64,000 bases of DNA from Antedon mediterranea. Lineage: Eukaryota > Animalia > Echinodermata. Under the pieces are notes generated by a model that made no database searches, was not told the origin of the DNA, and worked only from the letters and a program-made list of their open reading frames with translations. Positions 1 through 64,000 of this stretch are shown here, one piece after another; within the stretch, counting starts at the first letter, position 1; each line of letters starts with the position of its first letter. The translations under genes were made by a program, and so were the position numbers. The stretch spans positions 22,737,432 through 22,801,431 of the forward strand of contig NC_092679.1 of assembly GCF_964355755.1 (NCBI RefSeq). The letters are read 5' to 3'.

Positions 1-1370
1 TCATCAATTATCGATACTTCGTTTTCGTCAAATTCACAACTTGCACATGTTTGATTTTTATGATCTGTAACATTACTATCAAATCTATTAGTTCTGTCAT
101 TCATTTTGCTACTATTTTGTGATTTCACATCGTCAGTCGCTGTGTTGTCGTTTTCTTCAGTACATTTCATTTTAAAGTCGTCATCAGTTTTCATTTCTGA
201 ATTGTCATTTTTACCTTTCATTAAAATAATATCTTCGCCAATCCGTTCCATAGTATCGCAATCATTCTTGTGGTGTTTTAAATTCAGGTTCATATTATCT
301 TGTGATTCTTTGTTATCAATCTTCTTACTTTTGACAAAACGACCCTTGCTATTTCGTTTCGAACCACCACCTGATTGTTGTTGTATTCCGTTTGTTACCT
401 TTGTATTTTTCAAAACATCACACATAAGCTTACCATTCATTTCGTCATTTTCCTTGTATTCTCTATAAGTACTTGTATTCATGTTCCATTCCATTTTGTT
501 ATTATTTCGTCTTTCATAGAAATCTTTTACACCTTTGCCGATATATTTTACACCTGGTTCTATAATTATACCATTTATAACGCACTTTCTCCTTTTCTTA
601 TTTCCTCTATTTTTACATCTTTTTTTTCTGTTGTCGGTTCTTTTCTTTGATCTTACTCTCATCCAATCACTACCAAGTAAATCTTCACTTCCTGTTTGTT
701 GACATTTTAATTTTGCATTATTACAACGTTTTTCTTTATTTTTCGTTAATTCTGGAAAGTCTGAAGTGACAGATTCATCAGGTTCTAGAATCGTATATCT
801 ATTGAAATGACAGGGAATACCTATTTCACCCAACATGTTATCAACTAAATTACTATTCCCACACATTGAACAAATCCAAATTACCCTGGAATTACATAGT
901 TTGTCTTCAAAAACATCTCTTACACATTTCACATGAAAATATTGACTACAACGGTCACATGTTATGCAATTGTCTACTTTCACTTCAATATTACAGAAAT
1001 CGCATGTATCATCAAACTCTGAAGTGACCTCTGTACCATAAGATAATATGTTTATGATATCATCAATTATTCCTTTAAATTCAGTTGTATCTTTCATAAA
1101 TTCACAATTGACATTACCTGTATCATCATTTCTCTTGTCTTTGACATTCTCAGTTGAACAGCATTCATCAAGTAGGTCCAAGATGTCATTAACAACTATT
1201 TTAAATTCTGCTGTCTTATCCATAACTCCATTATTAACATTACCAGTTGTATTGACAAAAATCTGCTTTTTACTTGTAACTTCTTTATTCACATTCTTAC
1301 ACAAATAAATTATCATTGTAAAGATAATCAACAAAAAGATACCAACTACTGCTATGAATTCCATATCCAT
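1..1370 (-). CDS. Partial ORF (>=456 aa, open to the window edge): N-terminal hydrophobic helix, PHD finger, low-complexity K/N/D-rich region; probably transposon-encoded
   Basis: Hand translation from ATG 1370 (MDMEFIAVVGIFLLIIFTMIIYLCK...) has no stop down to base 1. Contains CDFC...CITCDRCSQYFHVKC...WICSMC, the C4HC3 PHD spacing with Trp before the last Cys pair. Missing from the ORF track because no stop lies in the window. Confidence 0.8.
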   Translation of the reverse strand, partial: MDMEFIAVVGIFLLIIFTMIIYLCKNVNKEVTSKKQIFVNTTGNVNNGVMDKTAEFKIVVNDILDLLDECCSTENVKDKRNDDTGNVNCEFMKDTTEFKGIIDDIINILSYGTEVTSEFDDTCDFCNIEVKVDNCITCDRCSQYFHVKCVRDVFEDKLCNSRVIWICSMCGNSNLVDNMLGEIGIPCHFNRYTILEPDESVTSDFPELTKNKEKRCNNAKLKCQQTGSEDLLGSDWMRVRSKKRTDNRKKRCKNRGNKKRRKCVINGIIIEPGVKYIGKGVKDFYERRNNNKMEWNMNTSTYREYKENDEMNGKLMCDVLKNTKVTNGIQQQSGGGSKRNSKGRFVKSKKIDNKESQDNMNLNLKHHKNDCDTMERIGEDIILMKGKNDNSEMKTDDDFKMKCTEENDNTATDDVKSQNSSKMNDRTNRFDSNVTDHKNQTCASCEFDENEVSIID

Positions 1371-1940
1371 TATTCAAAATTTGTATAAGAAACAAATTTC
1401 TTCAAATTTATAATCTTTGTTTACAAATTAAATTAAAATGTATTCTGCAATTCCAATGAATATTACAATTAGGTTCTTTTTATCAATTCAAACTTCAAAA
1501 AAGAAATCCTTGCTACAACAAAATAAATTATTAAAAATTCCAAAAACAAATCAACTTTATATTGTCTTTTGTTTCTATGACTTTTAACTTTTGTCCTAAT
1601 TTCTTTTCTCTTTGTCAATATTTTTTTTGTCTGCTTTTTTTCAATAATTCGATTATACAATTTCACTGAATAAAAAAATTAGCTTCTGCTTAATATTGGC
1701 TTGATGAAATACTTTATATTAATTTAAACTTCTCTGTAATACTTGGTTATGCTAAATAGTTTCAGATTCTAATTTTTATTCTTTTTACAATTCTACTTAA
1801 TAACAGATTCAAATAAAAGTGATATTTAAATCTTCTTTAATTAATTCTTTTGTAATAAACTCTGTTTAATATTTATTTTTTTATAATAAGCTTCTGTTTT
1901 ATTCTTCAAACTTTTGTTTGTATAATCAAACTTTAACTTT

Positions 1941-2200
1941 ACACTTTTGCTTTTGCAAAAATGGTTTTGTAATAAACTTTTGTTTATTAATTGTTTCCTT
2001 GTGATTAACTTCTGTTATCTTCAAGGTTTTACACTTTTGCTTTTGCAAAAATGGTTTTGTAATAAACTTTTGTTTATTAGTTGTTTCCTTGTGATTAACT
2101 TCTGTTATCTTCAAGGTTTTACACTTTTGCTTTTGCAAAAATTGTTTGTAATAAACTTTTGTTTATTAGTTTTTTCCTTGCGATAAACTTCTGTTTACTT
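1941..2200. repeat. 90-bp tandem repeat, about 2.8 copies
   Basis: ACACTTTTGCTTTTGCAAAAA recurs at 1941, 2031 and 2121. Confidence 0.9.
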
Positions 2201-2939
2201 CAAGAATGTTTTAAAGATACTTTTAAAAAATGTTTAAAAAGAAATTGTGCATAAATATTAAAATTCGGTAACCCCTCGTAGAAACTCTCTTTGGAGAGTG
2301 GATCTTTTTCTAAAGACCCGGATCTCTTCTGAGATCCAGTGGGTTTATATAAGACAGTCACCTACAATAAAAGAAAAAAAAAAGAGTTAGTTATTAATTT
2401 TAAGATACACTGTACAGTACTAAGAATTACAGTCAAACAATTATAAATTGAATCAGTAGATAAATCAATGTTTTTACAAATACCTAAATAATAATATACA
2501 CATCCCCCCTGTGGAATGTAACATGATCTATTGGGCCTAGCAAAACAAATTAGGACCAACTCATTACTAAATTCAGGATAGACCCATTTTATAAAATTGC
2601 AAATTTATTTCTGGAGAAACTGACCACCACATTTATGTTAAAAAGGATGATTGTCCCAATTTTTGAAGTAAATTGTGATAATATATTTGTGACTTTGGTT
2701 TATACAATATAAATAAATCACTATAGAAGATATTTTGACTTAAAAATATGTCAAAACTTCATTACATGGAATGTGTCGGAAACAAATTCTTTCATAACAA
2801 TTTCACCTTCAAAATTAATCTGAAAATAGGTTTAATTATTCAATGTTCTAATAAAATAGAATTTTATACACAAAAATATTTGGTCACTCAGTATAGTAAA
2901 TTTACAAACAACACATGTTTATCAATTATTGGAGGGCAT

Positions 2940-5900
2940 AAAGTAAGGAAAATATGTTTTTTCCGTTTTACAGATAATTTTCTAATACTCACAGCTGTAA
3001 CTGGCACTGTATATTTTCTGTACAACTACAATCTAAAAAATAAAAGGAAAATCATTAATAATGGCAATAAACAACATTAACACTTTTTCAAAATCAACAT
3101 GCTTCTTAATCAATGTCTGAAAAATTAAGAAATTTTCTCAAAATGAATTTGGGTATTAGACAGCTGGTTAGGGCCTACATGTTGTCTCAATGCTAATTTC
3201 ATTTAATATTTTATTCACAAACCATAAAATCTGAATTATGTAAATGTTTCATAATAGAACATGCCTACAAAATAACAGGCAACGGTTCACAAAGTAAAGA
3301 AAATATGTTTTATCCGTTTAACAGATAATATACTAATACTCACAGCTGTAGCTGACACTGTATATGTTCTACAATCTAAAAAAAAAAAAAAACAAGGAAA
3401 AACATTAATAATTGGCAATAAACAACATTAACACTTTTTCCAAATCAACATGCTTCTTAATCAATGTCTGAAAAATTAAGAAATTTCTCAAAATGACTTT
3501 GGGTATGAGACAGCTGGTTAGGCCTACATGTTGTCTTAATGCTAATTTCATTTAATATTTTATTCACAAACCATAAAATCTGAATGATGTAAATGTTACA
3601 TAATAGAAAATGCCTACAAAATAACAGGCAACGGTTCACAAAGTAAAGAAAATATGTTTTCTCCGTTTAACAGATAATCTACTAATACTCACAGCTGTAG
3701 CTGACACTGTATATTTTCTACAATCTAAAAAAACAAAACAAGGAAAAACATCAATAATTGGCAATAAACAACATTAACACTTTTTCCAAATCAACATGCT
3801 TCTTAATCGAGGTCTGAAAAATTAAGAAATTTCCTTAAAATGACTTTAGGTATGGGACGGCTGGTTAGGGCCTACATGTTGTCTCAATACTACTTTCATT
3901 TAATATTGTATTCACAAACCATAAAATCTGAATTATTTAAATGTTTCATAATATAAAATGCCTACAAAATAACAGGCAACAGTTCACAAAGTAAGGAAAA
4001 TATGTTTTCTCCGTTTAACAGATAATCTACTAATACTCACAGCTGTAGCTGAAACTGTTAATTTTCTACAATCTAAAAAAAACAAGGAAAAACATTGATA
4101 ATGGCAATAAACAACATTAACACTTTTTCCAAATCAATATGCTTCTTAATCAATGTCTGAAAAATTAGGAAATTTCCTCAAAATGACTTTGGGTATGGGC
4201 CGGCTCATTGCGGCCTACATGTTGTCTCAATGGTAATTTCATTTAATTATTTGATCACAAACAATAAAATCTGAATTACGTAAATGTTTCATAATAGAAA
4301 ATGTTTACAAAATAACAGGCAACAGTTCACAAAGTAGGAAAATATGTTTTCTCCGTTTAACAGATAATCTACTGATACTCACAGCTGTAGCTGAAACTGT
4401 ATATTTTCTACAATCTAAAAAAAAACAAGGAAAAACATTGATAATGGCAATAAACAACATTAACACTTTTTCCAAATCAACAAGCTTCTTAATCAATGTC
4501 TGAAAAATTTAGAAATTTCCTCAAAATGACTTTGGGTATGGGTCGGCTAATTGGGGCCTACATGTTGTCTCAATGCTAATTTCATTTAATATTTTATTCA
4601 CAAACCATAAAATCTGAATGATGTAAATGTTTCATAATAGAAAATGCCTACAAAATAACAAGCAACAGTTCACAAAGTAAAGAAAATATGTTTTCTCTGT
4701 TTAGCAGATAATCTACTAATACTCACAGCTGTAGCTGACACTGTATATTTTCTACAATCTAAAAAAAAACAAGGAAAAACATTAATAATTGGCAATAAAC
4801 AACATTAACACTTTTTCCAAATCAACATGCTTCTTAATCGAGGTCTGAAAAATTTAGAAATTCCTCAAAATGACTTTGGGTATGAGACAGCTGGTAAGGG
4901 CCTACATGTTTTCTCAATGCTAATTTCATTTAATATTTTATTCACAAACCATAAAATCTGAATGCTGTAAATGTTTCATAATAGAAAATGCCTACAAAAT
5001 AACAGGCAACTGTTCATAAAGTAAGGAAAATATGTTTTCTCCGTTTAACAGATAATCTACTAATACTCACAGCTGTAGCTAAAACTGTATATTTTCTACA
5101 ATCTAAAAACAACAAGAAAAAACATTGATAATGGCAATAAACAACATTAACCCTTTTGCTAAATCAACATGCTTCTTAATCAATGTCTGAAAAATTAAGA
5201 AATTTTCTCAAAATAACTTTGGGTATGGGCCGGCTGATTGGGGTCTACATGTTGTCTCAATACTACTTTCATTTAATATCTTATTCACAAACCATAAAAT
5301 CTGAATTATGTAAATGTTTCATAATATAAAATGCCTACAAAATAACAGGCAACAGTTCACAAAGTAAGGAAAATATGTTTTCTCCGTTTAACAGATAATC
5401 TACTAATACTCACAGCTGTAGCTGAAACTGTTAATTTTCTACAATCTAAAAAAAACAAGGAAAAACATTGATAATGGCAATAAACAACATTAACACTTTT
5501 TCCAAATCTACATGCTTCTTAATCAATGTCTGAAAAATTAGGAAATTTCCTCAAAATGACTTTGGGTATGGGCCGGCTGATTGCGGCCTACATGTTGTCT
5601 CAATGGTAATTTCATTTAATTGTTTGATCACAAACAATAAAATCTGAATTATGTAAATGTTTCATAATAGAAAATGCCTACAAAATAACAGGCAACAGTT
5701 CAAAAAGTGAAAAAAGTAAGGAAAATATGTTTTCTCTGTTTAGCAGATAATCTACTGATACTCACAGCTGTAGCTGACACTGTATATTTTCTACAATCTA
5801 AAAAAAAAAACAAGGAAAAACATTAATAATTGGCAATAAACAACATTAACACTTTTTCCAAATCAACATGCTTCTTAATCGAGGTCTGAAAAATTAAGAA

Positions 5901-7030
5901 ATTCCTCAAAATGACTTTGGGTATGAGACAGCTGGTTAGGGCCTACATGTTGTCTCAATGCTAATTTCATTTAATATTTTATTCACAAACCATAAAATCT
6001 GAATGCTGTAAATGTTTCATAATAGAAAATGCCTACAAAATAACAGGCAACTGTTCACAAAGTAAGGAAAATATGTTTTCTCCGTTTAACAGATAATCTA
6101 CTAATACTCACAGCTGTAGCTGAAACTGTTAATTTTCTACAATCTAAAAACAACAAGGAAAAACATTGATAATGGCAATAAACAACATTAACCCTTTTCC
6201 TAAATCAACATGCTTCTTAATCAATGTCTGAAAAATTAAGAAATTTCCTCAAAATAACTTTGGGTATGGGCCGGCTGATTGGGGTCTACATGTTGTCTCA
6301 ATACTACTTTCATTTAATATCTCATTCACAAACCATAAAATCTGAATTATTTAAATGTTTCATAATATAAAATGCCTACAAAATAACAGGCAACAGTTCA
6401 CAAAGCAAGGAAAATATGTTTTCTCCGTTTAACAGATAATCTACTAATACTCACAGCTGTAGCTGAAACTGTTAATTTTCTACAATCTAAAAAAAACAAG
6501 GAAAAACATTGATAATGGCAATAAACAACATTAACACTTTTTCCAAATCAACAAGCTTCTTAATCAATGTCTGAAAAATTTAGAAATTTCCTCAAAATGA
6601 CTTTGGGTATGGGTCGGCTAATTGGGGCCTACATGTTGTCTCAATGCTAATTTCATTTAATATTTTATTCACAAACCATAAAATCTGAATGATGTAAATG
6701 TTTCATAATAGAAAATGCCTACAAAATAACAGGCAACAGTTCACAAAGTAAGGAAAATATGTTTTCTCTGTTTAGCAGATAATCTACTAATACTCACAGC
6801 TGTAGCTGACACTGTATATTTTCTACAATCTAAAAAAAACCAAGGAAAAACATTAATAATTGGCAATAAACAACATTAACACTTTTTCCAAATCAACATG
6901 CTTCTTAATCGAGGTCTGAAAAATTAAGAAATTTCCTCAAATAAACTTATTTTATACACAAACAATAAAATCTGAATTATGTAAATGTTTCATAATAGAA
7001 AATGCCTACAAAATAACAGGCAACAGTTCA
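2940..7030. repeat. ~345-bp tandem repeat, about 12 copies
   Basis: AAAGTAAGGAAAATATGTTTTCTCCGTTTAACAG-like unit starts near 2940, 3291, 3640, 3988, 4331, 4674, 5018, 5361, 5712, 6058, 6402 and 6744; the last unit is internally deleted. Confidence 0.97.
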
Positions 7031-9127
7031 CTCCCAATCATGAAATCATTAATCATCTCTACAAACTATTTATTTAATATACACTACTTACAATATTCTG
7101 GAGATACTAAAGTAGAAACAATTGTGTATCTCTTCCAACAGCTACAAGACAAAAATATATTATTATTATAAATATCAATACAAATTGTGATCAAAACATC
7201 CACAATATTTGTAACAATGACAGGTGCGAAAGAGAACTGCGCTGACCTACGTCACTACTACTAGGACTACTGGAGTAAGCCTAGACAACATGCTATTGTA
7301 AGAAGAACGAGTCATTGTTTCTTCTCTTTAATAATTTATACAACTAAAAATTAAGCTAGAGTAAGAGTTAATATAATATAAGCCAGGTGCAAAAGGGAAC
7401 CTAGCGCCGTTTAGTCCTACTAAAAACAACAAGTATTCTTGTACAGGCTAGGCCTAGGTACACTATGAATGTAGCAGACATATTTGTTCGTATTTACCGG
7501 GACCGTATTTAACATACACATGGCCATACACGATTGTCGTGCTGCTACGAAAGCCATCGGGCTGAAAAACGTCACGACGTTTGCCATCTCTGAAAGTCTG
7601 ACATCCTTCCGTATATCTATAGTAGGCTAGGGTATCGTTAGTAAGTATCAATTACAAAACAACTACAAATCAAACAATCCACATAATTTCTTACCTATTT
7701 CTTATAGTATATCAATTCTCAACAAACTTGAGTTTGTTATTTATTTATTTAATCGTTGAAGTTCGACGATATAAAATGGTATTTGTAACAATATTATCAG
7801 AGAGCGACTCTTAAAAACCAACATGGAGTTTACCAACGACATACCACAACACAACACGTTGTCGAATTTTCTCGAAATTCGGTTCACCTACAGTATGGCA
7901 TGCAATCCTCGCCAAAATTACCAATATGTAACGAATAACGAAAATTAGTTTTCACGTCAGACCTATGTATTCTACGTGTATATTAGACGTTGCGTTTTCG
8001 CGGATAACCTAACTCGTCCGCAGTGACGAGTTCAAATCTAGTTATAAATTTAAGATTGTTGGAATAAGTTAATAATGGTAATTGAAATGGGATAATGAAT
8101 GCGAATTTAACCTTTGACGTGCAGTCACATATTGCTCGTATAATAACCATATGATTGATTTTGTTAACTCAAGTGACTTACTTAAAATAATGATATAAAT
8201 GCTTGTATTTACTTGTACCAACAATGACAGACGTTTTAGAAGGAGTTGTAATATGATGAAAGATTCCGGAAATGTAAAATTACATGTAAAATTGTAAAGA
8301 CCTTACAGAAGAAATTACGTTATATAACAAGTGACGATTATGTGAGATGAGACGCTAGGGAATCAAGTGACAAGTTATTGTCAACTAAGATGTGATGGCT
8401 ATTACTATATAGATGATCTAAAAGCGTGATTTTCATAACAAAATACGTTTTGAATACAAAATAGTAGAAAGGGATTTAACAACTGCTGAACGTGTAGCTC
8501 TCTATCTGATATGCATTGCATAGACCTGAAACACTCAGACGTTTTCAAACTCCAAAATTTGCCAAAGTTTTGAAAGGTGATTTAAAGTCTTAGGGTACAC
8601 TTGAAAACTCGAGCAACCTCCTGTTGAATTTGTAAAGAAAAGTTTCCAAGTGTTCTATTGTAGAACAGAGCACAGAAAACATAAATCTACACTAGAAATC
8701 TGTAGTTTAAAATCGAAAAAACTCGAACCAGATTTCAAACACAAATTTAGTTTTCTAGTGTAGACTGTGCACATGATTCTTCTCAACACTCCCGCCCGTG
8801 TTCTACACTAATAAACTTTAGTCTACAACCATAATTGACAAAATAGAAAAAGAGCAAACTCGTTTTTCAGACAGTTTGCTAGACACACATTGGCAAACAA
8901 CAGCAACTAGTTTGCATTAGTTACGCTGTATTATTTTTTTGTGATAAACAAGTTTACTAAAATGTTTGTGAACTAAAATAACATTGTTCTTATTCCAAAT
9001 CTCAGTCTGCCAACTATTTTCTGCAGTATTCCAATACTGACAAACTTATTTTGCTAACTCGATTCACACGTTTGCAAATTAAATTTTGCTGTAATTTTGT
9101 TTGAAGACAAAGCAAACAATAACGTAC

Positions 9128-12100
9128 CAGATACCAAAACCAGGTATATGTTTCTTGATAATCTTGTCCATCCAAATTGTTCAGCTTGTTGTCCAGGTAC
9201 AAAATCACCCAAGCCGACTGTTGTCGTTGAAATAAAGATGAAATAAAAACTGTCAAAGTACCTCCATTTCGGTTCAAGTACAGTGAATACAGCGGCCGGT
9301 ATAAAAACCATAAAAGCCAATATCGTAAGTACCAATATTGATAGATGCAGGAGGTTTATGCTTAGTTTTGCCACTTTGTAATCTGAAAATTGATAGGAAT
9401 TTGGTAAAATTAAATGTGATAAACAGTTTTAGATTACATTTCCATGTCGTCTCCTCGTAACTAACATGATTCTCCATTCTTACATAAGGTCTACATAAGA
9501 AATGAGAACAATTGGATGTATTTGTCTTGTTTTCTGGTGTAGTACTATTTCGTTTTGAATTGACATAAATGGTAGTGATATGCCCAAATATGGTAGTGAT
9601 ATGACATCATCATTGGCACATCACATTTTTTGGCACATAAAGTTTGATAGTGTAGACAGACCTTTAGAGTAAGATAATTAAATATATGATAATAAATAAA
9701 TGAAACTAAATAAGTTCTTCCCATTGTTAAAAAGGGGAGTATTATTTAATTTATCTTGTTAAAAAGGTAAAGATTTATATTCTGCGTTTTGTGTCTCAAA
9801 ATGAGAGAATGGCTTTCTGCCCTTTGGTTTCAGCATTTGTAACTCATTGTTGTTGTTATATTAACATAGGAATTCAAAGATTCTCATCAATGATGCCAGC
9901 ACTTAGAGTTTGGATCTCATTAAACTGATACTACTTGTATGTATTAATAGTCATTGGGTATCGTTACAACTCACTTAGTTTGTTTCGTAAGTACCGCAAC
10001 AGCTTATCTGAACATTTTCCAAGAAGTGCCATCAATCGACCTAGGAACAATAAGGTTACTGGAACGCCGATGGTGATGTAAACAACACAGAACGCTTTTC
10101 CTGATGTAGACAATGGAGATGCATGGCCGTAACCTACAATGAAATATATAAATAACATTAATTTAAACAAACAAACAAACAAAGTTTTAATAATGCTCAA
10201 CCTACATAGGAACCTATAGAATATATATATATATATAAATACGTGCGCAACTCAACACTAGTTAATAATAATAATATCCTGGATTTATATAGCGCCTAAT
10301 GTTGTGAAGCATCTAAGCGCTGAACATTATTACCGGATACCCCAGTCATTTTTTGGGGATCAAACATAACCATAGTCCCATAATGCAGCTACAGCGCAAA
10401 CTTATGTCTTGATCTAACCGGTTTCCCATTTATACACCTGGCTGAAGAGGCAAACGTAAGTAATGTATCTTGCCTACTAAAGATACAAGCAATGCGTCGA
10501 GAGTTGGATTCGAACCTTGATATCACGAACGTCTAACAGACTGCGCCACACGCGCCATACTATATACGTAAACTATTGAGCTTTCGTTTTTTGAACGGAG
10601 AAGATAATTGTATAGACGTAAACAATATTAATCTACGCATGCGTATACACCCTTCTGTTCATATATCAGGTTATGTTTTGTTAATTTATTCTTCGTCCAC
10701 CGTCCACCCGGAAAAAAGGCACACCGAATGAAGCTGTAGCTCAACACAATTTTCGTTATAAATATTAAATAATACATTTTTACGTAAACGTTTTCACTAT
10801 TAGGGCTTTGCCGTATATATTACTTAGTCAAACGCCTGTGATGAACTTTAACATTACTACGGTATAGTTATCTGTCAGACTTAAACGATTTACGAAAACA
10901 TAGTTAAAAGCAGTTGAACATTACCATGTAACTGATAGGGTTAGCAATTTGATTGATATAGTTTAGCGATGTTTTGTCGTCGATCGGAGTCGTGTAATCG
11001 AAATGCTTTTTTGAAAGAGGACCAGACTGCACGTTCGTCAGATAAAATGTACATCTACCTAACACTAATTAACATAAACACTGATAACAAAGGTTAGCCT
11101 ACCTATATTTATTCAAATATGAGGCTTATTTGTATAGGAAACTGACAGTTAAACTATAGAACAGCCCTCGAATATCACTCGAGAATAGACGGATTATCAC
11201 ATACTGTAGTATGAATTATAATTTCAAACAATGATCGATGAATAAATACAATGCGTTAGGGATTTACAGTGCACACATAAACACATAGTCTTTGTTTCAG
11301 ACGGAGTTTTGTCTTAATATTAGTAAAAAGATAAATATTTTGGCACATATGGCGTTTCATACGTATACTACTTGATTTTGGATACTCCATTTTCAGACAA
11401 AATCGAAATAAAAACAAATAAATTTTAAAAAAAGACAATGAATACAGACTTGGGGTAAGTCTAATAAACATACGGTACATACACCTAAAGAATTTTTTTG
11501 GTGAAATAATGTTGAATTACAGCTGTATTCGCGTTTGCAAGATGCTTTTAATATCTAAAAGTTCAATCACCTTTAGAAATACTCTTCATTAAAAAGCTAG
11601 ACTTAATTAACATTGAACTTTACGAATGCATGTGTTGAAAGAAGACCGCCGCAATTGTAATTACAAATATAATATTTCATATTGTCTGTTTCACACCTAC
11701 ATAAACGCGTTTTTACCAACTCTGACGTAAATTAGAAGCCCTTCTTCCGTACTCTGATGCTCCTGTCCAAACACAAAAAGCGACTGGTTTATACGCATGC
11801 GTCTGTGTAGGCCATATCACGTATTTTTTAATCTAATTAATTCTGCCTAGAGTCGCGAGATTTGTTGCGAAGGGTTTTTTCTCGGATATACTCGAACCAA
11901 CGACTTTTAGATTAATAATCTGGCGCTCATATCTCTATTAGATTATGACGATGATCGCACACCAGTAGGAGTTTTTACTTAATATTGGTAAAAAGATAAA
12001 TATGTTGGCATACGTATTATATTATACGTATTCCAACATATTTATCTTTTTACCAATTAAGTAAAAACTCCTACTGGGCCTACTACTTGAGCTTGTGTTT

Positions 12101-15100
12101 TCAGACAAACATCGAAATAAAAAAATAAAACAGACAATAATACAGACTTGGGGCAAGTCTAGCACACCAGCAATATTGAGACGTGATGAGATACACTATT
12201 ACATTCACGTACTCATATGACATCTGTCACTGATTACAAGCTGTTCCATTCGACTCCGCCTACGTACATTTGTTTTAAAGTTACTCTGTATTGTTTGGTT
12301 TTTAAACAGACAGTATAATAACAATTATTTAATTTTACAAGCTGTATATATTTACACTTACGATTTCAGCCGCGTAAAGTAAAATAACTTTATAAGCCTA
12401 TATACTTTATTCACGGGGAAAAGAATATTTTATACGTAGGCCTACATCTGATCCTGTTGGAAATAATCAAAAGTATGAAAATGTAGACAATTCTATACTT
12501 ATTAATTTCAACCACAACTGATAAATCAAAATTTCTATATTGTACAATGTGTGCTTACCTTGTTATATTTTTATTATATAATTTTTGTAGTTTGTACAGT
12601 TTCATGAATAACATATTTGTCTATGTATTTTTCAATTGTATATAATTTGTTGCATTAATTTAAACTATTTTGTTGGTATTATCTTTGGAAGGCGATGGTT
12701 AAGAAATGACAGTTGTTTTACCCGTTGCATTATTTCTTCTGCTCTGTATAACTATATTTGTTAATATGTACAAATCAACAGGCAAGTTACGGTACTGAGG
12801 AAAATGGAAATCATTGGTGTCTGTCGCCGGATCATCTCGAAGAGGTTTACAAATAAAATAAAATAAGCAAAACGATAATATCAAATTGATAAAGTAAAAA
12901 CAGTCATAAAGAAAGTGCCCAGAATAATTATCTCTCATTTAGTTAGTAGGCCTATGCAGAGATACAAATAAACTAAGTATAAAATACTAAATCAAAACGT
13001 AAATTAATACAGTCAGAAAGTGCAAAACTATCAGGGAATTTGTTATTATACAATGGAATAATAAATAAAATGGGCAAAAATCAAAACGGTAAATTAGGAC
13101 AGCGAGAAAGTGCCAATCCTTTGGAAAACACATTGTCATCAGGGCATTTGTTAGTTTTTGGACAGATTGAAACAAACATACAAAAAATGAATACATCTGT
13201 ATCAACATTACATATTATTGAACTGTTAATAAACCAAAACGTAATATTATCAGTGTATAGATAAACACAGATTTTATTAGGTATACTTTATCTGTTACCA
13301 CATATTACCCTTGAGGCACTCGTTGTTGAAACACTCAACTGATTCTGCAGTCAATATTGTTTACTAAAAGGTATTGTAATTCTGACAACCTTTTAATTGA
13401 CACTCATTGGCGTGACGTCAACCCTTTCGCTTCTTCAAACAAGAGTATATGGTATAAATATATTGTGTAAATTTACTCAGGTTATTAATAGTTTGACATT
13501 TAATTAGCAAAAAAAATTTATTACGGATTGAAAAAGAATACGTTGAGGTAAGGGGATCAATGTATATGGTTGCAAGTAAACTATGTTTCATATACGAACT
13601 GGAATATTGACAATAATGCGAACAAATAATAACGAATAATTAAAACGAATAATGTGTATTCTATGAAATTAAATATTGATTGCTAGTACATGATTACAAC
13701 TGATTGTTCTTTCCAATCAACTACTGTAGTCTGTTCTGTATATACAAAATGGCACAGATCTGTATAAAACTGTAGATTTTAGTGATTCTCCTCTGTGTAC
13801 TACGAATTCATCTTGATTTCATCACAGCCGATGGGTGTAGTGGGTTTTTTAAAAAGTTTTTTTTTGTGAACAGGAGAATTATGTTTCATATTTGAACAGT
13901 ATACGGCCTACGTTGGCCTATGTATAGAATTGCCCCAGTCGACGTTTTGTTTTTTGTCTAAGTAGTATACGTATGAAACGCCATATGTGCCAAAATATTT
14001 ATCTTTTACTAATGTTAAGCAAAACTCCGTCCGGAACCCAGACTCGACCATGTACAATGCCCGAGTATGAAAAAAGAAATTTATAAGAAGATCCCGATCC
14101 TATAGCATCATTCGTCAGTAGCCATGATTGATACATTTTGACCATTCGATAGTAAGCCCATTAGCCGTCACTATATTGGCAATTCGATTGTAAGCTTAAT
14201 TCTATAGGCCTATTCAGATAGGCTAGAATATTGGTAACATTATCTTGAAAAATCGAATTTGATTTTAGTTACGTTTTAATAATAGGACAACGTGTCAAAT
14301 GAAATGTTTCCAGGTGAACCATAAATAATTAGGCCTAGTTTGTAGATTCAACCATGGATTTCCTCCCGATAAAATAACAATTCAATCGCAAGTCTTTTTT
14401 AAACATTATCGAAGTGGAGTTACCATTCAATTTACCGATCTCGCATGAAATTTTTCCTAAAACTAAACCATACAGTAATGTAGTAATATAATTATAATAA
14501 CATCACTTAAGCGTTATTATTATACTTACCGGTTTTTAAAAATGAATATTTTGCATATTAAAGTTTGTCATTGTAATGGTTGTCTTTATTATGGACAACC
14601 GGATACTAAGACTTCATTATAGGCCTAGTACGATATAACTTGTAATCAACAATAACCATTTATATTAAATATGACAAACCCATTAAAACGACTCTTTGTT
14701 ACTGACTCATCCTCACTATAATTAACTGATTGATTACAACCATGATCATCTTTGATCTACTCTACGTAGATGAGCATCTTGTAAAAAAAGAAAAAAACAC
14801 GAGCGTATCAGACACTGATATTTCACAAGGAGAGAGAATGGGTTATGACCGCCAGATGACTAGTTCAAGAACCGGCCTAACCCAGATCTGCCTAACCACC
14901 CCCGCACATTCGTGTTAACATCTTCTAAGAGTTCTAGGGTATTGCTTGGAAACTGAAGAAGCCTAGTAAATGGTCTTAATTAGCCTTAATGACTCAATAT
15001 ATTAAACAGAAGCAAGGTATTCTGACAGTTTTTATGTCGTAAAGGTTTAAGATTCGTTGTTTAGAATATTCAGGATTTTCGATAAGCCCATTTTGTACTC

Positions 15101-18100
15101 ATTAAATCACTGTAAAATTCTTAGGAATTTATGATTATTAACCTTGTGATAAACAGTTCTTTAAGATATTCAATAATTCCTACAATAAAAGTAAAAACAG
15201 AGCAAAAAAGATGAGATACGAATTACGTCTCTTGTTTCAAATGTTGTCATCTGTTCAAGATTTCGACTAGTTCGATCGTTTTTTCCATAGTATTGTAGGT
15301 TTGTCACACCCAAGAAATAGTAAAATCTTCCCTGGTCACGTACATTTTGATTTTAAATAATGAAACAGAACGAGCCTAGAAATAAGCAGCAGAGAAGGAT
15401 CGACACTAAAAAAGGATTTATTTAAAAAACTATCTTCTCGTTAATTGTTTACTTAGGCCTACTCACTATCCAGTGAAGAAAGACAGGAACAAACTCGAAA
15501 TTTTCAGAATTTGCCTACAACTTTAACAAATATTGTTGTGGAACGTTTTTAAAGTTTTGTCGTTGTTGGTTGGTCTCATTCTGTTCAAAAGTGTTTTGCA
15601 TTTCGAATGACATTTTTTGGAAAGTTTAGCTGCTTATAGGTAATCCTAGATCAACAATTCTTTGTTGACAACAAAATACTACTGTACATATTTTGTAAAC
15701 ATTTCCAATTTAATTATGCTAAATAGATCATGAAATTGATCCTTTGCTAACTTAGAAAACAGATGTTCATAAGAGCTAAACAATAGATACCAAAATGGTA
15801 ACCTTTAAGAAGATTTGATTAAAAGCGTAATGTACTTTGTTTTCAGGCCTATACGATGTTTTTAGAGAAATAAATAGGCCTGCAGTATTAAGTTAAAAGG
15901 TTACATCTTCCCATTAACAGGCCTAGTTTCGGTGTCATTGCAATTCTTCTTCTTTAAATAATGTTCAAATGACACAAAATTGATAAAAAAAAAATTTAAT
16001 TTTTTTTTAAAGTTACCAAATCTTAAAATTTAACTAATAAGAGTAAAAAGTGACAATAAAAAGTATATATTTATTTATAAAAAGCAATAAAGTAACAATG
16101 AGTTTTTAAGGCACGCGAGGTTCCTAACGTGAAGAGGAAAAGCATTCCAAAGTAGGCCTACTGCTTTCTATCCACTGAAAGATACAGGCGAAAATAATTA
16201 ATAGGCCTATCGTAGAAAAAGATTACCTAATTTACAGAAGTCTTCATTTTATTGTTAAGTATAGTGTTACCACCTACGCGTTCTAGATTACAGGTAAAAC
16301 GATACCGTTACCATACGGCTGGCCTAAAAAGACAACGTTTAATTAATAAAGAGTGTTTCAAAAGATAGTATCTAACAATCATTTAATGAAAGTATTGGAA
16401 TTCTGTTTTTGTCTTCTTTGATTATTCATTAACGTCATGAGGTCTTGGCCTGGCTTGAAAAAAAAAAACTCAAGCTTAAAGATCTATAATCTTAAAGATG
16501 TATTGCAAAAAATATTTCTTTTTTCTGAATATGCCGTTTTAATGTCACATAATATTACATCTAGGTCTAGGCCCTATAGTTATCCATTTTGACCAAAAAT
16601 TTGATAGAAAAACATTAATGTATTTACCTGGAGAAACTGTAATTTAAAGTAAAAAATAGTCAAATTGGTTGCCAGCCAGTGGGGTTTTGGTTGAATTTAA
16701 CCATTTTTTTTTGCATTCTATAAGTGAAAAAATTGTTTTAACATTTTTTTTCTACGAAAGTGATTAACTTTATTAAAACTACAAAATAACCTATCCAAAA
16801 TCTGATTTACTTAATCTTCATTTTTCCGGGGGAAAACACATCTTTAAGTAAACAATATCTAACACCTAACGGTGACATAATTAGAAACAGTTAACAATTA
16901 TTGATTGTGACAAATGAAATCACAAGCACGCTATAGCAAGCAAACTGACAGAATGCAATTTAGCACCTATTACGACTGGTTATGAATAATTTCAAGGCAA
17001 AATGTAATTGTGTCACTTTAACGTCAATTCATACCTTTTCATTTAGGAATTACATCGACGACAAACATCCAATAAATGTGATTTATTTGTAATTATAATC
17101 AACTGATTGGTTTTTCTCGTGACATAATGTAATTATTGTAGTATTAAAAGATGGCAAGTTATAATGAAATTATAACAATGTACATTTAACATTACATTTA
17201 ATTTTCGCGAAAATAATACACTCGCAAAGTTATAAGGCTACATACCAATACGTTTGTTAATCCAAGATAAATATAGCAATAGTAATTTGACATTGAATGG
17301 AAAACAGGGGTCAATAAAATAAATAACTTGATAAAAGATAATTTTTGCAAATTTCCATTGTTTGATTATTTTGAATAATAAGTTTGATATGTTGTCTCTT
17401 TGTTTTATTTAGAACTTTTACTACATTACTGTCAAGTCTATTTTCTACATGGTAGGCCTAACTTATTTTTACCAAAATCAACAGCTTTCCAATAAGTATA
17501 AATACGAATAAATGACCATGGAGTAATAATACATTAATTCCTATAATTTCCTCTAACGGATGGTTGAATTCTACTAGTGACCATGAGTTACATAACATGT
17601 GGCTACATCCTCCTTTGTCGAGTGTTTGTGTTGGAAATGTAGGCCTATTCTCAAAATATTATCTGTAGGCCTAAGCCTATTAGTTGCCGAATCTTAATAT
17701 CAATTGATGACGATGAATAATAATCTAATGATGATGAATATTGATGTGATGACGATGAATATTGATGTGATGACGATTAATTTTGATGTGATGACGATTA
17801 ATATTGATGTGATGACAATAAATATTAATATGATGACGATGAATATTGATGTAATGACGAATAATGTTAATGTAATAAATATAAATAGCTCAATTTAAAT
17901 GTATAGAAGACAATAATAATTAGAAAAAACACATCAAGGAAAAAAGTTTTGTTACTGGTCATTGAAAGAAGAGAGGAACAAACTTTTTTCTGCAGTAGTT
18001 AAAATATACCATCTTTAGGCGGCATATCAAACAATAAAATATACGGTACACTTTTACCTTTCTAATTACAATCTATATATATTATCTTACCATTATAATT

Positions 18101-18718
18101 ACTATATTATTTCTGAAGAAAAGCAGCAGTATTTATTTCATAACACTGAAATTACTCAAGACAATGAAGGAGTTTTCTATCGGGAAATTACAACTAAAAC
18201 GAAACCCTTTATTCCAAAGTTAAAATACACATCATTGGGCATATCACCAATAACAATTGTCCTGTAAAAGTTTATAATTTGCAATGTACTAACTTAAAAA
18301 TAGTTGTTAGTAAAGCAATGTACTAACTTACCAATAGTTGTTAGTAAAGCAATGTACTAACTTACCAATAGTTGTTAGTAAAGCAATGTACTAACTTACC
18401 AATAGTTGTTAGTAAAGTTGTACTGAAGAAAAGAGAAGACCAAAAGTCCCAATTAGTATATTTTGTTCCGTTCAATTTCCATGATATTCCGTAATCATTC
18501 GCAACAATAACTTCTTCTATTAGGCTTTCCAGGCTACCAAGATTAACACAACTGTTCTCATCAAGAAAATCCTGAGTTAGCTGCCGAATATCGTCTTTTA
18601 AGTTATCCTCGTGCGGTTCCTCAATTGTGGAAAACACCGTGGCTCCAATACATAGATAGATGATGTAGAACACAGAAAAGAAGAAACATCTCAGAGCAAT
18701 TGAACGTGTTTTAGCCAT
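9128..18718 (-). CDS. Two-pore-domain K+ channel, TWIK (KCNK1/KCNK6)-like; exons 18718-18400, 10133-9975, 9382-9128; last (TM4) exon not found in window
   Basis: TM1 YLCIGATVFSTIE, cap Cys (ENSCV), P1 WDFWSSLFFSTTLLTTIG|YGHASPLS across a phase-1 intron, P2 DSFYFIFISTTTVGLGDFVPG (GLG is typical of TWIK). GT-AG junctions keep frame. Confidence 0.93.
10262..10557 (-). mobile_element. Decayed tRNA-derived SINE (CORE-like centre, L2-like tail)
   Basis: Minus strand: GGCGCGTGTGGCGCAGTCTG (A-box-like), GGTTCGAATCC (B box), CCAGGTGTATAAATGGGAAACCGG, and GCGCTATATAAATCCAG followed by (TAT)n. Confidence 0.7.
11290..14045. repeat. Three copies of a local dispersed repeat in KCNK intron 1 (about 11290-11465 forward, 11965-12162 forward with fold-back, 13935-14045 inverted)
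   Basis: Shared GGAGTTTT..CTTAATATT.GTAAAAAGATAAATAT.TTGGCA; its reverse complement lies at 13960-14030. Confidence 0.8.
16496..16843. mobile_element. Non-autonomous TTAA-flanked DNA element (Kolobok-like MITE)
   Basis: TTAA|AGATGTATTG ... AACACATCT|TTAA. Confidence 0.5.
17706..17862. repeat. 21-bp minisatellite (GATGACGATGAATATTGATGT)n
   Basis: About 7 degenerate copies. Confidence 0.9.
18281..18416. repeat. 34-bp tandem repeat x4 spanning the KCNK exon 1 splice donor
   Basis: GCAATGTACTAACTTACCAATAGTTGTTAGTAAA at 18281 (variant), 18315, 18349 and 18383. Confidence 0.95.
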
Positions 18719-19631
18719 GTTAACCGAACAATCATTCTAATTTGGTTTCCGTCGAGCACAGCAAGGTTTACAGAAGAATATTTTCCATTAAAGTATTGCG
18801 GAAATGATACTTTCTCAATAGTGTAGGCCTAGAGCATCCAGGGTAGCGTAAACGAATGATTTCACCACAATTGACTCTTATTGCTTTAGAGCATTAGTAG
18901 GAAATATACAAATCAAAACAGTTGGTAGATCACAATAGCGTACCAATTTGAAAGGAAAAAAATATACTGCACAGCGGTTATGGTATTAGTAAAAAATAGC
19001 TACAAGTAGCAACCCAATTATTACGTTGGTGGTGGAATTAGGTAGAGTTTAATAGCGGCTGTGGTAGTAGAGACTTAGCAATAGAAATGCTATACTTAGA
19101 TAGTATGCCTGTCTACTTGTAGTGCAATAGTGACAGTAGCTGAAATCACTGTAGTACTATGCACGAACTAACAACCAATTGGTTCAAAATGTTAACAAAT
19201 AGACCGGGGGATATAAACAAACATTGCCAACGCACAAAAAACAAAAACGGCTAGCTGTCTATCTATCCACGCAACATCTGTTTCTCCTCTGAAGGTTACA
19301 ACAAAGCATACGTTCGCTTGATAGAGAAGTTCACTAATGAGCAATGAACAGACAACGCTGCACTAATTAAACTCGTTGAGTTTGGCAGCAGAACACTCGC
19401 AACGTCATCATTGCGTAGGTGGAATAACGGCTTCTTAAAAATAAAAGAGATATAAAACGCGGTTTTCTTAAAGGAGGGATAGGATTGAATTGTCTAAACA
19501 CATTAGTGATATTGTCCATTTTGAGTTTATATAACCATGAATTTGGAAACAGGCCATTATAATTATCTTAGTCGTTGTGTATGTAACTACTAATGTAATT
19601 ACATTTATTATTGTGATGAATGTTGTTCATT

Positions 19632-20392
19632 TACCGTAATTATAGAATACTAAACGCCTCCTTTGAATAAACGCCATCGAGTGTTGTGAATAAACGCCAC
19701 CTAGTGTTGCGAATCAACGCCGCCCAGTGTTACGAATAAACTCCACCCAGTGTTGAGAATAAACGCCGACCAGTGTTGTTACGAATAAACTCCACCCTGT
19801 GTTGAGAATAAACGCCGCCCAGTGTTACGAATAAACGCCACCTAGTGTTGAGAATAAACGCCGACCAGTGTTGGGAATAAACTCCACCCAGTGTTGTGAA
19901 TAAACGCCACCTAGTGTTGAGAATAAACGCCACCTAGTGTTGCGAATAAACTCCACCCAGTGTTGTGAATAAACGCCGAGTACCAGTGTTACGAATAAAC
20001 GCCACCTAGTGTTGAGAATAAACGCCGACCAGTGTTACGAATAAACTCCACCCAGTGTTGAGAATAAACGCCGACCAGTGTTACGAATAAACGCCACCTA
20101 GTGTTGAGAATAAACGCCGACCAGTGTCGCGAATAAACGCCGACCAGTGTTGAGAATAAACGCCGACCAGTGTTGAGAATAAACGCCGACCAGTGTTGAG
20201 AATAAACGCCGACCAGTGTTGAGAATAAACGCCGACCAGTGTTACGAATAAACGCCACCTAGTGTCGCGAATAAACGCCACCTAGTGTTACGAATAAACG
20301 CCACCCAGTGTTGCGAATAAACGCCGCCCAGTGTTGTTACGAATAAACGCCGACCAGTGTTGAGAATAAACGCCGACCAGTGTCGCGAATAA
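19632..20392. repeat. 23-bp minisatellite (GAATAAACGCCGACCAGTGTTGA)n, about 30 copies, possibly grown from a MITE subterminal repeat
   Basis: Contiguous 23/26-bp units preceded by TACCGTAAT...TAAACGCC. Confidence 0.9.
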
Positions 20393-21586
20393 AAAGTACG
20401 CCAAACTTTACGTAGATTAATGCTTTCAATCATTATAACTTGATTAAATGGTCCAAAGTACAAAGTGAGTGTTTCTGACAAAATATTAAAAACAACGACG
20501 GTGGTTGTAAAAAAAGTGCCCAAATACCGTAGGCCTATTAGCTCCACTACACTGTTCGAATAATATGCAACTAAAATGAAAGATTGCCAAACGCATATGA
20601 CAAAACAACAATATCACAAAATCATAATTTGATCAAATTAGGTGTAAATACTAATTAATATTGTCAAAGTATACGAAAATTTTGAAATGTATTACCTAAG
20701 GTGATTTAACACTGGCTAATAATAGTAATAATAACCTCTCAAGGGACTAGTAGATCTATAGTTACTTCTGCTGGACAATAGTACAGAAAGCACTTTAGAG
20801 AGATTCATTACGTCTAATTACAACTTGTTACGCAGTGTCTTCCTACGCGTTAAGACTAGCGTGTGATCGAATAAACGCCGCAGTCAATTAGGCTCCGCTA
20901 GAGTTAGAGCAATACCAAATAAAATGTAAACATAGAGAGTCCCATGTGCTTTATTTTATACTACAATTATAAGATGTCCAAAAACATCACCCGACTATAA
21001 TGATGTGAATCCAAACATTTGTTTTGATATTCAGTATTTTATTTACGGCACACTTGTAAACAATACAAAATATTTTTTAATATAATATAATAATTAAACA
21101 TACACTAATCTTGCAAGAAGACATACTTGTTACGCAAGACCCGCCCTAAACGAAAAAAAAAAAATAATAATGCAGGGTAGGGTTTTGGTTACAGTTAGGA
21201 GGTTATTAAAAAGCCAGTTGTTGATCGATAGAGGGCAGAATTCATATTTTTCTTTATAATATTTTTTTCTTCAAATTTATTTTTTGTAGTAAGAGTAAAC
21301 TGCAATTTTTATATACCCTTCCAAATGCTTTTTCAGCACGACTTATACAATTACATGTGTTTTATTTTTTTAACACGTTATTACAGTTAGTCGTTTCCAA
21401 AGTTTGATAGGGTTAAAATAAAGAGGGCGTTCGTGAGCCTTGAATCTCGAGCGAACAGGTTGTAGGTCAAAGTTAACGTTATTAATCCTCACATGAGTCG
21501 TTTAGTCGGTCACACGTCTCGTGAAGGACAGGGCTGAGCCTAACAATAAACTGTTGCAACTTAGAGAGATGAATTGAAAAACAAAT

Positions 21587-24500
21587 ATGCATGATGCATA
21601 TGAAGCTCAGCCTATTCTTGAAAAACTTCCTCTACAAATAGAGTCGATTGCTTCTCATGGTAAGCACGTTTGCAATGTTTTTCTAGTCTTGCACCAGAGC
21701 TGGCTAGGCCTAGCTAGCTAGTGTAGCCTAACCTAGGCCTAGGCCCAGTATAACCGATTGTTTTCAATTTGCAAGGTCGAGATCAAAGGCAGAAAAAGGC
21801 AAATCGTAGGCCTAGGCTAGGCAAATAGTAGGCCTAGGCATAGTAATACTGTATTGACGTTGCCTATCTAGACGAATCCTTGGTATTTTGACAGATGTAT
21901 GACATATAGGCAAGGCCTACTAGCTAGGCTAGGATGTTTTAAATAAATTAAATAAATGTTTGAAATAAATAAGCCTAGGTAGCTAGCTAGGCCGCTAATT
22001 AATATTAAATATAAAGTATAATTGTTATAACAATAGTATTTATAATTACCTCTGTAATACAAACATTAAAGTGAAACATTTAAGTAAAGGGAATAGGCCT
22101 AGGCCTACCTAGTTTTCATAGATTAGTAGTCATGAAAAAATGATTTTTTATCATGTAAAAAGTGAATGTGAAAAGAATTTTTTTTTTTTTTCAGGTGATC
22201 AATTGCTTGTAGGGACGAAACCAGGTCATCTTCTTGTATACACTGTAACTGGATCAAACGCAAGTATGTGAAACAGGACTTCATTAAGCAAAATGGAAAT
22301 GAATCCAACAATAATTTATTTTATTTTTACTTTAAAAAAGAAGTTCTGATTTTATCTGATTTTGTAGGGAATTCTATAAAAAGGTTAAAGGTTAAAGGGG
22401 GCGGATATAGCGGGGTAGTATTTGGGGTGTGCATGCTTTTTTTGACAGGTGAAATTAAATTTCCGTTTGATATCTATTTTTTAAACAGAACTATATATGT
22501 TAGGGCTCCCCACGTTTAAAAAATCCTATATCTCGGAGCCGTGATTCTGACCCCATGAATGAATTTCAAATAAACTTACAGTGGTACCTGTATTTTTATC
22601 AAGTATCATGATGATCTAAAACTTAGTTTGTTGAGAAGTTTGATGAGTAATGGAGAGATAATTACGCGGTGAGTCAAGGTCAGCTGTGAATCACACTTCA
22701 GGTCACAGTTTAACTGATGATCAATACATTGTATGTGAATGTTCTGAGTTGAGGTCATTGCATGAGTAACCCCCGCCCATCATTATTGAGCATATCTACA
22801 TTATTCTTTATAAATTTGTCATTTCATTTTGCTTTCTCTGTAGGTGGTCAAAATGTAAAAGTCAATCTTTTGCGGTCCAACAAGTCTTTCTCCAAGCGGC
22901 CAATCCAACAGCTAGCATGTATTCCAGAGCAACAGATCCTTGTCAGTTTGTCAGGTAATATTATACACCGCACTTTCTAATTCACAGCATTTGATTGGTT
23001 TAAAAAAAAACTCACCATGGCTAATATATTTTTAACTATTTCCTACTACTGCTGAATATTCTTTTTTATTTATTTTTTATTTTATTTAAAAATTTTTAGA
23101 TTTCCCCTCCCTCGGTCAATATTTGTATTGCTATTTTATTAGCAGTGATATTGATTCATTTCTTTTTAAAATCTCTTTGGCAAAAAGAATGTATAATGTA
23201 AAGCATAATGAAAACAAAACATTGTGATTCGTTTATTTTAGCCGGACTGGATCAGGTGTAAAAGATACTTAATTTGTTGTTTGTTTTTCAGATGCTTTGA
23301 TCAGTGTTCACGACCTAGCACTCTTCACATTAATATGCACCATCAACAAAACAAGAGGAGCAACACTGTTTTCAGTTGACCTCAAGGTCAGTCTAAAGCC
23401 TTGATCGCACTAATTTGGTAAAATTTCCCGAGTCGCTGGCTAAAGTGATCAAGAAAGTATAATCCGAAAACTGGCTACAATTCCCTTTGCGTTAAATTAA
23501 CCTAGTTCAATGGTTTTAACTTTTACCGACCACTGCCTGCCCAGTAAAACTTACCTTAAAACTAAAAACGCTGGCTAAAAAGTCCAATCCAAACATGAGA
23601 CTCGGGTTAAAACACATTTAGTATATCATGTAAAATAGACAAATTACATGATTCATTAAACTAAAAAAATGATAATTAAAAAATATAATATGTTGTATGT
23701 AGTACAAAAAAGTACCCCCACCTCCCTTCCTCTCCACCATTTTTTTTTTGTGCAGGCTATCCAATCAACTCTTGTATTTTACAGAAAGAGACGTCTACCA
23801 CAGGGCATATAGAATACAACCTTAGACTGTGTGTTGCAGTGAAGAGAAAGCTACAGCTGTACTATTGGAAGAACCGCAACTTTAATGAACTTAGGGTAAG
23901 AAAATGTGGGCAACTAATAAATCGTCAATCGTTCGATTTATTTAGGAACATTAACAGATTCCTTAAATCAACGTAAATAAATTTAATTTTTAAATAAATC
24001 AGTTATGTCCTATGATCATAAAATAAATTTCTAAATTTAAATTTTCTTCCGATTCATATAATACATGTAAGTTAATATGCAACATGTTCTGTCCACAGAC
24101 TGAGCTGGGTATTCCCGATGTCCCCAAGGCCATGTCATGGTGCAAAGAGTCTCTCTGTGTTGGACTAAAAAGGGACTATTTTCTTATAAATGTAAGTAGA
24201 ACAAGATTCAATTAAAACAGTAAAAAAAAATAAAATAGTGAAAATTAGACCATATTATGATGTTTACTATGAAGTTATATTTTTGAAGACAAATGTCTTT
24301 TTCTATTTTTGTGCCCAAATTACCTGGCTGAATCGAAAATGGCCCTTACTCTCCTGAGTGTTAACATAGGAAAAATAATTCCTTGAACATACCTCTGTGA
24401 TAATGGACTAGTCTGACAAAGTATTAGTTATATAGAATCAAACTCTGAAATTGTTTTTTTTTAAACACAGATACCATCATAATTTGTTGTTCTTAATTTC

Positions 24501-27500
24501 TTTGCATTTGTAGACAGAAAGCGGTGCAATGAAAGATCTATTTACAACGGGTAACACATCTCAGGTAGAGCCCACAGTCACCCCACTATCAAACAATCAG
24601 CTAGCCCTAGGCCGAGATAATATGAGTATAGTAATAGATGGCAAAGGTCAACCTGCTAAAAAGTATGCCCTATCATGGGCAGAGGTTCCACTTGTTCTAG
24701 GTAAGTCAGGGCAGCTTGAAAACTATTGATAATGTATGACCATAGAGGTGCAGTATTACATAACTAGAGAGTCAACTAGGTGACAAACAAATATGCTTCA
24801 TGGAGCATTACTTCTTGATCTCTCGAGTAAATTGAGGCAGGCAGTCTAGTTTTTTTTTAAATTAAAATTCTGTTTTTTTATATTTATGGTTGAAATGCTT
24901 GCTTGCATTAATTAATTAATATATTTACTTACCACTTGTTTTTTTAATTTATAACAGAAATTTATTATTTTCATTTTATGTCTTATAGCTTATGACCAAC
25001 CATACCTAATCGCTGTTTTACCAAAACATGTTGAAATTAGAACAATAGACCCTAAGTTATTAGTGCAAAATATTGATCTCAACAAACCCAAATTTATTTC
25101 AGTGGCAAGGTAAGATTATTTTGACACTGAGATGTCAACCATGTGTGTGCCTGTTACCACCTGTAATACCAACCACCTGTATTTCCACCAGCATCACCAC
25201 CTGCATTACCTCTTGTACCACCTATATGACAACCAGTATTTACCACCTGTATTATCAAATGCATTCCCACCTGCATTTCCAAATGTACTGGCAAATGTAT
25301 TACCATCTACACTATGTTACCAGGATTTAATGTTAATATAAATATTGATATTATTGGTTACAGTAATAAATACATCTATGTGGCATCCCAAGATTTCATT
25401 TGGAGGCTAGCACCGTTTCCAATAACAACACAGATTGATGTTTTACTGAAAGACAAACAATTTGAACTTGCTCTTCATCTAGCTGTAAGTAATCAGCAAA
25501 AGTAGAAAGGTCAAAGGTTATACAGAAAGGCCAAAGGTTATACATAAAGTAAAGTAGAAAGGCCATGAGATATGAAAAATTTCAAAGGTTACATATCAAA
25601 TACAATTAATTATTTCAGTTTGTGTAACAAAATAAGTAACTTTAAAATATTATTGTATTTTTGAAAAACACAGAACATGACAGATGAAGATGAAGCAGAT
25701 AAAGAGAGGAGAATTCACAGCATTCAAAGTAAATTCGCGTTTAATCTCTTCTGCCAAAACCGCTTTGAAGAGTCAATGAAAATATTTTCCAAATTAGGAA
25801 CAGGTAAAATTTATTTATTTCTTTTATCACCTTTGACATTGCATTAGGATTCTTTTGGGGTGTTTTAATTAAATTGCACTTTTAACCTTTACAGTGCATG
25901 CAGTATAGTTTTGAAATGGACTGCCAAGATTCGAACTCGGTATTTCTCATTGGTAAATTCTTATTAATCATCAATATTAAAACTTTACTTTCAGATCCAT
26001 CATACGTAATTGGGCTGTATCCAGACCTTTTGCCAAATGACTACCGAAGTAAGTTGGAGTACCCGTCAAGACCCCCAACTTTAATAGGGCAGGAACTTGA
26101 AAAAGGTTTGACCGCCCTAATTGAATACCTCACCCAAAAAAGACAGGACCTGATGAAGGCAGGACCCAAAGAACAAACACAGTCAACGACAATCGTAGAT
26201 GGAACAACAAAAGTTATCCCACGCAAACAAATGAGTCAGATTGTGGATACTACCTTACTCAAGTGCTATTTAATGGTAGGTTTCATGGGTCAAAGGTCGT
26301 GTAGAATGGTCAAATGTTGTGTAGAAAGGTTAAATGTTATGTAGAAAGGTTAAATGTTATGTAGAAAGGTCAAATTTTATGTAGAAATGTCAAATTTTAT
26401 GTAGAAATGTCAAATGTTGTCAAATTGACTAACTTTTAGGAATTATATGATGTACAAAAAAAGCAGTGAATCTTTCAACTCATGAAATTCTCTTACCATT
26501 AAAATCATAAACTCTTTATTGATATTTATGTTTATTTTTTGTTATTTCTAAAAGACCAATGATGCCTTAGTAGCACCATTGCTTAGGCTGAAAGACAATT
26601 ATTGTCATTTAGAAGAAACGGAACGAATATTGAAAAAATATCAGAAGTACAGTGAACTTATTATATTGTATGAAAAGAGGGGATTGCACAAAAAAGGTAA
26701 TTTTCCCTATTCAATTCAATTTAAAACTTTTTTTCAGACAAACTGTCTATAAACATATAAATACAATCAAATAGAGCAGAAATACAAAGCATTTAGATAG
26801 GACCAAGAATTACTGTATCTGAAAAATGTTTCTTTCTTTTTTAAAGTTTCTTTTCTGATAATTTTTCTGCTTTTAACAGCTTTAGATCTTTTACTACGTC
26901 AGTCTCAAAAAGTAAACAGTCCTCTTAGAGGTCATGAGAGGACAGTGACCTACCTACAGTCATTGGGTCAAAAACACATCAATGTAATATTTGAATATTC
27001 TAAATGGGTATTAAAGGCTCATCCAGAAGATGGTCTAAAGGTAATTATAAAGCTATTATGACTCTGAATGTAATACATCCTTTTATATATGCAATAATAT
27101 TCTTTGGTGGTAAAACATTAGACGGATTCGGTTTTAAATGCATCACTAGTATTTGTCACACAACCTAGCTTGTGTGCTGGATTGTAAACAAACAATAACG
27201 TTTGCATAGGATTTTCGGACGTCATGTTTTATTTACACAGTGAGGTCATATGAGAAAATATTTTTTATAGTAAAATGGCCTAGTTAAGAAGTCAGTTAAC
27301 CACTACTTTCAATAAAAATAATACATACGCCATTAAAGATCACGGATTTCGTCCTCATTGTTCAAATCCAGAATGTCATTTTATGTTATTTACATGATTA
27401 AAATGATTATTTTTAATTCCAACTTTTATTTATTTTATTTAGGTTTTTACTGAAGACACACCAGAAGTAGAAAGTCTTCCAAGGGACATGGTTTTGGCAT

Positions 27501-30292
27501 ATTTAGAAGAGGTTGATCGGGAACTAGCAATACCTTATTTAGAACACATCCTTATCGAATGTTCAGATAACACCCCTCCTTTCCATAATAAACTAATCCA
27601 TTTGTATAGAGAAAAGGTTCAGGAAATGATGAAAGAGTACCTACCGTCGTTACCAGAAGGTTAGTACAGTTTGAGTGAAACATGATTTGAACCTAAACTT
27701 TTTACTGAAAAGCAAGCATTTTAACTGCAATGCTATAGAGCCACATTGTCATATATACGGTTGTCAGCAGGTCTCTCAAGACATCCTTTTGCCCCACTTT
27801 TCTGTCTTTGGCTTTTCTTTTCATCTGCTCTTTATCCACCATAATAAATCCTTTTCTTACATTTGGATGAATGAAGCCTAAGACAAATGTCCAGACTCTA
27901 GCCTCCATTTTACTTTCAACATTTTTAAATACATTTCAACCCTTTTAAAGAAACTCTTGTCAAATATAACAACCAGGTTTTTCCTTTTGTTTTTCATTTG
28001 CACAGGTCAGGCACCTGCTAGTGCTGGAATGGAACCAGGAGAATTAGGAGAAGTTCGTAGCAAACTTTTATTTTTTCTGGAGACATCACGGTACTACATA
28101 CCAGAACAACTTCTCACTCATTTTCCATTTGATGGTAGGTTAAAAGATTTATTGGAAGTTTTAAAAATTGTAATTACTTTTCCAATTCTATTAGCACTAT
28201 TGGTTTTTTTGCTTTATCTTATAGGATTCTTTGAAGAGAGGGCGCTGTTATTAGGACGTCTCGGTAGACATGAGCAAGCCTTAGCAATATATGCTCATGT
28301 CCTGAAAGACACGCAGATGGCAGAGGAATACTGCAGCAGAAATTACCATAAAGACATAGAGGGCAGTAAAGATGTAAGTAAACAAATATATCGTAAAAGC
28401 TACATAATTTTGTCCATTGAGAACAGTAGTTACAATTATTTAATTGATTTGAATTTTACAGGTGTACCTCAGTCTGCTCTGTATGTACCTGTCACCACCA
28501 GAAGCCAGTAGCTTAGGGGTTATGGAAAATGTTGCCTCACCTCAGCCTAACATTGATGCAGCTTTAACAGTGCTAGAAATGCACTATCAACAAATAGACA
28601 CAGCCAAGGTAAAGTTCGGTCTACACTATCAAACTATTTGACAAAAAAGTGATCAACATGAAATACTGTATTACAGAATTTGTACCTAACCCTATGATAC
28701 TGGAATAGGTCATATGTGGAGGTATACAGTAGCACTGGCAACTGGGTTCCAGTCAATCAATTCTGGATTTTAATTGGCCTTAGGTGAGTGTCTCTCGCTT
28801 GGAGTAAATTTCCTCTTTTTTTTATTTTTCAGGCCTTAGAGTTGCTGCCACCTACCATACATGTGTCTTGTATTTCAAATTTTCTTGAAAACGTCATGGA
28901 AAGCAAGGCTATACATAAACGAAGCCTACAGGTTCTACGAAGTCTACGTTTCTCAGAGAATTTACAGGTGTGTTAAAAAAGTGAAAGCCTGTATATATGT
29001 GTGCTCTGAGCTGTGCATGCATTTGTATGTATATACTGTATCACTGAAAATGTTTGGCTAAACTACTTTACCTTGATACAAAATGTATATTTATATTGTA
29101 GGCCTACAACTACTATTAAAGCCCCATTCCCTACGTTTTTTAGATCTAATTTAAGATCACAAACTATATTTAATGTAAAAATAATACTATATGGTCCTAT
29201 TGCGATAACTTTTTTCGTCTTTAAACGGTTAAAAATGTGAAAAATAAGTCGATTTTAATAATTATAGCGGCCCGCTATAAATCCCAAAATGCATTGCGCG
29301 CGGATTGATATTTTTGTTTTTCACCTGTAATTCGCCCACTTTTCGATCGATCGTGAGGCCAAAACAAATGGAAGACTCCTAACTTTTCAGCGAAAATACC
29401 AAGTTTTCCCCAATTTGTATCAACGGAGTCTGGCAAAAATAGAAAGACAATTAATGCAGCAACTATACAACGTCAGGCTAGGTATATAGCTAGCGTACGA
29501 TGTTCGTACGTTACCGATGTTTACCAGCTAGGCCTACAAAACTAAGCCTAGCCAGGCTAGGCCTAAGACCGTCCACGAGAGGTCGATCGCCGCGAGCTAC
29601 TTAGGTAGTGCATTGTTTCTCACTTTTTATCATAATTTACCATAAAACGTACATTTAAGACAAGGAATGACATGGTTTAATGTTTTTAAAGTTATATATA
29701 TGTATTATTTTCCAAAAAACGTCCAAAATTGCAGGGAAGGGGTCTTTAAATGAACACCTTCAGGATGCAATAAGTGTCACTTTAATATGGGTATCATTGA
29801 GTTGAGTCAAATAACTTTCCCTCATTCATTTAATTAAACTTTAAGAAAAGGAATAGTTTTGAAATATGTGTGTTGATGTTATGCTTGATGTTAAAATTGC
29901 ATTGCAACTTTTAGCCTGAAAACTGGCACAGTTTAAAAGATGAGTGCAATTTAGTGGCAGCTAAAAGATATGGACGGAGAGTGCGCAGTTCAGCCTAGTA
30001 ACATGCGAGTCACAGGAGAATGCGCAGTTCAGCCTAGTAACCTGCGAGTCGCAGATATTTTTATTTGGTTGAAGTACAGTACTGTTATGTGTATTAAAAT
30101 AACTTATCTTTTTAGGTTCGTGAACAACACATCTTTCACCAAAGCAAGAAGTGCGTTATTCAAGAAGACAAAAACTGTCCGGTTTGTCGGAAAAAGATCG
30201 GCAACAGCGCATTTGCTCGTTATCCTAACGGGGTCGTAGTTCACTACTACTGTTGTCAAGATAGGAACATTTGTCCTGTAGATCCTCTATGA
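21587..30292 (+). CDS. VPS39: Vam6/Vps39 HOPS subunit, 19 exons: 21587-21659, 22195-22263, 22844-22954, 23292-23386, 23785-23895, 24099-24191, 24514-24700, 24989-25109, 25364-25484, 25674-25803, 25995-26275, 26555-26696, 26880-27040, 27443-27659, 28006-28134, 28225-28373, 28462-28608, 28833-28967, 30116-30292
   Basis: N-terminus MHDAYEAQPILEKLPLQIESI; DPSYVIGLYPDLLP; QIVDTTLLKCY; FFEERALLLGRLGRHEQAL; C-terminal CPVCRKKIGNSAFARYPNGVVVHYYC. All introns GT-AG with consistent phases. Confidence 0.97.
26290..26420. repeat. 20-bp minisatellite (TGTAGAAAGGTCAAATGTTA)n in a VPS39 intron; related units at 25500-25590
   Basis: About 6 tandem copies. Confidence 0.8.
29120..29745. mobile_element. Non-autonomous TTAA-flanked DNA transposon (Kolobok-like) in the last VPS39 intron
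   Basis: TTAA|AGCCCCATTCCCTAC ... GCAGGGAAGGGGTCT|TTAA, imperfect 15-bp TIRs. Confidence 0.7.
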
Positions 30293-32909
30293 AAAAGTGT
30301 CTGAACAACAAAAGCATCATTTTTCAAGATTTTATCACGGTGCTTTGTCAATGACAATACTATAATGGATTTCTCAGCTGTGTATGTTTGTGCTAAAAGT
30401 AGCTGTAGTTTTGAGAGCAATTTTTTCAGATGTGTCCAGTTATAGATAGAACACCACAAAGAAAATTACAGTAGAACCCTTATTTGGGGACATGTATTAT
30501 ATTCAGGTGACACCATTATTAAGAGGCACTTTTGCGTTAAATTGTGGTAAATAATACACTTCGCCAAGGGTCAGTAATACACTATGATCGGCCTCTATTT
30601 AAAAAAAAACTTTGTTGGGTTCTGAAGGTGTCCCCTTAATAGAGGTCTTACCCAATACTGACTGTTAGTGACAATTGCAAAGTTTAAGTAGTCTTGTTTA
30701 GGCACTAATTGTTTGGTTCAAGTCCTCGCTCTTGATTTTTATATTCATTGTATATAGTCGTCTCCTTGGGGGGAAAATGTCTACAAATTTTATATTTAAA
30801 AGATATAAAATGGAGTTTTAAACAAAATTATTTCTAGAATATAATAAAACAATATAAGGTTATTAATTAAGGCAGCCTTTATACTTTCATAAAACTCCAT
30901 TTTCGTAGAACAATATCGGAATTTTTGGTTAAAGACTGAAAAATGTGCTATAGAACATGACAGTATCCTTGTCTTTTGATTGATTAATTTTGTATCACAT
31001 GTTGTTCAATTTTAGTTCTACTAAACAGAAACGTGATATTTAATAGTACTATTGCATGTTTGGCTTTTTGTAAACAATTTTTTTCAATGCAGTGCAGGTG
31101 ATGGTTTCATTTTCCAAAACCAACCCGTAAAGTGTGTTTGCAGAATGGCCTAGTCTAATCTTTGACATTGATTGAAGATGAAAGTGTTTTACATGATCAA
31201 CAAAGTCTTTCGGAAGAGTCGTTCAGGTCGATGTCAGGTCATGTCAAAGTTCACTGCATTTTTAAAGTTCAACCATCATGTTCCTGATTGGAAAGAATAA
31301 TACAAAAAAATAAAATATATAGTGAATTAATTGGTTTAAAAATAGATTTTTATCATTTAATTAACCTCTGAAATCTTTTAATATGTATATATTTGTAGAA
31401 ATAAATCGTAACATAAATATATTTATTTTTATTATAATTATGCAAATAATTGTATTTTTCATGCAAATAATTGAGGCTGTAATTGATTACAAACCGTTTA
31501 TATTATGATTTTTGTATTTAAATTTTTATTTTTTTGTTATATCTATTATTTTTAATCGATCTGTTCCAGGTAATAAGTTTATTTATATCCCATGCCATTA
31601 CAAAAAAAAAATGTGAAGATGATATAGCTACTTATCATGTAAGCGATAGGTAAAAAAAATAATGTCTAATTGTGCTTCTTCTATAGTATAATAGTGTTAA
31701 GACAAATGATGTTAGATCTGTAGTTTTTTAGAAACAATTTTCGAAAGGTTAAATTTGTGTATAAGTATAAAAGATAAATATTATATAAAAAAAGAATGAA
31801 AATTTGGAAAGAGGATTGCATTGATTGGAGAAGTAAGCATTTTGGGAAAAAACACAAATATTAATAAAATAAGTACTATTTCATGGTACTATTCCACAGA
31901 CATGTAGATAGCAAACTATGCTTACGTCACAGTCGCATCGCGATAAGACGTACACAGTCGACGCACGTCTAAACAAATTGATGTTAATTATCAAGGTTTG
32001 AATGCGCGCTCCTGGCATGAGCGTACAGTTAATATTATCCTATTTTAACGCGCGCACCACCTATCACACACAGGAATAGGAAATTGCTACAGAAAGGGTA
32101 CACTTGTAACAATAAATATTGGCAATTTTAACTGAATTTTATGGTTGTTCATTTCGTTGTATTTTGTCATTGCAAACGCAATACCAAAGCGCATTATTTT
32201 CACCCACCTACATTTCTAACATTACTATGCAAATAGGATATTTCACCGTTTTTTCAGTAGACGCCTTTTTTAAATAAGATGGTTTTCGGTAGATTAGTCT
32301 CTTTTAGCCTACTTGCACTTTTTTCTTAAGCAACTATTAATCCTATTTCTTATTGCTGAGAACAGATTTTCCTTCTGATCTTCTAAATAAATGTTTACTT
32401 GTACTTTGCCGGAATCACATACGTCGTATATCTATAGGTCCTTTGGATGCCATATATTAAGTTGCGTTATTTGTTAACGTTCTTCAATTGAAGCTTAATT
32501 TCTGAGGTTACTTAACGAATGGTAAATAAGAAAGTTCTCAATCGAATACGCCAAATCGATGTTTATTTAATATCCTGGTTTATGACTAGTCAATTAATAA
32601 AGAAAGAAGAAACAGTTCAAAACGAATTATTCAATTGGAATAGGACTATCTACCTACCTTGATTTACCTTAAAAAGCATGATAGCAGTAAAACGTATTTT
32701 ATAAACAGATATAGGCATTTGTTGGTGAATTTAATGGTAAAAATATCTATATATACTGTTGTGTTTATATATATATATATATATTTAAAAATAATAAAAA
32801 AAGTCGAAAAGTTGAGTTCCAACTTTCTTTGACCTTTTGACCCATTGTGAACTTTTTTTTATCTATCTGTTGACATTACATCCGGGTTATTCATCATTGC
32901 AAATCCATC

Positions 32910-35900
32910 ATGGCCGCCTCTGATGGATCTGGGAAGGACGAAGTCAAAACACAGTTTACAACTCGGGAAGGCCTTTATAAACTTATGACTTTGTCGGAAT
33001 ATTCAAGACCTACAAGAGCACCTTACAATGTACAATGTTGTCATCCTGTAAAAGTTTCTTTTGTTGTAGTTAAAGATGGATCCGGGTCCAACGAGAAAAT
33101 ATGTTTCAACGTTGGACGCGAGCTCTACTTCTACCTGTACAAAGGCGTTCGGAAGGTGGGCTAGCTCCTGAAATATTAGGCCAAACACAGGCCTAGGCCT
33201 AGATAAAAACGTTGTGCCCCAATTTTTACTTATTTACTTTTGTCATGGTCCACATTTGTGGTTGCATATATGTCTAGGTTATGCTGCTTTATAGATTTAA
33301 TAATTATTTTAATTTAGTGAGATTTTATATATATTTATTTTCAGTTGTCCAATTGTTTTTGTTATTCATTAATATTATCATTTAAATTCACTACTAGTAC
33401 TAGGCTAGGCTAGGCAGCAGGCATAGGTCTAGCCTACTATCTACTACGCCTCTAGCTATGGTTGGGTGTACTTGACAGTGTGTTGCAGTACTTAGTTAGT
33501 ATTACTTGTTTACAAGTATTGAATTGAGGAGGGAGAGATAAGGTTTTATTGCAGGTATACTGTACTCAGGGAAAATTTTCATTTAAAAATTTTGTTTAGC
33601 AATATTGCTAATCAAACTGATTTTTAAGTCGAGAAACATAGTTTTGTATAGTATTTTTTGCTACACAATTTTCAAAATGTGTAGCAATAAGGTTGTTTTG
33701 TATAGCTTTTTGCTATGCTACACTGACGAAAATGTTCCCTGTGTACTGTAGTGTAGCTTGATTAAAACATTCTGTAAACACAATGCACGTTTTCCCATTT
33801 CCTCCCCCATCGTGTTGCCCACGCTATTTGTGATAAACCTTATAATTTTAAAATAGGCCTATGTATGTATAAACACCAAACTATTGAATTGTCGAAGTGA
33901 TTTTGCTTAGACAAACCCTTCCTTGAACGAGGAAATATTTTTGTTTTTATAGGCTGCAGATTTAACGAAACCGATCGATAAACGGACATACAAAGGCGGA
34001 ACACTACCAACGTGCCATGACCTGAATCAATTCACAGCCAGCGAGAACAGTGTATTATTGCTTATCGGCTTCTCAGCTGGTCAAGTTCAACTTATTGACC
34101 CAGTTACGAAAGATCTTAGTAGGATATTCAATGATGAGGTAACTAAATAATATGTTTTTTATTTGAAGGTTTTTTATGGCGATAAATTACTCAAGCACTC
34201 GGCTGATAAAAATGAATTATTTGAAGTTTAAACAAAATTATTATAATTTGTTTTTGTTTTCAGCGTCTTATTGACAAAACAAAAGTGACGTGTGTAAAAT
34301 GGGTTCCTGGTACAGAACACATGTTTCTAGTTGGTCATGCTAGTGGACAATTGTACGTTTATAATAAGGAACATCCGGCATTTAACACACCCCCTCAATA
34401 CCAAACATGGAAACACGGAGATGACTACGCTATCTACACATGCAAGACAAAGTCTAATCGCAACCCGGTGTTTCGCTGGATAGTGGGTGAGGGCTCCCTC
34501 AACGAGTTTGCGTTCTCGCCTGATGTTAAATATTTAGCGACAGTTTCGCAGGATGGTTTTTTAAGGATTTTCAATTACGATACTATGGATTTAGTAGGCT
34601 CAATGAAGAGCTATTTTGGTGGATTACAATGCGTCAGTTGGAGCCCTGATTCAAAATATGTTGTTGTAGGAGGGGAGGATGATTTAGTAACCGTGTGGTC
34701 ATTTGTTGACAAGCGTGTAGTTGCAAGGGGCAAAGGTCATAAATCGTGGGTTACAAATGTATGTTTTGACCCATTTACGTCAGAAATATTAAATCACCAC
34801 GAAGATTTTATGGGCAGTGAAGATGATTTTACATCGCCGCGGGATCAACGATCACCGGCTACACGACGAGAGCGAACATTTAGCAATCAATCTCGTAATT
34901 CGATCCAAAGTAACGGAGGAATTGTACCAGTACTATATCGGTTTGGCTCGGTAGCGCAGGACACTCAGCTTTGCTTATGGGAGTTTACAGAAGACTTACT
35001 TAAACAAAATCAGTCTCTGTCGAGACAACGAACGAACACACAGCTCCCAACCGGTAGTATAGCGCAAACGAATAGTTTATCACCGCAAGGTAAATCCTCT
35101 AGTAATACGAACACTAGTCATCATTCGGACAGTGGGTCCGTACACAGTAGATTCTCAACACTTAGTCTCGGAGATAAGCATAAAGATAAAACCAAAAAGG
35201 AATCGGTTTCGAGTAAAAGTGGAGAAAAAATGAACATTCTTAGTAAAATCCATCAAAAAATAATTGAAGATTCTGCCAAAGCAATCGGGACTCCAATGTG
35301 CCCTAGGATAGATGAACTAATAATTCTTGAACCTTTAATAACGAAGAAAATCGCTCATGAGCGCGTCACGTCGCTTATGTTCAAAGAGGACTGCATTGTT
35401 ACTGCGTGTCAAGAAGGCTTCGTTAGTACGTGGGCAAGACCAGGAAAAGTGGTAAGTTGTCCTTTCCATTCAAATCATTTCCAATGTGCAGTAGAAGTAC
35501 CCCCTAAGGAGATGCTGTTTTGAATAGTTGAAAGTGTTGAATAGACATAGGGGAATCCCTTAATAGGGGAATCCCTTAATAGGGGAATCCCAAAGGAGGG
35601 GTTCTGCTGTATGTTATTTTTTTAGTACACAGTGATACTAATAGTACAATACCGCCCTCTTTTTGCACCAACGATAAACTAAAGCTTGGCCACATCTTTT
35701 AAAAGCATGCTACCTCTGTTAAGTTATCATTTATTCTCCTCTCCTCATAGACAAACTTAATTTCCGAATTCATAATACAAAGCAATAAATATAGTTAAAA
35801 AACTTAGTTAAACAGTATTTTTCAATTTTTAATATTTTTTTGTAAGTTAAAAAAAAATTTTTTTTTTTAAATCAGTGCATATTGTAGAGGTGGTTGAAAT

Positions 35901-38840
35901 TTAGGGTTTAAGTAGATTGATTATGTGGCTTTTTAACTTTCTGCAAGAAAATTCTCATAAACAAATACAAAGACAATTCTGTAGCATTACAAAAGCTGAG
36001 CTACTGTACAGTATACAGTTAGTAACTGTCTGTAATGATGTGCACAATAATAAAAAACAAATAATACTTCTAATATACTGGTTGTGGGCTAACAATCTGA
36101 CAGCTGTTTTGGTTGGCTAATAATTAACATTTATAAAATTGTAGTCTGGTTGGACCATAAAAGTACAGGTATATTGAAAAAAAAAAACACATTAGGAACA
36201 ACAAAAACATAATGTGTGTATACAGAATTGTCTTTGATAAATTCAATTAGATACATTTTAATACAGTACTTTCAAGGAAATGAATAGCCACTCAATAGCT
36301 CTGTGTACATTAGTGCTGTGATGCATGATAAATGGTCGCTTTCCCCATTCATTCCTTTACAGTTGGTCCTAAAATTAGATTAGGAATAGGAAAGGTTTTT
36401 TTTATAAAATCAGGATGTGGCATAAAAGCTGAATGCATTCTTCTTGACTGCAGTTTCTAAATTGCTGACATTGCCTTGTATTGTTTAGTATAGAATCATG
36501 CATGTTTAAACTCCATACTTTAATATTTTCCTTTTGGTCTGTTTGATAAGTCTCGCATTTTATTTGACAAAAAAATGAAATTAAAATGGTTTCAGGTCTG
36601 TATACAGTAACTGGAACTTTACAGTATGTATACGACCACAAGATTAAATTTACCAACTTTCAATTTCAGTGCAAACAAGGCTTTACTGAAATCCCCAAAT
36701 GTCTGTTTCCACTTGATTCGACAAATTAAAAATCTTCCATAACCACATTTTCCTTTTTCTGTGATGGTACAGTAACTTCTGCTACAGTATTAATTAATTT
36801 ATGCAAATATTGCATGATTTTTTTTTGTCAAATAAAATAAAGAATGTCCACATGGCATTGGATCACTGCATTAGTTTTCAATTCATAGCATGAAAAAAAA
36901 TCACTAATTGTAAGCCTTTTTGTTTTTGGTCTTTTTTTTTGTATTGTGTAGCCCAACCTTACCCCCGATCTCATGGGCAGAGGGGATACGCAACCAGAGA
37001 AATCCTAAATAGATTGAGGTATAGTATTTTCAGTAGTGACGTTGTTCATACCATTTTCATTTATTTTCTTATCCATATTCTTTTTGTTGTCTAAAATAGA
37101 CAGAATTACAGTAGAGAATAGGTTACAACCATCAATTCCAGACTAGTTTAAAGGGTGTTTATAACAATGCATAATGAGTTAGTGAAACCTTTTGTCTACC
37201 TTGAAAAAGATCTAATGAAAGCTTCAATTTGCCCTTTTCCTCCACCACCAACACAACCCCCCTCCCCCCTAAAAAGTACTACCCATACAGTATTAGGAGG
37301 CTTTGATGCCCTTGTTGAACTCCAAGCCGTGTAAGTTGCTTATTTGGCGCCGGTAGACTTAAAAATTCAATCAACTCAAAGCTGTACATACTTAAAGTAA
37401 TACGGTATCCGACCACCTAAGATAGGATGATAGACTAAAACAACCTGGCCCTGTTAATACGGTATCTGACCACCTAAGATAGGATGATAGACTAGAACAA
37501 CCTGGCCCTGTTAATACGGTATCCGACCACCTAAGATAGGATGATAGACTAGAACAACCTGGCCCTGTTAATACGGTATCCGACCACCTAAGATAGGATG
37601 ATAGACTAGAACAACCTGGCCCTGTTAATACGGTATCCGACCACCTAAGATAGGATGATAGACTAGAACAACCTGGCCCTGTTAATACGGTATCTGACCA
37701 CCTAAGATAGGATGATAGACTAGAACAACCTGGCCCTGTTAATACGGTATCCGACCACCTAAGATAGGATGATAGACTAGAACAACCTGGCCCTGTTAAT
37801 ACGGTATCCGACCACCTAAGATAGGATGATAGACTAGAACAACCTGGCCCTGTTAATACGGTATCCGACCACCTAAGATAGGATGATAGACTAGAACAAC
37901 CTGGCCCTGTTAATACGGTATCCGACCACCTAAGATAGGATGATAGACTAGAACAACCTGGCCCTGTTAATACGGTATCCGACCACCTAAGATAGGATGA
38001 TAGACTAGAACAACCTGGCCCTGTTAATACGGTATCTGACCACCTAAGATAGGATGATAGACTAGAACAACCTGGCCCTGTTAATACGGTATCCGACCAC
38101 CTAAGATAGGATGATAGACTAGAACAACCTGGCCCTGTTAATACGGTATCCGACCACCTAAGATAGGATGATAGACTAGAACAACCTGGCCCTGTTAATA
38201 CGGTATCTGACCACCTAAGATAGGATGATAGACTAGAACAACCTGGCCCTGTTAATACGGTATCCGACCACCTAAGATAGGATGATAGACTAGAACAACC
38301 TGGCCCTGTTAATACGGTATCCGACCACCTAAGATAGGATGATAGACTAGAACAACCTGGCCCTGTTAATTCGTCATAATTGTCGTATCATACAAAAACT
38401 TTATTTTAAACAGAATTGCAGTCACGCTATGCTTACCTTAGATTAGTGAAAGCTACAGTATTTAATCATAATGGTTGTGGTTTTTCATTTATGCACTTAT
38501 CATAATTTTTATTTTTCTGTTCTTCCAATCAAAATATATTTTTTTTCTTAACTGTTTTCTATTCACTGTACTTGCACTCTGTTCAAATGTTTTCTAGAAG
38601 TAAGCCAATTCATCAAACACCTTAATTTAAAAAATTGGAGTTCAAGGTTTGAAATGTCTAATTTAGTTTAATTAATTTAAAACAATTACTGCTAATTGCT
38701 TATTATTGTGTGGTTTATTAAACTTACATTCCTTGTAATTTAATCATGTAGTTAAAAGTTATACATTATGTTATGATTTGATTTATAAACAGGGTTTACT
38801 GCAGCCTACGACATCAGTGCCTGGTGGGACAGTAGTCTGA
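32910..38840 (+). CDS. WDR20: WD repeat protein 20 (USP12/46 cofactor); exons 32910-33155, 33953-34138, 34264-35451 and terminal exon 38793-38840
   Basis: EVKTQFTTREGLYKL, ICFNVGRELYFYLYKGVRK|AADLTKPIDKRTYKG, MKSYFGGLQCVSWSPDSKYVVVGGEDDLVTVWS, TACQEGFVSTWARPGKV; terminal exon GLLQPTTSVPGGTVV*. Confidence 0.96.
37398..38370. repeat. 57-bp minisatellite, 17 nearly identical copies, in the last WDR20 intron
   Basis: TAATACGGTATCYGACCACCTAAGATAGGATGATAGACTAGAACAACCTGGCCCTGT head-to-tail. Confidence 0.98.
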
Positions 38841-40921
38841 AAGTTAACTTTATTATTTAGTATAAACACAGCGGATAAATTCAAAATGGTGATGAGGCTG
38901 CTTTTCTACAAGTTTTCAATACAAAATGGGGACCATACTAGTTGTACACAGCATTATGACATGTTGGACGATGATCACTGTTTAGGGTACAGCAGTTGGA
39001 CACAAAATGGCAACCATCAATTGTGTATTTACACAGCAGTACTATACATCAGTTGATATAAGTTACTGTACTGTAGGCCATTGTTGGTGGACACAAAATG
39101 GCGTCAAGAGGTAGAAAATTGTATTCAATCATGACATTTGTAATTTAGATACTGTAGCCTGGAAAAACTTGCATCTATTTTGGATACAAAATGTCAGCCA
39201 TTATTTATGGCTGACTGGAGTACTTTCTTTCTACAATAATCATGTTAATTTTGTAATTTTAAAATGCAGTTAAAAATATAATATTTTTAAAATATCTATT
39301 TATGTCTTACTAGTGTGTGCGGTGGAAATTTTAAACTTGCCAATCTTAAGGCATAATAATACATTTAATAATTTAAAATAAGAATCTGTTCAGTGTTTGA
39401 GTACTATACTAAGATAGTTGCACCAGTACAGTAATTCCAGGTCCTTTCTCTTTAGTCTAGTAAGTTGGACTTTACAGCACAGTGCACTATTAATATTACA
39501 TCATTTTCTTTCCACATTTGAAATTCAGCTAATATAATATTATAAATAACTATGCAGAAAGTATAAAGAAATAACAAAAAGTTATTATTTTTTATATGAA
39601 AGTGTTTAGTTCTCAAAGTATATATCATTGATGTTAAAATTAAACTGTATACTGTACATCACAAATATCTGACCAAATAAAAAAGAATATTTGTAAATAA
39701 AACAGTGAAGGAATTACAGTAAATATTAGAAAGGTTTCACAACCTTTATGAATATGATAACGAAAACAGATACGTCACACATTTCTTAAACTTTTGAGTT
39801 GTGATTCCCTTTTTTGTATCCAAGCAAAGGTATGACAATTTTAACAAAATTAGAACTAACATCCAACATTGTTTTCCTTGTTCAACTGAAGTGCTTCAAA
39901 AGAGTCTACAGATAGGAGTTATATAGAAATGGTGCTAACTATCAAAGTGTTGCACTTTCTTCGACTATCATGTTGATATAATATTGAGTATAGTTTAAAC
40001 AACCAAAAAAATCAAAGAAACCACCCAATGTGAAAAACAGAGAAAATATTTTATATAGGCTTTTGTTTTAGTATTATAGTCAACTGTAGAATAATTCTAT
40101 TGAAATTTTAGTGACAGTAGAAGTTCTATTACTGCAGAAATTCTATTGAAGTTGCTGAAGTATTATATACTATATTAGGAATTACTGCAGTATTGTTTTC
40201 TTGCTTGAGGTAAAGATATTTTGTTAAGAGTGGCTGGTACCTCTCTGCATTTATACTTGGAACTCAGTGACCATATGTTTGATGATAGTCTAAAGAGTGT
40301 TTTATTAGGTGTACTAATTACTGTTAAGTTATTAATTAATCACATTATAGTACGTTATTAAGTATGGAATTATCCCAGATCACTATTAATTTAGGAACTA
40401 ATTTGCAACCTCTAATGCAGTATACTTTCAAGTGACTAAATTTTGTTTTCTCTTTAATCATATCTTGATTTTGTATTGTAGTATAAAATATTATTGGCCA
40501 TATTTGCTTAGTTTGTTTCTGTAATTCTTAGTACAATATTTTTTTTTGATTTGCTGCATTATTTTATTAATTGGTATTTATTCAAACTCAACATATTTAT
40601 TAAAACATAGCAGCAAAAATGCTGATTTGAGTTCTAGTTGACATGAGGAAAAAATACCAAAAGGTTAAATAATAAATTAAATTTAAAAATACAAATTTAT
40701 TCATAACAATGACTAGATGAGTAGTTTGTTCTAGTAATTTTACTGCAATAATTATATTACTTGCACTATTAGCCACCAGAAGAAATACTTTATTGTACTG
40801 AAGATGGTGCAGTATGGTACTGATTATGCAATTAATTACTGAATTCTACTGAAGTTTGCTACAGTAATTATACTGTAATATTTCTACAGAAGATGGTACA
40901 GTATTGTACTGTATGTATGAC

Positions 40922-41468
40922 AATTCTTCTAAAGTTTCAGCAGTATTGTCAACTATGGCAATTCTACTGAAGTTTCAGCAGTATTGTAACTGGCAATTCT
41001 ACTGAAGTTTCAGCAGTATTGTAACTTTGCAATTCTACTGAAGTTTCAGCAGTATTGTAACTGGCCATTCTACTGAAGTTTCAGCAGTATTGTAACTGGC
41101 AATTCTACTGAAGTTTCAGCAGTATTGTAACTGGCAATTCTACTGAAGTTTCAGCAGTATTGTAACTGGCAATTCTACTGAAGTTTCAGCAGTATTGTAA
41201 CTTTGCAATTCTACTGAAGTTTCAGCAGTATTGTAACTGGCCATTCTACTGAAGTTTCAGCAGTATTGTAACTGGCAATTCTACTGAAGTTTCAGCAGTA
41301 TTGTAACTGGCAATTCTACTGAAGTTTCAGCAGTATTGTAACTGGCAATTCTACTGAAGTTTCAGCAGTATTGTAACTGGCAATTCTACTGAAGTTTCAG
41401 CAGTATTGTAACTGGCAATTCTACTGAAGTTTCAGCAGTATTGTAACTGGCAATTCTACTGAAGTTTT
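40922..41468. repeat. 35-bp minisatellite, about 15 copies
   Basis: AATTCTACTGAAGTTTCAGCAGTATTGTAACTGGC head-to-tail. Confidence 0.97.
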
Positions 41469-42359
41469 TATTGATGATGTAACAGTTTAACTGCAGTAAT
41501 GTTACTGTATAATAATAGTAAATCTTCTGCAGTTGGTGCAGAAAAAATATTATCATTATTTGCAGATTATTATTTGAAAGTCTATAGTTTAATATATCAA
41601 TCAACATTAATACTAGTAATATCAATCAATTACTGCACAACTGCAGTTGCTGATTACCTAATATTAATAAGAAGCATCAGTGATATGTGTTTTGATAAGT
41701 TACACATGCTTTTTATTAATTATAATTTTCTTTATTAGTTAATTATTTTTAAAGGACTGTTTTCAAAGTTATTTCAAGTTTCAAATGTGATCACTGTATA
41801 AAATTTAGTATATTTTCTATCGGTTCATTCAATACATTTTATAATAGGTATATATAATTGGGGAACGACACATTTGTTTATTATAAGAGTAGTGTTACAT
41901 ATGTTGTTTAATAAGTATTTGTTATTCTATATTATGTAATGTAAGATATTATAACTAATCTGTTGTTACATAATTTTGTTTATATTATATATTTTACCTT
42001 GATTGGTATAATCAAAAAGACAAACATTGTATAAAATACTTAACATTTATAATTGAATAGTTTTAATAAATTATAAGCTGTAATTCATTATTTTTTTCAC
42101 ATTTATTTAAAACTAGAATCATGAATATGTAAAAATATAACTGACTTACTTATGAATAATAATGATATGCTACTACTATATTTTGTTTCCAAAAAATTAT
42201 TGATGGTCAATTTGTAAAATTATGAATAAAGTTAAAGAATAACAATATTAAATGAATATTAATATGTTTATTAAAAGAGAAGAGATTTAGTAATATAGGT
42301 ATCTACATACCAAAGCCAAATAAGTTATGTTAAAATTTGAATGCTACATTTTTAAGAAC

Positions 42360-43112
42360 ATATTGAATAAACATACTATAAACATTTCATGAACATGTCA
42401 TAACAATAACATGAACATCCAGTTTTATAACATAACATGAACATGTCATGAACATAACATGAACATACAGTATCAAGAACATTATATGAGCATACCAAGA
42501 ACATAACATGATGATACCATGGACATAATGAGTGAGTGGCCGAGCGGTTAAGACAGTGGAACCGTAATCACGTAGCCATAACATCGGCAGGGGTTCGAGG
42601 CTCACTCACTCCATGGTTCTGGTGGTAGAACGAGTCTTCTCGGATAAGGACTATAAACCGTAGGTCCAGTGTACACAACTTGCTCGTGTGCACTTTAAAG
42701 AACCTAGTACATCTTTCGAGACGAGTAGGGGGTTACCCCGGTGTATTAGTACATCACAGCCACTGATCACCAACTGGGCCCTCTGGGAGATCAGTCTTTG
42801 ACTGAAGAGGTCACCCAGTATAAAGATAAAACAAACAAACAAATAACATCCATGCATAATATGAATATATTGTGAACATACCAGAAAGATACCATGAACA
42901 TACCAAGAACATACCAAGAACATAACATGAGCATACCAAGAACATAAAATGAGCATACCAAGAACATAACATGATCATACCATGGACATAACATCCATGC
43001 ATAATATGAATATACTGTGAACATACCAGGAATATACTGTACCATGAACATAACATGAGCATAACAAGAACATAACATGAGCATACCAAGAACATAACAT
43101 GAGCATACCAAG
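42360..43112. repeat. Degenerate (CATACCAAGAACATAACATGAG)n simple repeat interrupted by a SINE
   Basis: Repeated AACAT/GAGCATACCAAG modules on both sides of the SINE. Confidence 0.85.
42529..42843 (+). mobile_element. tRNA-derived SINE with Deu/Nin-like central domain and (CAAA)n tail
   Basis: A box TGGCCGAGCGGTTAAG, B box GGTTCGAGGC, centre TCGGATAAGGACTATAAACCGTAGGTCC...TTAAAGAACC...TTCGAGACGAGTAGGGG..CCCCGGTGT. The empty-site sequence GGACATAACATCC survives in the repeat near 42984. Confidence 0.85.
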
Positions 43113-43124
43113 AAAATAATAATA

Positions 43125-46100
43125 TTTTTCGATAAAACTGGTTACTATAGCGCAATTGACATGCGCAGAACCCATTATTCGTCTCTGCGCCTGTTTATTA
43201 TGCTATAGTAACCATTTATATAAAAAAATAAAAGGGTCGAAAATTGGTCATTTTTCGAAAATTTCCCTGTACTATAGTACAGGCATTTTTTCCAAAAAAT
43301 GGCAAATTTTCGACCTTTTTATTTTTCGATAAAACTGGTTACTATAGCACAATTGACATGCGCAGAACCCATTATTCGACTCTGCGCATGTTTATTATGC
43401 TATAGTAACCATTTATGTCAAAAGTGGTTACTATAGCGCAATTGACATGCACAGAACCCATTATTCGTCTCTGCGCATGTTTATTATGCTATAGTAACCA
43501 TTTATATCAAAAAATAAAAGGGTCGAAAATCGGTCATTTTTCGAAAATTTCCCTGTACTATAGTACAGGAATTTTTTCCAAAAATGGCAAATTTTCGACC
43601 TTTTTATTTTTCGATAAAACTGGTTACTATAGCACAATTGACATGCGCAGAACCCATTATTCGACTCTGCGCATTTTTATTATGCTATAGTAACCATTTA
43701 TATCAAAAAATAAAAGGGTCGAAAATCGGTCATTTTTCGAAAATTTCCCTGTACTATAGTACAGGGATTTTTTTCCAAAAATGGAAGATTTTCGACCTTT
43801 TTATTTTTCGATAAAACTGGTTACTATAGCACAATTGACATGCGCAGAACCCATTATTCGACTCTGCGCATGTTTATTATGCTATAGTAACCATTTATGT
43901 CAAAAGTGGTTACTATAGCGCAATTGACATGCGCAGAACCCATTATTCGTCTCTGCGCCTGTTTATTATGCTATAGTAACCACTTATATCAAAAAATAAA
44001 AGGGTCGAAAATTGGTCATTTTTCGAAAATTTCCCTGTACTATAGTACAGGCATTTTTTCCAAAAAATGGCAAATTTTCGACCTTTTTATTTTTCGATAA
44101 AACTGGTTACTATAGCACAATTGACATGCGCAGAACCCATTATTCGACTCTGCGCATGTTTATTATGCTACAGTAACCATTTATGTCAAAAGTGGTTACT
44201 ATAACGCAATTGACATGTGCAGAACCCATTATTCGTCTCTGCGCATGTTTATTGTGCTATAGTAACCATTTATATCAAAAAATAAAAAGGTCGAAAATCG
44301 GTCATTTTTCGAAATTTCCCTATACTAAAGTACAGAGATTTTTTTCCAAAAATGGCAAATTTTCGACCTTTTTATTTTTCGATAAAACTGGTTACTATAG
44401 CACAATTGACATGCGCAGAACCCATTATTCGACTGTGCGCATGTTTATTATGCTATACAGTAACCATTTATGTCAAAAGTGGTTACTATAGCGCAATTGA
44501 CATGCGCAGAACCCATTATTCGACTCTCCGCATGTTTATTATGCTATAGTAACCATTTATATCAAAAAATAAAAGGGTCGAAAATCGGTCATTTTTCGAA
44601 AATTTCCCTGTACTATAGTACAGGGATTTTTTCAAAAAATGGAAAATTTTCGACCTTTTTATTTTTCGATAAAACTGGTTACTATAGCACAATTGACATG
44701 CGCAGAACCCATTATTCGACTCTGCGCATGTTTATTATGCTATAGTAACCATTTATGTCAAAAGTGGTTACTATAGCGCAATTGACATGCGCAGAACCCA
44801 TTATTCGTCTCTGCGCCTGTTTATTATGCTATAGTAACCATTTATATAAAAAAATAAAAGGGTCGAAAATTGGTCATTTTTCGAAAATTTCCCTGTACTA
44901 TAGTACAGGCATTTTTTCCAAAAAATGGCAAATTTTCGACCTTTTTATTTTTCGATAAAACTGGTTACTATAGCACAATTGACATGCGCAGAACCCATTA
45001 TTCGACTCTGCGCATGTTTATTATGCTATAGTAACCATTTATGTCAAAAGTGGTTACTATAGCGCAATTGACATGCACAGAACCCATTATTCGTCTCTGC
45101 GCATGTTTATTATGCTATAGTAACCATTTATATCAAAAAATAAAAGGGTCGAAAATCGGTCATTTTTCGAAAATTTCCCTGTACTATAATAGTACAGGAA
45201 TTTTTTCCAAAAATGGCAAATTTTCGACCTTTTTATTTTTCGATAAAACTGGTTACTATAGCACAATTGACATGCGCAGAACCCATTATTCGACTCTGCG
45301 CATTTTTATTATGCTATAGTAACCATTTATATCAAAAAATAAAAGGGTCGAAAATCGGTCATTTTTCGAAAATTTCCCTGTACTATAGTACAGGGATTTT
45401 TTCCAAAAATGGAAAATTTTCGACCTTTTTATTTTTCGATAAAACTGGTTACTATAGCACAATTGACATGCGCAGAACCCATTATTCGACTCTGCGCATG
45501 TTTATTATGCTATAGTAACCATTTATGTCAAAAGTGGTTACTATAGCGCAATTGACATGCGCAGAACCCATTATTCGTCTCTGCGCCTGTTTATTATGCT
45601 ATAGTAACCACTTATATCAAAAAATTAAAGGGTCGAAAATTGGTCATTTTTCGAAAATTTCCCTGTACTATAGTACAGGCATTTTTTCCAAAAAATGGCA
45701 AATTTTCGACCTTTTTATTTTTCGATAAAACTGGTTACTATAGCACAATTGACATGCGCAGAACCCATTATTCGACTCTGCGCATGTTTATTATGCTATA
45801 GTAACCATTTATGTCAAAAGTGGTTACTATAGCGCAATTGACATGCGCAGAACCCATTATTCGTCTCTGCGCCTGTTTATTATGCTATAGTAACCACTTA
45901 TATCAAAAAATTAAAGGGTCGAAAATTGGTCATTTTTCGAAAATTTCCCTGTACTATAGTACAGGCATTTTTTCCAAAAAATGGCAAATTTTCGACCTTT
46001 TTATTTTTTGATAAAACTGGTTACTATAGCACAATTGACATGCGCAGAACCCATTATTCGACTCTGCGCATTTTTATTATGCTATAGTAACCATTTATAT

Positions 46101-46925
46101 CAAAAAATAAAAGGGTCGAAAATTGGTCATTTTTCGAAAATTTCCCTGTACTATAGTACAGGCATTTTTTCCAAAAAATGGCAAATTTTCGACCTTTTTA
46201 TTTTTCGATAAAACTGGTTACTATAGCACAATTGACATGCGCAGAACCCATTATTCGACTCTGCGCATGTTTATTATGCTATAGTAACCATTTATGTCAA
46301 AAGTGGTTACTATAGCGCAATTGACATGCGCAGAACCCATTATTCGTATCTGCGCATGTTTATTGTGCTATAGTAACCATTTATATCAAAAAATAAAAGG
46401 GTCGAAAATCGGTCATTTTTCGAAAATTTCCCTGTACTATAGTACATGAGTTTTTACCCAAAAATGGCAAATTTTCGACCTTTTTATTTTTCGATAAAAC
46501 TGGTTACTATAGCACAATTGACATGCGCAGAACCCATTATTCGACTCTGCGCATGTTTATTATGCTATAGTAACCATTTATGTTAAAACTGGTTACTATA
46601 GCACAATTGACATGCGCAGAACCCATTATTCGACTCTGCGCATGTTTATTATGCTATAGTAACCATTTATGTCAAAAGTGGTTACAAAAGCACAATTGAC
46701 ATGCGCAGAACCCATTTTGCGTCTCTGCGCATGTTTATTATGACTATAAGATGATGAATGATCATATTATACAGCAATAATATCGCATAAAAATTGATTT
46801 TTAAAAACATGATATTTTGGCCAGTTTTCGAAAAAATCCCTGTACTATAATAGTACAGGGATTTTTTCCACAAATGTCAAATTTCGACCCTGTTATTTTT
46901 TCGACTTAACTGGTTTCTATGGCAC
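43125..46925. repeat. Satellite of two palindromic modules; 286-bp and ~197-bp monomers
   Basis: Module A GGTTACTATAGC..ACATGCGCAGA..TCTGCGCATGT..GCTATAGTAACC; module B AAAATAAAAGGGTCGAAAAT..CCCTGTACTATAGTACAGGG..ATTTTCGACCTTTTTATTTT. Confidence 0.97.
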
Positions 46926-47240
46926 TATAAGATGATGAATGATCATATACAGCAATAATATCACATAAAAATTGATTTTTAAAAACATGATATTTTGGCC
47001 ATTTTCCGATCTTCATCTAAAGAAAACAGCTGATGCTTGTAATTTCCAAACATTATGTAAAATAGCTCTTTAATTCAAGTCAAATACTGAATGAAAAGAA
47101 AAAAAAATTAAAGAAAACATATAGGAATATTTGGCGTTTTCTGTGGTAGTCTACTTGTACTTCCTCTTACACGGAATGAAAAAATAAAAAGAAAAGACAA
47201 AAAAAAAAGAAAAAATGATAATGGCGTTTTCTGTGGTAGT

Positions 47241-48513
47241 CTATGTACTCCCTCTATAAGTTGGATGACAGTTAAAATCCACCAGTTTGATTAGATGTTC
47301 CCATGCTCGCTCATACACTTGTACTGTACAAGTCAAATCCTGTTTAAAAAAATAGGATCACATTTATTGTCTTAAGTCATGTCTACACTATCAAACTCTA
47401 TGTGACAAAAGAATGATGATGATGCCATATCAGTTATATATTTGGGCATGTCACTCCCATTTTTGGCATGTCAGTCCCATATGTGGGCACATCACACTAA
47501 TTTTGTCGAACTAGTTTGATAGTGTAGACAGATCTTTAAAGGAGATCCTATGGTATGAAGATTTCATACCATATATTATTTACATGAAATGGCCTAGAAT
47601 TGTCCAGTAAATACCGTATAAGGTAGAAGGTGAACCTACATGGTTGAGGGCACTCACACAATCAAAGCAACATTGTACTTGTACTGTATCAGGTTCTTAT
47701 TTAAGAAGGAAAAGCTCTTGTATCTTTTCTTTTTTAGGCTATTAGTTTGGGCACGTACCCGCTTTAACTTACCATGGCTGCAGCTCGTGGTCCAGTCAAT
47801 AGTTTACACTTTTGAACGTTTAGATTACTTAATTTTCCAGTGTTTAACTTGCATACAGTCGGGCTCAGCTCAATAGTTAAAAAGTAATTAATCCCAGCAA
47901 CAACCTAGACATTGAAGCATAACAAAAGTATTGAAATTACATTAAAAGCGATTTCATTACCACTATTCACAAATCAATTTGACATGCATAATTCCAGAAT
48001 AGTCTACTTTAAAAAAGAACCAAGTAATATTGTTTGTGGCCTCGCATCGTTTCTTTACAGGCCGTAGGCTTACAGGTTTATGTGGTTAAAGATTAATATT
48101 TATTCATAGTATTTCTGATTCTAAACTCTGTCTACACTATCAAACTTTATTTGAAAAAAAAAACCATGATGTGCCAGACATAACATCAAAGAACTGTTAC
48201 GAGTTCCTATCTTGGTATCGTCTCTTTACCTCACTAAAGTAAAGAGTCTCAAAACTCCCCTTTGTAGGCATATAAAGTTGTTTGGCCTCAAAATAACTCT
48301 CTTTACCTGTGTAGCAGCCGAGATGATGTTGGTGCACCTCATTGCATATAGCGAGTTACTTTTTGCGTTTATTTGCTCAGTAGCAAACCTCGAAATTCTT
48401 CTAATCAAATCAGACTGATTAGGATTAGACACAGTTTCTCTTCCGCCCATCATAGTAAAATTACCAAGGCAAATAAAATAAAATAACAACAATAAAACCA
48501 AAGTTTTAGTCAT
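47241..48513 (-). CDS. Secreted cystatin (type-2-like, 145 aa); exons 48513-48307, 47904-47773, 47339-47241
   Basis: Signal peptide, N-terminal GG, Q|VVAG across a phase-0 intron, INYFL, four Cys after the QxVxG motif, VYERAW at the PW loop position. Confidence 0.92.
47375..47536. mobile_element. MITE with GTCTACACTATCAAACT TIRs (Harbinger-like); partial copies near 9590-9662, 28620, 48128 and 62232-62345
   Basis: GTCTACACTATCAAACT...AGTTTGATAGTGTAGAC inverted termini with TAA/TTA flanks; recurs in the window. Confidence 0.7.
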
Positions 48514-49220
48514 GTTTCTCGCTATTTTGATAGGCCTACTGGACGTGATCAATATAGGCTACTTAATGAACGAAAACAAACAAGTGTGTTTAATTACATT
48601 GATTGGTTTACTACACTACCGCATAGGTACTGCAATTTGTTGTTTTTTTTTAATGAATGTTTAAGTTATAAAATAACAATTTTGTTTCAAATACATAACG
48701 CTCCATAAAATTGAATGCTACTATTTTATGTTATAATGTTACTAATCAAGAGTATTTGTAAAATGATTTGAATTAAATATTTAAAAAAAATCATAATGGA
48801 CGAGTCTAATGATTAATAATTATGTAGAAGTTATAATATTATTAGGATATATTTTTTTAATAGAGGGAGGCAAACATATTATTATTCTTGTTTCTAAACT
48901 GGTCATCGTTGTTGAAAAAAAATATAGGCGAATTTGACTGATTTGTTTACTTTGTACTTATTGTCACGTGAACATTTTGAACACTGTTACCACTTCTCAG
49001 CTCGCAACAGCGAGGAACTTGAAGAGCTAATCCAAGTCAACTGTTATTTAAGACAAAAGAGTAGAGTAAGACATAGATAGCAGATTAACAAAGATTATAT
49101 ATCTTTCAACAATGCAAAATATAAAACGTCAATAATGGTATTTAACCAATGTTTATATATCCATATTAAAGTAAACTCAACTCAATTAAGATTGACTATT
49201 AAGATGTTGTTCTAATTGCT

Positions 49221-49786
49221 GGTGTTTTGCCGAACGCCACATCTCCGACGGACAACAGATCGACAGACTATTTTCCGACCGGACCTATAGCCGACCGGAT
49301 ATTCCACACCGGACATTTCACCGATCGGTCCTTTCAGATCATTCTCTCGATAGGACATTTCACCGACAACCATTTAACTGACAGAAAAATGATCAAAAGA
49401 CAATCATTCGACAGACAAAAAGTTCAAAAGTTGAAAAAACATGTATTTATTCAATGGCATATTATTGTACAGTATAACATAGGTGTGTATTTAAATGAAC
49501 ATGGTAATAAACCATCATTTGGGGTCTTCTCTAGAAGAAATCAAGTTTCTTGTCTCGAGAAAGACCCCAGAACAATTATAACAAAAATTATAAAAAAATA
49601 AAAATAGATAAATGATATATAGATTGACATACACATACATATAAACCTTGCCATATAATTTCCGTATTTCAACAGTAAAATACATGTATTTCATTTTTTA
49701 TTATATAAATTATAAATATATCACGTGCCATAAAGGTTTCGTTGAAGAACGGGTCCTGTCGGTGAACGGCATTTCGCAAAACGTCC
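49221..49786. mobile_element. Probable MITE with imperfect TIRs and 15-bp subterminal repeats
   Basis: GGTGTTTTGCCGAACGCC versus reverse complement GGACGTTTTGCGAAATGCC; repeated ACCGGACATTTCACCGA-like units; not seen in the paralogous spacer near 61500. Confidence 0.5.
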
Positions 49787-49873
49787 GAATACCTAATTCT
49801 TATTGACAAACAGCAGAGATGACAACAATAATATCATAATTAATATCTTAACATCAGTATTACTTATCAGTAG

Positions 49874-50807
49874 TGTAATATAATGTTGGGTTGTTGAGGT
49901 ACTAATGAAGGACTCTGACTCGCTTGACTGTCGTAACACATATATTATTTATTCAGTATAATACTTCAGTACAATATACAACTATAAGTATAGATAAGGA
50001 ACGGACATTCAATGATGCTGTCGGTGAGGTGTGAAGTGTGTAGGTCTGCTGTGAGGTGTGTGCTCCGTGAGGTGGCTGTAAGGTGTGTGCTCCGTGAGGT
50101 GTCTGTAAGGTGTGTCTGGGCCCTTCTGAAACTTTGGAGTATATTGGCTCAGTTCATTTGCATAATGTCATTACATCATCTGTGAGGGTAACGATTGGTC
50201 CTAAGTTGATCCAGGGGTGTTTAAGTGGGAGTGATTGATCTTATCTGGGGAGGTTACAATGATGAATTGGCCCTGTCAAATCTCTGCTTAAAACTGTCAG
50301 AATCTAATTGTTTTACGATGGGAACGGTCGCAAAGTTAAGCTAAGTGTTTTCTTTAGGGATTCTATTATAAACTAAATGGTCATTAAAACATCTGGACAA
50401 ACTCTCCTTTGGACTTTCTGGGTCAAGTTTGTGAACCTATTTGAATTCCGATACAAAGGTCAATTTCTTAAATATAAAAGTATATCTTTATATCACATCC
50501 CTCTGTTTCCCTTTTTTTTTTCTAATCTATTTAACATATAAAAATGGTTATAATAGTGGCATGCAAAATTAAAGTTATAAAAAAGAAAAAAAAACATTAT
50601 ACATATATGCAAAAATTGAGTTAGCCAAAACCATTGACTCTGAAGTGTAACCTTATCACTTTCACTCTCTCTCTTCTCTCTCTTAAAAAAATTAAAATCA
50701 AAAATGAATTTGGTATAAAATTCGCGTAAATCAAACATAAATCAGTTCAAATAAAAATACAAAACTTTAAAAAAATAGTATGTTACATTGAACATACATC
50801 AAATTCG
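49874..50807 (-). repeat. Inverted LTR (624 bp) plus PPT and 310 bp of element 3'UTR
   Basis: Reverse complement of 50808-51431 (2 mismatches by eye) and of 58570-58875. Confidence 0.97.
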
Positions 50808-51431
50808 TGTGATATAAAGATATACTTTTATATTTAAGAAATTGACCTTTGTATCGGAATTCAAATAGGTTCACAAACTTGACCCAGAAAGTCCAAAGGA
50901 GAGTTTGTCCAGATGTTTTAATGACCATTTAGTTTATAATAGAATCCCTAAAGAAAACACTTAGCTTAACTTTGCGACCGTTCCCATCGTAAAACAATTA
51001 GATTCTGACAGTTTTAAGCAGAGATTTGACAGGGCCAATTCATCATTGTAACCTCCCCAGATAAGATCAATCACTCCCACTTAAACACCCCTGGATCAAC
51101 TTAGGACCAATCGTTACCCTCACAGATGATGTAATGACATTATGCAAATGAACTGAGCCAATATACTCCCAAGTTTCAGAAGGGCCCAGACACACCTTAC
51201 AGACACCTCACGGAGCACACACCTTACAGCCACCTCACGGAGCACACACCTCACAGCAGACCTACACACTTCACACCTCACCGACAGCATCATTGAATGT
51301 CCGTTCCTTATCTATACTTATAGTTGTATATTGTACTGAAGTATTATACTGAATAAATAATATATGTGTTACGACAGTCAAGCGAGTCAGAGTCCTTCAT
51401 TAGTACCTCAACAACACAACATTATATTACA
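50808..51431 (+). repeat. 5' LTR (624 bp, TG...CA)
   Basis: TGTGATAT...ATATTACA termini, AATAAA near 51352, followed directly by the PBS. Confidence 0.97.
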
Positions 51432-51444
51432 TGGTGGAAGACCC
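51432..51444 (+). promoter_or_regulatory. Primer-binding site TGGTGGAAGACCC
   Basis: TGG immediately after the LTR. TGGTGGA resembles the complement of a tRNA-Ala 3' end; tRNA identity uncertain. Confidence 0.75.
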
Positions 51445-51649
51445 AAATTTCATAAGGAACGGAGTGAGCAAACAAAAATTTACAAGAAAATTAACAAAAA
51501 GACAAGAAGCAGAAAATAAAAGCAAGAGATAATTTCTTGAAACAGAACAAGAGACGAAGACGAAGAAAACCAGCCACCAGTCAGATATTTGTTTGATAGG
51601 AGAAAACCGAAAATTACACGAAGACAAGCTGAAATTTATATTTTAATCA

Positions 51650-51890
51650 GACAAGCAGAATTTTTTTTTTTTCAAGTAAGCATTTTAACTGGAACGAGAC
51701 AAGCAGATTTTTTTTCAAGTAAGCATTTTAACTGGAACGAGACAAGCAGAATTTTTTCAAGTAAGCATTTTAACTGGATCAAGAAAAGCAGAATTTTTTC
51801 CAAGTAAGCAATTTAACTGGATCGAGACAAGCAGAATTTTTTTTCTCAAATTGGCATTTTAACTGGATCGAGACAAGCAGAATTTTTAAA
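51650..51890. repeat. ~45-bp tandem repeats in the element 5' leader
   Basis: GACAAGCAGAATTTTTTTCAAGTAAGCATTTTAACTGGA repeated 5-6 times. Confidence 0.85.
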
Positions 51891-52300
51891 TTTCGTATAA
51901 CCATTGGATGAAGACAAAAAAAAAATAATCAAAGACACAAGAAGAATCAAAACGGAAAACGGAAGCAAGCGGACAAGAACTGTTTCGTTTGGACACTTTT
52001 AACTTCACGCCGGGGTTTTTCGAACGTTTTTTGAACATTTACCTTTTTTTTAATTTTGAACTTTGACCATTTTGAACATTGATGAACACTTTTCGCATTT
52101 CTTGAATTCGTTGTTTGAAAATTTGAACGTTGTTGAACACTCTTAGCATTATCTCCTTTAATTCGTTTTAATTGGATCCGAAGCATTTGGGGTAAGTCAG
52201 AACCATTTTGATTTTGATTTGTAACCTTGATTGAAAAGTGAGAGTTTACATATACACTAAATTGTTTTTGATATTTGATTAATAATTAATATTATAAAGT

Positions 52301-53266
52301 ATGGTCGACGTTGTTGATAACGAAGTAATTTTAAATGAGCCCGTCAATCCTCATCCCGTGCCCCACCTAAGACAAACCGATTTCCTTCCCAAAAGATATG
52401 ACGGTTCCATAACCGATCACGACCAATGTAGTGCACACTACTTATCGTTTACCGACTACCTTGAAGCCCACACTTTAGAAAACCCTGTAAACAATGCCCA
52501 ATTAATTAATGTAATAAGTATTTTTAAACGTAGCCTTCAGGGCCAAGCTAGACTCTGGATTGAGGGAAAGCAGTTCGATTCACTAGAATCCTTAAAAACC
52601 CAATTCATCAACAGGTTTAGTAAAAACAAATCAATCTATGCGCACATAAGAGAATACGATTCAATTACATACACCACTGGCGACAACGCCGAAAAGCACT
52701 TAACCAAAATCAAACAAGCCGCAGACAGAATTGGATACGCTGACCAGCAGATAAAGAATAAATTTATTTCGACCCTTCCACCAAAATGTAGAGCAGCTGT
52801 AGCCATGTCCACCCCAATCGATGCCACTATTGAAAATATTGTAAATAGCACACAAAATTACCTTGACCTTTCCGTAGATGATGCCACACGGGAAGTTTCA
52901 TTTAATATCAATAAGGAAACAGATAGGCCTAATAGTCTCGAATCGCTCCAACATGAGATAAATTCTCTCAAGTTAGACATGGCCACAACAAAACGATCCC
53001 TTAATGATGATACTCGACGCTCGCGTTCCCCCACCCGAAATTATATCCCAAGACGAAACCGAAGCCCAAGCCCATACAAACCCCGATTCCAGACCCCACC
53101 GACCCCAAGATATAGACAACTTCCCCCAACCTGTTATTACTGCGGGAAACCAGGCCACATAGCAAGGCACTGCCGACAACAAAACCGCTCTTACGGAAAC
53201 TATCCCCCGCCATACCCATACCAACAGTCAAACAATTACTACCCTAGCCACCAGCAGGATTTTTAA
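52301..53266 (+). CDS. gag: Gag (321 aa) with CCHC zinc knuckle
   Basis: FKRSLQGQARLW capsid-like motif, RS-rich segment, CYYCGKPGHIARHC. Confidence 0.93.
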   Translation: MVDVVDNEVILNEPVNPHPVPHLRQTDFLPKRYDGSITDHDQCSAHYLSFTDYLEAHTLENPVNNAQLINVISIFKRSLQGQARLWIEGKQFDSLESLKTQFINRFSKNKSIYAHIREYDSITYTTGDNAEKHLTKIKQAADRIGYADQQIKNKFISTLPPKCRAAVAMSTPIDATIENIVNSTQNYLDLSVDDATREVSFNINKETDRPNSLESLQHEINSLKLDMATTKRSLNDDTRRSRSPTRNYIPRRNRSPSPYKPRFQTPPTPRYRQLPPTCYYCGKPGHIARHCRQQNRSYGNYPPPYPYQQSNNYYPSHQQDF

Positions 53267-56200
53267 AAAGGGGACTAGATGCCGCCTATAATCTGGCCCC
53301 CCATACTAAATACGACAATTTTAAGGCAAAATACTTAGGGAATTCAGATAATATTGATTTGTTACTTAACGACAGAAATTACGTTAAAGGAAATTTACCA
53401 GATGGTAGAAATGTTTTAACTTTATTTGACAGTGGTTCAACTAGAACTATAATCTCACAATCGTACGTTAATTCCTCACTTTATTTATCGCGTTTAAAGC
53501 CAGTTAAAGTGAACACAACTAAATTTAGATTAGGTAACGGTGACTTCTTATATGCCAACCACTTAGTGCAATTCGAATTATTTATCCAAGGACACAAATT
53601 TAAAATTTCAGCATTAATCGTTAAAAATTTGACAGGTATTGACCTGATACTTGGAACCGAAACATTGTCTGAACTCGACGGTACTTTAAATTTTAAGGAA
53701 AACACATTTCGCATTAGACCAAAGGTTTTTAGCTTTCGTCCAGTACACAAGATTTTTCTTAAACCCGGTGATACTAAAACAGTTAAATTAAAAGGAAGGG
53801 TTCCCGCCTTTGTACGCAATTCCGATGTTGTTCTACATGCAACGACCCATATTTCAAAACTTTGTCCATCAGACATGTTAGTAAAATTACATAGAGGAGA
53901 AACCAACATTGATATCACTAACAACACAAACAGAAACGTATCTCTAAATACACATCAACCTATCGCGAGCCTTCACTTAACCAACCTTGTAACAGTTACT
54001 AACGACCTACCAATTGATAGAATAAAGTTGACCAATGACAACGCAAACAAGTACCCACATTTAGAACGTACAGACCCATTGCTAACTTTAACCGAGGAAG
54101 AAATAATTAGAAAACAAGTTGATTTAACAGACAGCGTTTTAACACATAGAGAAAAAGAAGATTTGTATAAAATATTACAACAAAACAGAAACGCATTTTC
54201 ACTTTATGGTGAACTATCTAGCTGCCCAAACTTCAAAGCTGACATACACCTCTCTAACGATGAACCATTTTTTATTCGCCCATACTTCGCGACAGACAAA
54301 GACAAACATGTTATTGAGGCCGAATTGAACAAATTAGTCAAATTAGGAATCTTAGCAGTAGGACACCAATCGTATACTTCCCCTGTCCTTCTTGTTTCAA
54401 AGAAAAATTCAAAAGATAAAAGAGTTGTCACAGACTTTCGCTATCTAAATTCCAGGATAAAACGTATTAATCACCCATTCCCATTATTGGCCGAAACTTT
54501 GAAAACAATAGGTAACGCTAATGCACAGATTCTTAGCGTAATTGATTTGAAATCAGCGTTCCACTGTGTACCATTAGCCGAACATGCCCAACAATATACA
54601 GGTATAGCTTCATATCATGGTGGAAAACATTATTATTATAAGAGATTAGCACAAGGATTAAACGTTTCACCAGGTATATTTCAAGCAAAGATTGACGAAA
54701 TTTTAAATGAAATCCCAAATTCTAGAGAATTCTGTATCGCCCATCACGATGATATTATTTTATTTAGCCAAGACAAATTTGCTCATAAGCAGCACCTTGT
54801 TTCCGTTTTACAAGCCCTACAATTAAATGGTTTTAGAATTTGTCCAAAGAAATGTAAGTTATTCAAGAATAAAGTGCAATATATGGGACACACCATCCTG
54901 ATTAATTCTTCAGGACACGCATGTATCACACCATTAGGCGACAGGTGTGCAGCTATCCGAAATTTGCCAGTCCCACGAACCCATAAAGAAACTAAACGAT
55001 TTATTGGTGCAGTAAATTATGTATCCCATTTTTTCCCTCAAATACAATCAATTTTACGTCCGTTACACACACTCGCAAGCAAACGCCGAAAATTTTGTTG
55101 GTCTACTGAACACCAGAAAGCATTTGACGAAATTAAACAATTAATGGTTAAACCACCAACTCTTCAAATGCCTAGAAAAGAAGGTAGATTTACGCTATAT
55201 AGCGACACTTCAAGAACCGCAACAGGTTCATATTTAACACAAACAGTAAACGGTAAAGAACACATAATAGGTTATTATTCCAAAATCTTACCACAAGCCT
55301 GTCAACGATATAGCGTCACAGAATTAGAGTTATTTGGACTTTACATTAACGTTTCAGCATTTCGACATTTACTAAAGGGTTGCGAATTTGATGCATTCGT
55401 AGACCACTCAGCAATTGTACAAATTTGGAATTCAAAAGATCAGCCATGTACACCCCGTTTACAGAAACTAATATTACGATTGTCCGGATACATTTTCCAA
55501 ATTGGTTATAAGAAAGGAACTGAATTAGTTTTAGCGGATTTTCTCTCCCGAGCCCCTCGTGATGACGATTCCGAAATTGATCAAGTTGTACCCATTGCAT
55601 TTAATATTACAGAGACTGAATCTCTTAACCCGATTACAAACACATCTACTAGCAGACCAGTAACAAGGTCATACGCCAAGAAAATGGGAATAAATATACC
55701 TGACCTACATAAACCCAAACCAGTACAAACGCCCGTCATTAATCAAAACCCAGTGACAACAAACACGCGACCTACACCTCAACCTTCCACTACACCACAG
55801 ATAATCACGAGACAACAAACAAACGCACATCGATCACCGCCTATCATAACGCCACCTATCGTAACACCACCCCCAATACGTAATGTAAACATTCGACAAC
55901 CTCCAGAGGAACGACTAGTAGACAAAAATAAGCAAAGCAAAGACACTACACATCGAAATGTACCAGTTGAATTGTATACATCGCCCAAACCACTAGTACC
56001 CAACATAACTGAATTTAAGTCAGCACACATCCCAAAACAACAAGACTTAGATAGATTAATGGATGTTATTCAAAGAAAGATAATTAGAGATTATAACCTC
56101 CCAGTAGATGTTAAACAATTACGTGTTGAACAAGAAACTTCACCATTTTTTAAGCCAGTTTACGATTATTTAGTTCATGATATCCTTCCAGCTGATAAGA

Positions 56201-57972
56201 AAGCAGCTCGTGCAGTTCAGAATAAGTCAGAGCAGTACATATTGTGCAACGGTTTACTATTCCGTTTATTTTTCCAAGATAAAGGTGGAGAATTTGTATT
56301 GCAATTAGCTGTTCCTGAAAACTTAGCCGAGACCGTTATTTCTCAGTATCACGACAATTTGTTAAGTAGCCACCAAGGTACGATGCGTACTTACCTTACT
56401 ATTAGGAAATTATTTTACATGCCCCTTATGTTCGAGAAAGTCAACAATTATACCCAAGCGTGTCTTAGATGTCAACAATTTCGTCCCAAAACCGATAAAT
56501 TACGTCCTTTACACGATCGAGTACCAGCAACTTACCGTCCCTTTCATACACTCAGTCTAGATTTTAAGAGTATGCCAACTTCACCTTCAGGTTTTAAACA
56601 TATTATGGTAGTATGTGATGAGATAACTAGATTTTTGATTTGTGTTCCTTTGAAATCCATTGATGCCGAAACAATTTGTGAAGCACTAATTCAAAAGGTC
56701 ATCAGTATTTTTGGACCCCCATCTCGTCTTATTTCAGATGCAGCAACCTCCCTTACAGGAAAATTATTAACACTATTATGTAACACCCTTAATATTGATA
56801 GGAAAATCATCAGCGTCCACAATCACGGTAGTTTACAAGTTGAACGTCATATCCGCACTGTATCGGACCTGTTAAAGGTCAACCTTAACCAATTCGGAAC
56901 AGATTGGGTTAGATTTGTATCAACAACATGTTATGCTTATAATTCTTTCTCATCCCCACATCTAGGAAACCACTCCCCTTACGAATTAGTTTTTGGCCGC
57001 CAACCTCCAAGTTTGACCTCATTAGCATTTAACCCTATTTCAGGATTGTCTCATTCCTATGAAGAATACTTTGAACACCTCAAGAAGAAATTTCAAAACA
57101 TTTCACAGACAACGCTACAATTACAGCGAACACAACAAAACGTCCAAAACTCAAAAATTTCCCAACGCTTAGAAAAAAGTCCAATTTACTCAGTAGGACA
57201 ACTCGTATATTTATACAAGCCAACATCATCATCACTAACGGCAAATTCAAAGAAAATCGCCGCAGAATGGGTCGGACCATTAGTAATTCATGAAGTACTA
57301 GACAGAACACACTACATCCTAGCGACGATTAAAGGAGAAATACTTCGCGACGTATTCAATTATAACAGACTGAAACCCTGTTTTATGAGAACACCCAAAG
57401 AACGCAAAAATTTTACACATCTACAAAAACTTAAACAATTGTTGAATGAACCCACCGATGATAATAACGAGAAAATCCAAAACACCATTAATGTAGTAAA
57501 TGACGAAATCAATGTTGAATTTGTAGACGAACATGATAGGACACCAGCCCAATTGCAATCAGATACCCTTACACATCCAACAAAGATAGAACCCCTTAAC
57601 TTGCAACCTTACATTGACTGTGTAGAGAACAACATGGGATTAGCAGCCCCATTCCAAATGAAAGAAGAACAAATCAAGGAACAAACTAATCTAATTATGA
57701 CAGCACCTAATGATTCAATTATGACATTAAACCGAGGTAGATTTAAAGCAGGACATTTCCAAGTTTTAGTTTCGTATTCTAAACCGACTTCAGCCAAACG
57801 CAACACCAATAAAACAAAACACGAATCTAATGATCGCAAATTTTGGTGGAATATTGACAGATATAACGATACAGATAAATTGATTAAAGAGATCATTAAA
57901 GATAAACAGATACCGATAAGTGGATCGCCAAAACGATTCATAAAACGTTTGTATAATGCAACGAATTACTGA
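53248..57972 (+). CDS. pol: Pol polyprotein PR-RT-RNaseH-IN, uninterrupted, in the -1 frame relative to gag
   Basis: LFDSGS protease; RVVTDFRYLN, IDLKSAF, RLAQGL, AHHDDII RT; YSDTS..YSVTELE..VDH RNase H; H-x6-H..CLRC, SLDF, ISDAA, VERHIRT and WVGPLVI integrase. Gypsy domain order. Frame open from 53248. Confidence 0.97.
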   Translation, partial: PPAGFLKRGLDAAYNLAPHTKYDNFKAKYLGNSDNIDLLLNDRNYVKGNLPDGRNVLTLFDSGSTRTIISQSYVNSSLYLSRLKPVKVNTTKFRLGNGDFLYANHLVQFELFIQGHKFKISALIVKNLTGIDLILGTETLSELDGTLNFKENTFRIRPKVFSFRPVHKIFLKPGDTKTVKLKGRVPAFVRNSDVVLHATTHISKLCPSDMLVKLHRGETNIDITNNTNRNVSLNTHQPIASLHLTNLVTVTNDLPIDRIKLTNDNANKYPHLERTDPLLTLTEEEIIRKQVDLTDSVLTHREKEDLYKILQQNRNAFSLYGELSSCPNFKADIHLSNDEPFFIRPYFATDKDKHVIEAELNKLVKLGILAVGHQSYTSPVLLVSKKNSKDKRVVTDFRYLNSRIKRINHPFPLLAETLKTIGNANAQILSVIDLKSAFHCVPLAEHAQQYTGIASYHGGKHYYYKRLAQGLNVSPGIFQAKIDEILNEIPNSREFCIAHHDDIILFSQDKFAHKQHLVSVLQALQLNGFRICPKKCKLFKNKVQYMGHTILINSSGHACITPLGDRCAAIRNLPVPRTHKETKRFIGAVNYVSHFFPQIQSILRPLHTLASKRRKFCWSTEHQKAFDEIKQLMVKPPTLQMPRKEGRFTLYSDTSRTATGSYLTQTVNGKEHIIGYYSKILPQACQRYSVTELELFGLYINVSAFRHLLKGCEFDAFVDHSAIVQIWNSKDQPCTPRLQKLILRLSGYIFQIGYKKGTELVLADFLSRAPRDDDSEIDQVVPIAFNITETESLNPITNTSTSRPVTRSYAKKMGINIPDLHKPKPVQTPVINQNPVTTNTRPTPQPSTTPQIITRQQTNAHRSPPIITPPIVTPPPIRNVNIRQPPEERLVDKNKQSKDTTHRNVPVELYTSPKPLVPNITEFKSAHIPKQQDLDRLMDVIQRKIIRDYNLPVDVKQLRVEQETSPFFKPVYDYLVHDILPADKKAARAVQNKSEQYILCNGLLFRLFFQDKGGEFVLQLAVPENLAETVISQYHDNLLSSHQGTMRTYLTIRKLFYMPLMFEKVNNYTQACLRCQQFRPKTDKLRPLHDRVPATYRPFHTLSLDFKSMPTSPSGFKHIMVVCDEITRFLICVPLKSIDAETICEALIQKVISIFGPPSRLISDAATSLTGKLLTLLCNTLNIDRKIISVHNHGSLQVERHIRTVSDLLKVNLNQFGTDWVRFVSTTCYAYNSFSSPHLGNHSPYELVFGRQPPSLTSLAFNPISGLSHSYEEYFEHLKKKFQNISQTTLQLQRTQQNVQNSKISQRLEKSPIYSVGQLVYLYKPTSSSLTANSKKIAAEWVGPLVIHEVLDRTHYILATIKGEILRDVFNYNRLKPCFMRTPKERKNFTHLQKLKQLLNEPTDDNNEKIQNTINVVNDEINVEFVDEHDRTPAQLQSDTLTHPTKIEPLNLQPYIDCVENNMGLAAPFQMKEEQIKEQTNLIMTAPNDSIMTLNRGRFKAGHFQVLVSYSKPTSAKRNTNKTKHESNDRKFWWNIDRYNDTDKLIKEIIKDKQIPISGSPKRFIKRLYNATNY

Positions 57973-58848
57973 TTTAAATTTTTTTTGCAAGATTATTTTT
58001 AAATTACGACATTTGCTAAATTAATGATAGCATAGTCTACGTATTTGATGAGATTTGTTTAGTAATGATGTGATTTCAGTTAAAAGAGAATTGAATTTAT
58101 GTTTAAGTATTGATTTTGTAACGAATTTTTTGATAAAGATTAATTTTGAATTTTGATGATCGATATATTGAGATATTGAAAAGAACGACAATCATTTTGT
58201 AACAAATATTTTGTTTAACCTTTGAGTCGTTAATCTCAAGCATTAATTAATTGATATACAATAATAGGAGATTTTCTTAGTACTTTTAATTGTAATTTTG
58301 TTGACATTGAGTACAAAAGTCGAATTTGTCGATTGATTGAAATCGTAATTACCTGTGAATATAAATGCTTAAATCGATAAAGTTGTGACGATAATGATAT
58401 ATTGTGGATAAGTTTGTGTCAACGGGACACACACATTTGTTTCTTTTAAAGTTTTAAGTGATTAAGTTTGATATTTGATTTTAGGCTAATCAGCCACAGT
58501 TTCTTGAATTTTACGTTTTAATTTGATGATTTATGTTTGAAGACCATTAGAACGCGATGAGTTGTCGCACGATTTGATGTATGTTCAATGTAACATACTA
58601 TTTTTAAGTTTTGTATTTTTATTTGAACTGATTTATGTTTGATTTACGCGAATTTTATACCAAATTCATTTTTAATTTCATTTTTTTTAAGAGAGAGAAG
58701 AGAGAGAGTGAAAGTGATAAGGTTACACTTCAGAGTCGATGGTTTTGGCTAACTCAATTTTTGCATATATGTATAATGTTTTTTTTCTTTTATATAACTT
58801 TAATTTTGCATGCCACTATTATAACCATTTTTATATGTTAAATAGATT

Positions 58849-58875
58849 AGAAAAAAAAAAAGGGAAACAGAGGGA
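58849..58875 (+). promoter_or_regulatory. Polypurine tract
   Basis: AG(A)nGGGAAACAGAGGGA abutting the 3' LTR. Confidence 0.9.
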
Positions 58876-59474
58876 TGTGATATAAAGATATACTTTTATA
58901 TTTAAGAAATTGACCTTTGTATCGGAATTTAAATAGGTTCACAAACTTGACCCAGAAAGTCCAAAGGAGAGTTTGTCCAGATGTTTTAATGACCATTTAG
59001 TTTATAATAGAATCCCTAAAGAAAACACTTAGCTTAACTTTGCGACCGTTCCCATCGTAAAACAATTAGATAATGACAGTTTTAAGCAGAGATTTGACAG
59101 TGTCATCCATCACAGAAATACCTTATTATACCGTTAATCACTCCCACTTAAACACCCCTGGATCAACTTAGGACCAATCGTTACCCTCACAGATGATGTA
59201 ATGACATTATGCAAATGAACTGAGCCAATATACTCCCAAGTTTCAGAAGGGCCCAGACACACCTTACAGCCACCTCACGGAGCACACACCTCACAGCAGA
59301 CTAACACACTTCACACCTCACCGACAGCATCATTGATCCTCCGCGTTCCTTATATATATACTTATAGTTGTATATTGTACTGAAGTATTATACTGAATAA
59401 ACAATATATGTGTTACGACAGTCAAGCGAGTCAGAGTCTTCATTAGTACCTCAACAACCCAACACTATATTACA
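58876..59474 (+). repeat. 3' LTR (599 bp), a distinct sequence variant
   Basis: TGTGATAT...ATATTACA; differs from the other two LTRs by a ~35-bp replaced block, a 27-bp deletion and several substitutions. Confidence 0.97.
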
Positions 59475-60598
59475 GTAGTACTAGTAGAATCGCATTTGAA
59501 ATTTTTGATTTTTTTTGAAGCCTCATCTGCCAACCATCCTCTCACCCACAGTTCCACATTGCACGTTTTTATCTGCAATGGAAAATGAAATTAAGAATTT
59601 ATTTAAACAGCTGACATCTCGTAAAACAAATGCAAATTATAGAAGAGAATTTTGGGGATTTTTCAGACAACTAAGATGGTAATATATTATTAACAAGTAT
59701 TTTTGAAAATAATAGTATTGATACATTACGCCCATGTTCCAATATGTGCTACGCAATTTAAAATATATGGAAATCACTACAAAAGAGGTGCTCATTATAC
59801 ATACATCGGCTGAACACTCCTCGTTATTGGTATAACATGCTTCAAAGGCAAATCGGTAAAGAGACCCTTCTACAACCTGGAAAAAATGACAAATATTTCA
59901 AGTTATGTGTGTAAAAGTCTACAAATTATTAGTTATTAATACTAGTCGTTACACAATGAACGGTACTACCTAAGTTAGTGAATTTGTGTTATCTTAAGAT
60001 GGCGACGTAGTGTATATACGACACAAACGTAAGTTCTTTTTTTTTTATATATTCTACTGCCAATGTATTGACAACATTTCTGCTGTAAATAAAAGTTCAT
60101 GAAATGAATTCATTTAGTTTTATCGTATATTCTATTTATATTGTTATTGTGTTGTCTTAAGGTAACCTAAACTTGTAAATGCTCAGCCTAGACCAAAGTA
60201 AAAACTGTTATGTTTAGAATTAAACATGGGAACCGTTCTTACAACACAACAAATATTATAATGTATTTTGTATACTATGTAGTTTAGATTAGCTGCGCAC
60301 AATCGTTATTTCCGCCGAATTACGGGCACTTAGGCCTACTATTGAGTTACATTGTCGAGGCTTGCAGGCCTCCGATTTATTAACATCTTAGGCCTACCTG
60401 TTCAGTGACAGAGGTAATCTTGGAAACTACGTATTTGTCAGAAGGTTCATTTTTATTGATTTCTTCAATTACAAACGCCATCTTGTTTTTAATATCAGTG
60501 TTAATTTCAATCTCCTGTATTCCTCCAGTCATTAGTGTGGCTCTAACAGTAGCCACCCAAAACGGATTCACCAAAAACAGTAAAAACAAACTTGCCAT
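59465..60598 (-). CDS. Secreted cystatin-like protein; exons 60598-60398, 59876-59805, 59572-59465; stop codon now supplied by the LTR
   Basis: Signal peptide, MTGG, Q|VVEG, CNVELWVRGW; ends FKCDSTSTT-VI* with VI* read from the LTR minus strand. Confidence 0.88.
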
Positions 60599-61554
60599 TT
60601 TTCTCTCTCAATAATTTTGAACGAAATGCACTGTCAAAATACGAAACGGACTGATTCATGCACTTATTATTCTGATATTGTAGCCTTTGTTAAGCAAATT
60701 ATAGTGCTTGTTATTGGTGAATGTCAAACCGCTTACTAAGTCAAAAAGATGAAGTTAAAATAGTATATATGGTTGACTAAAGAAGATTAGGTTGTATAGA
60801 ATTTTAGATATTTATGACAATGATAAGAAAAGTACATACACGACTCTAGTGACAAAAAAGGACAACAAATTATTAATTTTAAGAAACTTTTGAGAACAGA
60901 AAGAGTTTATGGCTCACGCAATGACAAATTAAGAGGTCAAACTGGATATGCCATCACAGGTTTTCACTGCCGATATCAACGTAGGCTATAACTTAGATAG
61001 GCCTTCTAAATAACGGAATTCAAAGCTAAAATACGTAACGTATGCAAACCGGGTTATCTCACGTACGACAAGAAAATTCACTTCAAACTTAGACTTGCTG
61101 TATTTATTGTCTTTTTTATGTTATATTATTATTGTGAAGAGCTAATACAAGTCAACTGACAAAAGAGTAGAGTAAGACAAAGATAGCAGATCAACGAGGA
61201 TTATCTATCTTTCAACAATGGTTGGAGGTACACACCTAATTGGTGGCAGTGGCTTAGGCTGCTTTTATGCTTTCCTGGCAGCTAGTGACTATGATTTTAT
61301 GTTTTCATCTTGCGTCGTGTTTGTTTAATTTGTTGATTTGTATTATATTTTGTAAAATGTATCTTTTGCCTGAATAAATAATAATAAAATAATGCGAAAT
61401 AATAAATAAAACAATTTAAACCATTACAATATCAAACAACATTATATTTAATCAATATTTTATACATTCATATCCAACTCAACTTGATAATTCATTTTTG
61501 TGACTGATTTCCACATTAAACATTGTTGTAATTGTTATCGACAAAGATGACAAC

Positions 61555-61795
61555 GGCAGTGACGACAACGACATTGACGACAACGACGGTGACGACAACG
61601 ACGGTGACGACAACGACGGTGACGACAACGACGGTGACGACAATGGCAGCGACGACGACGACAGTGACGACAACGACAGTGACGACAACGACGGTGACGA
61701 CAACGACGGTGACGACAACGACGGTGACGACAACGACGGTGACGACAATGGCAGCGACGACGACGACAGTGACGACAACGACAGTGACGACAACA
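61555..61795. repeat. 15-bp (GACGACAACGACGGT)n microsatellite-like expansion
   Basis: About 16 units. Confidence 0.95.
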
Positions 61796-61853
61796 ATAAC
61801 ATAATCATTATAGATACTATCATTCCATATTTTACATGTAAATAGAGTTATTT

Positions 61854-63083
61854 TCAGTAGGATTGCAGCGGTCCGAACTTTTTAACGATCCTCCTAAAAG
61901 CCTCATCTGCCAACCATTCTCTCCCCCACAACTCCACATTGCACGTTTTTATCTGCAATACAAAATAAGTTAATAAATTGTATGTAAAACATAATTAAAC
62001 AGCTGGTAATAATATATCATGCAAGAACAAATGTTGCATTTAATTATGAGAGAAAAGGATGTGGAAGATTGTCTATGAAGACAAACGGCCATATTAACAA
62101 GTGTCTTGGCAATTAATAATAGTGTTGATATATATGATCAATGCGTTGCAGCATCGTGAAAGGGTCGTAATATTGACATTTTTCTGTATGTAACATCTTT
62201 GAAAACTCTAGAATTACATAAAAACCTGATTTCTACACTATCAAACTTTATGTGACAAACATGTGATGTGCTCATATGTTTAAACGATGATGTCATATCA
62301 CCAGCATATTTTGGCATATCACATACTTTAGTTTGATAGTCCAGATATGACGTATGCATTTCAATCGACGACCAAGTGCTCATATACTTACATCGTCACC
62401 ATCGGAACACATTTTGCTGCTGGTATAACAAGCTTGGAAGACAAAACTGTAAAGAGATCCAGATGTAACCTGGAAAAATAATTGTTAAAATAATGATGAT
62501 TTCCATATTGTATATCTATGTTTTACCACATAAACAAATTCGTCTGACAGAAAAACGAACTTCCGAGTGCTTTAACATAAATATATTCTTTTTAATAACA
62601 AAAACTTCCAACAAAAATCCGTACACTTACTGACACTTTTTGATAGAGTTGTTGTAGATTTTGTATAAAGGTTTATATAAATTGTATATAGAGAATTTTT
62701 ATAAATGCTTATAGATATTTTGTAGAATTTCTAAAGAGATTTTATAGATTTTAAAAATATATTTTCTTTTCTATTTATATACAGTTCTAAATGGTTTTCT
62801 ATATACAATATATATAGATAAAATTGATAGACTCATTGTATAGACTTCTATAGAAACTGTATACAAGTGGACGTGGTCTAACGTGCCTCGTTACTAACTT
62901 ACCTGTTCAGTGACCGAGGTAATCTTGGAAAGCATGTACTTCTCTGGCGATTCGTTTTGATTGATTGTTTCAATTGCAAATCTCATCTTGTTTACAATGT
63001 CACCGTTGATTTCATTCTTTGCTGTGACAGAAGCCACCAAAAAACGAATCTACCAAAAACAGTAACAGCAACAACTTGGCCAT
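61854..63083 (-). pseudogene. Cystatin paralog with frameshifts; exons 63083-62903, 62469-62392, 61952-61854
   Basis: Exon 1 is 181 nt (+1 in a T6 run, stop at codon 24) and lacks the N-terminal GG segment; Q|VTSG; exon 3 shifts frame before the last Cys (TTC-GGAC-CGC-TGC versus paralog TTC-AAA-TGC). Confidence 0.75.
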
Positions 63084-63684
63084 TTTCTCTCTCAATTGAA
63101 CGGAATGTCTACAGTCCGCTGGACATCACACGACACCAGGTTTTATATACACGAGTAACAATATAATCCATTTATTTATTTTTGTTTCCTAAATAATTTT
63201 ATTATATTGCGGTGTCATCACAAATATTATTATAGATAATTAACAATATATATATATATAAATTCTATTTTTTTTTGTTAATTAAGTAAATTTGTACTAT
63301 TAGTATTGATTGTAAAAACAGTTTACCATGGTCACTCACTTTATATAAATTTTAATAAACTATTGTTAATAACTAAATTAACCGTATCTGGAATCAAGGA
63401 CAATAAACAATTAACAATAAATATTCAAATTACCTTCTCTTTTAATTAAATTTGTATTGTACGATAAACACACCTCGGTTTCATTATCATTAATTTATTG
63501 GCTGATTCAGTTTTACGTGCCGAAAATTATTTTGATCCACGATCGATGTTTTTACGTTTCCTTTGAATAATACGGGTCAAACATTGGATATATCTGTCTT
63601 TTTTTGCATAACTTATATCATCCATTGGCCTTGGTCGTCAAGCGGGTCGTGTTTAAATATGAACATCCTTGATTATGTATAACA

Positions 63685-63745
63685 TAATAATAATAACAGG
63701 ATTTTTATAGCGCACATACCACTCAAGAGTGCTCAAGGCGCATTC
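63685..63745 (-). mobile_element. 3' tail of a SINE/LINE (L2-like)
   Basis: Minus strand GCGCCTTGAGCAC...GTGCGCTATAAAAATCC followed by (TAT)n, similar to the tail at 10262-10325. Confidence 0.5.
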
Positions 63746-64000
63746 AAAAAAATGAAAACAAATCATACAAATGCCTGACAAAAAAATGCAATTTCTTTGG
63801 AGGGTCCCCATCCGTTCTCGTTCTGTCGCGGTCCCGGACCCCTACCTAGGTGACCAAACAAAGGAACAGGATACAAATTTGCCTTGCCACAGACGACCGG
63901 GTGCTCAGAGACAACAACCAAGACAGAGGCACCCCAAAGATAATGCTGGAAAAAGTATACTATACAATTCTAGAACTTTAAGAAACCTCATGATTTCCAT

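What the first reader, a model, noticed from the sequence alone, without database searches (positions are those of the whole stretch)
2940..7030. Tandem array in which each ~345-bp unit carries a candidate 32-nt micro-exon
Seen on the minus strand of each unit: a long T tract ending TAG | ATTGTAGAAAATATACAGTGTCAGCTACAGCT | GTGAGT (e.g. exon 3724-3693). The GTGAGT donor and TAG acceptor are kept in all copies read while flanks vary, and the exon has no ATG. A first-exon donor AG|GTAAG lies at 7695/7694, and further acceptors at about 2362 and 1667 precede the PHD ORF. Inference: the array is a stack of about 12 repeated 5'UTR exons giving a variable-length leader. It lies on the same strand inside KCNK intron 3, so it could also trap channel transcripts before TM4.
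Basis: partly seen in the sequence, partly recalled or inferred. Interest (0 to 1): 0.7.

Follow-up and report, generated by a model that had tools for sequence, protein, structure and literature searches.

The report
Transposon repeat array of spliced micro-exons
A rolling-circle transposon, likely from a feather star, carries twelve tandem repeats that each hold a tiny non-coding exon, and RNA shows at least the last two spliced together and onto the exon leading to its transposase, so satellite-like DNA here likely forms the transposase's untranslated leader and would make translation depend on complete splicing.

Summary
Twelve units each carry TAG|32-nt exon|GTGAGT; the last exon is 40 nt. 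RNA contigs from one run show two junctions absent from the DNA control: exon 11 to exon 12 (GT..AG, 311 nt skipped) and micro-exon to the acceptor at 2361. Both rest on short anchors of 15-20 nt. The 'PHD ORF' is the N-terminus of a Helentron transposase, 86% identical to a 2,659-aa crinoid Rep-helicase-endonuclease protein. The element ends at 8041, its leader region has roughly 4-11 copies per genome, and the sequenced DNA sample has the empty site. The 991-nt leader before the ORF holds 1 ATG against 11.6 expected, while each repeat intron holds 6-8. Splice sites are no more conserved than the rest of the unit (P about 0.1). Not shown: the number of exons per mRNA, use of the 5' exons, any KCNK trapping. 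Verdict: a real, spliced, repeat-built transposase leader, probably amplified neutrally; a splicing gate is the bold reading.

The parts
8011..8041 (+). Terminus of the rolling-circle element: 8-bp-stem palindrome (8011-8032), 9 nt, ending CTAG at 8041, followed by TT of the host
   Evidence: Sequence and fold. Single-copy DNA contigs fit 9593 down to 8042 and two of them run on 1,215 nt unlike the window = empty site; depth of bin 7953-8103 is about 840-1,590 x single copy
7695..7800 (-). Candidate first leader exon ending at the donor AG|GTAAG (5' end not mapped; 7800 is a placeholder)
   Evidence: Motif only; ATGs further upstream at 7824, 7842, 7901; use not seen, tables were cut
7092..7141 (-).
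   Evidence: Motif only; no junction seen; homology to the repeat unit not significant (P 0.49)
2940..7030 (-). Tandem array of 12 exon+intron units of 342-352 bp; first unit partial, lacking 58 bp
   Evidence: near-identical non-adjacent pairs u2/u8 and u4/u7 98.8%, u3/u6 97.4%, u5/u9 97.1%
6798..6829 (-). Micro-exon 1 (32 nt); exons 2-10 at 6486-6455, 6143-6112, 5797-5766, 5445-5414, 5102-5071, 4758-4727, 4414-4383, 4072-4041, 3724-3693
   Evidence: Sequence; exons 2-10 were not in any stretch laid with reads
3344..3375 (-). Micro-exon 11 (32 nt), spliced to exon 12
   Evidence: RNA-only joint 3032-3344, 311 skipped, CT..AC, depth 86.1, 1 contig, 20 letters on the shorter side
2993..3032 (-). 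Micro-exon 12 (40 nt), spliced to the 2361 exon across a 631-nt intron
   Evidence: Reciprocal RNA loose ends at 2361 (2 contigs) and 2989 (1 contig); mapped
1371..2361 (-). 991-nt A-rich untranslated part of the ORF-bearing exon, with a 90-bp x3 repeat (1938-2204) and one uORF of 9 codons (ATG 2252)
   Evidence: 1 ATG against 11.6 expected, 0 of 1000 shuffles as low; lowest of 506 windows; RNA graph branches exactly at 2361, DNA contig runs through
3..1370 (-). First 456 codons of a Helentron transposase (PHD-like finger at about aa 124-171); ORF runs off the window
   Evidence: 389 of 454 identical to P0001, whose domains are Herpes_teg_N, OTU, DUF6570, Helitron_like_N, PIF1, Exo_endo_phos; PHD below Pfam cut-off, 17.6 of 24 bits
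9128..9382 (-). Host KCNK exon 3 (exon 2 at 10133-9975, exon 1 coding 18718-18400); the element sits in the following intron, same strand
   Evidence: Ion_trans_2; exons 2 and 3 joined in one RNA contig; 244 codons open, phase 1

Best explanation
The array lies inside a multi-copy Helentron transposon, its last two micro-exons are spliced together and onto the exon that leads to the transposase ORF, and the whole stack likely forms the untranslated leader of the transposase mRNA. Shown: the 12 splice-site pairs, two junction types in RNA, the transposase identity, the element end at 8041, multi-copy depth, the empty site, and an ATG-poor leader. Inferred: a promoter inside the element end (about 7800-8000) drives a minus-strand pre-mRNA; one ancestral leader exon+intron was amplified head to tail by slippage or unequal exchange, as Helentron central repeats are; added units were tolerated because each adds 32 ATG-free bases while splicing removes its 6-8 intronic ATGs; all 12 exons are usually included. 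Predicted consequence: any retained intron puts ATGs and stops ahead of the ORF, so transposase output would fall steeply with splicing efficiency. I take amplification as mainly neutral and the gate as a by-product.
For: RNA-only joint 3032-3344 with GT..AG ends (X1 depth 86.1, X3 DNA 0), and reciprocal loose ends joining a micro-exon 3' end to 2361. The 19-nt loose end matches only micro-exon ends at up to 2 mismatches on both strands of the window, and the 15-nt one matches once, at 2343. An RNA contig ends exactly at 2361 and the unspliced branch starts 30 nt inside, while a DNA contig passes through. X1 is spliced RNA, since it joins KCNK exons 2 and 3. Transposase identity. Depth step and empty site at 8041|8042. 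Both array edges occur in other copies: a DNA contig at about 8.7 x single copy spans 2374-3067, and a loose end at 3290 reads a diverged upstream edge. ATG is the most depleted of 43 tested 3-mers in the leader. Neutral side: the exon varies as much as the intron; the joined exons have no frame over 32 codons and no unusual fold (z 0.34). Weak hint of many exons per RNA: the bin holding exon 1 is 1.70 x its intron positions in RNA against 1.03-1.23 in three DNA runs.
Against: Only one RNA run, labelled RNA by guess and held as contigs. The exon 11-12 joint is one contig with 20 letters on the short side, under the 30 that the tool advises. Only 2 of about 14 predicted introns were seen spliced; exons 2-10 were never laid. 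Unspliced contigs are also present (depth 19-35). RNA and DNA come from different samples, and the RNA carries variants of other family copies, so this copy's own expression is not shown. ORF depth (about 18-32 x) exceeds leader depth (about 4-11 x), so many copies may have another leader or none. No promoter or start site was mapped, and this copy's ORF beyond codon 456 is outside the window.
Confidence: 0.68

Rival explanations
1. The intron stack is a selected device. Twelve or more ATG-laden introns make transposase translation an all-must-splice switch, for instance open in the germ line only, or they shield a long A-rich ORF from surveillance of intron-poor RNA.
For: 76 ATGs in the 11 inner introns, none in the exons. 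No copy of 12 has lost a splice site. The invariant runs over acceptor and donor (16 and 15 columns) rank second and third of 49 runs. Precedents read as passages: P-element IVS3 splicing sets transposase output (PMC9762592); introns protect long A-rich transcripts from HUSH in human cells (PMC8770142).
Against: Splice-site invariance is expected by chance at 78% background (P 0.11-0.14), copies are not independent, and the acceptor run includes a right-aligned T tract. No tissue data. HUSH in echinoderms was not checked, and its protection did not need splicing in that paper.
Confidence: 0.2
2. Only the last one or two exons are real leader exons. The inner units are satellite-like filler that is skipped as one long intron or included at random.
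For: Junction evidence exists only for exon 11-12 and exon 12-2361 types. 32-nt exons are short enough to be skipped (general knowledge).
Against: Inner units have the same splice signals and 310-320-nt introns. The exon 11-12 joint shows a standard unit intron being excised. Exon-bin excess in RNA (weak).
Confidence: 0.2
3. The main effect is on the host: the same-strand acceptors trap KCNK transcripts after exon 3 and truncate the channel in TM4.
For: Any such splice adds only 5-29 codons before a stop. Strong acceptors, same strand.
Against: The KCNK contig in X1 (2,362 nt, depth 78) has no listed piece on the element and continues 959 nt elsewhere. The array is a family trait of many copies, so it did not arise for this locus. 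The insertion is polymorphic.
Confidence: 0.05
4. The repeated exons serve to release an intronic small RNA (snoRNA, miRNA or stable intron), as in repeat-built host genes.
For: The exon sequence is unconstrained and non-coding, as in such hosts.
Against: No Rfam match better than E 2.5 in 1-12000. One unit folds worse than its shuffles (z +1.14). The intron has no conserved core above background.
Confidence: 0.04
5. The joints are not splicing but genomic deletions in another copy, or assembly artefacts in a repeat.
For: Short anchors, one run, and different samples for RNA and DNA.
Against: Two different introns are cut exactly at predicted GT and AG. None of the four DNA-only joints has CT..AC ends.
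Confidence: 0.03

Closest known systems
Helentrons and their non-autonomous HINE/DINE-1 partners (PMC4067079, passages; oyster Cg_HINE, PMC7492417, passages)
   Same: Rep/helicase with fused AP endonuclease and OTU protease in the nearest relative; terminal palindrome 9 bp from the end; T-rich target; internal tandem 'central repeats' carried from copy to copy; abundant short partners sharing the end.
   Different: Here the repeats lie in an ORF-bearing element and are exon+intron units spliced into RNA. The oyster paper's main text has 0 occurrences of 'exon'. If 8041 is the structural 3' end, the ORF is inverted, as noted for Helentron-Da-40.
Canonical Helitrons such as Helraiser (PMC4778049, passages)
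   Same: Hairpin shortly before a CTAG end followed by T; elements can carry promoters and splice sites that make chimeric transcripts.
   Different: The CTAG end lies upstream of the ORF on the opposite strand; the relative carries an endonuclease domain.
EBV internal repeat 1 (W repeats) of the EBNA transcripts (bioRxiv 10.1101/2025.04.23.648900, passages)
   Same: Each tandem unit donates small exons to the 5' part of a transcript, so exon number follows repeat number; that study found skipping rare.
   Different: Viral; two exons per unit that encode EBNA-LP, with a promoter in the repeats. Here one non-coding 32-nt exon per 343-bp unit in a transposon. Analogy only.
P-element IVS3 (PMC9762592, passages)
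   Same: Transposase output depends on intron removal that the host can regulate.
   Different: One coding-region intron with shown regulation, against 12 or more leader introns with none shown.

Membership tests
Helentron | Rep + PIF1 helicase with C-terminal AP endonuclease in one protein | tested here: met
   In relative P0001, 86% identical over the 454 aligned residues; these domains lie beyond the window in this copy
Helentron | OTU cysteine protease (accessory) | tested here: met
   OTU E 2.8e-10 and Herpes_teg_N E 2.8e-08 in P0001
Helentron | Terminal palindrome or inverted repeat near the element end | tested here: met
   8011-8032, 8-bp stem, -10.0 kcal/mol, 9 bp from 8041
Helentron | Insertion in a T-rich target | tested here: inconclusive
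   TT follows the end on the + strand; the far side of the empty site was not printed
Helentron | Pair of 11-15-bp subterminal inverted repeats | not testable with these tools
   The other end is outside the window and no genome is held
Helentron | Interspersed, mobile copies | tested here: met
   Depth 7-11 x single copy inside the end, and an empty site in sample S2
Canonical Helitron | Hairpin plus CTRR at the 3' end, downstream of the ORF | tested here: not met
   The motif is present but upstream of the ORF and on the opposite strand
Canonical Helitron | 5'-TC start and A|T target | not testable with these tools
   Other end outside the window
Tandemly duplicated spliced 5' UTR exons | Exon-to-exon splicing at the predicted sites | tested here: met
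   Joint 3032-3344 and loose ends at 2361 and 2989 in RNA only
Tandemly duplicated spliced 5' UTR exons | Inclusion of most units in one mRNA that reaches the ORF | not testable with these tools
   Contigs only, no long reads
Tandemly duplicated spliced 5' UTR exons | Non-coding and free of upstream ATG | tested here: met
   392 nt joined, 0 ATG, longest open stretch 32 codons; candidate leader of 1,539 nt has 1 ATG
Small-RNA host gene array | Known or structured small RNA in each intron | tested here: not met

The most novel reading that the evidence does not exclude
Helentron central repeats, a known source of dispersed satellite DNA, can be amplified exon+intron units of the transposase leader, kept by selection as a twelve-step splicing lock: only nuclei that remove every ATG-laden intron translate the transposase, and repeat number tunes the element's activity.
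Probability: 0.2. Interest if true: 0.82.

Novelty: new variant of a known kind. Interest (0 to 1): 0.55.

Why it matters
Tandem repeats inside Helentrons seed satellite-like arrays in oysters and flies, and the passages I read treat them as captured or filler DNA. Here the repeat unit is a working exon+intron of the transposase transcript. That offers a concrete origin for such repeats, and it can be tested by scanning other Helentron repeats for splice-site pairs. It also makes repeat number a possible control on transposase expression through splicing. My searches of the held library (listings and abstracts only, except the papers named) showed no report of this arrangement; most subscription papers, Repbase and supplements were not searched.

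Tried and rejected
No genome is held, so other copies could not be read. The word-seeded protein search of residues 1-260 found nothing among 539 candidates; the ESM Atlas gave only PHD clusters at 0.75-0.76, a lead only. A pattern scan of metagenomes for the unit gave 0; P0001 in viral contigs 0 of 4 stretches; the alignment in metagenomes gave 1 of 43, a chance match inside a 980-aa bacterial-looking helicase-type ORF (family named from memory). No RNA holder is listed as such; X1 was judged RNA from its KCNK junction. Rfam and folding gave nothing. Remote homology of the unit to five flanking regions was not significant (P 0.10-0.57). No KCNK exon 4 candidate was found in 1-9127 by a crude scan. 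The 1667 acceptor has no joint among the 10 listed and no loose end among the 12 shown, with 31 hidden. The 5' exons could not be judged: one search showed 15 joints and hid 97, and showed 24 loose ends and hid 1,226, nearly all from a high-copy repeat at 9569-9666. My first reading, an accessory PHD gene near a canonical Helitron 3' end, was dropped. The first KCNK trap calculation used a wrong exon 2 boundary and was redone. The bacterial promoter scan is not relevant to an animal. Earlier-finding look-ups by sequence and by words were empty.

Full report
Observation. The array is real: 2940-6941, period 343, 11.6 copies, 91% matches. On the minus strand all 12 units carry a T-rich tract ending TAG, a short exon and GTGAGT; 11 exons are 32 nt and the last is 40 nt. 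The quoted 32-mer is exact in 4 of 12. Introns are 310-320 nt with 6-8 ATGs each. Non-adjacent units pair up at 97-99% identity (u2/u8, u4/u7, u3/u6, u5/u9), so blocks of units were duplicated. The invariant runs at the two junctions are the second and third longest of 49, a weak hint at most.

Splicing. Five runs hold the stretch, none recorded as RNA; four were laid. X1 is spliced RNA, because one contig joins KCNK exons 2 and 3 at their splice sites. X2-X4 are DNA of one other sample. On 1-3400, X1 has a joint 3032-3344 that skips 311 bases with CT..AC ends, exactly intron 11, at depth 86.1; X3 has none. X1 also has loose ends behind 2361 (2 contigs) and before 2989 (1 contig). The first matches only micro-exon 3' ends in the window at up to 2 mismatches (7 places, exon 12 among the best); the second matches once, inside the start of the 2361 exon. 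An X1 contig ends exactly at 2361 and the unspliced branch starts at 2332, while an X3 contig runs through. So a micro-exon is spliced to a micro-exon, and a micro-exon to the ORF-bearing exon. Limits: one run, anchors of 15-20 nt, unspliced contigs at depth 19-35 too, and exons 2-10 never laid. The RNA bears variants of other family copies, so it speaks for the family and not for this copy. The upstream exons (7695 donor; a new 50-nt candidate at 7141-7092) are unresolved because the tables were swamped by a high-copy repeat. No use of the 1667 acceptor was seen.

What the gene is. The ORF from 1370 is 98% identical over residues 19-220, and 389 of 454 overall, to a 2,659-aa protein named by its source as from the crinoid Antedon mediterranea. 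That protein carries Herpes_teg_N, OTU, DUF6570, Helitron_like_N, PIF1 and Exo_endo_phos domains, the Helentron layout of PMC4067079 (passages). Named relatives of the N-terminal finger are mostly from sea urchins. The PHD ORF is thus the front of a rolling-circle transposase.

The element. In three DNA runs, single-copy depth (278, 30, 48) holds from 8042 upward. Just below, contigs run at 7-11 x and the bin with the terminus at about 840-1,590 x (summed contig depth is not a true copy number). A palindrome at 8011-8032 is followed by 9 bases ending CTAG at 8041, then TT. Two single-copy contigs of 2,767 nt fit 9593 to 8042 and continue 1,215 nt unlike the window. I read that as the empty site, taking record orientation from record 9. 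The insertion is therefore polymorphic and likely young (one sample). Both array edges occur in other copies, so the array is a family trait. ORF depth of about 18-32 x exceeds leader depth of 4-11 x, so some copies lack this leader. Whether 8041 is the structural 5' or 3' end cannot be told without the other end.

The leader. The 991 bases from 2361 to the ORF have 1 ATG against 11.6 expected, with 0 of 1000 shuffles as low. It is the only one of 506 windows of that size with at most one ATG, and ATG is the most depleted of 43 tested 3-mers. The 12 exons joined give 392 nt with no ATG, no frame over 32 codons and an ordinary fold. The full candidate leader from 7800 is 1,539 nt with 1 ATG, whereas the 11 inner introns hold 76. 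This is what a scanned 5' UTR should look like (inference).

Mechanism. Most likely (0.68) one leader exon+intron was amplified head to tail, as Helentron central repeats are (PMC7492417, passages), and tolerated because splicing reduces each unit to 32 ATG-free bases. Promoter position, full inclusion and neutrality are inferred. A by-product is that every retained intron would block scanning to the ORF. Whether selection maintains this as a gate, like P-element IVS3 (PMC9762592, passages), or as intron cover for a long A-rich ORF (PMC8770142, passages), is open (0.2). Use of only the last exons is equally open (0.2). A KCNK trap would add 5-29 codons and stop, but the KCNK contig shows no piece on the element and that animal may lack the insertion. 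A small-RNA host has no support. Unchecked AI notes on this genome describe other exon+intron arrays in coding genes, which would fit a general tendency to such duplications.

Comparison and verdict. It is a Helentron by the relative's domains, terminus and mobility; the subTIR pair is untestable here. It works like EBV IR1 in that each repeat unit gives exons to a transcript's 5' part (bioRxiv 10.1101/2025.04.23.648900, passages), but it is non-coding and unrelated. Seven searches of the held library showed no description of Helentron repeats as spliced transposase-leader exons; I saw listings and abstract starts apart from the papers named, and no supplements. New variant of a known kind; interest 0.55.

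Noticed in passing
window 2361-2356 (minus): The 2361 exon begins GTGACT right after its AG, so the spliced junction resembles the micro-exon donor again; a possible recursive splice site, with no sign of use.
   Followed up: partly
window about 1225-1040 (minus), ORF residues 50-110: The helix that starts the sea-urchin relatives is present twice in this ORF, and a hydrophobic stretch precedes it; relatives align only from residue about 92, so the true start codon may be downstream of 1370.
   Followed up: partly
window 1938-2204: A second, 90-bp x3 tandem repeat sits inside the exonic leader and has no ATG on the sense strand.
   Followed up: partly
window 9569-9666 and 10257-10520: Very high-copy short repeats in KCNK introns; the first reaches tens of thousands of times single-copy depth.
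   Followed up: no
window 52298-57972 (+): LTR retrotransposon with gag zinc knuckle and an open 1,574-codon protease-RT-RNase H-integrase frame; Ty3/gypsy order by recall.
   Followed up: partly
window 43123-46748: Composite tandem array of 89/196/286-bp units at 93-97% identity; further arrays of 57 bp x17 (37398-38370), 35 bp x15.5 (40921-41467) and 23 bp x31 (19665-20393).
   Followed up: no
window 21700-29000 (+), 32874-35523 (+), 48226-48558 (-): Host genes: a WD40 protein; VPS39-like, WDR20-like and cystatin-like are names recalled from the translations and gave no Pfam hit for the fragments tested.
   Followed up: partly
P0003 cluster: A sea-urchin locus encoding only the N-terminal finger region is annotated with up to 11 isoforms, and hyalin isoforms of another sea urchin carry the same region at their N-terminus; possible exonised Helentron fragments or annotation fusions.
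   Followed up: no

Follow-up and report, generated by a model that had tools for sequence, protein, structure and literature searches.

Ty3/Gypsy LTR retrotransposons commonly have TG...CA long terminal repeats (LTRs), a PBS, a PPT, a gag with a CCHC motif, a pol in the order protease, reverse transcriptase (RT), RNase H and integrase, and a short target-site duplication (TSD). The general range of the TSD is given as 4-6 bases in the accessible part of PMC8220671, and the second strand transfer is described as occurring within one minus strand in that of PMC6894440. The complexes of Sabot and Schulman 2007 (PMC1950507) and the multi-LTR insertions of Cassandra (PMC4079214) have three LTRs and one flanking duplication, and involve two templates joined during reverse transcription and a single integration; the accessible sections of the former paper describe an internal LTR between PPT and PBS, two cores and near-identical outer LTRs, in complexes coming from co-packaged RNAs inserted in one step. 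In the inversion circles of Ty1, HIV-1 and Arabidopsis SISYPHUS, which PMC7197481 and PMC2644782 present as products of autointegration, an LTR end is joined onto the element's own interior in opposite orientation and an inverted portion lies between two LTRs; such circles consume both ends and lead no further. In aberrant HIV-1 and ASLV proviruses, according to PMC5041404, a viral 3' end primes on short homology and adds sequence in either orientation, either viral strand being copied, which was proposed for host polymerases; the second end is repaired by the host, with long duplications or deletions.

The locus described here lies in a window of 64,000 nucleotides, the window being the whole stretch of DNA that was analysed. 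Compared with an ordinary Ty3/Gypsy layout, it has an extra inverted arm of 934 bp in total, both of its host junctions are U5 and its core LTRs are of different types. It shares the TSD and the internal LTR with the Sabot-Schulman complexes, but has one core, one inverted LTR and no outer U3, and the outer LTRs, inverted with respect to each other, are the differing pair. Relative to the inversion circles, only the U3 end is buried here, the molecule was integrated with a duplication and the composite includes a third LTR, whose type differs; relative to the aberrant proviruses, the joins are clean and the duplication has 4 bases. Our literature search, in which subscription and older literature was thinly covered, found no paper on two-U5-end integration or on inverted-LTR retrotransposon insertions with a TSD and no template-switch report matching the structure, which, given this coverage, may be published; on inverted LTRs in aberrant proviruses, one lentiviral-vector paper was listed; the parts examined of the S. 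osmophilus preprint and of PMC12657518 contained nothing on inverted products.

Architecture of the composite and its host site

The composite structure was confirmed in the assembled sequence of the window, in the GTAG-flanked three-LTR order that the sequence-only reading had described. The features are listed below, with the two sequence types of the element called A and B and with the basis of each line in brackets.

49860..49869, minus strand: displaced end of exon 3 (D, K, stop) of the putative cystatin-like gene (in-frame continuation)
49870..49873, plus strand: left TSD copy, GTAG (exact sequence)
49874..50497, minus strand: LTR1, inverted, 624 bp, type A, U5 facing the host (622/624 identical to LTR2; inverted repeat)
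50498..50807, minus strand: inverted PPT and 3'UTR, 310 bp, type A (alignment to the native copy)
50807..50808, no strand: internal join of the inverted 3'UTR to the first U3 base of LTR2 (sequence alignment)
50808..51431, plus strand: LTR2, the 5' LTR of the core, 624 bp, type A (alignment)
51432..51449, plus strand: PBS-like sequence, its TGG start flush after the LTR CA (18-base length assumed)
52301..53266, plus strand: gag ORF, open, with CCHC zinc knuckle (ORF and domain search)
53248..57972, plus strand: pol ORF, -1 frame, open over 1574 codons (ORF and domain search)
58563..58569, minus strand: native sequence just past the join point (first 2 and 5/7 bases match the U3 start)
58570..58875, plus strand: end of the native 3'UTR and PPT, type B (alignment)
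58876..59474, plus strand: LTR3, the 3' LTR of the core, 599 bp, type B, U5 facing the host (alignment)
59475..59478, plus strand: right TSD copy, GTAG (exact sequence)
59475..59572, minus strand: exon 3 of the cystatin-like gene up to the insertion (reading frame)
59778..59876, minus strand: exon 2 (donor 59781 or 59778)
60398..60598, minus strand: exon 1 (last residue Q; the first intron lies within QVVEG)

The outer ends each read ...TATATTACA, and both host joins are U5, in place of the usual one U3 and one U5 join. The 4-base flank match has a chance probability of 0.003-0.006 at the flank composition; a 5-base TSD was rejected since it would take one base out of an LTR tip. The direct joining of U3 to oppositely oriented 3'UTR, also claimed earlier, is exact at the first U3 base, with zero bases gained or lost on the LTR side; such an LTR end, placed at its exact CA onto opposite-strand internal sequence, is the pattern of an autointegration inversion. 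Such a product would also have the partner U5 end attached on the opposite side of that internal site and all its parts derived from a single molecule, whereas both U5 ends here join the host and two sequence types occur. The native 3'UTR is one base shorter beside the join than the inverted copy. The junction was found once within the window. Viral contigs, in which such a junction would not be expected, gave 0 matches to its pattern. The window contains no tRNA gene.

The insertion site is the last exon of a gene to which the element is antisense. Exon 3 extends as far as the right TSD, and its in-frame D, K and stop come from the left flank; with the element present the host frame ends with V, I and a stop inside LTR3, the gene keeping all but two residues. 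Removal of 49874-59478 was said to restore a continuous cystatin exon, and such continuity is supported: the frame continues and the flanks follow the order of a neighbouring paralogue, to which the right flank aligns over 83 nt at 88% and the left flank over 29 nt at 83% and 95 nt at 84%, with the order roughly kept. This span is the element plus one TSD copy; the element itself ends at 59474 (49874-59474). Cystatin hallmarks are an N-terminal G, QxVxG and a C-terminal W loop, and the motifs TGG, Q|VVEG (interrupted by the intron) and WVRGW are present in the gene. Single exons gave no Pfam or PDB match. In the Atlas, cystatin clusters matched at 0.80-0.86, a lead only, below an unnamed cluster at 0.92, and we regard the host gene as a putative cystatin-like gene at the level of a lead.

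An assembly artefact, either a palindromic read chimera or merged haplotypes or family copies, was considered as the origin of the composite, as assembly is prone to error where an abundant family contributes an inverted repeat of 624 bp with almost no mismatch. The reads were available in contig form as 15 runs from one sample, four of which contain 65-75% of the words and may be the source of the assembly; 4/15 runs were compared over 50779-51468. Among the contigs listed (32 of 2413 pieces, 24 of 201 loose-end entries) none bridges the join, with only 29 bases left of the join in a comparison whose bridging rule is 31 bases, so that the lack of a bridging contig is uninformative, and one contig of run X12 also has the native continuation beyond the join. 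An artefact would however need to have produced exact LTR termini, a matching 4-base TSD, an in-frame exon end and flanks in the order of the paralogue; moreover, the sequence of the inverted arm does not duplicate that of the native 3' end, and a private base is found in LTR1 as well as in LTR2. We consider it the least probable of the explanations weighed here.

The core element and its two sequence types

The Pol protein has the Pfam domains RVP_2 (58-153), RVT_1 (385-550), RNase H (618-748) and integrase (1022-1192), in the Ty3/Gypsy order of protease, RT, RNase H and integrase. The best PDB match of the RT was Ty3-G (E 8e-77), with enzymes of pararetrovirus type and of retroviruses ranking lower, and Ty3-G Gag-Pol is the nearest solved relative. 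The core also has direct TG...CA LTRs, with the PBS-like sequence at 51432 and the PPT before 58876, as expected for this group. In the alignment, the catalytic motifs of pol are as in the relatives; the RT motif HHDD is found in 18/19 aligned relatives, so that it is a clade trait and damage to the RT was rejected. DIRS-type inverted LTRs were likewise rejected on the presence of a DDE integrase and a TSD, features that set the element apart from DIRS elements. Judged from these sequence features, the core is an intact Ty3/Gypsy LTR retrotransposon.

The nearest named Pol relatives are from Holothuria leucospilota (62%), Diadema setosum, Patella caerulea and Lineus longissimus. An exact look-up of gag and pol gave 0/3 matches. 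Related loci were found in none of 123 candidates in metagenome contigs with a single protein query, and an alignment query yielded 12 loci from 14/174 candidates, with 0/8 in viral contigs and 0/23 in prokaryote genomes. A long terminal repeat pair, lacking flanks, was present in one of these 12 loci, and both LTRs plus flanks in none.

LTR1 and LTR2 differ by one private base in each, whereas LTR3 differs from either by 22 substitutions and 8 gaps, so that the core does not have the identical 5' and 3' LTRs of a new insertion. The inverted and native 3'UTR show 300 matches in 311 columns, with 5 substitutions and 4 gaps. We found that 10/21 shared LTR3 substitutions lie within 36 bases, that the LTR3 alleles at 51297, 51301, 51358 and 51394 are present in other contigs of the family, and that two LTR3-like loose ends are seen among family contigs, the family being abundant and diverse in the contigs of the read runs. 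Ageing as the origin of the LTR3 differences was rejected on the clustering of the substitutions, the alleles in family contigs and the two open ORFs, whose probability in a rough model is <1e-11 if the differences were due to age. On these comparisons, the LTR3 differences are inherited, and the variants in other family contigs together with the open ORFs suggest that two different templates contributed. An A at 51203, common to LTR1 and LTR2, makes up 0.6-1.3% of the summed contig depth in 4/4 runs, so that LTR1 and LTR2 were not drawn independently of each other from the family.

The single-molecule origin put forward before, by one-ended autointegration or fold-back, predicts identical LTRs and 3'UTRs and does not agree with the divergent LTR3 and native 3'UTR; the inverted 3'UTR, read as the element's own, is indeed present but is of another type than the native copy.

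Origin of the internal join

We propose, at a probability of about 0.5, that RT ran off the finished U3 end of one DNA copy, that this end primed again on the minus strand belonging to another, different co-packaged genome, and that the product was inserted by integrase through its two U5 ends. One particle would have contained two RNAs, A and B, that differed in sequence, as the two sequence types suggest. The plus-strand strong-stop DNA of A would have paired with the PBS end of the B minus strand, giving LTR2 of type A and LTR3 of type B; since strand transfer is usually within one minus strand, such a step would be unusual, and the same LTR pattern might instead come from later conversion of LTR2 by LTR1, the identity of these two LTRs being one that conversion between close inverted repeats could produce. 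The B minus strand would then be completed over LTR A, the A minus strand being displaced, to an end CA-3' at the U3 border, in line with the standard pathway and a PBS flush with the LTR. This end may have paired, at the homology described below, with the single-stranded A minus strand at a point 310 nt ahead of U3; its extension would have copied the 3'UTR, the PPT and LTR A, the A minus strand serving as partner strand; a flap would have to be trimmed, as we assume, for the A minus strand to be sealed to the start of LTR2. Both free ends would now be U5, and the observed termini and duplication are consistent with their joint insertion by integrase with a 4-base stagger. End priming is supported by the exact U5 termini, the 4-base duplication, and the match of LTR1 to LTR2 while LTR3 and the 3'UTR copies differ. 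The priming of a viral 3' end on short homology in PMC5041404 and the one-step insertion of complexes in PMC1950507 serve as precedents. The earlier proposal, that an aberrant intermediate was integrated once and by two U5 ends, is supported by the termini, the duplication and the continuity of the host sequence.

The U3 start and the native sequence beyond the join share an unbroken TG and 5/7 bases overall, in a 7-base window that was picked after the data were seen and whose unbroken match is the two terminal bases. A TG with 5/7 match occurs at 7/895 positions of the 3'UTR minus strand and at 81/7436 positions of the whole internal region (about 1%). Across the mismatches the LTR bases, not the 3'UTR bases, are retained, as expected with the LTR end as primer, and the join sits at a natural template end. 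The role previously given to the likeness of TGCGAC and TGTGAT is supported, and works with the U3 end as primer.

In the main rival explanation, possible though clearly less probable than end priming, integrase itself made the join: the U3 end attacked the 3'UTR of its own or a co-packaged copy in opposite orientation, by autointegration or by U3-U3/U5-U5 end pairing, and the remaining two U5 ends then integrated. The exact U3 border follows directly from such a reaction, and the left part of the composite (inverted LTR, inverted internal piece, LTR) has the arrangement of the inversion circles described in PMC7197481 and PMC2644782. The host site has a CA directly before the cut on one strand and an A before the cut on both; host and internal sites are alike in the CA (one strand) and in a T after four bases, which fits a common target preference, and such a preference could supply part of the join homology. 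The 5/7 match is otherwise left to chance, at about 1%, or 3% given an A at that position. Ordinary DNA copies, however, predict LTR2=LTR3 or all LTRs alike, while only LTR1=LTR2 is observed, so that the A-A-B pattern takes an extra step by intermolecular second-strand transfer, recombination or later conversion. A double-stranded target and two integration reactions are also required, and the accessible part of the HIV autointegration paper reports mostly concerted use of U3 and U5, which consumes both ends; here both U5 ends join the host and two sequence types are present.

A fold-back explains the A-A-B pattern with no added steps. The A minus strand would stall 310 nt past the PPT, prime on or be ligated at its own U3 border, copy LTR A and the PBS, and then move to genome B, which gives LTR1=LTR2, an inverted 3'UTR of type A and a remainder of type B. 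Only the TG can pair, however, as the product keeps the LTR bases, and with 39 two-base and 4 three-base landing sites the exact U3 border, which fold-back at TGCGAC/TGTGAT leaves unexplained, has a chance of about 1 in 43. In the predicted DNA fold, the 3' end is left free of pairing, and a small hairpin takes up the U3 tip. We hold this route to be very improbable. Fold-back and U3 run-off priming predict an identical final sequence.

An origin after insertion, scarcely more probable than fold-back, would involve a reversed A element, a second element inserted oppositely in its 3'UTR, deletion of the rest of A between the near-identical LTR tips TATATCACA and TATATTACA, and conversion of LTR2 by LTR1. 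Events of all these kinds are known, the family is abundant and diverse, and a deletion between tips that agree at 8/9 bases leaves a clean end beside the original duplication. Against it stand the need for four events, among them a precise multi-kilobase deletion and a full-length conversion, the youth of the element (open ORFs, 2 differences between LTR1 and LTR2), and a join homology that is again left to chance.

Consequences for the family and the host gene

The composite probably arose once, by an accident of copying that involved two different element copies. Transcription of the core would still start in LTR2 and yield ordinary two-LTR progeny. Since its genomic RNA would start inside LTR2, the composite shape should not propagate, which speaks against the self-propagating architecture suggested earlier: the RNA extends between the R regions of the 5' and 3' LTRs, according to the accessible text of PMC6894440, and omits the inverted arm. 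We see one locus whose shape is most likely a dead end, and no novel class of element.

The insertion has brought into the host gene antisense LTR sequence and an inverted repeat of 624 bp that is nearly perfect. That U3 run-off priming is a general route to integrable two-U5 products, with such insertions acting as silencers of the family, is a doubtful extension of our reading; if true, host transcripts would carry antisense LTR sequence, and read-through as far as the LTR1 poly(A) signal would produce hairpin RNA, its stem about 545 bp long, directed against an abundant family. The locus also breaks the assumption behind dating and annotation by LTR pairs, as a young element would look old (about 3.6% substitutions between LTR2 and LTR3). 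Provided that the join is genuine, it shows the acceptance of two U5 ends by a Gypsy integrase in a natural animal-type genome, and the A-A-B pattern reveals the template of each part, which identical co-packaged genomes would conceal; the locus would then be rare genomic evidence for second-strand transfer between genomes, or for end priming, in one particle.

The composite insertion and its host exon

The composite insertion is 9601 bp long (49874-59474) and is flanked on both sides by GTAG.

Elements delimiting the insertion (window coordinates)
49870-49873, GTAG target-site duplication, left copy
49874-50497, inverted left LTR (LTR1)
50808-51431, 5' LTR of the core (LTR2)
58876-59474, 3' LTR of the core (LTR3)
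59475-59478, GTAG target-site duplication, right copy

From left to right, the inverted LTR1 (624 bp) is followed by an inverted PPT and 3'UTR (310 bp), together forming an extra arm, and by a full core, LTR2-PBS-gag-pol-PPT-LTR3. Both outer termini are the ...TATATTACA end, so that U5 faces the host twice, and the join, the internal border 50807/50808 between the inverted 3'UTR and LTR2, falls in the assembled sequence exactly at the first base of U3. The two-U5 structure proposed in the sequence-only reading is thus borne out in the assembly, and at that level the composite is genuine. The chance of a four-base flank match is 0.003-0.006, and PMC8220671 gives 4-6 bases as a general range only for the duplication length. 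No further pieces of the Gypsy family were found elsewhere in the 64-kb window.

The host gene, on the minus strand, has three exons and encodes TGG, a QVVEG split by intron 1 and a WVRGW loop, which we take to be cystatin motifs. On these motifs and on Atlas leads below 0.9 it is likely a cystatin; Pfam and PDB searches with single host exons gave no match. Exon 3 extends up to the right duplication and the left flank carries its frame on (D, K, stop), in agreement with the earlier claim of a continuous host exon without the element. With the element present, the frame closes V, I, stop within LTR3, and the exonic insertion may have been tolerated because just two residues are altered. The element flanks align to a paralogue at 61135-61979 in roughly the same order. 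Cystatin-like genes form a tandem cluster of at least three, all on the minus strand (48304-48513, 59475-60598 and 61845-63084), the last with an exon 1 frameshift indicating a pseudogene or an assembly error.

The window also contains tandem arrays at 3033-7031 (period about 343 bases), 19567-20462 (23 bases), 37284-38495 (57 bases, copies 97-99% alike) and 61494-61823 (15 bases), and a satellite-like array at 43090-46930 with 197/286-bp units, inside which inverted repeats are numerous (250-470 bp, 77-80%). A long open frame with WD40 repeats lies at 34225-35523 on the plus strand, and frames resembling exons of another host gene, giving no Pfam match, at 25886-26344 and 27882-28511.

In the core, gag is open with a CCHC knuckle, and pol (53248-57972) is open in the -1 frame with protease, RT, RNase H and integrase domains, its catalytic motifs agreeing with those in 19 aligned relatives. 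The usual RT active-site motif is YxDD; here HHDD is found (Pol residues 497-504), common to 18 of the 19, relatives from a marine-invertebrate Gypsy clade with only ~30% identity to other Gypsy Pols. Ty3 is the best relative of solved structure. Among the 120 homologues listed, the named ones with the highest scores (51-63% identity) belong to a sea cucumber, a limpet, a ribbon worm and a sea urchin, pointing to a host among the marine invertebrates. A 43-bp unit is repeated in tandem some six times in the 5' leader (51624-51925).

Two sequence types within one insertion

LTR1 and LTR2 are alike except at 2 of 624 bases, each LTR having one private base. LTR3 stands apart from either, with 22 substitutions and 8 gaps in each comparison, and 5 substitutions and 4 gaps separate the inverted 3'UTR from its native counterpart. 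Ageing was rejected as the cause of the LTR3 divergence, since ten of the 21 shared substitutions of LTR3 are packed into 36 bases, the 2-against-21 split has P = 7e-5 if rates are equal and the ORFs are still open, which at that divergence is very unlikely under a rough model.

Family variation was judged from the contigs of a single sample (four runs), in which the family is abundant and diverse. Two LTR3-like loose ends were seen in other family contigs, which also carry the LTR3 alleles at 51297, 51301, 51358 and 51394. The A at 51203 common to LTR1 and LTR2 amounts to 0.6-1.3% of summed contig depth, which is not copy number; a 27-bp tandem duplication bearing this rare allele (51190-51216 and its LTR1 counterpart) is absent from LTR3. 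Position 51416 fits this division less well: the family allele listed there is G (~60%), LTR1 and LTR3 have C, absent among the alleles listed, and the A of LTR2 may be a family allele rather than a new mutation.

As the divergence of LTR3 and the native 3'UTR is not one of age and LTR3 alleles occur in family contigs, there are two templates, A for LTR1, the inverted 3'UTR and LTR2, and B for the native 3'UTR end and LTR3, which we read as two co-packaged RNA genomes of one family. The earlier account, right about the composite, had overlooked these two types. Unequal LTRs, for the most part deletions, are reported in HIV (PMC9278108). A nested insertion, followed by deletion between LTR tips and conversion, is an improbable source of the structure, and misassembly a still less probable one.

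The internal join and its possible origin

The native minus strand continues beyond the join as TGCGACA, and the U3 start is TGTGATA; the two match in the first 2 bases and in 5/7. The 7-base window was picked after seeing the data, and an equal match occurs at 7/895 positions in the 3'UTR minus strand and 81/7436 in the internal region. The product retains LTR bases, not 3'UTR bases. With the finished U3 end as primer, the border would lie exactly where its template ends and the full 5/7 match would be used. The fold-back of a growing minus strand, suggested earlier, would leave TG alone to pair, with 43 landing sites equal or better, and is quite unlikely. Two points tell against the U3-primer reading, the post hoc choice of window and a CA that precedes the cut on one strand at the host site too, by which a target preference may account for part of the homology (3% given A at that position). 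Integrase-mediated attack by the U3 end, with an additional step, is a less likely alternative.

In a contig comparison with 29 bases left of the join (32/2413 pieces listed), one contig of run X12 matched through 50809 and then followed the native continuation. Runs X1-X11, from three other organisms and an aquatic metagenome, contain 0.04-0.18 of the words of 49200-50900, as word share only.

We favour, with a probability of about 0.5, run-off priming of the U3 end between genomes A and B. Both would be together in one particle, where strong-stop DNA made from A would pair with the minus strand of B. The latter would be finished over the LTR of A, displacing the minus strand of A, and its CA-3' end would re-prime on this displaced strand 310 nt before U3 and copy back as far as the U5 end, after which both U5 ends would be inserted together. 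Instead of the inter-molecular transfer, LTR1 could have converted LTR2 at a later time. In the two-genome form, the extra arm would also have a strand to pair with, whereas none would be available to it in a one-molecule form.

Expected progeny and comparison with known systems

In genomic RNA of LTR retrotransposons both ends lie in R regions (PMC6894440), so that the core would be expected to give rise to normal two-LTR copies that lack the arm. The self-propagating architecture raised earlier thus finds no support, and the composite is most likely a one-off. On the minus strand, 8 AATAAA sites have to be passed before LTR1's own signal at 49948, and a hairpin RNA would need host-gene read-through past them to this predicted signal; a host 3' end with antisense LTR3 sequence would probably be the likelier outcome.

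Template-switch three-LTR complexes (PMC1950507, PMC4079214) share the flanking duplication, but have near-identical outer LTRs and two cores; inversion circles (PMC7197481, PMC2644782) likewise carry an inverted stretch with an LTR on either side, but are dead-end circles, whereas the present molecule is integrated; and aberrant HIV proviruses (PMC5041404) show 3'-end priming on short homology, the step proposed here, but have untidy host joins. No published report of an integrated two-U5 retrotransposon was found in a search whose coverage of subscription and older literature was thin. The insertion tells more than most such scars, because its core is intact and its two templates can be distinguished.
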